Shown here: piece after piece, positions 1 to 64,000 of the stretch | Numbering within the stretch: position 1 is the stretch's first letter | Layout of the letters: every line of letters starts with the position of its first letter | From: Psammoneis japonica | Lineage: Eukaryota | DNA: 64,000 bases | Assembly: GCA_008632985.1 (NCBI GenBank) | Contig: QPGO01000182.1 | Location: 1-64,000 of the forward strand | Direction of reading: 5' to 3' | Translations under genes and position numbers: made by a program | Notes under the pieces: generated by a model | The model's database searches: none | Seen by the model: only the letters and a program-made list of their open reading frames with translations | What the model was told of the DNA's origin: nothing

Positions 1-452
1 TGAGAGGAACAAGTTGAAAGTGTGCGTTTCTTTTGTTGACCCATTCTCAAAATTTTCACAATCCGTGAATGTCTCTTGTTTGTATTCCAGTGAGACTTAA
101 TCTTGGAGATAATTCTTTCAGTGGTCCTCTTCCATCTGAACTTGGCAATCTAAAGAATGCAGCCTTGATATTTGTCAGCATCAACCGTCTCTCTGGTAGT
201 ATTCCGTCAGAGCTTGCCAACCTTCCCAAGATTGGTAAGTGCTGTGCCGTGTCGTCGCTCAAGTCCTTTATCGTTTGTTCGACTACTCACAAGTCAATTT
301 TTTTTGCAGAGGAGTTGAAGCTCGACTTGAATAACTTTGAAGGCACGTTTCCCTCCGAAATATGTGAGGCACGAAAAGGAAAGTTCTACAACATTTTTGT
401 GGATTGCGACTTTCCCTGTCCTCGAGACTGTTGTAACTTTTGCACCTATTGA
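1..452 (+). CDS. 3' end of leucine-rich-repeat protein (partial, spliced)
   Basis: Plant-type LRR repeats LNLGDNSFSGPLPSELGNL, INRLSGSIPSELANL and LKLDLNNFEGTFPSEIC; Cys-rich end CDFPCPRDCCNFC; GT-AG introns at ~22-90 and 235-309. Confidence 0.8.
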
Positions 453-905
453 AAAAGGTGGGGATACCAGGGGGGGGGGGGACAACATCATATCAGTGGA
501 AAATAAGTTGGCCTCTAGAATCAAACTGCCGAGGGGAAGGGCAATCAAGAAGTACAGCAACGAGCTCTCTAGTACTTCTAGCTGATAAATGTAGATTATA
601 GATGCCGCATTTAGGTCCAACCTTACACAGCTGCCATTAAGAAAACTTACTGTTGAATAAAGGAGAAGAGCTAGGATAGCAGGATTAGAGATGCACTACT
701 ACGTCGCAGGTAGGTGGAAACACTGTCGAGATTACGGATGGACAGACGGACGGGCGGTTGAAGGTAGAATCGGAAAAGCTCAGAAGCCTGCCTCCGAAAG
801 CGCGACGACTTCAGAATCTTTTTTTTCTGCTTTCAACGGCAATGACAACTAAACAGTGCTGGCATTGTTTCCTCTTGTCTTCTTGAACGCACCTCTTTTG
901 AAACC

Positions 906-1700
906 ATGGGCGCCAATTGGAATCTTAGCGGATGCTGCAATAGCGAAGAAATCATCTTTCTCAGCCTCTTTGGTGGTTACCTCGTAATCAATTATTTGTT
1001 ATGGAATACATTTATTCTCAAACCAATGAAGCTGATTGCCGTGTTTGTACACGAAATGTCTCATGCCACGGCGTGCTGGATGACGGGTGGAACTGTGAAT
1101 AAAATTGAAGTACAAACCGATGAAGGTACGAGATTCTGCTGAACGTATGGCTTACTATGAACATGTACGCTCAAGACTAAAATTTGTTCTGCATATTTTT
1201 TTCTCTCTTAAGGCGGCGTGACAAAGTACCAGGGAGGGTGTCGCTGCATCATTATTCCAGCAGGTTACCTTGGATGTTCCTTTTGGGGAATGGTGTTTGT
1301 GGTGATGTCGGGAAACAGGATTTCAGCCACAATTGCGGCTTCGCTCTTTATATTGGCAATGATTGTTTCCCTGCGGTTTTCTCCCAACTCAACCATGGTT
1401 TGTCTCAACTTGGGGTTTATCGTTATTACTCTTGGTTTCATATTTCTGGAGTATTTTGTTGTCAATCCTATTCTGGAATACGTTACGCTTTATTATGGTG
1501 TCTTTATCGGAAGCTTCTCGATCTATGACATTTACGATGATTTGATTACGCGTACCGTGGAAGGAAGTGATGCTCATGCGTGTCATCAGTTGATACCTTG
1601 CTGTATTCCTCGTTGTGTTGGAGTGCAGTTTGCACTGGTGGCCTTTGCATTTCTGGGTCTGGGAGTATACCTTGCACTTGTCTGGATGGTAAGCACCTAA
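906..1700 (+). CDS. Peptidase M50B-like membrane metalloprotease (intron 1126-1212)
   Basis: HEMSH (HExxH) motif; splicing joins EG to GVTKYQGG...PAGYLG; several TM segments; YDIYDD...SDA motif. Confidence 0.85.
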
Positions 1701-1824
1701 GTTTGCTACGTTGGTGTCTTATCAACTTTGATCCGTTGGGGCATGTGTAAAATTAGGTGAGGTACTAGTAGCTTTAGTTCTGTAAAGTGTACAAGGCGAC
1801 TTCTGTATAGAGTATAGCATACAT

Positions 1825-2988
1825 CTACCAATTCGATAGCTCAGTGACTGCTTCCTTCAAATCCTGATTCTTCATGCTGTCTTTGTCTGCTGCATCTCGG
1901 TAGTCTCTTGGATGGCCGTGCCCAGGAGCAATCATATCCCAGACATCTGCATCCTCCACCATTAGTTTCAGCGTCTCGGATTGAAGCTTTCGACCCCCTT
2001 TATTATATCGGGGAAATCCAGACATGCGTCCACCGTTGCGGGTACTGTAAGCATACGTATCACCGGTGAACAGCACTCCAGGCGATCCCTTTCTCAAGAG
2101 TGAAAGAGATCCCGGCGAATGTCCAGGTGTGTGCCAAATGACAAAGTCATCGTCCGGCGAAACGTCACTTCCATCCAATGCCCACTTTTTCAAACCCTTG
2201 TCGTCTTTTCCTTTCAGCAAAACCTCTACATTCTCAAGCTCCGTGTCACCAATCCAGTTGTAACGCCCCAAATCGCCATTGTGAAAGATTCGTTTCAAAT
2301 TGGGAAACTCAGACGCCCACTTGTCATGGTCGTCCGTGTCATCCACGTGTGTCAAGAAGAGAAAGTCCGGTCCCTCAGGACCCGTCAAGGACGTGACGGT
2401 CCGTTTGGCTGCTGGACTGAATTTCGGCGTGTCCACCATGACCCACACCTTTTTACCTCGAAACATTCCAGATGACAAATATGGCGTAGCACCGAAACTT
2501 CCTTCATTGTGATGTCCAGTATAATACACGTTTTCCGCAAACGGTCGGGGAAATGGCAACTCGAGGCCATTGACTTTGGGAGACAATGCCAACGATTTGG
2601 ATAGCTCCTGCTCCTCCTGGGTCAGAGACGGCAAACCCCGATGATGCCGTTGAGCCTCCGTTTCGACTCGAATGGCCGCCACAGGACAGGCCGACAGTGC
2701 GGCTCGTGCCTTTTCCAATTCCTCTGCATCACCCGACGGTTGGTGGTGTACAATGTGTGCAAAATCGCTTGGCGCACGCCCAAAGACGGTCGGTGCAAAG
2801 TTGGAACACGCGGCGCAATTGATGCACTTTTCATTCACGTACAAGACGCCCTCTACATTATCTTCCAATCGTCTCGGAGCCGCCGCGAGACGTGTCGACG
2901 ACGAAGTAGCCGTGTTTGGCATGAACCCGTCGACGGATCGAACTTGCAACAGCGTCAAGGTTATAAGAGACATGATTGTTGTCTTCAT
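1825..2988 (-). CDS. Ferredoxin-domain / metallo-beta-lactamase fold protein, probably plastid-targeted
   Basis: CINCAAC...CPVAAI ferredoxin motif; THVDD, HTPGHSPGS, LFTGD and PGHG MBL motifs; signal peptide followed by VDG-FMP. Confidence 0.85.
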   Translation of the reverse strand: MKTTIMSLITLTLLQVRSVDGFMPNTATSSSTRLAAAPRRLEDNVEGVLYVNEKCINCAACSNFAPTVFGRAPSDFAHIVHHQPSGDAEELEKARAALSACPVAAIRVETEAQRHHRGLPSLTQEEQELSKSLALSPKVNGLELPFPRPFAENVYYTGHHNEGSFGATPYLSSGMFRGKKVWVMVDTPKFSPAAKRTVTSLTGPEGPDFLFLTHVDDTDDHDKWASEFPNLKRIFHNGDLGRYNWIGDTELENVEVLLKGKDDKGLKKWALDGSDVSPDDDFVIWHTPGHSPGSLSLLRKGSPGVLFTGDTYAYSTRNGGRMSGFPRYNKGGRKLQSETLKLMVEDADVWDMIAPGHGHPRDYRDAADKDSMKNQDLKEAVTELSNW

Positions 2989-3491
2989 GATTGCCTCGAC
3001 AGATGCTTGCTCTGGATATGAAATGCGCCTCGTTAATGAGGAAACGAGAATATGAGACCAGTAGGGATGTGCGTTTCCAGTGAGTTCAGTGAAGATGCTC
3101 TTCGATCATCATGAAGTGGATGAATGAAGAATGAAGTGATGCAATGTTGTGGATCCAGGATGGTGTCAGCGCGCAGAATGTTGCAGAACGAAAAATCGAA
3201 CAAAATCGAACAGAAGAGAAGGTTGAGACCCTACCTATCTTCGAGCGCAATTGTCCGTACGTGGTCCGGCACAAAACTCCCTCCGACCTCGCGGACCTCG
3301 ACCGCTCCGACGCGATGGTGTGACCACCATGACTGTGAGCCTGTGAGCACACCGCAATGCCGGTGTCCAATAATCATCGTTTCTCTGTCTAGCCTACTCA
3401 ATGTTAGTCGTAAAGCATTGAGTTTTGAAAAAAAGCTTTGTTCTGCTTTTCTCTACCACGTCACGAAGAAATCGCTGTGGATTCCGACACG

Positions 3492-4290
3492 ATGAACACA
3501 TCATCGTTCATGTTGCAGCTTCAATCACGAAGATGGAGCAGATTTTTCTTCATTGTCTTGATTACAATACTAAACTTGATTGTTGAGATGGAGGCATTTT
3601 CATCGGGAATGAGAGCTCAGAAAAGATGGATGCGTCCGAGGTCGACAGTTGTGTTGTTCAAGAGTCGAATAGAAAGAGTCGGACCTCCACCTCCCGACAT
3701 GGAAGATCCAATACCAGAGCCAATTATTATCGAGGAAGAAACTGAACCTGATATGGAAATTCCAGTCATGTCCCTGGACGAATTGCTCAAGCCCTCTACC
3801 ATGTGCAATGTAAATCAAATGGGGCCGACAGCGTTGGCCTACATTGGCGACGTTGTGTTTGAACTCTTTGTTCGTTCTCGATTTGTCTGGCCAACAAGAC
3901 GAACTGCTGATTTACAGCAAAAGGTAGTGTCTCTTGTACGAGGTGCGTCGCGTTACTGATACCGTTGTTGGGAATAGCCAGTCGTAAACATTACGTGACG
4001 ACTCACTCGGTACGTGTTTTGTATTGTAATGTCCAACTCTATCAGCCGAGTATCAATCACAACTTTTGAAGCAGCTGCTAGAATCGTTTGACTTGACAAA
4101 TGACGAGAGACAAATAATAGCTCGAGGAAGAAACTCATCAACCGTGTCGTCAAAGAATCGTAGAAACGCCTCAGCCTACCAGGACGCAACCGCGTTGGAA
4201 GCACTCGTGGGCTACTTGTACATTACAAATCAAGCGAGACTTGAGGAGGTACTGAACTGGATTTATGTTCATTTGGATACCGATGATTGA
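3492..4290 (+). CDS. Mini-ribonuclease III family protein (intron 3943-4045), probably organellar
   Basis: ALAYIGDVVFELFVR; splicing gives VRAEYQS; RGRN and YQDATALEALVGYLY motifs; hydrophobic N-terminus followed by EAF. Confidence 0.85.
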
Positions 4291-4721
4291 CATGAGAAAG
4301 TTTAAATCATTGTTTAACTTCACTTGGGGGTGTTCTAACGTTAGCATCCTAAGCCCATGTGCTTTCAGATTTTCGCTACCTTAAGATTGTGCTCCTATAC
4401 CTTGCAGCCGGAGTTGTCTTTGCAATTGGCTATGTGGGGAGTAGTCCTCTCTACTGCTAGAATATGGTACTATATCTAGATTAGAGGTACAGTAGAAGTA
4501 GCTCTCTACTCTCTAGTAGAGCTAGCTACTTCTCTACTCTAATTCGGACAACGAGACAGGCAGACAGGAGACGTTTTGGCGCGAGCTTAGTTTCGCGCGA
4601 GTTCCATGCCGAAGCAAGATCTGCCTGCTTTTCGTTGCGGTCAGTCGAAGCCACAGAGCCATTAAAGTTATTGAATATTTCGAAAGTGTAAAGGCTCAAC
4701 CATATACCCGTTATATACATT

Positions 4722-6018
4722 ATGCGACGCTTGTGTAGCTCATCAATGAGTTCCTTGATCGTTATTAGTTTGGCTTGTCTTGTTTGTAGAACTTCTTCTC
4801 TTTTCTTCGCGGCCAACAAACCAAAGATTGGACGTGTCCAAGCTGGGCCCATGTAAGTACGCGATTGCAATGATTTTCCTTCTCGTCATGCTGCTCGGAT
4901 TGATTCAAAGGTTGTGCTTGTTTTTCTTCGCAAAAAGACAAATCAGCAGTCTCGGTTGCGGAACATGGAGCTGGGGCAACCGTTTGCTATTCGATTATGA
5001 TCCGTCTCAAGATGAAGAAATCTTTGGCGCGTATCGAGCAGTAAGAGATGCTGGTGTGACAATATTTGGTAAGCTTAATATGCCTCTGCAGGTTAAATCC
5101 CTTTCTCCTTTTGGTAGCTCTTCTCACGCACTCTTCTTTATTTGAGTTATTTCAGACACTGCAGACTCGTATGGAACATTTGATCTCAATGGAAGAGCTG
5201 AAAAGCTTCTTGGACAATTTGAACGCCGCTATCAATCAGAAAAGAAAGAATCCAATCCCAACTGGAAGCCCACTCCAGACACAGAACAGCAGGTGGCGAC
5301 AAAATTTGCACCCTATCCATGGAGACTCACGCGTGGTAGCCTAGTAAAAGCAGCTCGCGATTCGTTGGAGCGGTTGGAGCAGCCAAAGTTGGCCCTTGCT
5401 CAGCTCCACTGGTCTGTCTCAAAATATCTACCGTACCAAGAGACTCAGCTTTGGGAAGGAATTGCTGATGTGTATGATGAGGGATTGTGTGATGCTGTTG
5501 GTGTTTCAAATTATGGACCAATTCAATTGCAAAAGGTGGCGCGACGCATGAAGGAACGGCAAGTTCCTCTCGCGACAGCACAGATTCAGTACTCTCTCAT
5601 GACATACAAAGAGTGCGTCCCCATGAATGAAGTGTGCGACGATGAAGATATACGCTTGATTTCCTACTCTCCCTTGTGTCTTGGTTTGTTGACGGGTAAA
5701 TACAATCTCGACAATTTGCCCCGACAAGGGAATCCCCGTCGGCAGCTGTTTCGAGAGTTGCTCCCTGGTGCCAAGGACCTGTTGCAGACGCTGGAAGCAG
5801 TTGCAAAAGATGCTGGGAAAAGCCAAACACAGGTTGCGATTAATTGGGCAATATCGAAAGGAACGGTTCCAATTCCTGGAGCAAGAACTCTTGAGCAAGC
5901 TCAGGAGAATCTTGGTGCTACCGGTTGGTCCCTCAGTCCTGGAGCTATCGACGAGTTAGAGCGAGCAGCTTCAAGTGTCGACAAACCCATGATTCAAAAC
6001 ATATTTCAGACCAAATAA
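4722..6018 (+). CDS. Aldo-keto reductase (pyridoxal reductase-like), spliced
   Basis: LGCGTWSWGN, DTADSYG across an intron, ATKFAPYPWR, AVGVSNYG, YSPLCLGLLTGKY, PIPGART; introns start at ~4853 and ~5069. Confidence 0.85.
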
Positions 6019-6217
6019 GGGATACATATGCCCTACCAGTAGGGCCCTATGCCGTAGTAGGGCGGTGGATCTGTTCACTCAGGTTTGTGATTTTGTCTGC
6101 AAGCGTGATTTACACACTTCTCTACTAGAGTAGCTCTCTAGAGAGTAGAGCTCTAGAGTAGCTACTAGCTAGTAGAGGTTCCCTCTGGCCCTCTTGGGTC
6201 TTCGTGCAGAGCAGATA

Positions 6218-6724
6218 AGCCATGTGCACTGGTACAAAAATCACGTAGGATTTTTACGTAGAAAAAATCATAAAAATCAGGGTTTGGGCCGATTTTTTTC
6301 TCGTAGCCCTACATCTACCGTACCGTGCTTCTCGGCTCCACCGACGCCTCAAGGAATCGTTTTACCCTGAAACCATTGACACTTTACATGATGACTTTTA
6401 CATAAATAACGCGATTCTGTGCCTGAACACTTCAAAATTCCATTTTCAGAAATTCGATCAACACTTCACTACGGTTCCACTACGATGAACATTTTCCAAT
6501 GATGGAATTTTGCCGAACGGTGGACATCGTCGTGTTTGTCATGAAAAAGTAAGTACAGTACGCAAAGTGTCAACCATTATGACTGAAATCGATTCCTTGA
6601 GGTCGTGGCCTACTGTATTTTTCGCAAACGAACAAGATATTCTACGTCAATTTTCTACGTGAGTTTTGTACCAGAAATCGGCCGGAACCCTGTTTTTCGG
6701 GACTCATAACCCCTGCACATGGCT
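6218..6724. mobile_element. MITE / foldback non-autonomous DNA transposon
   Basis: Terminal inverted repeat AGCCATGTGCA...TGCACATGGCT flanked by 4-bp direct repeat GATA (6214-6217, 6725-6728); nested inverted repeats CTGGTACAAAA-TCACGTAG and CCTCAAGGAATCG...TTGACACTTT. Confidence 0.75.
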
Positions 6725-7012
6725 GATACGAAGTTTTACTGTCGATTTCGCCCCCAAGTTATGACAACCATGCTTTTTCTTATGGCGCGTCTTGTTGCCA
6801 CGTCATTGTCTATAGCCCTTCGCGTCTCGGCGAAACTGAAAAATGCCAAAACATGACATCATCAGCGGAAATTGCACGGTCACGCATGCTGGCACCCAGT
6901 CGTCATGTCAGGGAAGTATTGAAGCAGCGTGGTGAAACTTCACCTCTACCTCCTTCACCATATCAACAATTCATACAGCAGTACGTACTACCAAAGCCTT
7001 TGTTTATCCATA

Positions 7013-8514
7013 ATGAATGATAGGACAGAGAAGGCGGCTTCTTTGAGGTCGCCAGCTCTTAAAGAAAAATGGTCCAGAACCAGTAGCACGGTACTGGATG
7101 TATTCGATGAGAATGAAAAGCCGTCGAACGAAAAGCATGAAAAAGCAAAGGGCGTCGTCGACCGTAGGCAATTCTTCAAGCAAATGCGTCAAGAGTCCTC
7201 ATCTAGCTGGCAACCAGAGAATAATGGAGGGCAACAGATAACACCAAGCATCACAATACCGCAAGCCTTGTTGGATGTCAGCCGGCATACTACTGCATAT
7301 AGCGTTGGTACGGCGGCCGAGGAAGAAGATGATCAAGCTAAATCTGAGTTTTCGATGGGTGATCCTCTTCACGAAGATATTCTTTTGATCGGTCGGTGGC
7401 GGAACCGCGTCGGAGCGTTCATAAACTGTCGGATATGCCAGTGCATTTTAATGGGTATGATCATCATCAACGCCGGAATACTGGGAGCCCTGACCTTCTT
7501 GTACGACAACCCAGGGGCCTCCAGGGTATTGGAAATCATTGATTACACATTCCTTGGAGTTTTCACGCTCGAAACTTCTCTTCAGGGGTTCTATTTGGGA
7601 CCCGTACGTTACTTGAGAAACCTCTGGCTGTTGTGGGATTTAATCATTATTATTCTGTCCTGGGCTTTCTTGTCGTTCCCGTCGATCTCTGTCATGAGAT
7701 CATTTCGGATTTTTCGGATTTTTGTTCTCTTTTCGAGATCCGAGTCTATGCGGGTTCTTGTGAAGGCAGTCGGTCGGACCCTCCCAAAGATGGCATCCAT
7801 CTGGGTCGCGCTGCTGCTGTTCTTTTACACCTTTTGCGTTCTATTCACGGTAAGACAATGTCTTTTAGCCGTCTCCCTAGCTGCTGCTACTTTCTCACTT
7901 TTGCTTCCATGTATCGTTGTCTTTTGCAGGATCTCTACCATGGCTTATACGACGATAACTACTTGGATTACGACTACTTTGGAAGATTGGATCGCACCTT
8001 TTTGACACTCTTCCAATTCATGACGTTAGACTCTTGGTCGAATGTCGTCCGCCAAGTTCAGGAAGCACGTCCTGCTGCCTTGATTGGTTTCTGTATTTGG
8101 ATCATTATTACGGCCTTTTTCGTCATGAACCTCATGGTGGCCGTGATTTGTGAATCCTTGATTGAGATTAACAACATGAGAGACAAGAAGAGACAAAACA
8201 AAATGCTCAAGCAACAACGTAACTTGATTTCGGCACAGACGGAAGAGCTATTGGAAGAAACTCACGAAGTTGTCAAGCTGCAGAAAGAGATGCTAGCAAA
8301 TCAAGTGATTATGCAGCAGCTTTTGGTGCAAATTGCTACGCAAATGTCGCAGCAGAACAACCCGCAGACATCCTTAGCACCCCCTGATCAAAACAATGCC
8401 GAGCAAGTAGTAGGCGGAAAAGGAGCACTTGCGAGATTAATGACTGATGTCGCAGATGAGAGTGATGACGAAAATGTTCACTCCGAAGAACCGCCTCGGA
8501 GCACGGAAGACTAA
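7013..8514 (+). CDS. Single-domain voltage-gated cation channel, EukCatA/BacNav-like, paralogue 1 (intron 7850-7929)
   Basis: 6-TM Ion_trans layout; S4 RSFRIFR; pore FLTLFQFMTLDSWSNVVR; S6 MNLMVAVICE; C-terminal coiled coil. Confidence 0.85.
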
Positions 8515-9321
8515 ATCCACACGCCTGATTTTTCATCCTCGCTTCCTGTTGCAGGCTTGCACTTTTTTGTTGAACACAACACGTTCTGATTCTCAATTCT
8601 CAATTTATGCCTTCTCTGTTGTCACCATGTGCCATCGTCCGGTTAACAACTGCCTCGTGGAGTACATCATTTTGTAGTCACAGTTAACCTTGTAGTTCAC
8701 ATTTTTTTGCAGTTTACACGTTGAAGAGCTAAAGCAGAGACGTGAGGGACAGCAGAATGAGGCGTCAATGGAGCTGCCGGAGCGGAGGGATAGAAGGAGG
8801 GGCATTTCGTAGATGGGGCAGGGGGGATTCATGCAAAAGGCAGAGAGGAACCAAACAGCATGGGTGGAAAGATGGTGCGGGATGCTGTGGCTCAAGGGTG
8901 CAGGAGTGGTGGGGGAGGGAGGACTGGTGTGTGCTGCCACAGCGGCAGCAACTGGCAAGTCAGTTCCAGGTGAAATCAGCAGAAGGGAGGAGGGACGCAG
9001 GAGAAGCAAGGGCATGAAGGAGGGCAAAGTGGAGAGCATCAGAGTCATGGAGGTCAGAGGAAGAGGGCCAGGGAGGCCTGGACTGGGAGCAAGTGGCAGA
9101 AAGCAAAGAAACAAAGAGGAAGCAGAAAAAGAAGAAGCCAAGAACACCCAGGTGACCAACAGCAAAAGGAACAAGGAAGATCCTGTTGCTGTTGTTGTTG
9201 AGGGAGTCAACAGCAAGAGAGCCATCAACTGAGAAACAGGATGGTGCAAGGAACTTTTGCCCCATGCCAATGTTGCACTGCAACTCCTTTGTGGATGCAG
9301 AAGCAGAGGGGGCAGGCAGGC

Positions 9322-9597
9322 TGACAGAAATTGAAGGCAAATGGCAAGAATTCAAACAACAACTCCTTGCTGCTGTCTAAACAGCAGATGAGTCTCCGCT
9401 CAGAGACCGTCACAGGAGCCGAAAGATGTGCAAGTCAGTGTGGTCGGGCCACTGTTGTCATTCTTGTGAGCCTTGTGGCTCGAAAGCAAACTGCATCACG
9501 CGCGAACACGCGGAACTAAAGCACACAAAACTGTGCGCGGCAAACCAAACAGTGCGCGACATTTCGCGCGCACCCAAATCCTGTTCAAATCCTGTCA
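9322..9597 (-). repeat. 3' LTR of Copia element
   Basis: Ungapped direct repeat of 16721-16996; TGACAG...CTGTCA ends. Confidence 0.95.
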
Positions 9598-12047
9598 CTC
9601 CCCAGTTTGCTTGAGGAGCCACAGAAACAGATTCGACTTCGGATGGAATGAAGTTCCAGAACATGAGGGGGCAGAGAAGGTCCCAGATTTGGGAGCAACC
9701 CCAATGCTTGCTGAGAATGTCAGCAGGGTTGCGGGAGCCTTCGATGAAGTGGAACTCAAGGCAACCAGAGGCAATTGCCTCAAGCACATGGCGGAACAAT
9801 GGCGCGGTGTGTCGCTTGTGTAACTTGGAGTGCGGGATGGTGGCACTGTCTACAACCGACTTGTTGTCACCGAACATGCAACTGACGTTACGGATCGGGA
9901 CACCAAGGTGGCGCAGGGTGATGCGCAGGTCAACAATCTGCTCAACACAAGTCCTTGCGGCAACAAATTCAGACCCGCAGGTTGCAGTCTCCACGGTGGC
10001 TTGCTTCTCAGAGAAACCAATCAGCCGGGAATTTGTTGAGGAAGTGGAGCATTCCCATGACAGAGCGTCCGGTGAGCATGCAATGGTGCAAGTTTGCATC
10101 GACGCAGTGGGTGGCAGTGACGAACTTGCCAAGGGGCGGTGGAGCATCCTTCGGGATCATCTCTTCTGCTTCGCCGCACACGGAATGCACCCACTCACAG
10201 GCCGGAGCAGGGAGATCCAAACAGCTGGGCTCTTCCATGCGAACGCGGAGAGCGCCGTGTCGCATCTTGGAGAGGTGCCCACAGACGCGTTTGGCACGAT
10301 CCAAGTGGCCTTGACGGGGTGCAGCTCGGAAGCTGGAGAGTGACATGACGGCCGTGGCAATGTCAATTTGACCAAGGGACACTGCCCATTGGAGTGAACC
10401 AACAAGAGACTGGAACTTGTGAATGCCATCGGGCTCCAGCAGTTCGGAAGTGTCCAGCTCGGGGTGGTCACCCTTCTCCAGAGGTGACAGGGCATTGGTG
10501 GCAGGTTTCTCCCCAAACAGTCGGGTGCAGCTGTCGACCATGCGCTCGATGCACTTGCGTGGAGACAGGCACAAGGTGCCGTCGGGATCCCGGGAAAAGT
10601 CGCAACCCAGATGGAACTCAATGGGTCCCGTGCCCTTGAGCTTGAACTTGCACTTTTCCATGAGAGTGTCGACGAAAGATTGAGGGTCCTTCACAGCAAT
10701 GGCAAGGTCATCCACATGAACGGCAATGCATTCACAGTGGTCGCCGTTCCTGCGCATCCAAATGTCGGGTTCGGCGCGGCAGGGGAAGAAGCCTTCAGCT
10801 GGCAGGCAGTTGGCGAAGCGCTCGTGCCAGCGGAGACCGGAGCTGCGCAGTCCACACAGGGCCTTGTGGATGACAAGGATGTGTCCTTCGAGTTTGCCAA
10901 ATTCGGGTCCGGCTGCAATGTAGAGCTTCTCCTTGGTGGTGGCTTCAAGGTGGGCATTGCCAATGTTGGTGGCCCATGTCTCCAACTCGTTGAGTTCGGC
11001 CAGGAAAATCATCAGCCGAAGGCCACGGAGGGAGACTGCTCTGGAGTGGACACCATCGATGGGCACGTCCGTGAGGTGCCCATCAGCTGCGAGTCGTGCC
11101 TTGTGGCGACCGTCGTGTTTCACGTCGCACACCAGGTGCGCTCGGATCTTCTTGTGTCCAGCAGGAGGAGTGGAAGACTCGAAGGGCCTGCAGTCATGGA
11201 AGACTTCGTATTCCCCGAGTTGGTCCATCTCAAGATTAGTTGCGTCTCCCCATTTGTGGTTGCCGTTGCGTTCGTCTGGTGACATGGCGTGTTTGCAGTT
11301 CCGGGGAACTTTGCATCCGCACTTGCAGCGAGGTGCAGTGCGGAAGGAGCGAAGCTTGGCTTGGTTGGCCATGCGAAATGGCTTCTTCTGGTGCCTCGCG
11401 ATGGTGCGGAACCGCTTCCAGCCATCAGCGTCGAGAAGTCCGTTCTCTCGTGCATGGATGGCGCAGGTGACGGGGTCATCCTTGGCGATGATGGCAAGAG
11501 GCTTGGACGTGATCTCCCCACTTTCCCATTCAAGCATGATGTTGTAGCTTGAGCCTTTCCAGGTTGGGTCATGAGGCTTCAGAGGTCCTTCGTGTGACAC
11601 GATGCGTCGAAATTTCCAAACAGCAGTGTCTTCGTCTTCTTGCTCAATGTGATTCATGATGTCGTTGCAGGCAAGGACTTCCTCGTATTCATCGTTGTTG
11701 ACAGAGCAGACAAACTCAGTGAGCTCAGGATTGCCACTCACTTTCCATTCGTGGTCTTCGACGGCCTTGACGATGCGAGCTCTGTGGCGTTGTCCGTCCT
11801 CTTGTGGCTGCATGAGGAAGGTGCGTCTGATGATGTCTTGCGGATCGAAAACTGGCATCTTGGGTGTCCTGATCTCCCCATCAGGAGAATCGACGGGGTT
11901 GTCGTCATGGCGAGATTTGATGATGGGTTCAGGTGGCTCCCCATCAGGAGGATCAAGACGCAGGTTTCAAACGGCAGGATCGGTGGCAGCGGATCGTACG
12001 TTGGACCAGCAGAGGATCTTCTGAGTCTCGTCAGAGAGAATCTTGAA

Positions 12048-12437
12048 GACGCGTTCCAGGTCTAGGTGGGACCTCGCACTGCTGAACTGTGACATCGACA
12101 GTTTTTTGAGTCTCGTCGTATGTCGCGCACGTAGATTTCTACGTGATTTTTTTGATGTTTTGTGTCATTTTACGGTGCACTTGTTGAGTGATCCGTCCAA
12201 CAACTTTTAACATTTTTTGTTACAGCGCGATTCTACAATGTCTTAAGAATCGCGTAGGGCAGGCGAAGTTGCAAAAACGTCGAGTGGCAAGAGGCACAAT
12301 TGTGCCACAAACTTGGCCGTTTGTTTGATGTTGAAGACAAATGTGTCCATTGATTAAATTCTCGTACTACGGAGCTCGCACGTAGAATTCTACGGGCCCA
12401 ATGTCACACGGAGTCCCACCTAGGGCTGGAACGCATC
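12048..12437. mobile_element. 390-bp MITE inserted into the Copia pol region
   Basis: TIRs GACGCGTTCCAGGTCTAGGTGGGAC / GTCCCACCTAGGGCTGGAACGCATC; 4-bp TSD TGAA (12044-12047, 12438-12441); removing it restores HQMTFKILSDETQ. Confidence 0.9.
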
Positions 12438-12764
12438 TGAAGGTCATCTGGTGGCCGACGTGCTCAGCAATGCCAACAAAGCGTCCACGCAACTCACGGG
12501 ATTCGGATGGCCAATCGGAGTCATCGAGGTGGAAGTGCACAGGTTCCCACCAGTGAAAGCGAAGCAATGGGCTGATGTCCGGGGTGGAGCCAGTGAGAGT
12601 CTCGAGGGGTGTGTGCCAGTGGAGACGTGGGGACGCTGCATGGTTGAGTGTGAAGCACACGCACATGAGCGCCAGCAGCCATGTGTGGGCAGGCGAACCG
12701 AAACGATCCATGACAGTGTTCGCCATGTGCTTCACAGTCTGGCATTGACGCTCGGCAAAGTTTT

Positions 12765-13108
12765 GGTGTTGCTGGTGAGGCTCACTTTGCCAGCTGGAGA
12801 TGAAGAGGGCTCGTAAAATCCCGATCACCTTGTTGCTGATCTCAACTTGAGCACGGTCGCTAATGAGTTTGGATGGGGCACCATGCTCACGGATCTGATC
12901 CTCGAGTGTGTTGACAAACTCCTTGTCCGTCTTGGTGGTGTTGCTGGTGAGGCTCACTTTGCCAGCTGGAGATGAAGAGGGCTCGTAGAATCCCGATCAC
13001 CTTGTTGCTGATCTCAACTTGAGCACGGTCGCTAATGAGTTTGGATGGGGCACCATGCTCATGGATCTGATCCTCGAGTGTGTTGACAAACTCCTTGTCC
13101 GTCTTGGT
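12765..13108. repeat. 172-bp tandem duplication within the Copia integrase
   Basis: 12765-12936 and 12937-13108 differ at only two positions by eye; TKTDKEFVNTLEDQI...SEPHQQH is encoded twice. Confidence 0.9.
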
Positions 13109-16100
13109 GCCACAGACGTCAGTGACGGTAGACTCGGTGCCAACAAACAGTTGGGCACTGGTGCAACCAGAGTCGACGGCCGGGGTGTCGGCACAAATGG
13201 TGTCAGTGGCAACAGGCTCGTTGCGGCGGTGCACATTAAGGGCGGGGTTGGGTGATTTGCAGGCCTTCCTAAGGTGTGCGCCGGCGGGCATGCGGACGCA
13301 CTGCGTGGTGCAGTCAAAAGTACGACGGACCGCATCGGCAGGCAGGAAGCCAAAGTGAGGCCGAAGAGACTCGAAAGGGGGGGTCCTTGGGCTGCACAGT
13401 GCGCTCCGGGGGCGGCACGTCGTCGTCCTTGGGGTCAATCGCGTGCAGATGACACTCGTAGAATGCGTCGTCGTTTGGAATGAGGTGATCATCGAGGGCG
13501 GACGTGTGATCGGCAGACAAGGAAGTGGACATGATGGTCTCGTTGACAACGACACGATGACGGCAGTTGCCGCATTCGTCAAATGGGTTGGCAGTGGGAT
13601 CGTCCTGCAGGTCAGAGATCGCGTCGCACCACTGGTCGTCGTCAGTGGCAGAGTGATCGAGGACGGAAGGATCCCATGTGTCATCACCGGTGAGGATGAC
13701 ATGGGGCAGGGTGTCCCATTTGGCATCAGTGCAAGGTCGCATGGCAACACAAGGCAGGCCGCCCTTGATGTCAATGGGGATGACATGGCCATCAGGAGTG
13801 GCAATGCGTTGCAAGCCGTTGGGCACCTTGACAGAGCGATCGTTGACATCCTGTTTGTGCCACTCGAGCTGGCCGCAGGAATGGATGGTCTTGCCCTTGC
13901 CCGTGCATGCGTGCTGATGGAGGATGGCGACGACGGGACCACGCTGGGTCTCAATGACGGCACCCACGGTGACAACAGGGATGTCCACCAATTGATGGTC
14001 GTCAATGCCCTGAACGTCGACTTTGCGAGAGGTGCATGCAATGACGCAAACGTTGTCATCAGCAATGCCGCCGTTGGCCCCACGATCGACTGGAGCACCA
14101 GTGCGTGTGGAGCGATGAGCAGAGGCAGAGCAAATGACATTGTGGTTGTTGACGCGACGGCAAGTGCGGCCGTTAAGTTCCACGTCATCGGCAGAAGCTG
14201 GCGGGGTAGAGGGAGCGGCGGATGGCCCCGGTCGACTGGCGTTGGGGGCTTGGTTAGGAGACAACAGATGTTGCAGATCACCGGGTGGCAGTGGCTTGCG
14301 CTTGGTGAGGTGCGCCAGGATGGGATCATCCGAAGTGGCATCCACACTTGGAGCGGAGTCACCAGAGTCAGCAGGAGTCGTGTTGGACAAGTTGACATCA
14401 CCGTCACTCCCAAGGCATTGGTCGTGAAGGTTGGCCGCAATGGACTCATGGCAGTTGCTGGCTTGCGGGTTGCGGGGAGGCGGACGAGAATGCTCAAGGA
14501 TGATCGCCTTGGAGGAATGGGGCAACGAATCCCAAATCCGTTGGTGGTCGGGAGGGAGACGTTTCCATTGGTCGCCGGTGAGGCTGGGACCACGGGCGCA
14601 GGCAGCATTGGCCTGAAGGACGTCAATGTCGCTGTCAATGTCGCAGAACACATCGTCGGACGGTTCCTCGGAGTGGACATCGTGTGCGCATGTGGCACGT
14701 CGGGGAGCTCGAGGTGTCATCTTGGGTTGAAACGTGCTGTCGCATTGAGCCGCTGCGGAGAGGAGCAAGCCACAGCATTGATCGCATGTGAGGCTCTTGC
14801 CACTCTGCGTGCGATGCTGATCAGCTTGGCTCTTGACAGCACGGAGTTCCTCGACAGGGTGTGCGGCATTCTCGAGCATGGCGTGCTTCTGTCCTTCAGA
14901 GAAGTGGTCACTGGCTGGGATGAGTGCCTTGCACTTGCGCAGCTGATCTTGCCAATGAAGGATGAACCCGTGGGTCGGACCTTTCCAAGTGCCATCACCA
15001 AGACGTGTGGTGGTGAGGTGCGTGAGCAAGGTGGAGGACTCAACAGATGCGTGGGTGGAGGCGAGCGCATGCTCAGACAAGGCACGGTGGACGGTCTGGG
15101 CATCAGAAGACCCCACATTTTTGCGAATGAGAGCCTTGCCCTTGTCGGTGAGAAGAATGCGTTCAAAGACGGCGAACATGTGCTTTTGCTGTTCAGCAAA
15201 GAGCAGTTTGTCTTCGGGGCTGGTCGGTTTGTAAGACGAGTCTAGAATGCACTCAACGTCTTGGGCACGGGCTTGTGCCACAAGTGAGGTGTGCCAAGTG
15301 TGCCACTGCTTGTCGGATTTGAGAGCCGTGAAAGCGGTGGGGTCACGCTTGATGCCTTGCTTGAAGTCTCACACCGGGTCGCGTGCCTTGGTCGGGTTGG
15401 TGACATGCGGAGGTGCGAGGGGTGAGCTGCCGACGGACACAGAAGACATGTGGTTGGGGCTGAGGCGGCAGGCAAGGAACTCGTCATGCGCGAACAATGA
15501 GGAGTCATTGGCAACGTCAAGACCTTCATGTGCTTTGACAATGTGCAGACCAATTAGAGCTGCTAACATGTTCTTATAACCGCGGGGCAAAGGGATCACA
15601 TTGGTGCCGTTGTTGCACTCAAGTGAGTCGATTTGGGACGGCATGAACGCGAACAGTTCTTGATGCGAGTCCATGCCGTCTTGGGTCAAAGCCAAATGAA
15701 GAGGGCTCCCAGCACCTTGGGCAAGCACGGTTCCAACAACGTGCTCGAAACCATCGGTTTGTTGCTGACGAGTGAGAACCATGGTAGACAAAAGTGGTGT
15801 CAGGACAAGCAATTCTTGTTGGGAAGCGAAGGTGGACTTGAAACTTGGGTGAGAATGGACTTGACTTGAAACAGACTTGACTTGAAACCTTGAACTGCCT
15901 TAAAATCAGAAGTCGCCGGGCTGTGCCATCCCGTTCGTTGTCAAGTGCTAAACTTCCCATCTGGTCCGTAGAGTTGTGCCGGCACGTCCGAACCCGCAGC
16001 TGGCGGTGCTTTGGGTTGCTTACGAGCGGAGCAGCGGGTTGTAAACCCCTGCAGGTGAGCTGACCAGAGGTGGACAAGACCCCCGAACCGTTCTCATTTT

Positions 16101-16720
16101 ATGTCGGTTGGATTTCCCGATCAGGCTGGCCAGTTGACGCAGGCGCCAGGCGCTGTGGACGAACGAACAAACGCGGGAAAGCACCCTCGCCCCAACGTAG
16201 GCTGCAATCACGGCCACTTGCTCTCACAGTCGTCCTCGTGGACCTGGCAGAACTGTGGAGCACCAGTGGTCCGGGGTGGATCAGGCACAATGGACTCGGT
16301 GTGCTTGCAGAGTGGCAGCAAAACTGCAGTCCGAAGAGTGGGTGCAAGTTCTTGGCCGTGAAGATGTGTGTGTGCACACATGTCTTCAGCAGACAAAGAT
16401 CCTTGAACATGTGGGGTTCTTGACCGTCAACCGATGAATGGGCACATCAAGGGATGAGGATCAAGGATGGACTTGGATGTGACCGTTGATGCATGTCTTC
16501 AGCAATCAAAGGCAGCACAATCAATCCAGACATCCAGCGGCAAGGAGACTTGACGGTGACGTTAAATTCCTGCCGATGCCTGGCATTGAATGCGCGCAGA
16601 CTTGCCGATGCATGTAGAGTGCACACGGAGGTCCACGCAGAATTGAGGTGGCGTCGTCGGTAAATCAACAACAACGATGGCGGTTGCTCAATGGGTTGAC
16701 AATGAGCAAGACTGTCAATC

Positions 16721-16996
16721 TGACAGAAATTGAAGGCAAATGGCAAGAATTCAAACAATGACTCCTCACTGCTGTCTGGATGGCAGATGAGTCTCCGCTC
16801 AGAGACCGTCACAGGAGCCAAAAGACGTGCAAGTCGGCACAATCGGGCTGCTGTTGTTGTTCTTGTGAGCCTTGTGGCTTGAAAGCAAACTGCATCGCAC
16901 GCGAACGCGCGGAACTAAAGCACACAAAACTGTGCGTGGCAAACTGAACAGCGTGCGACATTTCGCGCGCACCCAAATCCTGTTCAAATCCTGTCA
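16721..16996 (-). repeat. 5' LTR of Copia element
   Basis: Ungapped direct repeat of 9322-9597. Confidence 0.95.
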
Positions 16997-17923
16997 CAGG
17001 CAGGCCTGGAGGAGAGCAACAAGGGGCTTTGGGTGCAGCAACATCAGCGGTGATGCCATGTCACACTCCAACTCTTCATCCACCAACCATGGGCTGGATT
17101 TTTGGCACCCGCTGAGAGAGCAAAAGCTGGTGGTCGTGTGAAGGCAAGCCGTGTGTGCAATCAACAAAATGGTGTTGTGAATGTGCAAAAGTCTCGCCAC
17201 TTGTTGTCTCGCTCAATTGCCGTGCAGATGCAGCCAACTCACACTGTCAATCCTCCGACAAATCCAATGTCATGGTTTCATGTCGTCAAACCCACTTTGG
17301 CAATGCCAATGACAAGAGGAGCATTTTTCAAGACTTTGACAAAGCAGCTCCAATGTGAGCAGCCAAGTGTTTTTGAGTGGGAGAGGGCAGGGCGTGGGGC
17401 GGATTTTGGAGTGAAAACGCAGAGTGAAGCTGGTGTGCTGTTCAAAAGAAGCAGTCAAACAACGTTCACAAAGTTGCACATTGATGATGCTCTCCTGCAG
17501 AACAACAAATTCAGGCAATGGAAGTGCCCCCTTGCTGCTTGCACATTCGCACTGTAGTCTACTACCTACCGTACCATACACAGTGTGTATGAATAGAGAG
17601 GTCGCGCGAAGACGATGCATCAGAACACACCATCACCCGTCGCCAGTCGGTCACGCAGTCACCACCGAATCCACCAAGCACGTTGCACTGTCGTAGACTT
17701 CAGAGCACGAAAGCGAAGCCATGCCACTCCCTCTGCTGAAGTGCCCTCTGACACTGTTTTCTACTGTCTGTGATTGATCTGCCGACATTCAAGTGTACCA
17801 GCACTGGTGCCGTCCGACACGACTTCAATTCAATTCAATCCTATACATTACACAACTACTTTCAGCTGCTGCTGCCCAGTGGGGGCTTTGAATCGCCTGA
17901 ACTTTCCTTCAATCCACGAGCGA

Positions 17924-20707
17924 ATGAACTCGATGCTTGTTCTTCTGCTGCTGCTCTTTGCCAATTGTCTCCAACACGTCAACGCAGCAGTTTCCTGCAA
18001 CACATCAGAAGCATGTGAAGAATTACTGTACCCCGGTTCCGAGTGTTCTGAGGGTTTCTGTACCAATCCGTACACTAAGGGTGGCTGCTTGGCCAATCGA
18101 GTGCCTGGATGGAAGAAGATACGAGTCTGCAGCAGCGACGACCCACCGATTGCGGCCTCCTTGGGCCATTGTCGTGAACCCTATCAAGGACTAGAATATA
18201 CAGAAATTCGATTGGCTGGACAAAATTGGGAAAGTGCATTTTTCATTGCATGGATTCAACAAATTATTCTTTCCGAGCTACTCGATGTCCCCACGAGCCT
18301 CGAGTCGGGTGAAGCGGGGAAAAAGATTAACTTTTATGACCCAGAGAATGCGTTAGATTATGGCATTGCCTACCCATGGGATGGGCTGGCAACAGCGACA
18401 AGAGTCAAGGATTGTCGTGCAGTCGACAATAGCAATAGCGAAAACTATGAAGTGTGCGCGCACGTCATGTCCGAAGTTTGGCACAATCGAAGGAACAAAG
18501 TGGAAGAACTAGAAGAGGCTGGTGTGATTGAGCCCTTTCAATTTCTCGGTGTGTTTGCCAAGGCAGGATGGTACATTCCTCGCTTCACGGGCAAGCGTGA
18601 TCCGACATTGCTTACGTATTTGGGTCTCAAGGGAGAAGAGAACCGAAGAAAGCTTGCCGAGACTTTCTTGACACCGACAACGTGGTCCGAGTACTGTAAT
18701 GAAGTGTCGGCTGATAATTGTACGGAAACCAACAATGTCACGGCTCGAGCACCGAGAAACAACGAAGAAGGTGAAATGTACTTTTCCGAGGGCCTGTACA
18801 CTGGTCATTTCCGAGCTACAGCTGAAAATGACTGCGATGCCAACCCTACCACCTGCCATGGACACTTTGCAGACTATCCGTGCGGTTGGAGCACAGTCTT
18901 TCAAGCTCAGGCATACCACAATAATATTGCGCTCAACACGACTGGTGACGAACCGTTTGGTTCCGGATACTCCTATCCGAGATTGATTGAAGTATGGTAC
19001 GCGGCAAATGCTACAAAGTCAGATGTCATTATGCATTGGTGGCAACCTGAAGCACTCTACCAGCTCTTTCTTGGAACCGATGCTGAGTTTCAGAAGGTGG
19101 ACTTGCCACCCGCGACACTGGAATGTCTGCAGTCACGAGTCGATATCGACTTGGTTCGATGCTCGGGTGACTTTGTCGAAGAGCAAGGCAGTCCAGAGGG
19201 TGCATGCGATGATCCAGATCAAGCACTGATGAAGCTCATTAGTGCTGGTTTGTACGAGAAAATCAACGATCCGTCAATACCGGAGGCAAGACGAAGTCCG
19301 GGATATGATTTGTGAATGACTTTAGCATCGAATCTTTGCAGCTGGATCAGATTTTTTATCTTTGGCTGAGCCGATCTGGTAAGTTTGTCAAGCATCGTTG
19401 TGTTAAGTAGCTTTGCGTCTCTAATGTCGTCGCCGTTTTCGTTTGATGCAGTCGATCGGTACGGCTTTGCCCCTCGCGACGCCCTTTGCCAATGGGTTTC
19501 CGATAATCTTGATTTCATTCAGTCCTTTGTCCCACGGACTTATCCGAGAGCTATAAAAGAAGACCAACAATTCGACCCGCTCAGCTACACCTCGTTGGCA
19601 TTGGGTATTGTCGCCGTGGTGCTTGTGTGCTTCTCATGTGCGGCAACATATGGAAAGCGCGAAAAGATGCTCGTTCGCCATGCTCAGCTCGACTTTATGT
19701 TTCTGTTGTTGGCCGGACTCCTCCTTGTTTCGATTGCCTCAGTTATAAGTGCACTTTCAGATACCGATGCTGAATGCGTGTCTGTTGCCTGGTTGATAAA
19801 TGTTGGATACACGTTGGAACTTGTCCCTTTGATTATCAAGGTATACGCAATAAATCGCTTGACACAGGCTGCAAAGCATTTCCGAAGAATTGAACTGAAA
19901 CGGGTGACATTGTTTGGCGCAGTCTTTTTACTAACTGCTCTCACAATCATCTTCATGATTATCTGGACAGTGGTTGACCCTCCGCATATTGCATCGCGGT
20001 ACCTCTTGACAGACGAGGTAAACGATGCCGGCGAGACTATTGTCTCTGTCAGCTACTATTGTCGCTCTGATTCTGAGGCTTGGGGCTTTGTTAGTCTCGG
20101 AAGCCAAGGCTTTCTGCTGTTTGTTGCAAGTGTGCTGGCCTTCCAGATGAGAAATCTGAGACACGAGCTCAACGAGTCGCATTCTTTGGCCATCTTGATC
20201 TACTCCCATTTCATCTTTTGGGTTTTGAGGCTTGTGTCATTCGCTTGGCTCGAGAATAGTGACTTTGCTTCCGCCGTTCCTGGTATTTACAGCCTCATCC
20301 TTGGAGTCGATTCCATTGCTTCGATATGCATCTATTTTCTGCCCAAATTTTTCCTCAAAGATGAGGTGGCACGGTCAGCGACTTTCTTTGATACTGGCAT
20401 GCCCACACCCATGACGCACGCACAAGGCGATAATGGCACGGTCCCAAGCCCGCCACTTTCAGCCACGGGAGTTGCATCACTAGAAATCGCCGATGCGGGT
20501 AGTGATGACAATAAGGCCGGGTTTGACGAATTGCATGGAGCCGAGTTTGTCCGGTACGAAGGTAGTTGTCCTCACTGCGGCTGTGAGATCGAACAGGACT
20601 TGTTGCGTTCAGAACTTGAGGTTTCTGCCGACATGATGATTCCCTTGAAGGGTGCGTCATCGGATGGTAAAAAATTCGTGGAGATAGAACCAGTCGCGGC
20701 AGGATGA
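17924..20707 (+). CDS. Class C (7tm_3 / GABA-B-like) GPCR with large Cys-rich extracellular domain; intron 19379-19451; apparent 1-nt frameshift at ~19310
   Basis: Signal peptide; NWESAFFIAWIQQIILSELL periplasmic-binding-like segment; 7 TMs with WLINVGYTL, WTVVDPP, CRS and LNES motifs. Confidence 0.75.
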
Positions 20708-21641
20708 CACGACCTATCGTGAAACAAGTTGCATGTTCAGCAGAAAGTCAGACTGTGATGAATCTATGCCTACATGCGACCATTGCATTCTTTTTTTCAC
20801 GAAGTGATTGTTCTGCGTTTCGAGAGTGGGTTGGTTGCTGCTGGGAAGTCAGGTCGGGCGATTTGGATTCAGGATGAGGATCGCGTCAGAGGTTGGGGCT
20901 TTGAACTTTCGAAGCCTGGAAAGCCGGAGAGGAGTGGGCTTGTGACTGACAGAGTTAGTGGACCAGGTGCAGAATGGCATAGTTCCTTTATGCACCTGCA
21001 TCGGGTCGGTCCGAATCTCTCACTGTAATGCCAAATGGCTTCATTAGAAAGCTCATTGCCATATCTGAACTCTACAGGAAGGGACCGGGGATTGCTCGTA
21101 TATTCTAAGTAACGTCGTAGTAGGTTTTATGTTTCCCATAATGGTACTGTGAGAAAAAGTAATCATGGCACTGCACTCACTTTAGCTTCGAGAATCCTCT
21201 CCAAAAGCGATACTGGCTCAAAATATCTGATATTAAATTACTTGAGATACTAAACAATAATTAAGCCTGAGATTATACTCTTCTATGATAGTACCAAGTC
21301 CTTTCTGGTGTCTTTCCCAATACGTTAAAATCAATCTTGAAGCAGAAGGCCATTGCGATGACGATGATTCATGCGGATTTACGGCTACTATAATAATATT
21401 CAGTACGGATTATTTCATATAACGATCACATCCGTTGACGTCCATTTCCCAGAAATCATCGCCACATCCACCGCACACACAACATTCACAACGATGCACG
21501 TTGAAGAACAGCGCAGCGAACGAGAACCCTCGTCTCTGCATGTGCTGGTTCTCATGTTGTAGAGTAACGTCCAACGTGATACAGTAATCCTCATTGGCGT
21601 GACCTTACTACAGAGTATTGGTACGAATTGCTTAATCCGTC

Positions 21642-23188
21642 ATGATGGAAGAGACAAAAAAGAAGGTGACTTTTCTGCCCGATCAATACAGTCGATCAAG
21701 AACATGTAAAACTGTAAGTCTCGACGACGATTACGATGATGCAGGCACTACCTGTCTTGACGAGAACACCTCGAAGGAGGATCGCGAAGCAGATAACCCG
21801 CAAGATCGTAGAAAGCAACTGACTCAAATGAAACCTTCATCCTCTAAGAATGAGCAACAAAATACGTCAGAAGGGGAACAAGCTGCGATCATCATACCCC
21901 GAGAAATGCTGAGACACGCGAGTAATAGCACTATGTGTAGCGACGATGACAATGCTACAGCACCTTCTTTCTCACTGGGCGATCCTCTTCATAATGATAC
22001 TTCAGTAATTGGCCGTTGGCGTAACCAAGTAGGCGCCTTCATCAATTGTCGGGTGTGCAAGTGGACATTAATGGGCATGATCTTCGTCAATGCCGCAATA
22101 CTTGGGGCCCTCACCTTTCTGTATGACAACGCAGAAGCTTCTAGAGTATTGGAGCGCATAGACTTGGTGTTCCTTGTCATTTTCACTTTTGAGACTACGC
22201 TTCAGGCGTTCTACTTGGGCCCCATACGCTACTTGAAAAACCTCTGGCTGTTGTGGGATTTCATCATTATCACTCTATCTTGGGCTTTCTTGTCGGTACC
22301 GTCCATTTCTGTTATGAGATCCTTCCGAATATTTCGGTTGTTTTTTCTTTTTTCGAGAGCTAAGTCTATGAGGCATCTTGTGGAAGCGGTCGGTCGGACC
22401 CTGCCAAAGATGGCGTCAATCTGGGTTGCCCTTCTGCTGTTCTTTTACACCTTCTGCGTTCTCTTCACGGTAAGCACTATCCAATGTCCTTCTCCATTCC
22501 AGATTTCAAACTTCTATAATTACTCACATCTCTGTTCTTAAAGGATCTTTACCATGAGCTATACGATGAAGACTACTTGGACTACGACTACTTTGGAAGA
22601 TTGGATCGCACCTTTCTGACACTCTTCCAATTCATGACGTTGGATTCTTGGTCAGATGTGGTCCGTCAAGTTCAGGAAGCACGTCCTGCCGCCTTGATTG
22701 GTTTCTGTATTTGGATCATTATTACGGCCTTTTTCGTCATGAACCTCATGGTGGCCGTCATTTGCGAATCTTTGATAGAACTTAACAACATGAGAGACAA
22801 GAAGAGACAGAACAAAATGCTCCGTCATCAACGTAACTTGATTTCGGCACAGACGCAGGAGTTATTGGAAGAAACCCATGAAGTTGTTAAGCTACAGAAA
22901 GAGTTGTTAGCAAATCAGGTGGTGATGCAAAAGCTATTGGTGCAAATTGCTACTCAGATGTCGCGGCAAGACAACCACGAGATATCGTTGAATGCTAAAG
23001 ATAGCACGTCTCGTGGGAAGGGGGCCCTTTCAACACTTCTATCCGAAATCTCCGACACTAGTGATACCGAGCGCCATCTTCCATGCGATGAGCCACCCGA
23101 CCTTTCACTTGACGAACCACCAGAAGTCCTAAATCCCGAGGGCATGATGTTCTATACAAGACCGGCTTTACAATTTTCTCGAAAGTGA
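21642..23188 (+). CDS. Single-domain voltage-gated cation channel, EukCatA-like, paralogue 2 (intron 22470-22543)
   Basis: Same architecture and intron position as 7013-8514; pore TLDSWSD. Confidence 0.85.
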
Positions 23189-23449
23189 GCCGACGCCATT
23201 TTCAAAAAAGAAATGGTACAGTCTTAAAGCCAGCAATGAAATTTTAATCTCAAGGGGTAACAACACCTTGGCCTATCATAGCGTTCCTCGGTTCAGCATC
23301 TTCTCCTGTACATTTCACGTCAACACCGGACACGTTTTGACCCAATGACTCCAAAGTGAAAATCTATTTAAATGCTCAAACTTGAAAACTTTCGCGTGAC
23401 AGTTTTCGCCCTCCAGAGACCGCGGATAACACAAAAAATTGTGAATGTA

Positions 23450-24810
23450 AACGGTGGACATGAACATGATGCTCGATGACAGATGACTCCAACACATGAG
23501 TCTGTTGGCTCCATGGGATCGTCACATTGTATGATGAGTGTTGCTGCAAGAGTTGGAGATGATGTTGGGTGTTTCGTGTTGCTCCAATGGTGTGGGTTTC
23601 ATTGTCACCATGTGGATTCTCATCAAAAACTGGGTGCCTGACAAATGTTGATGTGTTGGTTTGCATTGCAGAAGGAGATTTTTACACCTCATCTCACCCT
23701 TTGAAGCTCAGAGAACAGAACCCCTGTTGTCAATGTGACTTCCACCATTCTGCCCACCAAGCCCAACACTCTTGTGTTGGCTCCTGCAGTTGGGTCCCTC
23801 TCAAATGCTCCCCCCAAGCATTTCCAAAAGATCTTTTCCCAAGTGAGCCCCGTGTCTCCAAGATCCAAGAGCATCAACTCCAAAAATTGCAGCAGCAGCA
23901 TCAAAGTCAAAGAGCATTGCTGCAAGTTTGGCTCTTGGGACTTGGCAAATGCTGCAAAGCATGTGCCTCACATGTCCAGTTCTTGTGCATCCAAGAATGT
24001 GTGACATTGACATGGCCACTCAGCAATTGTTCACTGGGTTGAGTGTGAGCTGGCATGGGTGTGTGCATTGTGCACTCCATGACTTCTGCTCCACTTCTCA
24101 AGTTTTGAGTTCACAGAACACAGCTGGAATTTGCCAGCAGCAGCATTGCATTCTGCAAAGTGGAGATGCTCCAAGAGGCAGCAAAAGACCATTTGGGAGG
24201 TTTCAAACCTTCACACAGAACTGGGAAAGGAAAGTCCTCCACAAAGACACCATTCTGTTTGAGCAGTGTGTGACTCCTCCTCCGACAAGAGTCACAGTGC
24301 TCAAGCTCTTGACGTAATGTGATGCAACAGTGCCTGCCTGAGCTGCTGACAACAAACATTTTCTTCTGCTGCACCTGTGTCCAGTTTCAACAGCAAGCAT
24401 GAGCTGCCTTTTGAGTGGGCACAGGTGGAGCCCTTGCCTTGTTTGGCATTTTGGGAGTCAGCAACCACCAACCAACTTTTTGGTGTCCAAGTCAGTGGGT
24501 CTGGAGAAACGGGCCGCTGAGCCCGCACAAACAAGGCCCCACACAAAATGTTTCAGGGCTCAGGTTTGCCACTCTGTCCAAAGGAAAACAAACAGAAAAG
24601 AAAGAAAGAAAGAAAGAAAGAAGTTTGAGAAACACAGAACGCCTCTGTGCGCTGGTTTGGAGTTGCACTGCATCCCCATTGCTGATCCAGGTGCGGGTGC
24701 CGCTGTCCCTCGTGTTGTGCAGTCCTACAGTCTCAGTTGACAAGATTGGTTTGACGGACTGTGCAGGGGTCTCGACACAAACATTCACACTGCACTGGTG
24801 AGAGCATTGT
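23450..24810. repeat. Degenerate repeat remnant, depleted in TpA and CpG
   Basis: Abrupt compositional shift with CA/TG excess; no recognisable intact ORF. Confidence 0.55.
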
Positions 24811-25144
24811 GACTTTCGATTTTCGATTCATAATTTCTTTTGACTCACTGGACTAAATCCGGGCGCGCCATTTTTTCAGCCGTCTGGCCGTCTCTAGCTA
24901 TAATAGCAGCCGTCGCTTTTTAGTCTTTTGCCTCTCTTATATCCCTGGTCCGCGCATTCACGTTGCGCGAAAGTACAACGTGGTTTTGTGCTGCTGCTAA
25001 CAATTAACAAAGCCGGTCATTTGACACCTGACCTGACCCAACTAGTTAAAGCAGGCTGTTTGTTTCAAATTTCAAAGAGCAAAGAGTCGCATCGAGATAT
25101 ACAATCGCTGGTTAAACGCTCAACTCACCTTTGGTCAACACACA

Positions 25145-25800
25145 ATGAGCTTGACAGCTTCAGGCAGCAAGAAAAGCTCGAAACGTCGTGGTATTGTTCG
25201 CAAAGCCGATGAGTGCGGCGCGTTGCCAACATCTGTTTTGGAAGAAATCCACATGGATGCTCAGCCTGTCGTTCCTCGGTTGCAAAGAAGAAGAGAGCTC
25301 GAAAGGAGCAAATCTACGGTCGCGCTCCGTTGGTGGAAGTAAACAAAGAAAGTGACGCACCTGCCACTCCCTTGTTGCCTTCGACAGGAAGTAGTGACAA
25401 CCGTGGTATTCAAGTGTCGCCAGAGGAAGAACGTCCCGCATATGACGAGAAAGAAAAAGTAGAAACTGAGGCCGCAACCACTACGGAAAATGAAAATACG
25501 AGTCAAACTGATGAGACTGCTACTGATCCAACGAACGAGACCACCAATGTTGAGAACGATGATACTAAGTTTTCCTATGGCACTGAAAAAGATGAGGCTT
25601 ATATGCGACGGTGGATTGACGATAACAAACTACCACAGTCCGTGGCAGATACGTTTCTGGAGTATGGCGCTCGTACTCTAGATGATGTTGTATTCATGGT
25701 AGAGAATCATTCCGAGGTTGCTTTGGAAAACTTGAAATTCTTAGACCGCATCAAGTTGCAGTCCGCCGTTGCTGCTCATGGGAACGCTGAGTCGAAGTAA
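25145..25800 (+). CDS. Hypothetical protein with acidic linker and SAM-like C-terminus (probable frameshift at ~25325)
   Basis: Overlapping ORFs 25145-25342 and 25213-25800; C-terminal RWIDDNKLPQSVADTFLEYGARTLDDV...LKFLDRIKL resembles a SAM fold. Confidence 0.45.
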
Positions 25801-26043
25801 TATGCTTCTACGTACAAATCGTTACAGGCACTGAACCGTTGGAAAATCGTTGAAACCTGAAAGTCTATAACAACTCTCATTTCGGATGGTTCCGGTGTTG
25901 CTCTCTCGTCACATACAGTAGATGTTTGTTAATTGCACAATCACCATCGAGTTCAAACGGAACAATTCCTGGGCTCACTCGTCGTTGACCAAGAAAAATT
26001 AGATCTGATCTAGCCACTTTCAAAAAAGAAATGACACAACTTA

Positions 26044-26268
26044 TTTGAAGCAGGCAATACAATTTAGGCTAAGGGACAAGGATAGCTTGACCTGCTTTAG
26101 CCTTTACTGGCGAATCCGCCAGCGTCGTCTCGAAGATAGTTTGCCACTAGCAGAAAAAAATGGCGCAATTTTGAAGCAGGCCATAGAATTTAGTATAAGG
26201 GACAAGAATAGCTTGACCTGCTTTAGCCTTTACAGGCGAATCCGCCAGGGTTGCTAAGATAGTTTGCC
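26044..26268. repeat. Two-copy direct repeat, period ~126 bp
   Basis: TTTGAAGCAGGC...ATAGCTTGACCTGCTTTAGCCTTTAC..GGCGAATCCGCCAG...AAGATAGTTTGCCA at 26044 and 26170. Confidence 0.85.
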
Positions 26269-26354
26269 ATAAGAGTGTCAGATAATTCAACAGACTAGCC
26301 CACCGCTTCCCAATTCTTCAAAGGCGTAAGCTACTCCTTTTCCTAGAGTCACGT

Positions 26355-28102
26355 CTACTTTGCTTTCTTATCTAGCTCCATCATTGCCGACAAACGCTCC
26401 ACAAGAGGCGGATGACTGTGATGATATGTTGAATACCAACGGTCTGGACACATTGCGCCCAAGTTCTCCAGATGAATCTTGCACAGGCCACTCTGAAGCT
26501 TCTTGCTCATTCCAAGGTCGACCGAGAACTTATCCGCCGCAAACTCATTCATGCGTGAATGCACCGTCAGAATAAAGGAAAGCATCTTGTCGACGGGGGC
26601 CCAGAGTGTTTGGAAAAAGAGCATGAGTGCAATAATGGTTGGAGTCGGCCTGCTTGGGTCGTCAAAGCCAAAGGCAGCATACAAGTCCCTGGAGCCATAG
26701 CAGAGAGAAAAGAAGTAAAACGCTGAACCAAAGTAAAGCTGCGTCACAACAAAATTGGTCAGCGTGTGACCTAATTTCCAATGGCCTGCAAGCGAATAAA
26801 AAACATTTGAGTAAGATGATATTGCAAAAAACCTCATATGCATTCACCGAGCTTTTCCCGTACCAAGCTCGTGACCGAGAATAGCGAGGATCTCATCTTC
26901 ATGAACCTGCTCAATCAACGTGTCAAAGAGCACTATAATAGAGGACACAGCCACGAGAGATTTCAAAACGTAACAATGGGGTAAGTTGACATTGCACAAC
27001 GTCTCGATACGCATTCGTTCAGGACGTCTTTCGTACCAATGCGCTTGTTCTTGCCAAAACCAAACATGAATGCATTGGAATGCGAGGAGCGCTTCGACCC
27101 ATCCATGACAAACAGCTTGGTCAATGGGTACTTGAGACGCCCGGCAAGTTCGTAAATTTGACGCCGAAGAGGCCCGTCTTCCAGAGGCTCGTACTTGTTG
27201 AAGAGTGGCATGATAAATACGGGTACAATGGTCATCATAAAGACAGAAAAGCAAAACATAAAGCCCCACACGTAAACAAAAAAGTATTCCCCACCACTCT
27301 TGATGATCCTTAGCAAAAGCGATACAAACGGACCGCCAATCACAAAGGTGAGCATAATCGACTTGATCTTGTCGGTGAAAAAGAGCTTGGGTGTCTGCTT
27401 GTTGAAGCCGTGCTTTTTCTCGATGCAAAAGGTGGAATACTACACAAAGAACAGTTCACGAAGTTTGTAAGCACCGCATTCTTTTTTGTGCAGTAGACAA
27501 TTTAACACAGAACACACAAACAAAAGTTCTTGCTCATGTACGTACCAGCTCAAAAGGAAGCGAAGTGACAGTCCCAATCAGCGTGACGAGCGCCAAGAAA
27601 ATGAGAGTAATTTTGATTTCATTCTCCTCTTCACTGTACGAGAACCAGTCTGACCCTAGCGAAACCGACGTGTCCCACAGATATGGAAAGAATCCCACCA
27701 GCAGAAATGTAACCGATTCCAATGTATCGTAGACAGATGAAATCATACCGAAATTGATCTTGTCGAGACCATAAGTTTGAGAGTTTTTGAACTTGTCTTG
27801 GAGTTGAGGAAGCAACGGTTTTTGCTCTTTGCTTCTTCACCCTCTTTGGTTTCTTCTTTCTTTTCCATGGTCCGTTCTGCATCAATGGCGGAAACCGTCG
27901 TGTTGAGCTCTTGTGGAAAAGAAGTTTTCTTGTAGCAACTCCGCTGTCTTGCATCTAGGTAGCTTTCCCAGCTAAACACCAACAGAGTAAACGCAATCGT
28001 CCCAGCCAGTGCCCAATAGCCCAAGAGGGACGAATCATCTGCTGCGGCTTCCGTGCTACCGCCACTCTGAGAATAAAGCGGAGTCAATGGAAGGTCAAAC
28101 AT
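26355..28102 (-). CDS. STE24: CAAX prenyl protease (Ste24, peptidase M48), multi-exon; apparent 1-nt frameshift at 27819-27823
   Basis: WESYLDARQ, GFNKQT, DGSKRSSHSNAFMFGF, ILGHELGHW (HExxH), NEFAAD, HSHPPLVERL. Confidence 0.9.
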
Positions 28103-28553
28103 GGTAATGGTGTGCACTTGGCCCTGGACTTCTTGGCGATCAAAATGATGTTGCTGTACGGCAAGCGGCAAGTTGGAAGTATCTTCTGCTCGACAAATTT
28201 GCGCCCCACTGTTCTGGGTTCCACGTTTTTCGCGGTCTTTTTTCAAATGGAGACGGGCGACGGACGATCCAATCGGCGCATTTGGTAGTATGTTTCTTAC
28301 GTAGAAAAGGCACTCCGCCATGAGCCACACATGTCACGAGTGATGGACAGACTGATGCATCGCAGCGAACAATACAAAACGATTCTCATTTTTTTCTTTT
28401 TCCTCTACAAACGACTATCCGATCAAACTGTCATCTTGTGTCCTTGTTGTGTTTAAATCTCGACAATAATAGAACCCTCGCGACCCTATTGACAGCAGAT
28501 TTACTCTATAAGAGATTTTCGATTCGTTCTGGTCAATTCTTTTTCACTAAGAA

Positions 28554-29630
28554 ATGGGTACAAAAATGGAGCAAAACGAACAAGTCGTATTCAATGACGC
28601 GCAACAGCAGGAACCTTCTGGTGAAGAGGATGTGACAGTGTTTCAGGATTTAATTGCGGGCGGAGTTGCTGGTTCTGCATCCGTCATTGTTGGTCATCCC
28701 TTTGATACTCTCAAGGTTCGCATGCAGACGGGATCTGGATCGGGATCCATGCTGTCGTTGGTACAACAGTTTGGAGGAGTCGGTTCGCTGTTTCGAGGAA
28801 TGACGGCTCCACTCTCGGCTGCGGCATTGATTAACGCTGTCATTTTTTCGAGTTATGGACAAAGTTCACGCCTATGGGACGAATATCTCATCAAGGGCCC
28901 TGTGGAACAGCCTGCGCATGTCGAAGGAAAGGACCCGCTCGTGGAGGAGGGAGCCGCTTTGCATGACCCCACTCTGAAAGCATTCATGTGTGGTTCGTTT
29001 GCGGGTTTTGTACAGGCGTTGCTAATTTGTCCCATGGAACATATCAAATGCCGTCTTCAAGTCCAGCATGGCAAAGGCAGTGCCGATCACGTCTTTTCGG
29101 GACCACTGGATGCGACACGAAAAATTCTGAGAAATCACGGCATTTCCGGCTTGTATCGCGGATGGTGGTGTACAGCACTGCGAGAGGTGCCGGCGTTTGG
29201 ATTGTACTTTGCCACTTATGATTGGGTCAAGGACCGTACCAACAGTTTCTTGGCCAAGCGTGCCGGAGTGGAAGAATACGCCGCTGCCTATCCTCATCAC
29301 ACGCACACGTGGGTATCATCGGCGCTGGCTGGTGGTGTCAGTGGAAGTTTAACATGGGCCGTCATTTATCCAGTCGATGTGATTAAATCGCGAATCCAGA
29401 CGGCTTCCTTTGATGTTCCGCGAGAACAGCTAAAAATGGTAAATGTCGGTCGAGCCATCGTTGCCAAGCATGGGTGGCAGTACATGTTTCGAGGCTTGGG
29501 AGTGACATTGACAAGAGCGGCGCCCGTCAATGGAATCATCTTTCCAGTATACGAATTTACTCTGTTACACCTTACAAATGGTGTTGATACACTCGCAGAA
29601 CGGAAAACGCGGGTAAATCATCAAGTTTAG
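28554..29630 (+). CDS. Mitochondrial carrier family protein (carnitine/basic amino acid carrier-like)
   Basis: Three Px[DE]xxKxR motifs: PFDTLKVR, PMEHIKCR, PVDVIKSR. Confidence 0.92.
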   Translation: MGTKMEQNEQVVFNDAQQQEPSGEEDVTVFQDLIAGGVAGSASVIVGHPFDTLKVRMQTGSGSGSMLSLVQQFGGVGSLFRGMTAPLSAAALINAVIFSSYGQSSRLWDEYLIKGPVEQPAHVEGKDPLVEEGAALHDPTLKAFMCGSFAGFVQALLICPMEHIKCRLQVQHGKGSADHVFSGPLDATRKILRNHGISGLYRGWWCTALREVPAFGLYFATYDWVKDRTNSFLAKRAGVEEYAAAYPHHTHTWVSSALAGGVSGSLTWAVIYPVDVIKSRIQTASFDVPREQLKMVNVGRAIVAKHGWQYMFRGLGVTLTRAAPVNGIIFPVYEFTLLHLTNGVDTLAERKTRVNHQV

Positions 29631-29742
29631 AGACATAGACTAACCGCTTCTGTTTGCTATATAATTATTATCGGGGGAACGATTTCTCCGGATCACTAAA
29701 GAGGTTTTCTTTGTCCTTTTCCCTGTACACAGCTGCCACTCA

Positions 29743-30846
29743 TTAGAAACCTCCATAAAGCACCGTTATGCTCGTATGGTCAATGAGATAGTGATCTCCA
29801 CTGGGCGTAGTGACCCTTTGCAACGTGAAACCGACGCATCCTCCGTTGACTAGTTTCCTCTTTTTGGAAATGTGTTCCAAGTCCCGAGGTAGGAAGCTTC
29901 GGAAAAAGGATCGAAACCACAAGGAATGACCGCCAGCAACGATATTGTCCTTTTTCACATCATCAAAAATGACACGGCAGAATTCTTCCATGCGCTGCAA
30001 TCCGTTGCTGTCGATTGGTTTGTTTCCCGTGTGAAGGGACGTGTCAACATGTGACAAGGTGTCCCCCAAATACAACCTGTCGGTCCAAGAGGGCAAGACT
30101 TTTCCTCGAGGAGGAGTGATGGAGAGCGCATCGGGATTCCTGCTCATTTCTTGTAACTGTGGGAGAATCAAAATGGAGTCTCCCGGATGATTTTGTTTCA
30201 AGCGATCTTGAAAGCCAATGGCCATGGTTGAGATTGCCCTCCGTAAGTTCGATGATACAATCTGCGAAGGCAATTCCTTTCCGCTCACAGGATCGCCCAG
30301 CATGAGGCGAACCAGCTCCGCCTCTCGAGGAGTGCTGTACTCCAACTGAGTATCATTCAGAAACTTGCGCACACCCAAAGCTTGGCCAATGCCTTTTTCA
30401 GAGAGAGGCGCATCAAAAAACCAGCTCTCATTGGCAGCTCCACTCACAAACAGATACCACTCGATAAAGATAGAGTAACATAGGTTCGGGATAAAATATA
30501 GAACGAAAGTCATGGTTGAACGATCTCCTTTGTTAAAGGTGTCGTTCCAGGTCGATTCGCCGTGTCGGACAAAAATTACGGTTTTCTTTTCAATTTCGCT
30601 CTCGTCGGCGTCGGCAAAAAAAGACGCTGGGTCTTTTTCGGGTTGCTTCCATTTTTTGTCGTTACAAAACAAAAGGTACTGAAACGTCGTGATCAATAGC
30701 AACAACTTTTGCAAAGTTGCGACCGGATGAAGGAGCAAACACATGAGACAAAGGAGGGAAACCGGACGCAGGAGCGACGCCAATGTCCAGCTGATGAAAA
30801 AGAGAGCAATGTATGGAAGACTCAACAACGATCCAATAAACGACAT
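29743..30846 (-). CDS. Histidine phosphatase / phosphoglycerate mutase-like protein with N-terminal TM region
   Basis: FVRHGESTWN, DAPLSEKG, SSNLRRAIST, GGHS motifs. Confidence 0.85.
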   Translation of the reverse strand: MSFIGSLLSLPYIALFFISWTLASLLRPVSLLCLMCLLLHPVATLQKLLLLITTFQYLLFCNDKKWKQPEKDPASFFADADESEIEKKTVIFVRHGESTWNDTFNKGDRSTMTFVLYFIPNLCYSIFIEWYLFVSGAANESWFFDAPLSEKGIGQALGVRKFLNDTQLEYSTPREAELVRLMLGDPVSGKELPSQIVSSNLRRAISTMAIGFQDRLKQNHPGDSILILPQLQEMSRNPDALSITPPRGKVLPSWTDRLYLGDTLSHVDTSLHTGNKPIDSNGLQRMEEFCRVIFDDVKKDNIVAGGHSLWFRSFFRSFLPRDLEHISKKRKLVNGGCVGFTLQRVTTPSGDHYLIDHTSITVLYGGF

Positions 30847-31298
30847 TGTGGAGAAACCACCCAACTCAAAACAAGCCTTGTGTGTAAGCAAACAAGTAGA
30901 TTTGCTCCGATGTGTTGTTTGGCGATTGGCGACCTCAACCTCCTCTAGCTAGTGCTCTAATGTCGTGTTCATTGGTGTTGCTAATACCGCTGATGAATTT
31001 TGCGTTGTCGCGTGTGAAATCGGACGTAGTTTCATGTGCTGCAGGACTTCGCGTTAGATGTTATGGCCCTACCGGTATTCATACTGTACGGTATGTATGT
31101 CATGGCATGTAGTGTATGATAGATACCGTACGGTACTACTAGATAGAGTGTGATAGATTTGGAGATTCATTCAAGAGGCATCGATGGATGCTGCGATCGA
31201 TCGACAACATGACAGTAACTCTAGCCTCGTCTCACTTGGAAGTCGCACCAGGCTTTTAGAGTACCCATACCTGGAAAAGAAAGATGCTTCCAAAATAA

Positions 31299-31955
31299 TC
31301 ATTTGCTATAGAGGAGCTTTCCTGCAATAATCATGATGCTAGACCAACTCTTTACGCTGCAAATAGCAAGCGCAAGGACAATTCCCGCAGTCCACCATCG
31401 CATTTTCCCTTCATAGCTCAAAAACAAGGAAAGCACAAAGGAAGCTTTGAAAAAGAGCAAGCTCAACACAAAGCACTCAAAAGCAGAATTCCTGTAACTC
31501 TGTGTTGCGTCAAAGAATTTGATATACTCGATATCTTTTTCCAGTCCAAGTGCACTTTTCGAATAGAGACCACACAAGCTAAACACAACAGTTGTGTAGG
31601 CTCCAGCTACAATCGACGTTCCAATGGTAATAGCAAATAGAATTTTTGCAATTCGATCTTGTCGCTTCTCGTTATCAACCAACTTTTTCGGTGTACTCGA
31701 AAAGAGTCGAAGCGAGGCATTCATCAAGAGAGTTGTCATGACGGCATAGGAATGCAAACCATCCAGTCGTAGTCTGACGCGCGCAATATCCAAAGCGGTA
31801 GACTCGGCACCTCCTCTCAGCAACAGCAGCGGGGCGACGACGGCTGACGTTGACACGTCCACAAACTGAGCAGCATTAGCAGATACAAATCCAACAGCTG
31901 GCGCAACTGCTGCACGGGCCATGGAAGTGACAGGATGAACCATGGAGACGATCAT
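31299..31955 (-). CDS. Hypothetical membrane protein
   Basis: 218-aa ORF with normal Tyr/TpA content, LRGG motif and 3-4 hydrophobic segments. Confidence 0.6.
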   Translation of the reverse strand: MIVSMVHPVTSMARAAVAPAVGFVSANAAQFVDVSTSAVVAPLLLLRGGAESTALDIARVRLRLDGLHSYAVMTTLLMNASLRLFSSTPKKLVDNEKRQDRIAKILFAITIGTSIVAGAYTTVVFSLCGLYSKSALGLEKDIEYIKFFDATQSYRNSAFECFVLSLLFFKASFVLSLFLSYEGKMRWWTAGIVLALAICSVKSWSSIMIIAGKLLYSK

Positions 31956-32219
31956 GATGCTCTTCTACAGTATGATGTTGGATGATGATGTCGACTGTTT
32001 AGCATTGAATTTTGGAATGATTCTGATTCTGAAATCTGTTTTTGGAATTTCGCAGTTCGCAAATTTATATAATAATTTCTGGGTTCTGAGGTTAATCATT
32101 ACGATATATTATTTTTTAATAGCTGGATGGTCAATGTCATTTTGAAATATTTTCTCTTTGGTTGTTTCATTCTGCTGCGTTTCCCGCTGGTCCTCAGCAT
32201 TTTGTTTTGCCAGCAGACT

Positions 32220-34680
32220 AGATGTCATGTGCTCTGACAATTGAATGAAGAGAGCAACAACAAGAAGCAGAGTTTGAGAGGAGAGCACAAAAAAAGAGAA
32301 CCACACCAGTGGTTCCAAGTTGATGTCACTCTGCCGGCTCCTGCCAGGCAGCCACAAAATGCAAGGCTCTCAACCAAGTGCCAGCACCCTTTCTTGGTTG
32401 GCACATCACATTCTTCAACAATGACAGCAACCCCAATGGGATCTAAGACATTTGTTGCAGCAAAAGCTGGTTGTCAACAAATGAGCAGAGGCACCAGCGC
32501 AGAGGAGCAGCAGGAGCAGCAGTGCAGCGCTTGCCGCCAGGCCTGTTCCAGCTCCAGGCGATGCTCACAGGTTGGATTCCCATCACTGGCCAATTTTTGA
32601 ATTTGGCACAATGAACTCTTTCAAAATCAGGTTTTTCCCAAATCAAAGGGTGCACACAAAACTCATGTTTTGTGTGCACCCACCTTTCGAAACGATCAAA
32701 TTTGAAGAAGTTCAACGTGCCAAACTGCAAAAAATCGGCCTCTCGCATGATGGATTTTTCATCACCTGGGGCTGGAAAATCCACCAGCACACTTCTAGAC
32801 AGGCTGCACTTTGACAAGAAAAGTTGCTTCACAAAGGCAACATTTGCCAATCAGGCTGTCACAAACAACACGCAAGTTCAAGAGAGTTTTTGCATGTGGC
32901 AAGGGGCAGACCCTCATGGCAGGGCCACTTTTGCAGCAGCACAAAATCCAACAACCTCTGGCACACACTCAACTTTGTGCATGCATGTTAAAACTGCAGT
33001 GCAACACCTGCATGACATGCCAGCGGGGGAGGGGGGTGCACATGGCTGCTGACAACCACTGCATTTGGGACTGTGCAAAAATCTGTGCGCACTTGTGTGG
33101 CATGACTTGGGATTATTTTGTGCACTGGCTGGAAGCGCAGTTGTCAGGCCATCCATTCAACAACCAAAGTTTTTTCATGCAGCTGCATTCTCTGATGCCC
33201 ACAGAAAAACCACAACTGTGCGTGCATGTTTTCCAAAAATCTTGAGCATCATGGAAAAATCATGCAGCAGCATCACACAAAATTGAAGTTGGTTGGCTCA
33301 TTTTGACATTGAAGATGAGCAGCATGCTCATTGCCCAACATGAATGAGCTCTGCAGCTCACACACAGATTTTTTCAGCGCCACATCATGCTGCACAAAGA
33401 ACACAAAACCCACCCAGAGCCAGGGTCCATCTTCATCATGGGGCCCCACAGTCTGCAGGAATTTTTGCATGTGGTGCTGAAACATGCAGCCTGCACATGC
33501 AAAACTGGTGCAGTTTCTGTGACAAAAAATCAAAAAAAGCCTGGTTTGCAAGGCAGCTCTGGTGCAAAACCTGTGCAATTGGTCCCCATGCATTCACGTT
33601 GAACTCCACGCATTTCTGGGGGTTGCAGATCCCTCCACATTTGTGGGGTCCCACGATGAATCTCTCTTGTTCTTGAGACACACGTGGGACAGTCATGCAA
33701 TGCGCACACAGATGAGGAGGTTTGTGTGCAAACAAGCTTTTTTCAAATGAGACATCTTGCAGCAAGCACAGGGCAAAAAAGAGAAAGATGAAAACATCTG
33801 GGCTCTGCTCCTCTGGCACACACCTCATGCCAATTTTGGATGTGGAGCCACCACAAAAAGTGCGCAGCAAAACACAGCTTCCCCAGGAGGCTCTCTTCTT
33901 GGTGGGGTGGGCACATTCATTGGCACCTTGTCATGAAGAGCAGCAAGGGCATGCACACACACAATTCTTGTCCAATGCAATGACTGAATGAAATAACTTG
34001 CTTTTTGACCTTTGACAACAACAATGCAGTGGCAGCAGCACAAACAAAATGGGGCTTCAAGTTGACACCCCACACTGCTGCCACTTCTTGGGGAACAGCA
34101 AGCAACTTCCAGGAGTCTTGGAAATGATTGGGGCAGGCACAACAGATTTGTCAATTTGTGCTGTTGGGTGCACAAAAAACGCACTGGAATTTTGTGTGAA
34201 CGGAGGTTGCCACAAGCGCGCTGCCAGAGCCATGTTGCACATGGTTGTTTTGGCTGCAGCTGCAGCAAACCATGCATTTTTGCACTAGATTTCCTGATTT
34301 CTGCACAAATTTGCTTTGGTTTCTAAAAAACTTCTCATTTGATTTGAGCTCCCTTCCCAGCCAAGAACCCTCAGCACATTTTCTGTTCTGCAGCATGTGG
34401 GGGACGAGGAGAGACAAAAGCAACCAAAAAGTGGTGTGTGTGCAGCTGAGCACACACAACAAGCAGCAGCGGCAGGAGAGACCACTTTGTGAAAAAAAAA
34501 GTGTCATCAGTTTTTCTGTCACAGGCAGATCAAAGTTGACAGTGGACAAAGTGTGTGCAAAAGCAAGTCTCACACCTGGGCATGATTTACCATGCCAAAA
34601 AAAATCCATGACCGATTGGGGCACAGCATTCCGAATCATCATCGCGTCAGACACGGTGACGTTCTGATCGCTGACGCGTT
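32220..34680. repeat. Degenerate repeat remnant, depleted in TpA and CpG
   Basis: CA/TG-saturated block bounded by normal-composition DNA; family not identifiable. Confidence 0.6.
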
Positions 34681-35354
34681 GAATTTTTCAAAATTTAACG
34701 TACTGTTTTTACTTTACCGGTATCGGCGACTGAACATTTATAATTGCACACAATTTTGATCCTCATTTCCTTTTTTTCCGTTCAAAATTCTCGTGTTGAG
34801 CGTGACAATCAACGCGGCTCACTTTTCTCCCGTCATCGCGCGCCCCTGGTGAATGAGGGTGTTGTCTTTGGTCGCAGATAATCACACCAAGGGTTGTTGC
34901 ATCGGTGAGTTGTCGCTCAGCTGCGAGTCGTAGATGTCCTAAATAACGCCGTTTTTGTTTCGTGAACGAGAGCAGTTTCAATGTCGCGTCATGGTCATGG
35001 TCGCCACACCAAAGTGATCCATCTGGCGCCGAAATTGTATTTAGATTTACTCAAGACTGTATACAATTGAATTGAAAAAGTGCATGCAACGAACATACCG
35101 TTCTCATCTCCCTCCAAAAGCGTTGCATCGCCAACAACAACATTATTTCGTGCTGTTGCGGAACAAAAGTCACTTCGTCACCTCTGTTTCTTTGTAATTC
35201 AGCGACTACTGTCGTTTTGCCCTTGAGCAACGCGTTTGTTAGTCACAGGTCAACTCGTGGATTCGTAGTTTGCTGATTCGGGACTCTCACGTGATCACCT
35301 TTTGACTTTTTTCCACAATTGCCGCCAATACAGTCACGTCATTGTTTGTAAACC

Positions 35355-36289
35355 ATGTCAGCATACGCCTTGCCTGGACCTCTGTTTCCACCCGTCAAGC
35401 TGCGACCTAGCAGGGGGGAGTTGTCTTCTGAATGTCGCTCCGACAGTTGGTCACCGTCTACCTCACCGCAGCACAAGGAGACAACCTCGGCAGACAGTCA
35501 TGCCGTGACCAAGAACGAAAGCACGAGAAGAACCGCAGAAGTTGGAATTGCAGTCAAGAAAGGTAGAATAGATCCAAGCCACCTCGTCAAGGCTCCAAGA
35601 AGACGAAACCTAAGCAGCTACCCCCAAGATGATTTCACAAGCTCGGGAAAAGAGTTCAATGATGGCGTCGTGCAGTTGCCTCATGGAGATGCTATTGAGT
35701 TTGAGCTATCGATCTCCTCAACGGGAGAGACTACTCGGCAAAAAGATCGCTTCCAAGCATAATTCAACTCCGTAACGAGCTCATTCGCGAGGTCAATAGG
35801 CGCAGAAACGGATCACAGCTTGGATGGAGGAGACCGAAAGCAACCTTTGATCATGAACCAAAATTTATTGATAAGGATGATGATACGGTGGAAACGGTGG
35901 AGTCAGAGTACGATGATGACATGGTAGATGTCACCATTCCTGAGCTCCCAGACTGTATTGCAGATAACGCTGAAAGTGTCTCGACGGGCGGAGTAGGTGC
36001 GAGAGGCTTTCGATTGCTGCAAGCAGTGATCCATTCGTATTGTCCCGTGATTGAACGGTGGTTGCGGCATGTGGCGGATATCGTCCCTCCCAGCAGCAGC
36101 CCTTGTCTCATGAAGTTTCTCTGGGAACCACTTTCTCAGGGTTCAGAGGTTCGAGACTTGAGGCCATTAAAAAAGCATGGAAGTTTCTCCACATCGCTTG
36201 ATAGCATTGACGAATACGAGAACTTGGAAGAGGAGAAAGAAGAAACAGACGATAGGGTGCTGGTGAGAAAGGTGGTTGCACAAAGCTAG
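35355..36289 (+). CDS. Hypothetical protein with PX-like domain; apparent 1-nt frameshift at ~35716
   Basis: Restoring one base joins FELSIS to NGRDYSAKRSLPSIIQLRNEL...IPELP...SYCPVIERWL...FLWEP. Confidence 0.55.
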
Positions 36290-38551
36290 GGTTTGAATAA
36301 AGTATTAAATGCAGTAACACAGTGCGACGTGATGCTTGATGACTGCCCTACATACGAGTACAAGCTACTCTAGAAACTCACGCTTTACATCGTTTAACGG
36401 TTCAGCATTCCCCTTCACGTAGATGTGTGTAATCAGAGCCAACATCCAAGACCAACTTGAACGTCACAATCAATAATGTTCTTGATGAGGTAGGCAGCAA
36501 CAGTTGCCCCGCCCAAGAACATGGGGAGACAGGAGAAGTCGAAGCACATTTGGTTCCAAACCAACAAGAACTTCTGAGCCATTCGAAAGCACATGGCAGG
36601 GAGTGAGATTTTGGACTCAATTGTCAATTCCAACCACCTCAAGGTGATGGGTCCTGCTTCTTTGTTTGTGCAAAGGTGAGCATGTTTGTTCTTCTCAAAG
36701 AACACACAATCCTCCAATCTGCACAATGTGGCATTGTCTGCATCTAACAGCGATCTCAACATGTGATTCATCAGGAGCAATCTGCCCCAGCTCACTGCAC
36801 AACTTGAGAATGAAAACATTGATGAGATGTTGCAGACGTGAAACACGTTTTGACCACAAACATGTTCCATTGCACATGTGAGTCCACACTGAAACAACAA
36901 AACTGACTGGCAAAATCTGTCACTCATGTCCAGGACTCAAAGCTCACATGAGTGCACCCATTTTCCTCCAATGACCATCCAGTGTTCATTGCAAATCACA
37001 ACAGCACTGTTGCAGAAAATGTCTTTGGTTTCAGAATGTGCTGCTGTGCTCTGGATTGAATGTCAAAGAGCTTGAGTGCTTGGGGGTGCAGTCTGACAAT
37101 GCACGGCATGGTCATCATGGTCCATGACCACTTCAATGCAAGACAAGTGCATCAATTCACCAATGTTCATGAAAATGCCATGGGCACACACTGGTTGGAA
37201 TGTGCAACAATGTGCCTTGGTCATGCACACATTTTTGCTGCTTTCTGCAGGTGCATTGAAGCTCCAGAGAAGGCTCTCATGGCAAGGTCCTGGCAGCAAA
37301 CCACAGCCAACAGCCAACTCAGATCCGCAAATGGAGAGTGACAAGGCAATTGCTGCATGCACCCACCACCACAGCAAGATGTCATTGCTGCTTCTGTCAT
37401 TGTTTGCAGAAGGAGGAGAGAGAGAGCCACCTCGCTGCTCCACCATCCAAACCATGCATCCTTTCACAAATCTTGCACAAATGGGCATTTTTTTGCCATT
37501 TACAACAAGTGGCAATTGGGCCTTTGAGCTCATTTCTCTCCAAGTTTCTCTCAAGCACTGTTCACTTTGGCCACTGTTGAGACAAGCCCTCATCAGCCTT
37601 GTGCTTTTCCACAACATCAAAAGTTGCTTCCTGGGAGAACTTTTTGACTGACCCTGAGAATGACAGTTGACTTCAGTTTGCAAAATTGAACTCACCAAAT
37701 GTGATCTTTGCAGCCAAGTGACAACAAACCAGGTTCCATCCATCATCCAGTCTCCAACAATTTTGTGTGAATGAGGTGCAAAGGACCAACAAAAGCAGAG
37801 TTTGATGTGCCGGAGGAGGAGGGTGCTCAAATGATCACAGTTTTCTTAATGATCTGCTTTCAATGATCATTTTCATAAAGATTTCATCATGAAGATCAAA
37901 GATGATGGCAATGATGACATGCCACCACCCCCATTGGACAGATGGGAGAGCTTGAATGACAAGAACAAATCACGCAAGGACAACATGGCCAGCAAACATT
38001 CAAAGGGGCTTTGTTGGCAGCAATGGAAAACTCCTTGGCAAATCAAGAGTGCATTGTGGTTGGTCACTCCAAGGAACACCCACCAAAGAGTGCAACAGAA
38101 CCCATGGAGCCATGTTCGGCCACTGTCTTGTCTTGGTGCTGCACTCACATTTGGCATTGTTCATTTGATCTGACCTTGCCACATTCCATTTTCTGTTTTG
38201 CAGGCACTGGGAATTCATTGGCCAGTTTCTCATCAAAGATTTGGGGGGATGTGAATGCTTCGATTTCAAGAACTTTCATGACTGTGTTCATTTGATGGAA
38301 AGTCAACACTGGAGGCAAAACATGTGCTAATTTACTTTGGAATGTTGGCTGTGGCAATGATGTGCCAATCAATGAGTGCAGTGAGTGGCATCACCTGTGG
38401 CCACTCTGGGTTCATGGATCAGTGGAAGATGATGTGAAACACCATTGCATCCATTCCCTTGTTCACACACAGTGTTTGCTGGTGCTTTGGGTTTTTGTTC
38501 ATGGATCATTCTACACCATCATGCACTGGGTGCAGTTCTGCACTCTGGCTC

Positions 38552-41500
38552 TGAAGATTGCCAATTCGTCAAGACAGTCATTGTGACTCACTGTTTTGAT
38601 GACTTGCATCATCAGGGCTGATGCGCTTCAAAACACCCAGAAGAGAAGAGGTCAAGAGCCTCCTCTCCTCACAATCTCAACTCAGCTGCTGTGACACTGG
38701 CACCTGGTGTTGCCCCATGTCCATTGTGCATTGTCAAACATTGCCTGTTGATCACAATCCAACAAGGACATTCCATTTGCTCTAACTTCAGCTGAGCAGG
38801 CAATTGCGTGAGTCATCAACTTTTGCAAGAGTGCTGGATAAAAACCATTCCATGATGGTTCAGAACAGTTGAGCGGAGAGCTGTTAGACTGCACTCCAGG
38901 CAAACTCTTTCAGTTCCTCAAGAACATTGATGACAAGGCCTGCTTGCTTGGATGGGATGATCCAGTCACAGGCACTCTGATGATGCTGGAGGACCCTGAT
39001 GATCCCAACATGGCACATTTGAACCTGCTCACCAATTGTGGTGAAATCACCTTGGAATGCATCAAAAGACATGAGGAGCCACACATCATGAGTCCATGCT
39101 GTGTGGCCCAAGACACTGCCATGCTCAGTCACTGTCTGATCAACTCAATTTCCAAAGCAGGCAAAAGGACAAGGTGCACATCCATGACCAGTCCTGCTGC
39201 AAGATCAGAGGAAAGATTTCTGCTTGTTTGCTCCTCAAGGTCATCATTCAAGAACCATTTCTTGATGCAAATGCAATCATGAGCACAGTCCGCACTGAAC
39301 TCTTGGAGCTTGACCAGTGCTTGCCTGCAATCGGTCATGACATCACAAAGTTCAATCAGCACATGGCTCTCCCACTTGTGGCATTGCGGTCTTGTGGTGA
39401 AACCACAGAACACCTCCTGACAAATCTGTTCAAGGGACACTTGGCTGCTTTCAACAAGAGCTTTGTCAAGTGCATTGGAAACAAGCAAGAAGAACATGAG
39501 GATGGCAAGAACATTGCACCAACTTGATGCCAGCAGACAACAAGCACAAGAACTTGGTTCAGAAGCAGAAGTGGAGTGCACCAAGCAAGGAGGAAGAGAA
39601 GACACTCACCTTGGAAGCCAAGGTGGAAGGTGTTGAGAAAAGAGCCAAGAAGAAGGAATCCACTGAAAACACCAGGAATGGTCCCAAGCATGGACAGAAA
39701 GGGAGAGGCAGTGGGTGACAGGGGCAACATGCCCAAGTGGATGAAGGACAACTTGTGCCCCACCAAGGATGTGATCTCCAAGCCAAAGCATTGGAATGGT
39801 GTGCATTGCCATTGCTGCCATGAAGATTTGGAGGGAAATGCCCTGGCAAGTGGTGCAAGCACACTCTGGAGAATGCAATTTTGATCCAGATCAAGCAAAC
39901 AAGAAGAGGACAGCTGAAAAGACAAGAGCAGCAATGGATGAGAAAAGAAGTTTGGCCTCAAGCACAATGGCAGGCACTGCCTCAAGCTTGCAAAGACACA
40001 CAAGGCAGTTGTTGACAAGGAGGGGTCATCAGGCAAAGATTCCAAATGACTCCCAGAGCACGGTCACCATTGCAACTGCTGTGATCAGCACATGCAAGAT
40101 GGAAATGCAAATGAGACCTTGTGATGTCATGCCATGCTTTCCTCAAAGTGACCGTCATTGTCCCAGCACTGATCATCACAGACCAATCAATGGCCTGCAC
40201 TCACTGCACTCTGCCAGCAGTCATCCTTGTCATCTGCTTGTTGCTCCATCACAACAACAACCCAGGGCACTTGCCAGCCACATTGTTGCCCAAGCAAAAG
40301 CAATGGCACAGGCTGCACTCTGGTTGTCGCTGTCTGACCGGCAAGCTGTGTGCAATTGGGGAATGAGTCGCATGCTCCATTGAAGCAAGCAATTGACACC
40401 AACACTGACTTGTCCAGAAGAGGGAGAATCCAAAGGCTCCACCACTCTGTGGATGAGCTCAAGAGCCCCAAGCAATCATCTCACCACACTGCAGCACTGG
40501 CTGTGGTTGTGCAGCAATGCAGGCTCAACAAGAGCATCTTGGAACACATGTTGGCCTTCAATGCCAATTGTGGACCAGCTGGGGTTGACAATCAGGCTGC
40601 AGGTTGCATGTCCAATTGCACGAAGACTTCATCAGTGAAGCAAGATTGCAATGGAGCCATCAAGGGATTTGGTGGATCAAGATCAACCTCAGTGAAGGTT
40701 GTGCCCTGAGACTGCTGTGGAGGTGGAACAATGATGAGGGCAGAACACACAAGTTCAAGATGCCAAATTCATTCTGCACACCAAGTGGGAAGGTCAGGCT
40801 GCTGAGCCATCAACATTGGGCTAAGACCTGAAGGGACAACAAATCCAGAGAAGGCACTGGCAGCAAGACCAAATCAAAGCAGGTCACCCTCCATTGGAGC
40901 CAAAAGAAACACCAACTCACTGTGCCACTGAGCAAAACCACCAATGTGGCAATGTCTCACTTGGCACCCGGGTGCCAGAAGCATGAAAAAACATTCTGTG
41001 CAGAAGCTGACATTGACCCAGCACACAAAGTTGAGGATCCTGTGCCAGCCAAAGAGGCCACCAGTGCAAGTGATGAATGAGGATCAAGACAAAGCTGTGG
41101 GTGGGTGCAACACTGATGCACTGCACAAATGGCAACCTGCAAGCCAAGATCTGTTGCAAGTCTCAGGGTTGGCTCCTGGGAAGGTGACACAGATCAATGA
41201 CAGCGGACCATCAACAACAGCAGATTTTGACTTAGACAGACCAACTGCTGTGGACAGCAAGCACAAGGGATGAGACACAGACACCACACCAAGTTTGACC
41301 TCAGAGGGAGCAGACTCCAACCACCAGAACCCCAAGACAATTGCCAAGGGTCCACCATGGCATCACCACTTCCAAAGCACCATCAACAATTTGGTCATGT
41401 GAGTTTCACAAAATGCAATGGATGGTGAGATTGGGCATGCCACCAGTTTGCTCCACGTGCCCACATGCCAAAAAAACATGATGCAACCAGGAACCGACAG

Positions 41501-44344
41501 AGAAACCCACATGCCCATGCCAAGTTGTCTCAGCAGACCAACTGGCATCACCAACACAGGGGTTGATTGCTCAAACAACCAGATGACTGCTGACAACCAA
41601 ATGGCACAAGTGCACTGTGGTGTGTGTCAATCAATGTTCCAGATTGGGGTGCATGCACCTGCAAAAGACAGCATTAGCAGAGACATCAGAGGGCAAACAC
41701 ACTTTCAAGCAATGCACCAAGAGTTGTGGCATCACAGTCAAAGCCTGTCATCATGCTGACAATGGCATGTTCAAGGCAAACAACTGTGTCTTTGCATGTG
41801 GAACACAGGGGCAATGGCTCACCTTTGCAGTGGTGGGACCCACCATGCCAACAGATTGGCTGAGCACTGAACATGCAAACTCCAAGAACTGGCAAGAAGC
41901 ATGTCAATGCTGCATGCTCAAAGCCATTGGAAGAAGGCAATCACAGCAAGCCTGTTGCCTCATGTGACATGAATAGCCAACAATGCGTGCAACAACACAC
42001 CCAGTTTTCAAAACAATTGCAAGTTGACCCCACTGCAGATGTTCTCCAAGACCCAAGTCTGCAAACACAGTGCACATTCTGGACAGCACATTGCAATCTA
42101 ACCTGCCACATCACAAAGGATGAAAAATTCAAGGGTTTGAGTCTACTCAGGCCAAAGCCCAATGCATGGAAAGAACATGGGCACTCGCATTGGACCAAGA
42201 AGCCACTGCTCCAGTCAGCCCACAGTTCCATGTCAAATTTGATCCATCCTTCAACATGGTGCAGCAGGATAAAACTTGATTTGCAATGGCAAACCAAAGC
42301 CAGTTTTGCAGCTGAGAGGGAGGCAACAAAGGCCAAAACCAGTGGAGCAGTCAAAACGGCGTCCACACCAGCTCCAATCAAGAAGAAGCATGAGGCAAAT
42401 TCAAAGGGAGCCAAGCAAGGCAAGAAACAATGAAAACATGTCCAATGGACTGACCTGCAAGATTTGGAGCCACAACAGAGTGGCAACACTCAGTGGCCGC
42501 TGGCCAAGTGGCATCAGGGTAAAATGCTCCACATGCACAACCTTGAGAGCATGGAACCACACCTGCAACTGAATCTCTGGAAGTGGCTCCAAGCAAGCGC
42601 AAGTCTGACAAACACAAAGTGGTGCCAATGCAGCCAAAGTGACTCTCATTCAGGGTGTAAGAGCCAGCTGGTCAGCAGACTGACAGAAGCCATGACATCT
42701 GAAATCAGCTCTGAAATGAGGAGCGACATCAAGGGTGAGACAATGTGTTTGGCAGCCATGTGTCCCCAAGACTCGCAAGTGCTCCAAGAAGATGAGAATC
42801 CCCTCCTTGCCTGCAAAGCATCAGCAGATCCTGATGCCATGCATGTGCATCAAGCTGTGAAGGAACTGGGTTGCATGCAGTTCCTGTGGGCCATGCAAAA
42901 AGAGGCAATGGATCAAACATGGAAAATGGTGACTTCTCCATTGTTCCACAATCACAAGTGAAAAGAGACAGCAAAAGGTGCAACCAACAGGCCGGAAGAG
43001 TGTGGAACAAGTGTCTGGTCAACAAGCTTGTCAACAAGCTTGGATTCAAGCAATGAAAAATTGACAAGTGTGTGTTTTACCATGGAAAAAACATTTGCTC
43101 TCCTGTGCACAGATGACTCACTCATTGTCGGTCCTGATGAGAATGAAACAAATCACATCATTGAGGAACTCAAAGAGGCAAAGCTTGACATTGCTGTGGA
43201 AGGGTGCACACAGGATTTTCTGGGTGTCAACATTGTGAGAAAAGATGATGGCACTGTTCATTTGACACAACCACACTTGATTGACAAGTTGCTCAAGAAC
43301 TTGTGGTTGGATTTGCTGAGTGCTGTGCCTGAGGATGTCCCTGCAACATCCTCCAAAATCTTTTCAAGGCAGTGTGACTCAGAACCATTTGATGGTTTCT
43401 TCAACTGCAGATCTGTGGTTGGCAAGCTGAGCCATTTGGAGAAATGCACTCACTGTGGTGTGCATCACCTGCCAATGTGCATGGTTCATGGCAGATCCAA
43501 AGGTTGAGCATGGCAAGGCCACAAGATGGCTTGGTTGGCAAGCATGTGTGGATGCAGACTTTGGTGGCAATTGGGATCTGCAAGAAGCAGGCCAAGATTG
43601 TGACACTGCAAGGTCAAGACATGGCCACATCATTGCTTGCACGGGGGGGGTTGTCCCATTTTGTGGAAATCCCAGTTGCAAACTGAGATTGCATTGAGCA
43701 GCATGGAGTCTGAATGCACACAGGCTTGTCATGTGCCTTGTGAGAAGCCATGCCCTTGAAGGAGATGCTGAAGGAACTCAAGCAGCATGGATTTCCCATC
43801 AAGACATCCAAGCCCAAGATGCATTGCAGAGTGTTTGAAGACAACAGCAGTGTGCTGGAGATGGTGCGTGCACACAAGCACAGACCATGAATGAAGCACT
43901 TGAATGTCAAGTTGCATCACTTTGGAGACTGCATCACATGGAAGGAGATTTCAACACACAACACAGACACCACCAAGGACCAACTGGTGGATCATCCAAC
44001 TGAACCCATTGCAGCTAAAATCTCAGAAGCCCTGCATCCTTTGGTGATGGATTGGTGAGTTTCCCAAGTGCAAGGAAACCCTCTGAGAATGCCTCACTCT
44101 GATTGGATGGTTTGACTTGCAAGACACATTGAGAGGGAGTGTGAAGATTGTCAAATTGTCAAGACAGTCATTGTGATGCACTGTTTCAATGATGCATGTC
44201 ATTGGGGCCAATGTCATTCAAAAGACCTGGAGGAGGAGAGGTTGAGAGCCTCCTCTCCTCACAACCTCAACTCAGTTGCTGCAACACCAGCACCCAGCAT
44301 CACCCCACATCAATTGTGCATCATCAAACACCATCTGTTGACCA
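38552..44344 (+). mobile_element. Degenerate Ty1/Copia LTR retrotransposon
   Basis: ~203-bp LTRs at 38552-38754 and 44142-44344; PPT GAGAGGGAG at 44131; gag remnant ~38870-39700; IN HADNGMF; RT LCTDDSL, DFLGVNI; RNase H CVDADFGGNWD, RSRHGHII, VFEDNS, KHLNVKLHHF; possible TSD GGCTC/TGCTC. Confidence 0.88.
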
Positions 44345-47300
44345 TGCTCTGGATGTCACAACACCAGAGCAGCCCAAAAGGTCCTGGAGCATGTGTTGGA
44401 AACTGCCCTTGCTGGTGCAGTTGGTTGCTCTCTTTGTTGTTGTTCACATTGATTTGAGAATGATGTTCTCTCATGCAGCATCTTTTTTTCTTTCAAATCT
44501 TAAATCAGGGTGTGGCACAAACTGTTGCCAATTGGAAAGAGGCCTTGCAAAAAATAAAAGAATTCACATGGGATGACAGCATGTGTTGAAGCCACCATCG
44601 ATGACCCAATTTCAAAAGAATGCACACCAAAGATGCAATCCCCCACATTGTCAGAGCACAGATGGAAAAGCATCATTCTTGGCACTCCACACCAATGTCA
44701 CTGCTGCATCATTTCTTCATGGCAATGGTGTCCATGCAGCATGGCTTTCAGAGCTTTGACACTGAGGAATTTTGCAACTCTGAGCAATGCATTGGACTGA
44801 CATCTTGAGTGCCCCACACCCATGATGCTTCCTGCTGTCTGCACTCTGTGCCATTTCCAAAGTGCAAGGTCAAAAACAAATTGTTTGAGTTTGATCTTTG
44901 GGTGTGATGTTGAGCCTTGCTCATGATGCCACAGGAGCAATGTTGTCCAACAGTGGCACCTCCAAAACAGCACCAGCCCACCACCACAGAAGAAGAGCTC
45001 ACCACAACCAGTCAACATCCATGGCTCATGACAATGACAAAGGCAAGGCCTGCTTTGTGGAGTTGATTGATCTCATTGAATTAGAAGGTGGCATCCATTG
45101 ATGGATGCGCTGCCACTGTTGATTGTTTGACAGACAGAAGCCAAGGGTGTGGGCAAAGAATCACAGAGAGATTGCCCTTGGATTGTGCCGGTGATGTCTT
45201 GGATGCCTTGTTGACAAAGTTTGAATGTCCACAAAAGCATGGGGCTTGTCTTGATCTGGCTGAATTGGCAGGATGGGGACTTCCCTTGCCCAATCACTTT
45301 CAAGAGGTGCTGCCAGTTGTTGTGAAAGCAAAAAAGGCAAGACTGGCAAAGAGCATGGCATCAACTCATGATGTTGTGCAGGTGCTCACTGAAATCAATT
45401 GTTGCTGAGCTGCAAGTGCTGTTTTTCAGGAATGCATTGGTCAACAGAGAGGGTGCTGATGTGAGCATGGCATGGGTGGAGACATGCCAGATGGCTTTTG
45501 GCAGTTGCGCGCTTGTCATGTTGATCATTTTTCTTAACTGCTCTTTCACATCTGCAGAACTTCAAGCACAGCATTTCCATTCTCACTGTGGTGGACAACT
45601 GCACTCCTCATCAGTGGCACAACGGACAGGTGGCTCAGCTTGAACACTGTCATTTGCCACCTGCGTGGTCAGGCAAGATTTGCCACTGGGATGCTGGATG
45701 CCCGCCATTTCTTCATCATGATGGTCCTGTCCTTTCTTCACATTTCAGCTGACCTCTGCAATTTTCCCACTGCTTGTTTGTTTCCAGCTTGTGGAGAAGC
45801 TTGACTCAATTCAGCTGCACACACTGGGAAGCTGCCTCTTCCTTCTGCAAGAATGCTCTGCAATCTGTTGGATGCCAGATTTCACCCACTGAGATCCAAG
45901 CAAAGCTGCACCAGCAGGACTGTTCATTGACAAGGAAACACACATGAGAATGATTGGAGTGTTGTGCTAAAGAGCAGGTCTGTTGATGCATCATGCCACT
46001 GAGTGCAGCAGTTTCTGTCACAGACACAGGGGCTGCACTGGCACCCAAAGCCGGTGCTTTCATTGGGATGGCACATTTGGAGGAGGAGCTGGAGAGATGG
46101 AAGCATCCAACTGATCTCCTTGCAATGGACTTGGTGTCATCAAAGAGGGCATCACACCACCAAGTGCATCAGCAGGGGGACGGTGCTGGCATCACAGTTG
46201 ATGCCTCCTCCAAAGATGTCTGCATTTCTGCTTGTTTCAAGAGCTGTCACCAAAAGGCTGCAGCAGTGTCAGAGTGTCATGGCAAAGGCTCTGACACAGT
46301 GGAGCACATGCTGGCTGGCTGTGCCCCTCACATTTTGTGAGCCTGTGGCAGAACCAGCTGCACCACACTGTGCGCTCCACATCAAAATGGCGGCGCAGGT
46401 CTGCTGGCTGAGGGTGGCAACAATTTCCTTCAAGCAACTGCAACAATCCATCTTTCCCCCTTGTTGGGAGAAGCCCAAGCATGCAAGGAACTGATCTCCT
46501 TGTGATGGAGTTGATGGCATTGTCAAAAAGGGCATCGTGCCACCAAGTGCATCAGCATGGCAGGATGCGGCACTGGCCACTGTGTTTTTTGGTCGATGCT
46601 TCCATTGATGGCACAGTTGGAGGAGCAGGGGATGGAGAGATCAGAGTGTCCATCTGAAGATTGACTTGATGATGTTGTCAAGGAGGGTGCAGCACCACCA
46701 AGTGCATCAGTTTCCGTCATCGGAGTGGGGCCATGGCGCTCTGGCACCAAAGTCATCGTTTTTCCTCTGGTTGCACCATCTACAAAGTCGAAGACATCTC
46801 AATCATTTGTGCATCCCAAATCCTCATGAATGAAGATCTTGCATTGCTGCATTTTGGCACCTGTGTCTGGTGTCGGAATTTGAAGATCGCACTGCCCAGC
46901 ACAATGGCGGATTGTTGTTGGCACAAGCCACATCGGACTTTGGCATCTTTGGAGCACAAGCATTGATTGTTTGTTCAGGAGGTCAATGGAAAATGTTGTT
47001 GCAATTGCAGTCATCCACTGACAGCTTGGCTTCTCCCCACCAGCTTGAGGCCATTCTCATGGGTTTTGCTGGGAAAGCAGACCATGTGAGTGCACTCTTG
47101 CATCACAAAACCACGGACATCAGCAATGTCAATGAAGATGGAGTCCACATTGACAACGTGACAATGCACACCAACAGGGGACCATTCGGGTTCGAAATCA
47201 AGTGGGCACCTGATGGCCAGGATTTGTCCGATGAGTGCCATTGTGTGGTGCAGTCTGTCATCATTTTGGTGGATGCGACAACTCAAGGTGATGTCCCCAT

Positions 47301-50300
47301 GTGGCAGGACAAGGTGCTTCATCTGTGTGGGAGCTCCACCCCATGTTCAGTGGCCTGCAACACGGACCAGGACAGCAGCGCGGCCACCTGAAAAGTCAAA
47401 ATCGATGAGAATCTTGTGGGACATTGGCATGCTTCACTGCTCAGTGGCATTCACTTCAGATGGATCCATGTTGACAAGATTCCATTGGACCAGCCAGTCT
47501 CTTTTGACAGTCAGAGTGCAGATCTAAGATGAAGACAACAGTCCATCTGTTTGGATTCACTTGCCACTTCCCTTGTTCCAGAACAACAATTTGTCAATTC
47601 CCCAATGGTTTCCTCTGACTTTTAACAGTTTGAAGCAGGGACATGGCAGCATGACAAACAATGGGGTTCTTTGGAGATTGCAATCTTCTTCCTGCATCCG
47701 GTGGTTTTGGGAAGAGGGAGGTCGATTGAAAGACAAAAAGGCATGGCCAGTGCGAGAAACCCCAGTTCATTGGAAAGCACTCCCTCTTTCAACTTGTGCG
47801 TGTGTGTTGAAAAAGCAAAAGCCATTCATTGGTCATTGTTGTGGAGGTGCACAAAGTTGCCATTGTACATTCCCATGATGTGTGGCCCTGCCGTGATGAC
47901 TTACGATGACGTGCTTGGTTCAGCGGGTGCGGCCTCGTTCTTGTTGTTTCCTCTTGGTTGGTTTTGTCCTCGCGGCGCTTTTTGGGGTTTCCGGGGATGG
48001 ATCATTTGGATGCTGCCGGCACTGCTCATGATCTGGAACAGAAAATGCTTCTTCCTGCTCACTCTTTTAATGCGCCTTGACACAAGTCTCATGCCAACGT
48101 GGGGTTGGCCACACGAGCCCCAGCAGAAGTTAAACACACACTGGCCAGCTGTGCTTTTGTGAGCCTGGCCCTGTGTCAGAATCATCTGCCACATTTTGCT
48201 GCACTCCATCTGTGTGATTGAATCCATCAAAACAGTGCAGGTCTGCTGGCTGAGGGTCGCAATGAAATCCTGCAAGCGATTGCAACAATCCACCTTGCCC
48301 CCTTGTTGGGATGAGCCCAAGCACTCAAGGAATGCCGGTGCAACAGGGAACATCAAGCCGCGGCACCCTGCAAGGTCCGCTTCCATGCACGCAATTGGGG
48401 CTTGAGCAGCCCACCATTCTTCCAAGACACGTTTGATGCAGTCGGACATCAGAGTCTGGCGCAACTCCTCCTCTGAGCACACAAGCCATTCGGTTTCCTC
48501 CTTGTCCTCCTCCTGACCATCATCCTCTGCTGGCTTGTCCTCCTCATCACCGTCATCCTCTGCTGGCTCCTCCTCCTTGCACTGTCATCCTCTGCTGACA
48601 GTCCTCCTCCTTGCTGTCATCCTCCAAATGCAACAATGCAAGCACCCACAGGAAGCAAGAACACAGAACACTTCATGTTGTTGCACAATGCCCCTCCCAT
48701 CATGAAACTTGCCTGTCTTGCTGTGATCCTGCACAACAACAAGTCTGGCTCCTTCCATGCTTCCGTTGTTGGCACACTCATCTCCTTCCTCCTTGTCATC
48801 CAGATGCTCCTTGTCATCCTCTAAATGCAACTGCTTCAACACACAAATGAAGCAAGAACAAACAATGGCGGCTCTTGCATGCACAATTGCACAATGCCAT
48901 GCCAACACTGGCAGCAAAACTCACTTGTTGCCAAGGCGTGAAAGAAGTGTTCACAAGCATGGGCCAACATTCTTGCACCATCGTCCAGAAAGTTCAGAAA
49001 TGTCTGGTTTTCATCGGCTTGTTCCATGACCTCCTGTTGTTTGCACAAAATTCCAATTCAATGAAACCAACCTGTCACCTCCGTGACAGTCAGTTTGTTG
49101 TGTCTGTCTCATCCCAGTGGTCTGCATTGTTGCTGTGTGACATGTCAGAACCCCACTTCATCTGCCATGGGTGCAAAAGGTTGCCAATGCTCACTGGTGC
49201 ATCACATTCTGGAGAAAGAAGGAATGTCTGCATGTGGTGGATCAGGGATTGGTGCCACCCATGGTGGTGAAGCTGCCACAATCATGCACATGCTCAATGA
49301 GTCCGGACCCAATGCTTGGTTGGGACTTGGTCATTCAAGCAGACCCACAATGTCAACTTGACAAGATTTGTCCACTTCACAAAGAGCATCTGACAATTTC
49401 ATGGGAATGGGCTGTGAATGCCACCCTGAGAACCACACATGATCAGCATGACTGGGTTGTGATTGGTTGGCGACTCATTTTCACCGGCATTGTCAGCTGG
49501 CAATGTCAAAAAGCATCCGCAAGAAGTTGCTGCATGGAAGGTGCAAAGCAGCACACTTGGAGCAACAGGGCTTGAGACAGAAGAGCAGAGAGTCTTGAAG
49601 TGGTGCAGCTCAAGACTCTCACATGATGACTTCAATTGGAGCACATTCAAGCACGGGAGAGGATGGAGCAGACAACTGCACTTTGCTTGGTGCTGCACTT
49701 GGAGCTTGCAATGGTGTCAACAATGGCGCACTGCTGTTTGGAGCAGCTGATGGAGTGATGGATGGCCCATCACTTGGCACAGCTGAAGGTGCATGTGATG
49801 GTGCATCATTGGGTGCAGATGATGGGGTGTCTGATGGTGTGTCACTGGGAGCTGTGATCCAGGCTTCAGATGGGGTGACAGATGTCAGGAAAGTTTCTGG
49901 CAGACAAAATCAAATTGCCACTTTTTGTGAACAACAACCAGACTGTAAGGGCAAGGTGGCAAACCATTTTGTGACAAAGCCATGTTGGATGAAAAATTTT
50001 CAAGTGCAGCAAAGGTGCAGCTGTTGAACAAAATGAACTCACTGAAAATGAGTGGCCTGACTGGCACAGCATCCAATTTGTGACACTTGTTTCTTCTGGA
50101 GTTTCTTGCAAGAGGCAAATGTGTGGGAGCTGGCAATGACATGCAAATGTGCAATGCCCCTGACAAATTGCACCAATGGGGGCATTTGCTGCCAACAGCT
50201 TCACATTGGAAGCAACAACAAGTCAGACTGTGGATGTCTGTCGTGTGCTTTGGCTGATGAGAACAGGATCTGAATCTTCTGTCTGTTGTGGCCAATGACC

Positions 50301-52966
50301 AAGGGACACCTGTTGGGAATGACTCTTGTTTCTGTCACATCTCACATGTGACAAATGTGTGCAGAATGCATGGGGCAAATGCACACAGACTTTTGTGCAT
50401 GGTTGCACCAGCAGGGCCATGGGTGGCTGCTGGGTTCACATTGGAGCACCAATTGCCACTCACCAGGGTGCCACATGGTGTGCATTGTTGCATCGTACAC
50501 CAAGGCTTCTCTGGCTCAATTGCAAAGACATGATGCCTGCAAGCACTGGAGCACAGCAGACACTTAAGAAGAGGTCAATGTTGAGCCAGCAAAAAAAATC
50601 CAAAAAATGAAGAACGTCAGCAAACAGAGTTGCATTGTCAAATGTGATTGCTTGAATGACACTCCAGTTGTTGCACATTGTTGAATTTGCAGCACGTGTT
50701 GTCTCCAACAACCTTGTCAACTGCCTTTCTTGCAACCACTCTTGATGTCATGGATCTTTTGTTGCTTTGTGTTTTTTTTTTGATTTTTTGCACAGGTGGC
50801 ATGTGCTGTCCCCCATTTTTAAAATGTCCAGGTCTCCATTGTTTGGCATGCTCCTGAAACAGTTTGGTGTGGTGCTCTTGCTCTTTGCTCTCTGCTTGTT
50901 GTTCATGCTTGCACTGCTCCACACACTCTGTGTGATTGTCTGCCTCCTGGTCAGTCATGATCCTGATGAGATCTTCTCAGAGCCAAACATCCATCTCCTC
51001 CCGGTGGCAACACTCAGCCTGAATGACCCACAATGGTGGTGTCATGGGAGCACTTGGTTGGCGCATGTGATGTGGTGGTGGCACAAGCATGATGCCCAGC
51101 TTTGCCAGCTTGTCATGGTTTTGCCTGTTGTGCCAAAAACAAGCTTCTTCCAAGCCTCCTGCCACACCTTCTTCTCAGCTTCCTTCTTGGCTTCTTCCTT
51201 TGGATCAAGCTTCTTCAAAGCTCTGTGTTTCTTTTGTTGCAATGTCTTGTCTTTGGGGGCACATGCATTGCAATGGTGCACTCTGATGGCTGTTGGAGTT
51301 TTGTGGAGATCAATCAATTGGAGTTCTCATCAGGTGCAATGCAAGTTTGAGTGATGTTCCACATGCAGAAAGCTCTCATGCAAGAAGCCAAGGCCTTTAA
51401 AAACAATGGCGTGCTGATGCACATGTGCATTTTGCACATCCAAGTTCACTTCATTCAGTGCTTTGTGCTCTTGCACAAATTCAAAACAGAGTTGATGTCA
51501 GGGTCACTGAAGCAGCAGGCCTGGTGCATGCTGATGTGTCACAAGCACATTTTGTGTGACAAGAATGTGTGAAACACCACATGATGTGACGTCATCACTC
51601 TCTAAAAAAGATTGTGCAACAAGCTGAACAAGTTTCTGTGTGCAACCATGATGAACACACAATGACTTTGGCAGCAACAACAAGCAAGTTTGTTCTCAAT
51701 GGCACATCAGAGTGTTGTCAAATGATGTTCTTTCCTTCATTGCAACACACAGCATTTTTGGATTAAAGCAGCTCAAAATGTCTTGCTTTTGGCTTGCGTG
51801 CATTCATGCAGGACTGGTGCAAAATCCCACATGCTGCCAGTCCAAGTTGCAACTTGACAGAAGCCCTGCTTCAATGAACTTGGGTTGAGGTGAAGTCATT
51901 TGATTGTTTTAAAAAGCAGCACAGTGAAATTTGGACAAGAGCACCACTTTCAATGCTTCTGATCATGAGACAGATGATGGACCATGTGTGGTGAGGCATG
52001 AGCACTCAAGGGCAAGTTTCATGACATTTTCTTTCATGGTGGTGCTCACAAAATTGATTGTTTTCAACACATTTGTTGTCTGGGTGAAGTTTTCTTGCCT
52101 GTTGTTTCAGAAAAAATGAGGGTCAGAAGAACAGCTGACACCTGCCTCCTTGAGCTCCAGTGACCACAAATTTGCCACAATTGCTGTGGAATCTGCACCC
52201 AAATGACTGGTCAGGAGTCACCAGGTCCACCAGAGAAGGACACCAACAGCTTGCAATTAAAACAAACCAATGAAATTTGAACCAACTGACAGCCAAAATG
52301 GCCACGGTTGTCAGTGACCATGATGGCCCGCTTTTTTCAACCTTGTGGAAAATTGAATGACATGATGAGGACCACAGCATTTTATGCAGTCTGTGTCATC
52401 AACAACAACAATGATGGAAATGCTTGTTGCAGGCTGCAGCACTGCTCAAGAAGCCAAAAATCTGTTGGCAACAATGCAATTGAGCCTCGCTTCAAAATCA
52501 CAATTTCATCCATGTCATTGAATGACACAAGCACTTCAGTTGTTCATGTTGATGAAAAGATGAAAAAGGTTCCAAAGTCAATGCTGTTGCATGAGCTGAG
52601 TTTAATTTCTTCTCATGTCTTCTGAACTTTTTTCATCAGCGTGTGTCTCATTTGTTCTGTTGAGAGCAACTTGCACTGAAGTGTTGCAACAAAATGTCAT
52701 TTGCAAATTGTGAAAGCATTCACACAAGAGAAGATTTGCTTTGTCTTTTCATGTGCACATTGTTGGGATCACAGATTGCTCATCAGAAAACTGAGCTCCC
52801 ACCTTGTGTCACCTTTTGGCAATCAACAACTCACCCCACCCTCAGGATGATTCTCAGCTGGACAATTTGACATGCTGGTGGCAGGGACTGTCAGAACGGC
52901 CATGGACAATGTGGTGTCAACCTTTGGGTTTTACAACAGGAAAGACCCAAGGTTGGAAAAGGAAAG

Positions 52967-53660
52967 ATGAAAAAACCAAGATGGACAGCAGAAGCAGCAG
53001 AAAGTGATTGCTGTTTCCCTCCTCCAGGCTCTGTCCCAAAACCAAACGACATGCAAAGATGTCACGGCAAGCCAACTCTAGCCATTGGTGTCTGGTTCTT
53101 TGCCATGAGTTTCTGTGAGCACTCGAAGACCAAAGGCGACCAACGAACCAAGCTGCTGACCCTCAAGAATCTCTGCTTCTTCCAAGACAACACCAAACTG
53201 CAACACAAAGACCCAGACCTGGCCTCAGCTGATGCCATCTCCATCACCTTTGAGTGCCAGAAGAATGATGAAAGATGTGACACTGTCACAATGTTTTGCA
53301 CCGGAGACAACTTGCTCTGTCCTGCCCATGCATGGGCAGCAGTCAGCAGTGGTCCATTGGGCACTGTTCTGACCACCAGGCTCTGTCCCAGACTCCCCAG
53401 TGTGCCCTGTTTGCACCAATGGAAAACTCCACTCTCTCCTCCTCAGTCATCCATTCCAAGATGCAAGCAGCAGCAACTGTGATCAGCAAGGACAAGAAGC
53501 CAGGCTGCAAAGCTCATGAGGTTGGTGCTCACTCCATTTGCTCAGGAGCAGCCATGGCAGTGTGTCTTGCACATGCACCTGTTTGCTTGATCAGCATCAA
53601 TGTCTCTTTGCAAATGATCTCAAGTGCCAACATTTCTTTGCAACATTCCGGACTCTGACC
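52967..53660 (+). pseudogene. Tyrosine recombinase remnant of a YR element (DIRS/Ngaro/Crypton-like)
   Basis: FFAMSFCEHSKT...SITFECQKND...LCPAHAWA and EVGAHSICSGAAMAVCLA match degenerate R-x-x-E and H-S-x-R-x-G-A-A motifs. Confidence 0.75.
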
Positions 53661-53875
53661 CCAAAGATCCTGGAACCTGCAATCGCCACAAACTCCAAGC
53701 CACTGATGTGAGCAACGGCACATGTCAAGTGCAGTTGATGGCACAACTGCAATCATTTGCTCTCTTCACTTGAGCGGCTCAGATTTCAGCAATCAGATTG
53801 AAATTTTGCAAGTGAGTCATGAGGGTGCATCAACTGCAGCACTGTCGGGTCCCTGGGGGATCATTCACACTGGGG

Positions 53876-54303
53876 ATGAAAATTTCTCCAGGCCAAACCA
53901 TTGGGTTTTAATGTCAGACTGTTTGCACTCGGGGCTGGAGTCCGCGACCTGTGGTGAAGACTTGGTTGGATGGGCCATTGTTTGATCAGACCATGTGGAT
54001 GCATTGATTCTTTCAGCCGGCGATGCACACAACATTCGGTGAATTCAATTTTGCGCGCCGATGTCAACAGTCATTTCTCAACGACTTTGGAAGTTGTTGG
54101 CGAAGCTGTGACAATCATCGTCGTGCATTGCAAGCTCTGTCGAGTTGTCTTGGTCTTCTAAATTCCCCAAACCCACCCTGCATCAACAACTGCGGCGTGT
54201 CAGGAATGAAAATTTCCCAGGCCAAACCGTCAGGTTTTCACGTCAGACTGTTCGTTTCGGGATTGGAACCCGCGACCTGTGGCGAGGACTTGGTTCGATG
54301 GGT
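53876..54303. repeat. ~100-bp direct repeat pair (53876-53976, 54206-54303)
   Basis: ATGAAAATTTC..CAGGCCAAACC...GTCAGACTGTT...CCGCGACCTGTGG.GA.GACTTGGTT.GATGGG occurs twice. Confidence 0.8.
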
Positions 54304-54499
54304 CGATGGGTCGATGGGTCATCGACGAGCGCTGCAGAGCGCACGAAGCTCATCACTTTCTTTGCGATGCTCCGCGCATGTGGCGCGCGCTGAAGATCCG
54401 AGCGTTTGTCCGTCGTCCGTCCATTATTTTCTCCGCGTTGCTTTTCTGTCGCCCAGTCACACAATGGCGGTCAAGTTGAGGAGAGACAAAAGTCTAACC

Positions 54500-55460
54500 A
54501 TGAGTCGATATCTACAAACTCTTGTGTTCTTGTTGAGCCTTTTTGAGTTTGCAGGGGCTGTTGGGCCCTATTTTATTCTTTCCAATACACGTCCGAAATG
54601 CTTTTCCGTCGATGTGCCCCGTGGTACCAAGTTGAGTGTCGAGTACGATGCTCCAGACATGGTAATCATGTCGACTGAAGATGCAATCAAGGGTAACAAC
54701 CGAGATATGAATCGGGAAATTGATCGAAATTTGGGGTTGGATGCGAGATATGATAAGCGATACAAGGAAAGAATGGCGGAAATGCAGCGTGCGGTACGTG
54801 AGGAAACAGTGCAGGCTGGGAGTGCGGAGCTGAGCACTCGTTCCGTTCTGTTGTATTCTCAAACACATCCTTTTATCGTTTCTTTATAAACTGTAGGGTA
54901 AGATTATGAGAGACATGTCAATCACTATCCAACCAAAAGGAGAGACGCTCAGGGATGCACGAGAGGCACAACGAAGAGACAGCCCATGGGGTAGCCGTGG
55001 CCCCACCACCAACCGATTGCGGGAAGATTTAATAGAAAGACAGGGGTCACTCGATTACGAAACTGGCGATCGGGACGGTGAGATTGAGATTTGCGTCCAG
55101 AGTATGAGTGCAGCGCAAAAACATCCTTGTCGCTTCTCCCTTCGCGTCGACCAAAAGTCGACAACAATTCGGCGCAATCGAGAGGCCCGAGCGCAAAAGC
55201 AAAAAGAGTCACGAGAAACGGCAGAGCGGCACTTGACACGAATGGAACGTGACTTAGTCTCATTGACGGAAAAGGCAGCGGTTGTGCTGTCAAACGCAGA
55301 CTTTTCCAAGGATCAAGAGGTGGACTTTCACGAAAAGTCGCTCGCTCTGAACAAGTCGAGTCAGTGGTGGCCCATTCTTCACATTTTCATCATTCTCGTT
55401 GCTGGAGTATTGCAGGTGAAGCATATGTTGCGTTTCTTTAAAGCAAGGCATATTTATTGA
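54500..55460 (+). CDS. emp24/gp25L/p24 (GOLD domain) family protein (intron 54794-54896)
   Basis: Signal peptide, PKCFSVD, EIEICVQ, coiled coil, QWWPILHIFIILVAGVLQV TM and FFKARHIY tail. Confidence 0.85.
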
Positions 55461-55882
55461 GAAAGTGGCGGTTCAGTGGTATGGCTCACGTCCGACCTCG
55501 ACTTAGATTTTCAACTGCACTTCTGGTTGACTTGTGCTATCCACACTGAGCAAAATAGTACCGGGTAGAAGGCGCTGCCTCTTGAAACGCCATAAATCAT
55601 CTCAGAGGTTCTAAACCCTTTGGTCTACTGAAACCGCAGCCTTTAATTAAACATATATTGTAACCTACAGTATTGCTATTGATCACGCTCTGATTGTGAG
55701 AAGACGCACTACATAACATATACATACCCGCAACGGGAGGTTACTCTATTCTGCGTTATCGACGCTACATTCGTTCACTACACGATATAGGTAAGCTCTC
55801 AGGCTATGAGAAAAAGAAAAACTATAGTTTGCGACCAAAGCGGGACATTGTCCACTCTATTCTACTGGCAACAAGAACGCTT

Positions 55883-58399
55883 TTAGTCAACCTGTTCCAT
55901 AGCAGATTCCTCATTGTCATCGTCTCCATCCAACGGGGGCAAGTCTTCCATATCATCATCCATCTCGTCCTCGTCATCATCATCAATCGAAAGACCAAGC
56001 TTGACAAGACGGTGGATGCGCGAAGCAAAGGTGGCGGGCTCATCAAGAGAGAATCCACTCGTGAGAAGAGAGGTATCGTAAAGCAACCAGATAAGATCCT
56101 TGACGGTCTTGTCGCTCTGGTCAGCGTCAGCCTTTTCACGGAGAGCGGTAATGATGGAGTTGGTGGGGTTGATCTCCATGGTCTTCTTCGAACTCATGTA
56201 GGCAGACTGAGAGGCGTCACGGAGAGCCTGAGCCTTCATGATGCGCTCCATATTGGCGGTCCATCCAAACTCGCCCGTAACAAGGCAGCAAGGAGAGTCA
56301 GCGAGACGGTTGGAAATGACAACCTTCTCCACCTTATCATCGAGAACCTCCTTCATGAGCTTGCAGAGACCCTCCGTCTTGGCCTTGGCCTCCTCGAACT
56401 TCTTCTTCTCTTCCTCGTCATCGGCAAGGTCGAGTCCTTCCTTGGTAGCACTGAGAAGTTTCTTTCCGTCAAACTCCTTGAGCTGCTGGACAGCGTACTC
56501 GTCAATAGGATCGACAAGGTAAAGCACCTCGTATCCCTTCTTCTTGAGCTTCTCAAGGAACGGAGAGGTTTCGACACTCTTCTTGGACTCTCCAGTAATG
56601 TAGTAGATACCGGGCTGCTTGTCGTCCATGCGGCTGACATAGTCCTCGAGCGAGGTCATCTCGTCACCACTCTTGGTGGAGTAGTAACGCAAGAGCTTGG
56701 CAATCTTGGCACGGTTGGTCGAGTCCTCGTGAATACCAAGCTTGAGGTTCTTCGAGAAGGCCTCGTAAAACTTCTTGTAAGCATCCTCGTTCTCGGTCAA
56801 GTCGTTAAACATCTCGATACACTTCTTGACGAGATTCTTCTTGATGACACGGAGAATCTTGTTTTGCTGAAGAGTCTCACGAGAAATGTTGAGAGGCAAA
56901 TCCTCCGAATCGACAACGCCCTTGATAAACTGCAACCACTCGGGCATGATATCCTCGCAGTTGTCCATGATAAAGACACGACGGACGTAAAGCTTAATGT
57001 GGTTGAACTTCTTCTTGGTTCCACCCTCAAACATATCAAACGGAGCGCGCTTGGGGCAGAAGAGAATCGCCTTGAACTCGAGCTGTCCCTCGACGGAAAA
57101 GTGCTTGACGGCCGCGTGCTCCTCCCAATCGTTGGAAATGGACTTGTAAAACGCCACATACTCGTCTTCGGTAACCTCGTCCGGCTTGCGCATCCAAATG
57201 GGCTTGGTGTTATTGAGATGCTCCCACTCGTGGCTCACCTCCTTGATCTTTTTCGTTTTCTTTTCCTTCTTCTCCTCGTCCTCGTCAACTTCTTCGACCT
57301 TGGGCTTGTCCTCGTCGCCCTCTTCTTCCTCCTCGTCATCATCGTCGGAATCAGTCACTTCCTTTTCGGTAGTCTTCTCCGTGTACAGCATAATGGGGAA
57401 TCCAATAAACTCGGAATGCTTTTTGACCAAATCCTTGATACGCCTCTCCTCAAGATACTCCGACATGTCCTCCTTGAGGTGAAGAACGATACGAGTACCA
57501 CGTTTGAGTCCGGCATCGGGCGAGTCGGTAATGGTAAAGGATCCACCGGCTTCGGACGTCCACGTGTGGCACGAGTCGTCATTGTTCTTGGAGACAACCT
57601 CCACCTTGTCGGCGACAAGGTAGGCGGAATAGAAACCCACACCAAACTGTCCAATCATGGAAATATCGGCACCGGCCGAGAGGGCCTCCATAAAGGCCTT
57701 GGTTCCGGACTTGGCAATGGTTCCGAGGTTGTTGATGAGATCGGCCTTGGTCATGCCAATTCCGGAATCCTCAATCGTCAAGGTGTTGTTGGCCTTGTCG
57801 GCAATCAGCTTGATTTGCATTTCCGAGTCCGAATCCAACACGGTGCTGTCCGTGAGAGACTGGTAACGGATCTTGTCGAGCGCATCGGACGAGTTGGAAA
57901 TGAGCTCACGAAGGAAAATCTCCTTGTTGGAGTAAAACGTGTTGATGACTGTTGAAAGAGAGTAGAGAGAGATGAAATGGAGGTTAGTCGCGGTATTTTT
58001 CGAAACACGCGTCTCGGAGGGAATTTACGAGTACCGGTTCCTCCGTAGATTTCTACGGGAGAAAACGCGCGAAACTCTCCGAAAGATTTTTGCGTCATGG
58101 TCAATCAACACAACAACAAGTACTTACTCAACGAAAGGAGCTGGTTGATATCAGCCGAAAAGGCATAGCTTTCAGCTTCAGCAGACTGTAAGTAAAGAAA
58201 GGTAGAGGAAGCGAGTGGGTGAGTTGCGTGTCTATTACAAACGCGTATGATCCACGAACAGAGCAGGAACAAAAGCAATGCCATGCACACGAACACTGTC
58301 CGCCAGCGCAATCCTCGCAGTCGCCATTTTCACCTCCAATTCATAGATTGCTGTCATGTACAACAGATCAGATCATTGTCAATCCTTTTCACGTACCAT
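55883..58399 (-). CDS. HSP90: Cytosolic heat shock protein 90 (exons 58399-58397, 58185-58128, 57948-55883)
   Basis: [53 protein letters not shown]-terminal MEQVD. Confidence 0.97.
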
Positions 58400-58905
58400 G
58401 ATGAAAGATGGGTTTGTTAGTTGTTCGAACGGCTGAGGTTTTGTTGTTACGAAAAACAATGAGATCATTTGGCGCCGGGCTTTCGTGGTTCTCGGTGGCA
58501 GATTGCAATCGAGGCTCGTAGCCATTGACTGACGTCCTATACCAGAATCACGTAGAAATGTACATACACGACTCTATCGTGGCTTGATTGGTACACATCT
58601 CTCTTCGAGTTTCTACAGCCGTCTCAGTACATTTTCTACGCAAAAGTACAGCATTGGTTCGATGGATTTCGAGGGCCTTCTTTTTGCGCGCGAAAAATCC
58701 AAGACTCACGAAGGAATCAGTAATGAATTTGAGTATGTACGTTTTATACCATGCCCACGTACGTACACTTTGGTAGGCATTCTACACAGTCAAAGATTTC
58801 GTGGCTGCGATCGATTTCGCTCGAGCGACTGGATTTGCTCATAAAATTTCTAATAGGAGGAAATTGCTGCAACAGTAAGAATTGATAAAAGACAAGAGTA
58901 ACATT
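58400..58905. promoter_or_regulatory. Putative bidirectional promoter shared by HSP90 and HSP70
   Basis: 506 bp between the divergent start codons; only gapped or imperfect nGAAn/nTTCn units visible. Confidence 0.6.
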
Positions 58906-59777
58906 ATGAGTGGTAAGTTCAGCAATGGCGTTGATGATTGAAATGGGGCTCGGAAGATTCTGTTGTGGAGTGATTGCGACCATACGGTATGGCAGTGGCG
59001 CATCTGATTTTGCGATCTTTTTGCGCTTGCGCGCTACGTCACGGCTGTCAGTCGAGTCATTGTTGTTCTTAAGGTGCCGGCTGCGCTTTTCGAAGCAATG
59101 GTTGACAATGGCTACACTTTTGTTGTCGTCGATGCGGTTCATCATGCCGCTCAGCGACGATGAGGAATCTTTGTGTTTGTTCCTGCGATGCTTTCTACGT
59201 GGCGTTTGTACCAGATTCTACGCAGTTGGTCCTCGCACTGTATTGTTTTTCGATTCACTTTCGGTAATTTTTCAGAAAATTTACTCACCGTTTTGTTTCT
59301 GTTTTACTCTCTAAAACCATTACAGCTGTAACTGGAGAATCAGTCGGTATCGACTTGGGTACCACGTATTCGTGCGTGGGTGTCTGGCAAAATGATCGCG
59401 TTGAGATTATTGCCAACGACCAGGGTAATCGTACCACTCCCTCGTACGTTGCCTTTACCGATACGGAGCGTTTGATTGGTGATGCCGCCAAGTCGCAGGC
59501 TGCCATGAATGCTTCCAACACGGTCTTTGATGCCAAGCGTTTGATTGGACGCAAGTTTTCCGATCCCGGTGTTCAGTCCGATATGAAGCACTGGCCCTTT
59601 ACCGTTGTGTCTGGTACGGGTGGTACTCCCATTATTGAAGTGGACTACAAGGGCGAGAAGAAGTCCTTCAAGGCGGAGGAGATCTCTTCCATGGTTTTGG
59701 GAAAGATGCGCGAGATTGCCGAGGCCTACCTTGGCAAGGAGGTCAAGAATGCCGTTGTCACGGTGCCGGCCTACTTT

Positions 59778-59813
<36 letters not shown>

Positions 59814-61289
59814 TCCATCTCGGGTCTTAATGTGCTTCGTATTATCAACGAGCCCACGGCTGCCGCCATTGCTTATGGTTTGGACAAGAAGGGCGAGGAG
59901 AAGAATGTTTTGATTTTTGATCTCGGTGGAGGAACCTTTGATGTTTCTCTCTTGACGATTGAAGAGGGAATCTTTGAAGTAAAGGCTACCGCTGGAGACA
60001 CCCACTTGGGTGGAGAAGATTTCGATAACCGCATGGTGGACTACTTTTTGACCGACTTCAAGCGTCGCCACCGCAAGGACATGTCGGAGAACCAACGTTC
60101 TCTCCGTCGTCTCCGTACGGCTTGCGAACGTGCCAAGCGTACCCTTTCGTCCTCGACGCAGGCACACATTGAGATTGATTCCCTCTACGATGGTATCGAC
60201 TTCAACGCCACCATTACGCGTGCCCGTTTTGAGGATCTCTGTATGGATTACTTCAAAAAGTGCATGGAGCCCTGCGAGAAGGTTCTCCGTGACGCCAAGA
60301 TTGCCAAGAACCAGGTGCACGAGGTTGTCTTGGTTGGTGGATCTACTCGTATCCCCAAGATTCAGTCCATGCTTTCTGATTTCTTCAATGGCAAGGAGCC
60401 CTGCAAGTCCATCAACCCCGATGAGGCTGTCGCCTACGGTGCCACGGTACAGGCTGCCATTTTGTCTGGCGCGGACAAGTCCGAGAAGCTTTCCGAGCTT
60501 TTGCTTTTGGATGTCACGCCTCTCTCGCTTGGTCTCGAGACGGCTGGTGGTGTCATGACGACGCTCATCAAGCGTAACACCACGGTGCCTGCCAAAAAGA
60601 CTCAGACCTTTTCGACGTATGCGGATAATCAGCCCGGTGTGTTGATTCAGGTCTTTGAGGGCGAGCGTTCCATGACTCGTGATAACAACCTGCTTGGCAA
60701 GTTTAACCTCGATGGCATTCCTCCCATGCCTCGTGGTCAGCCCCAGATTGATGTCTGCTTTGATATTGATGCCAATGGTATCTTGAACGTGTCGGCCCTC
60801 GAGAAGAGTACCGGTAAGGAGAACAAGATTACCATTACCAACGACAAGGGTCGTTTGTCGCAGGACGAGATTGAGCGCATGGTTGAAGAAGCCGAAAAGT
60901 ACAAGGCCGAGGACGATGCCAACCGCAACCGTATCGAAGCCAAGAATGGTTTGGAGAACTACTGCTACTCGCTCAAGACGTCGATTGACTCGGAAGAGGT
61001 CAAGGACAAGATCCCCGAGGAGGACAAGACTGCCTTGACGACTGCCATTGATGAGGCTATCTCGTGGTTGGATGCGAACCCTACTGCTGAAAAGGAGGAG
61101 TACGAGGAGAAGCAGAAGGCTTTGGAGGGTGTGGCGATGCCGATTCTTCAGAAAATGGCCGGTGCCGGTGGTGCTCCCGGAGGTATGCCTGGTGCGGACA
61201 TGGGCGGTATGCCCGACATGGGTGGAGCCGGTGGTGCTCCTCCGGCCGATGACCCTGCTGGTGGGCCAACAATAGAAGAAATTGATTGA
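58906..61289 (+). CDS. HSP70: Cytosolic heat shock protein 70 (exon 58906-58912, intron 58913-59325)
   Basis: Spliced N-terminus [44 protein letters not shown] repeats; C-terminal GPTIEEID. Confidence 0.97.
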
Positions 61290-61293
61290 GCAA

Positions 61294-64000
61294 ACGCTGT
61301 TGGTTGCGAAAGAGTCGTTGTCATGGTCGTCATACATGTCGGGCTTGGTGTGGTTCTTTTTTACCAAACTTCAGTCTTTTCGGTTTTAGGTGACTGTGCT
61401 TTCACTACTTTAGAATGATGTTTACTTGATATATCGTTTATGATCTTCTTTGTGCTGTGTGTGTAAAATGTGTTCTCTAATACAATGTATCATCAGCATG
61501 GTAGCAGGACTCGACTATCAGTAAGTGCGAGGTAGCGGTTTTGAACCGGCGAGAAAGTTGGTGCATGATGGACGCCATCGTCGGCACGACTGGTGATGCT
61601 GGGAGGACACCTGCCATTGTGCGTCTGAGTTCAACTCTGTCGCAACATTGTCCGGTGTGATGGCCTCTAGAGTAGAGTGGAAGGGTAAGACCAGCCAATC
61701 TCACGGCACCTGTTAAAGGAAATGGCAAGCAAAGAACGAACGGCGACTGTCATGTGAACGCGAACCTCATTTCACTGATCCTTTGTGCCTTTTCCAAATG
61801 ACAGGAGCAATTTCATCAAATCAACTGCAGTTCTGCAGTGCTTTACATTCATCGCGATCCCACAAGAGGACCGCCTCGCCAAGGGGAAAGCCACAAGTTT
61901 GCTGAGAAACATTTTTGGCCGACACAAATGATGGACAATCCAACGCCACATGTCGGCAATGTGTCTGGCAGTCAAAATGATGGAGCACAGCAATCAAACG
62001 TGGTCACATGCTTGCAACATGACTGGCACATCTGGCGAGCGGCTTCACAAGCCACAGTGGCACTGGCGGGAGACGTCGCAGTTTCCTGGGATCAAGGTTC
62101 CTTCTTCAAGGATGGGCTTCATGTCAAAGACACCGGTGAAGTGGACACAGCAGCACCTGCTGAATCCGCCAACACAGTCGGCGCCATTGCCAGCCTTGCA
62201 CCACAAAATCTTGATGGGACAAGGGAGATGGTCGTAACGATTCTGCATCTTTTCTTCAAAGCGCTTGCAGTCAAACTGCGAGAGGCTCTTGAAGATCTTG
62301 AACGTGAAAAAGCCAACCTCCTTGGCCTTGGGGACGTTGAGGTGACGTTCATTTGGCAAGGTGACTGGAGCAACCTGAGTGGAGTCAAAAGCAACCTGTG
62401 ATCTGTTTGTCCCTCCAATGCCACGAACCAAAAAGTCAAAAGCTTCGAGATCCAAGAGATGCTGCTTGGTGATTCCAATGCAAGCACCAAAGTCGAAGTC
62501 ACGGCTCATGACTTCGTCCACCGTGCGACCACCGAGCTCGGGCCACTTCTTGACTCCACACAAATGCTCGACGGCTTCATCGAGAGCTTTGTCAGACATG
62601 CGCCGACCGCTGGCAGCAATCTGGATGTTCATCTCGTCAATCTTGCGGCAAGTGCTCTTGCGACGGCGAGATTCGCGGCAACTCATGTTGGTCTTTTTCA
62701 CGAAACTCACCATTGTCACTTAGACGCTGGCGCTTGTTGGACTCGTTCAAGTTGGCAATCCTTTCGCATCCATCCTGCAGCTGAGTCGACTTGGTGCAAT
62801 CAATGCTCTTGGTTCCAATGCTGCCGACGGTGCCATCGCAACGTTCGACAGCCGCCATGTCCACCTTGGCAGGAGCAAGTTGGGAGATGCGCGATGTCAT
62901 GGCTTGACAGAGAGCTTTGTCGTTCGGTGGGGTGACACCAAAATGCTTGTAGACGGTCTTGGCAGATTCAACAATTGCGGTGATTTCCGACTTGGGTTTG
63001 TTGCGACGTTGCGTGGTGGGGTCACGCCACTTGAGATCGAGCATGGCAACAACATTGAGAGCGTCAAGATGACTCATGAGTCCAATGCTTGCACGCAGGA
63101 TCTCCAGCCAAGCCAAGAATGGTGGGAGGGTGCGTCTTTCCATCAATTTCCTTGACTCCCTTGATTTCCTGTGGTGGGAAATTGAACAGCTTGGCACACT
63201 TGTTGACACCGGCTTGCGTCAGCTGACCGCAGACGGAGACAGCACGCAGTTTCGCTTTCTCTTCTTTGGTGTGCGGGCGCGGCTTGGTCATGGCAAGTTG
63301 CTGTGTTTTTTGCTTTTGCTGTTGCTGCGGCTGTTGTTTGTGCTGATGGAGTTGTGTTGTGTGTCGGTGTTGATTGTGGCGGCCGCGGCAAAATTCGCTG
63401 CGTTGTCTTTGCATGATGGAGAAGCGCCGTTCAATCCAGTGCGGCGCTCCACCTGCTTGTCACACTTGGACGCAGGCTGCGCATTCCCGTCGGCACAAAA
63501 TCCCCGCCAAAGGGATTTTTGAATCGACCAGCACTGAGGTGCTGTGCGATTGAATGCGCACTGGCCATCTTGTTGGTTGTGGCAGCAATTCTACGCGCGG
63601 GTTCCGCTGTTGCGTCTTTCCCGCCAAGAAGTTTTTTGGACCAACCGCGTGGTTGCTCGTGGTTCTGTCACGGAGTCATCAATTCATGGTTGTGTTTGCA
63701 TGGAAGAATTGACAAATCTCATCATTCGTTTTACGCTGTTGGTTGCGAAAGAGTCGTTGTCATGGTCGTCACACATGTCGGGCTTGGTGTGGTTCGTTTT
63801 TACCAAACTTCAGTCTTTTCGGTTTTAGGTGACTGTGCTTTCACCACTTTAGAATGATGTTTCTTTTGACTTTGTGCGCGCATGGCATCTCATTCTTTGT
63901 GCTGTGTGTGTAAAATGCACTCTCCAATGCAAGGTTTCATCAGTGTGGTGGCAGGACTCGACCATCAGTGAGTGCGAGGTGGCGGTTTTGAACTGGCGAT
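61294..64000. mobile_element. Repeat element with long direct repeats (from 61294 and from 63733 to window end) enclosing a degenerate minus-strand ORF
   Basis: ACGCTGTTGGTTGCGAAAGAGTCG... repeated at 2439-bp spacing; interior is TpA-depleted with broken ORFs 61772-63414 (-). Confidence 0.65.

Follow-up and report, generated by a model that had tools for sequence, protein, structure and literature searches.

Probable local TpA hypermutation in a diatom genome, seen in a repeat pair behind HSP70 and in a Copia element of Psammoneis japonica

Two copies of a direct repeat lie at the end of a 64,000-nt stretch of the nuclear genome of the diatom Psammoneis japonica (contig QPGO01000182.1, positions 1 to 64,000; hereafter the window), and at eight clean sites the copy next to the HSP70 gene has TA where the other copy has CA or TG. 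Comparisons within the window suggest that local TpA hypermutation probably erased TA in copy 2, with TA as the ancestral state, and that copy 1, which lies in the TA-normal margin of HSP70, kept its TA. The coordinates of the features are collected in Table 1.

A direct repeat behind HSP70 and its differences

Copy 1 begins 4 nt past the HSP70 stop codon, which agrees with the preliminary description, where the better-preserved copy was said to adjoin this gene. The spacing from copy 1 to copy 2 is 2,439 nt, with an orphan pseudogene (gene X) between them, and since copy 2 ends at the window edge the repeat measures at least 259 nt. Over 267 alignment columns the copies are 88.0% identical (BLAST E 1.7e-89), rising to 98% in the first 130 nt. 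No third copy was found in the 64-kb window by BLAST, and the repeat was not found to continue upstream into the HSP70 coding sequence, as before 61294/63733 the global alignment fell to random level and BLAST returned nothing. Tandem Repeats Finder reported nothing but short low-score arrays in 61000-64000. The copies were also considered as possible LTRs, but neither TG...CA ends nor a plausible primer-binding site beside the copies could be recognised by eye, copy 2 being incomplete at the window end.

The copies differ by 24 substitutions (18 transitions and 6 transversions) plus an indel block. The eight clean sites include four with T in copy 1 and C in copy 2 (61333/63772, 61406/63845, 61478/63925, and 61516/63963) and four with A in copy 1 and G in copy 2 (61482/63929, 61503/63950, 61523/63970, and 61534/63981). 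All eight had been listed previously from inspection of the letters and were confirmed in the alignment, and the opposite arrangement, TA in copy 2 against CA or TG in copy 1, occurs at 0 sites. Two more TA-versus-CA/TG columns, whose placement is alignment-dependent, fall within 61423-61445, a block rich in indels. The sample of clean sites is small (n=8), for which a sign test of 8:0 gives p=0.0078, and p=0.002 is obtained for 10:0 when the two alignment-dependent columns are added; if the 18 transitions were placed at random, 8 or more of them would fall on a TA base with a probability of 0.0011. In total, 13 of the 17 TA of copy 1 are absent from copy 2, whose four TA are all common to both copies, and the conversions in copy 2 are evenly divided between CA and TG (5:5, alignment-dependent columns included).

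The copies have 11 CpGs in common and one has been lost in copy 2. The earlier proposal that most CpGs are shared, and that the pair therefore allows TpA changes to be told apart from CpG decay, is thus borne out. Further dinucleotide differences are a CA/TG swap at each of 61471-2 and 61497-8 and a CG/TG site at 61547. Given the six transversions, the indel block, and the two swaps, the copy pair is not young, and the swaps indicate that copy 1 may itself have been hit at two sites.

As a control, a pair of ion-channel paralogues in ordinary DNA of the same window was compared. These genes differ by 179 substitutions, including 98 transitions, with 26 TA common to both copies, TA-versus-CA/TG differences running 5:10 in the two directions, and a single CA/TG swap. 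TA-type differences thus make up 10/24 of the substitutions in the repeat pair and 15/179 in the control (Fisher p=8.5e-5).

Table 1. Features of the window discussed in the text (positions are those of the whole 64,000-nt stretch).
Feature	Position	Strand	Remarks
Ion-channel paralogue, control duplicate	7356..8375	+	81% identical to 21976-22989; both copies TA-normal
Ty1/copia LTR retrotransposon	9322..16996	-	LTRs 9322-9597 and 16721-16996; RVT_2 E 2.2e-20; TA-erased, CpG about 0.8
Smaller TA/CpG-poor tracts	23531-24725, 32220-34587		By TA/CpG composition
17.7-kb TpA- and CpG-poor tract	36492..54158	.	Both O/E mostly 0.00-0.15; CA+TG approximately doubled
Cytosolic HSP70, open frame	59355..61289	+	644-aa ORF; stop 61287-61289; true start upstream
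Copy 1 of direct repeat	61294..61552	+	3' flank of HSP70; TA-normal: 17 TA, O/E 0.84
Transition zone, TA-normal to TA-erased	61553..61844	.	4 TA, O/E 0.22
TA-erased tract between copies	61845..63732	.	4 TA in 1,888 nt, O/E 0.04; CpG O/E 0.86
Gene X, orphan pseudogene	62045..63414	-	Three overlapping frames: 63414-63064, 63209-62637, 62719-62045
Copy 2 of direct repeat	63733..64000 (aligned 63733-63999)	+	Reaches window end; 4 TA, O/E 0.25

TA-erased tracts and the Copia element

The window is a mosaic in which five TA-erased tracts contain 119 TA in 31,862 nt, compared with 1,294 in the remaining 32,138 nt. The borders of these tracts are sharp, and CA and TG are raised within them (O/E 1.4-1.9). 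The tract holding copy 2 has a TA O/E of 0.04-0.07. Copy 2 itself is less converted (13/17 TA lost) than the adjoining tract (TA O/E 0.04). The TA that persist in erased tracts are not a random remnant with respect to context, as A stands before 6% and after 49% of them, against 27% and 23%, respectively, in normal DNA. Contexts such as TTTA and TAAA resist conversion across the window, and the four TA kept in copy 2 (three TTTA and one GTAAA) are found in the same contexts.

Only one demonstrable mobile element, the Copia element of Table 1, was found in the TA-erased tracts. Among 97 open frames taken from 36492-54158, 23531-24725, and 32220-34587, the 60 longest matched no Pfam family, and neither this search of the older tracts nor a viral-contig search for gene X detected viral genes among the TA-erased targets. 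CpG decay is also at work in the window, with a CpG O/E of about 0.1 across 36.5-54 kb and one-sided changes at 10 CpGs of the Copia LTRs.

The element was assigned to Ty1/copia from its RVT_2 domain, its TG...CA LTR pair (TGACAG at the start and CTGTCA at the end), and a perfect target duplication of 5 bp (CAGGC, found both at 9317-9321 and at 16997-17001); approximately 500 nt on either side of it are likewise TA-free. The LTR pair differs by 29 substitutions, all transitions, composed of eight CA/TG swaps (equal to 16 substitutions), 10 CG-versus-CA/TG differences, one TA/TG difference, and two substitutions adjoining converted TA. Such swaps number one per 179 substitutions in the ion-channel control (Fisher p=2.8e-14). 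The eight swaps between LTRs, together with the perfect target duplication, establish from the sequence that TA was converted independently in each LTR after integration. The loss of TA relative to that of CpG was approximately 10 times faster in the LTR pair and 17 times faster in copy 2.

In some long-read assemblies, base modifications cause consensus errors that are systematic and resemble transitions. A sequencing or assembly artefact of this type, in which modified bases at TpA and CpG of silent tracts are miscalled as CA or TG while the real DNA still carries TA, would mimic the mosaic, and it is judged highly unlikely for several reasons. A context-driven miscall should agree between the LTRs, but at eight sites one LTR reads CA and its partner TG. 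CpG has been lost only in part (the LTRs share 12 CpGs and have one-sided changes at 10), the residual TA obey a sequence-context rule, and the host open reading frames are intact. Of the exact 31-mers sampled from 54001-64000, a 0.80 fraction occurs in sequencing run X1; this support is weak and not independent, the three runs of this genome sharing one sample and study and being possibly the assembly's own source. Finally, the same signature has been measured as real mutations in Bigelowiella natans, according to a preprint (bioRxiv 10.64898/2026.01.13.699255).

Gene margins, direction of change, and alternative explanations

The recognisable host families of the window, all located in TA-normal DNA, are peptidase M50B, ferredoxin-type, aldo-keto reductase, two ion channels, 7tm_3, CAAX protease, mitochondrial carrier, emp24, HSP90, and HSP70. 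The HSP70 frame is 88-95% identical to diatom HSP70s, and its TA O/E of 0.53 and tyrosine content of 2.3% show that it has not been hypermutated. TA-normal DNA continues past the stop codon for 244 nt in HSP70 and for 296 and approximately 345 nt in two ion-channel genes, and then ends abruptly.

It could be argued that the same process acted on both copies and that purifying selection on the HSP70 3'UTR kept TA in copy 1, which adjoins an essential, highly conserved gene and shares with copy 2 a nearly identical first 130 nt (98%). Such selection, which we regard as a very improbable explanation, must have held 13 separate TA against a near-saturated process next door. It must also account for the TA-normal margins of 296-345 nt behind two unrelated ion-channel genes, and for the TA-normal introns, promoters, and whole host genes of the window. 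The ion-channel margins and the TA-normal introns and promoters therefore point to regional exclusion rather than to site-by-site selection. Sparing of copy 1 through HSP70 transcription is compatible with the data, and the location of copy 2 inside a targeted silent tract fits them equally well. Duplication is probably not the trigger, as copy 1 was spared and the 1-kb ion-channel paralogues (81% identical) are TA-normal in both copies.

The direction of change was determined from internal tests in this window. Comparisons outside it returned no copies of the repeat (0 matches for a pattern of the 24-nt identical core in a metagenome scan), and among 80 metagenome HSP70 loci kept in the search for an orthologous 3'UTR (best protein identity 84%) none could be aligned to 61290-64000; the only match of their 3' flanks to this segment was 44 nt long (E 0.55). 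Within the window, two coding sequences in TA-erased DNA were informative. In the Copia reverse transcriptase, His or Cys occupies 15 of the 18 conserved tyrosine columns (Tyr in at least 60% of 13 homologues), including the catalytic YVDD, which reads HVDD, and control residues are kept (His 11/11, Phe 10/11, and Trp 8/9). In gene X, His or Cys is found in 10 of the 13 tyrosine columns of its three homologues, the only ones found among 5.8 billion proteins, and control Phe is kept in 14/15. The three overlapping frames of gene X show two apparent frameshifts. No Pfam family was found in these frames or in homologue P0121, viral contigs held no relatives, and an atlas search gave only sub-threshold matches (0.83). 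The mosaic, gene X, the Copia reverse transcriptase, and the LTR pair jointly indicate that TA is ancestral. The polarity proposed in the preliminary description, TA ancestral and copy 2 changed to CA or TG, is thus upheld, indirectly, by the TA-erased tract around copy 2, by these three comparisons, and by the conversion-resistant contexts of the four TA that copy 2 keeps.

The reverse case, a gain of TA in copy 1 by a RIP-like C-to-T process, was named in that description as the outcome that would overturn it. Both copies would then have been TA-poor, and the process would have acted at CpA/TpG of the copy adjacent to HSP70. With two copies only, the eight sites could in principle be read either way, and transitions make up 18/24 of the copy-pair differences. 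However, copy 1 carries no RIP footprint: its TA O/E (0.84), CA O/E (1.34), and TG O/E (1.15) are ordinary for gene flanks, for which TA O/E ranges from 0.40 to 1.12 in the window, and no 300-nt window exceeds a TA O/E of 1.23. In addition, RIP would mutate both copies, and all polarity tests in the window (Copia reverse transcriptase, gene X, and LTR pair) point in the opposite direction, so that this origin appears extremely unlikely.

Equally remote is RNA-level A-to-I hyperediting, before integration, of a retro-copied segment carrying gene X and the 3'UTR copy: copy 2 and gene X were converted together and ADAR-type editing favours U before the edited A (bioRxiv 10.64898/2026.01.13.699255, as cited in that preprint), but the Copia LTRs, which reverse transcription makes identical at the time of insertion, were converted independently, approximately 500 nt flanking Copia on each side are TA-free, CA and TG conversions are equal (5:5) so that both strands were hit, and gene X shows no retroelement features by Pfam.

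A possible mechanism and its relation to known systems

Under local TpA hypermutation, the sequence of events is probably as follows. The repeat is a genuine duplication of at least 259 nt, present behind the HSP70 stop and again beyond the now dead gene X. Host genes and their short flanks have kept ordinary dinucleotides, and the remainder would have been swept by a process converting A:T to G:C only at TpA, with TpG or CpA as the product according to which strand was attacked. It would act on DNA that is already chromosomal and run near saturation, at approximately 10-17 times the CpG decay in the same DNA, with TA embedded in T-runs or A-runs converted less well. Copy 2 would then have lost 13 of 17 TA inside a hypermutated tract, and copy 1 would have kept its TA in the TA-normal HSP70 margin. 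The simplest chemistry would be deamination of the adenine of 5'-TA-3' in DNA, whichever strand carries it. Silent chromatin appears to be the target, with transcription units excluded.

These features match the TpA hypermutation of the chlorarachniophyte B. natans, here saturated and in a diatom. In that species, Mettrop et al. (bioRxiv 10.64898/2026.01.13.699255) followed mutation-accumulation lines and measured hypermutation of TpA to TpG/CpA. According to that preprint, the process targets DNA of giant viruses and virophages integrated in the genome, TpA-depleted coding sequences are enriched in reverse-transcriptase and DDE Pfams, and a DNA adenine deaminase is proposed, the enzyme not having been identified; the phenomenon was unknown before 2026. 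Both systems share changes from A to G or T to C, almost exclusively and only at TpA, in local tracts, and a long-term footprint of clustered TpA depletion with gain of CpA and TpG; in the P. japonica window, the first is seen as A-to-G and T-to-C differences at TpA and the second as local TpA-depleted tracts with raised CA and TG. However, B. natans is a rhizarian and the host here is a stramenopile, diatoms not being mentioned in the preprint text, and the erasure here is near-saturated (TA O/E 0.00-0.07 vs Rho 0.45 in their NCLDV region). The older tracts of the window are also CpG-depleted, the borders hug host transcription units, and the DNA affected comprises a Copia element, a pseudogene of an orphan family, and sequence without recognisable identity. 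The evidence presented here is comparative, whereas that for B. natans consists of de novo mutations (bioRxiv 10.64898/2026.01.13.699255).

Fungal RIP is similar in being a dinucleotide-specific, transition-only hypermutation that wrecks chromosomal mobile DNA and leaves sharply bounded, skewed tracts. RIP turns CpA into TpA and mutates both duplicates, whereas in this window TpA is destroyed, CpA and TpG are raised, and one repeat copy and both 1-kb paralogues are untouched. Methyl-CpG deamination decay likewise yields TpG and CpA and marks silent DNA, but it cannot account for the eight sites, at which the alternative state is TA and not CG. Animal ADAR editing of dsRNA and APOBEC editing of reverse-transcribed DNA also deaminate mobile elements with a nearest-neighbour preference. 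Their edits precede integration and are common to both LTRs, in contrast to the eight CA/TG swaps of the independently converted Copia LTRs and the affected non-retro flanks.

A broader proposal, made here tentatively and with chances somewhat short of even, is that diatoms, like chlorarachniophytes, possess a chromatin-guided DNA base-editing defence. A putative enzyme, most simply an adenine deaminase that attacks 5'-TA-3' sites of double-stranded DNA in the chromosome, would be directed to silent or foreign DNA, would convert nearly every TpA to TpG or CpA at roughly ten times the rate of methyl-CpG decay, would be excluded from transcription units to approximately 250-350 nt of the stop codon, and would not be triggered by duplication.

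A full-text literature search, with subscription journals outside its coverage, returned no paper in which diatoms show TpA-specific depletion or hypermutation. If real, the process would make diatoms, which are ecologically dominant, the second major lineage of algae that destroys silent or foreign DNA by TpA-specific hypermutation. It would also add to the published case that the process acts after integration, as the LTR test indicates, that it can reach completion, removing all tyrosine codons and all TAA and TAG stops from its targets, and that it halts at the edges of active genes and needs no homology as a trigger, as suggested by the HSP70 repeat and the ion-channel paralogues. TA-free, CA/TG-rich tracts would mimic long open reading frames for gene finders, hide transposons from homology searches, and inflate insertion ages based on LTRs. 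If the chromatin-guided defence proves true, the HSP70 repeat would be a natural reporter pair, with one sequence in both a permissive and a protected state, and this short sequence could be used as a reporter for the targeting signal and the enzyme.

The repeat behind HSP70 and the tracts of TpA loss

A segment that starts 4 bases past the HSP70 stop codon, at 61294 (copy 1), recurs in the same orientation from 63733 (copy 2). BLAST returned a single match between them (88.0% identity over 267 columns, E 1.7e-89), which the repeat search split into a block of 130 nt (98% identity) and one of 107 nt (87%). There is no third copy within the 64-kb window. As copy 2 ends at the window edge, the repeat length taken from the copies is a lower bound. 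Global alignment found no homology upstream of 61294 and 63733, where the sequences are unrelated. The repeat may have arisen when a 2,439-nt unit was duplicated in tandem, when repair duplicated sequence around an insertion, or as the ends of an element bounded by long terminal direct repeats.

The eight differences listed in the preliminary description are real, and each sets a TA of copy 1 against a CA or TG of copy 2: at 61333, 61406, 61478, and 61516 copy 1 has T where copy 2 has C, and at 61482, 61503, 61523, and 61534 copy 1 has A where copy 2 has G. In the global alignment, 5 columns were TA/CA and 5 were TA/TG, 2 of these 10 being alignment-dependent, as they sit in the indel-rich block 61423-61445; the reverse, TA in copy 2 against CA or TG in copy 1, occurred in 0 columns. 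By sign test, an 8:0 split has p=0.0078 and a 10:0 split p=0.002; were the 18 transitions placed at random, 8 or more of them would hit a TA base of copy 1 with a probability of 0.0011. Of the 24 substitutions in the repeat, 10 are TA-type differences, compared with 15 of 179 in the control duplicate, a pair of ion-channel paralogues (Fisher p=8.5e-5). Copy 1 has 17 TAs (O/E 0.84) and copy 2 has 4 (O/E 0.25), all 4 common to both. The CpGs are indeed largely common to the copies, with 11 shared and one copy 1 CpG, at 61547, being TG in copy 2. In addition, the repeat carries 6 transversions, an indel block, and CA/TG swaps at 61471-2 and 61497-8, all absent from the preliminary description. 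The two swaps suggest change in both copies at two sites; either the protection of copy 1 is incomplete or the sites were formerly CpGs.

The whole-window dinucleotide average (O/E: TA 0.34, CA 1.47, TG 1.42, CG 0.68) conceals a mosaic. About half of the window has a TA O/E of 0.35-0.95 and CpG near 1, and five erased tracts, with borders sharp to within tens of bases, contain 119 TA in 31,862 nt versus 1,294 in the remaining 32,138 nt, with CA and TG up to 1.4-1.9. The recognisable host genes are all in TA-normal DNA. Behind HSP70, TAs stay dense as far as 61533, and copy 1 falls in this final TA-normal stretch; copy 2 is less converted than the erased tract adjoining it.

Features of the window discussed in the text
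Feature	Positions	Remarks
Ion-channel paralogues (control duplicate)	7356-8375 and 21976-22989	in normal DNA
TA-erased tract 1	8811-17554	Copia element inside; CpG retained, 0.8-0.9
Copia LTRs	9322-9597 and 16721-16996	perfect 5-bp target duplication CAGGC on both sides
TA-erased tract 2	23531-24725	CpG nearly absent too
TA-erased tract 3	32220-34587	CpG nearly absent too
TA-erased tract 4	36492-54158	CpG nearly absent, O/E ~0.1
HSP70 stop codon	61287-61289	end of open frame
Copy 1	61294-61552	3' flank of HSP70
Thin zone	61553-61844	4 TA, O/E 0.22
TA-erased tract 5	61845-63732	between the copies, before copy 2; 4 TA, O/E 0.04; CpG retained, 0.8-0.9
Gene X	62045-63414 (-)	orphan pseudogene
Copy 2	63733-63999	ends at window edge
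Host families in TA-normal DNA		peptidase M50B, ferredoxin-type, aldo-keto reductase, two ion-channel paralogues, 7tm_3 receptor, CAAX protease, mitochondrial carrier, emp24, HSP90, HSP70

The HSP70 protein shows 88-92% full-length identity to Thalassiosira, Phaeodactylum, Cylindrotheca, and Fistulifera proteins, with no identical entry, and this similarity identifies the organism as a diatom. Its start is probably in a short upstream exon, since no in-frame ATG was found from the upstream stop to the conserved GIDLGTTYS. HSP90 (-) and HSP70 (+), at 55883-61289, are transcribed divergently from either side of a TA-normal, CpG-rich spacer of 1.5 kb. The 17.7 kb of tract 4 have hardly any TpA or CpG (many 500-nt bins have 0-2 of each), CA+TG is approximately doubled, and the tract is full of spurious open frames because TGA is the sole stop left; no Pfam family was found in the 60 longest of the 97 open frames of tracts 2, 3, and 4. 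A second repeat pair with one copy in and one out (53873-53974 and 54203-54302) is informative for CpG, with TG or CA in the copy of the CpG-poor tract at 4 sites where the other has CG. TA erasure extends past CpG loss at this 54-kb border, as 54018-54425 is TA-free (1 TA) yet CpG-rich (O/E 1.33).

Direction of the change

A 24-nt pattern from the repeat core had 0 matches in a metagenome scan, and 80 HSP70 loci from metagenomes, the best of them 84% identical at the protein level, offered no alignable 3' flank. Direction was therefore tested by four independent routes within the window. Gene X, the orphan pseudogene between the copies, comprises three overlapping frames and had only 3 homologues (313-377 aa) in a search of 5.8 billion proteins; the family matched nothing in Pfam and had no viral relative. 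Tyrosine is encoded by TAY, histidine by CAY, and cysteine by TGY. At the 13 columns with Tyr in at least 2 of the 3 homologues, gene X has Cys (7), His (3), Tyr (2), or Arg (1); as controls, Phe is kept in 14 of 15 columns and Cys in 5 of 5. The gene apparently carries two disrupting frameshifts (near 63070 and 62690), and two of the homologues are on contigs of 2,347 and 2,529 nt, near the 2,439-nt repeat spacing.

Tract 1 contains a Ty1/copia element (RVT_2, E 2.2e-20), whose reverse transcriptase (RT) was aligned with 13 homologues from the best 150 of a search over 1.84 billion representatives. At the 18 columns with Tyr in at least 60% of homologues, it has Cys (9), His (6), Tyr (1), Trp (1), or Phe (1), and conserved His (11/11), Phe (10/11), and Trp (8/9) are kept. 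The catalytic motif, usually YVDD, is HVDD.

The LTRs of this Copia element were identical at insertion, as indicated by the perfect target duplication. Today 29 substitutions separate them, every one a transition: 16 make up 8 CA/TG swaps, 10 set a CG of one LTR against CA or TG of its partner, 1 is a TA/TG difference, and 2 come immediately 3' of a converted TA. Among the 179 substitutions of the control duplicate are 98 transitions and a single swap, and its TA-versus-CA/TG differences run both ways, 5:10 (swap contrast, Fisher p=2.8e-14). A CA/TG swap remains where an ancestral TA was converted differently in the two copies, once to CA and once to TG; as double CpG hits, the swaps would come with more one-sided CpG changes than the 10 observed, versus 12 shared CpGs. 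The 8 visible swaps would imply ~16 doubly converted TAs in 276 nt, an ordinary TA content to have started from. Since LTRs identical at insertion now differ by swaps, the conversion is DNA-level and took place after integration, on both strands and near saturation, which contradicts pre-integration editing of the ADAR/APOBEC type.

The sequences flanking Copia, 8811-9320 and 16998-17554, have 0 TA in 510 nt and 557 nt (CpG O/E 0.09 on the left and 0.40 on the right); either the process spreads ~0.5 kb or Copia landed in an older erased tract. Conversion is uneven within the element, as a patch at 12001-12500 keeps 16 TAs (O/E 0.48). At 9379-9380 and 9439-9443 of the LTR pair, TAA stands opposite TGG and TGTGG opposite CACAA, which hints that conversion sometimes extends to the A just 3' of a converted TA, through a weaker activity on this neighbouring adenine.

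The TAs surviving in erased tracts are preceded by A in 6% of cases versus 27% in normal DNA and followed by T in 6% versus 25%, with TTA/TAA contexts enriched. The four TAs kept in copy 2 are in three TTTA and one GTAAA, and ATA, CTA, and GTA make up most of the eight converted sites (Fisher p=0.06, small numbers). Gene X, the Copia RT, the LTR pair, and these contexts combined give indirect but concordant support to TA being ancestral at the eight sites, as had been supposed. Nothing favours a RIP-like gain of TA in copy 1, whose composition (TA 0.84, CA 1.34, TG 1.15) is gene-flank-like (0.40-1.12), and no TA enrichment was found anywhere in the window (maximum TA O/E 1.23).

Proposed chemistry and targeting of TpA conversion

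At TpA, A:T pairs become G:C, with TpG and CpA as equally frequent products (5:5 in the repeat and 5:3 among the LTR swaps); this happens in chromosomal DNA and is confined to tracts. CpG decay in the same DNA is far slower: with ancestral counts estimated, ~92% of TA copies versus 23% of CpG copies are gone from the LTR pair (rate ratio ~10), and 76% of TAs versus 8% of CpGs from copy 2 (rate ratio ~17). The pair thus separates TpA loss from CpG loss, as proposed earlier, and methyl-CpG decay is unable to make the eight sites. Fungal RIP fails both on direction and on both copies being mutated.

A single activity that turns the adenine of 5'-TA-3' on either strand into a guanine-like base would suffice because TA is its own complement; most simply, this would be adenine deamination to hypoxanthine in DNA. 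Alternatively, a thymine modification at TpA may mispair with G, an idea based on the 5-hydroxymethyluracil of other protists. The main risk to this reading as a whole, a base-calling artefact at modified bases, is rated as improbable.

Duplication is probably not what triggers the conversion, as copy 1 escapes it and neither ion-channel paralogue is affected. These Ion_trans paralogues (6923-8511 and 21636-23185, 81% identity over 1 kb) are both TA-normal, so duplicated host genes are not hit. TA-normal DNA continues past the stop for 244 nt at HSP70, 296 nt at the first ion channel, and ~345 nt at the second, and begins ~220 nt ahead of the ORF at 17774. The simplest reading of these borders is that silent chromatin would be targeted and transcription units excluded, close to the plausible earlier suggestion of protection by transcription or open chromatin. 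Site-by-site selection on the HSP70 3'UTR is a less likely reason for the TAs of copy 1, as it would have to hold 13 TAs against a saturating process.

A full-text literature search returned a single relevant paper, a 2026 preprint on Bigelowiella natans (Mettrop et al., bioRxiv 10.64898/2026.01.13.699255), and the word diatom is absent from its text. According to that preprint, two integrated viral regions in mutation-accumulation lines mutate ~1000-fold faster than the remaining genome, almost only by A to G and T to C changes, all on TpA, and TpA-poor, CpA/TpG-rich clusters together with transposon Pfams point to a long-term effect; the same adenine-deamination chemistry is proposed there. 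The signature is the same as in this window, and the differences here are in lineage, erasure degree, co-occurring CpG loss, gene-hugging borders, and kind of evidence. We rate the process in this window as belonging with this very recently described kind of TpA hypermutation. The copy 1/copy 2 pair is a good natural control, showing that TpA loss depends on place, not on sequence or copy number.
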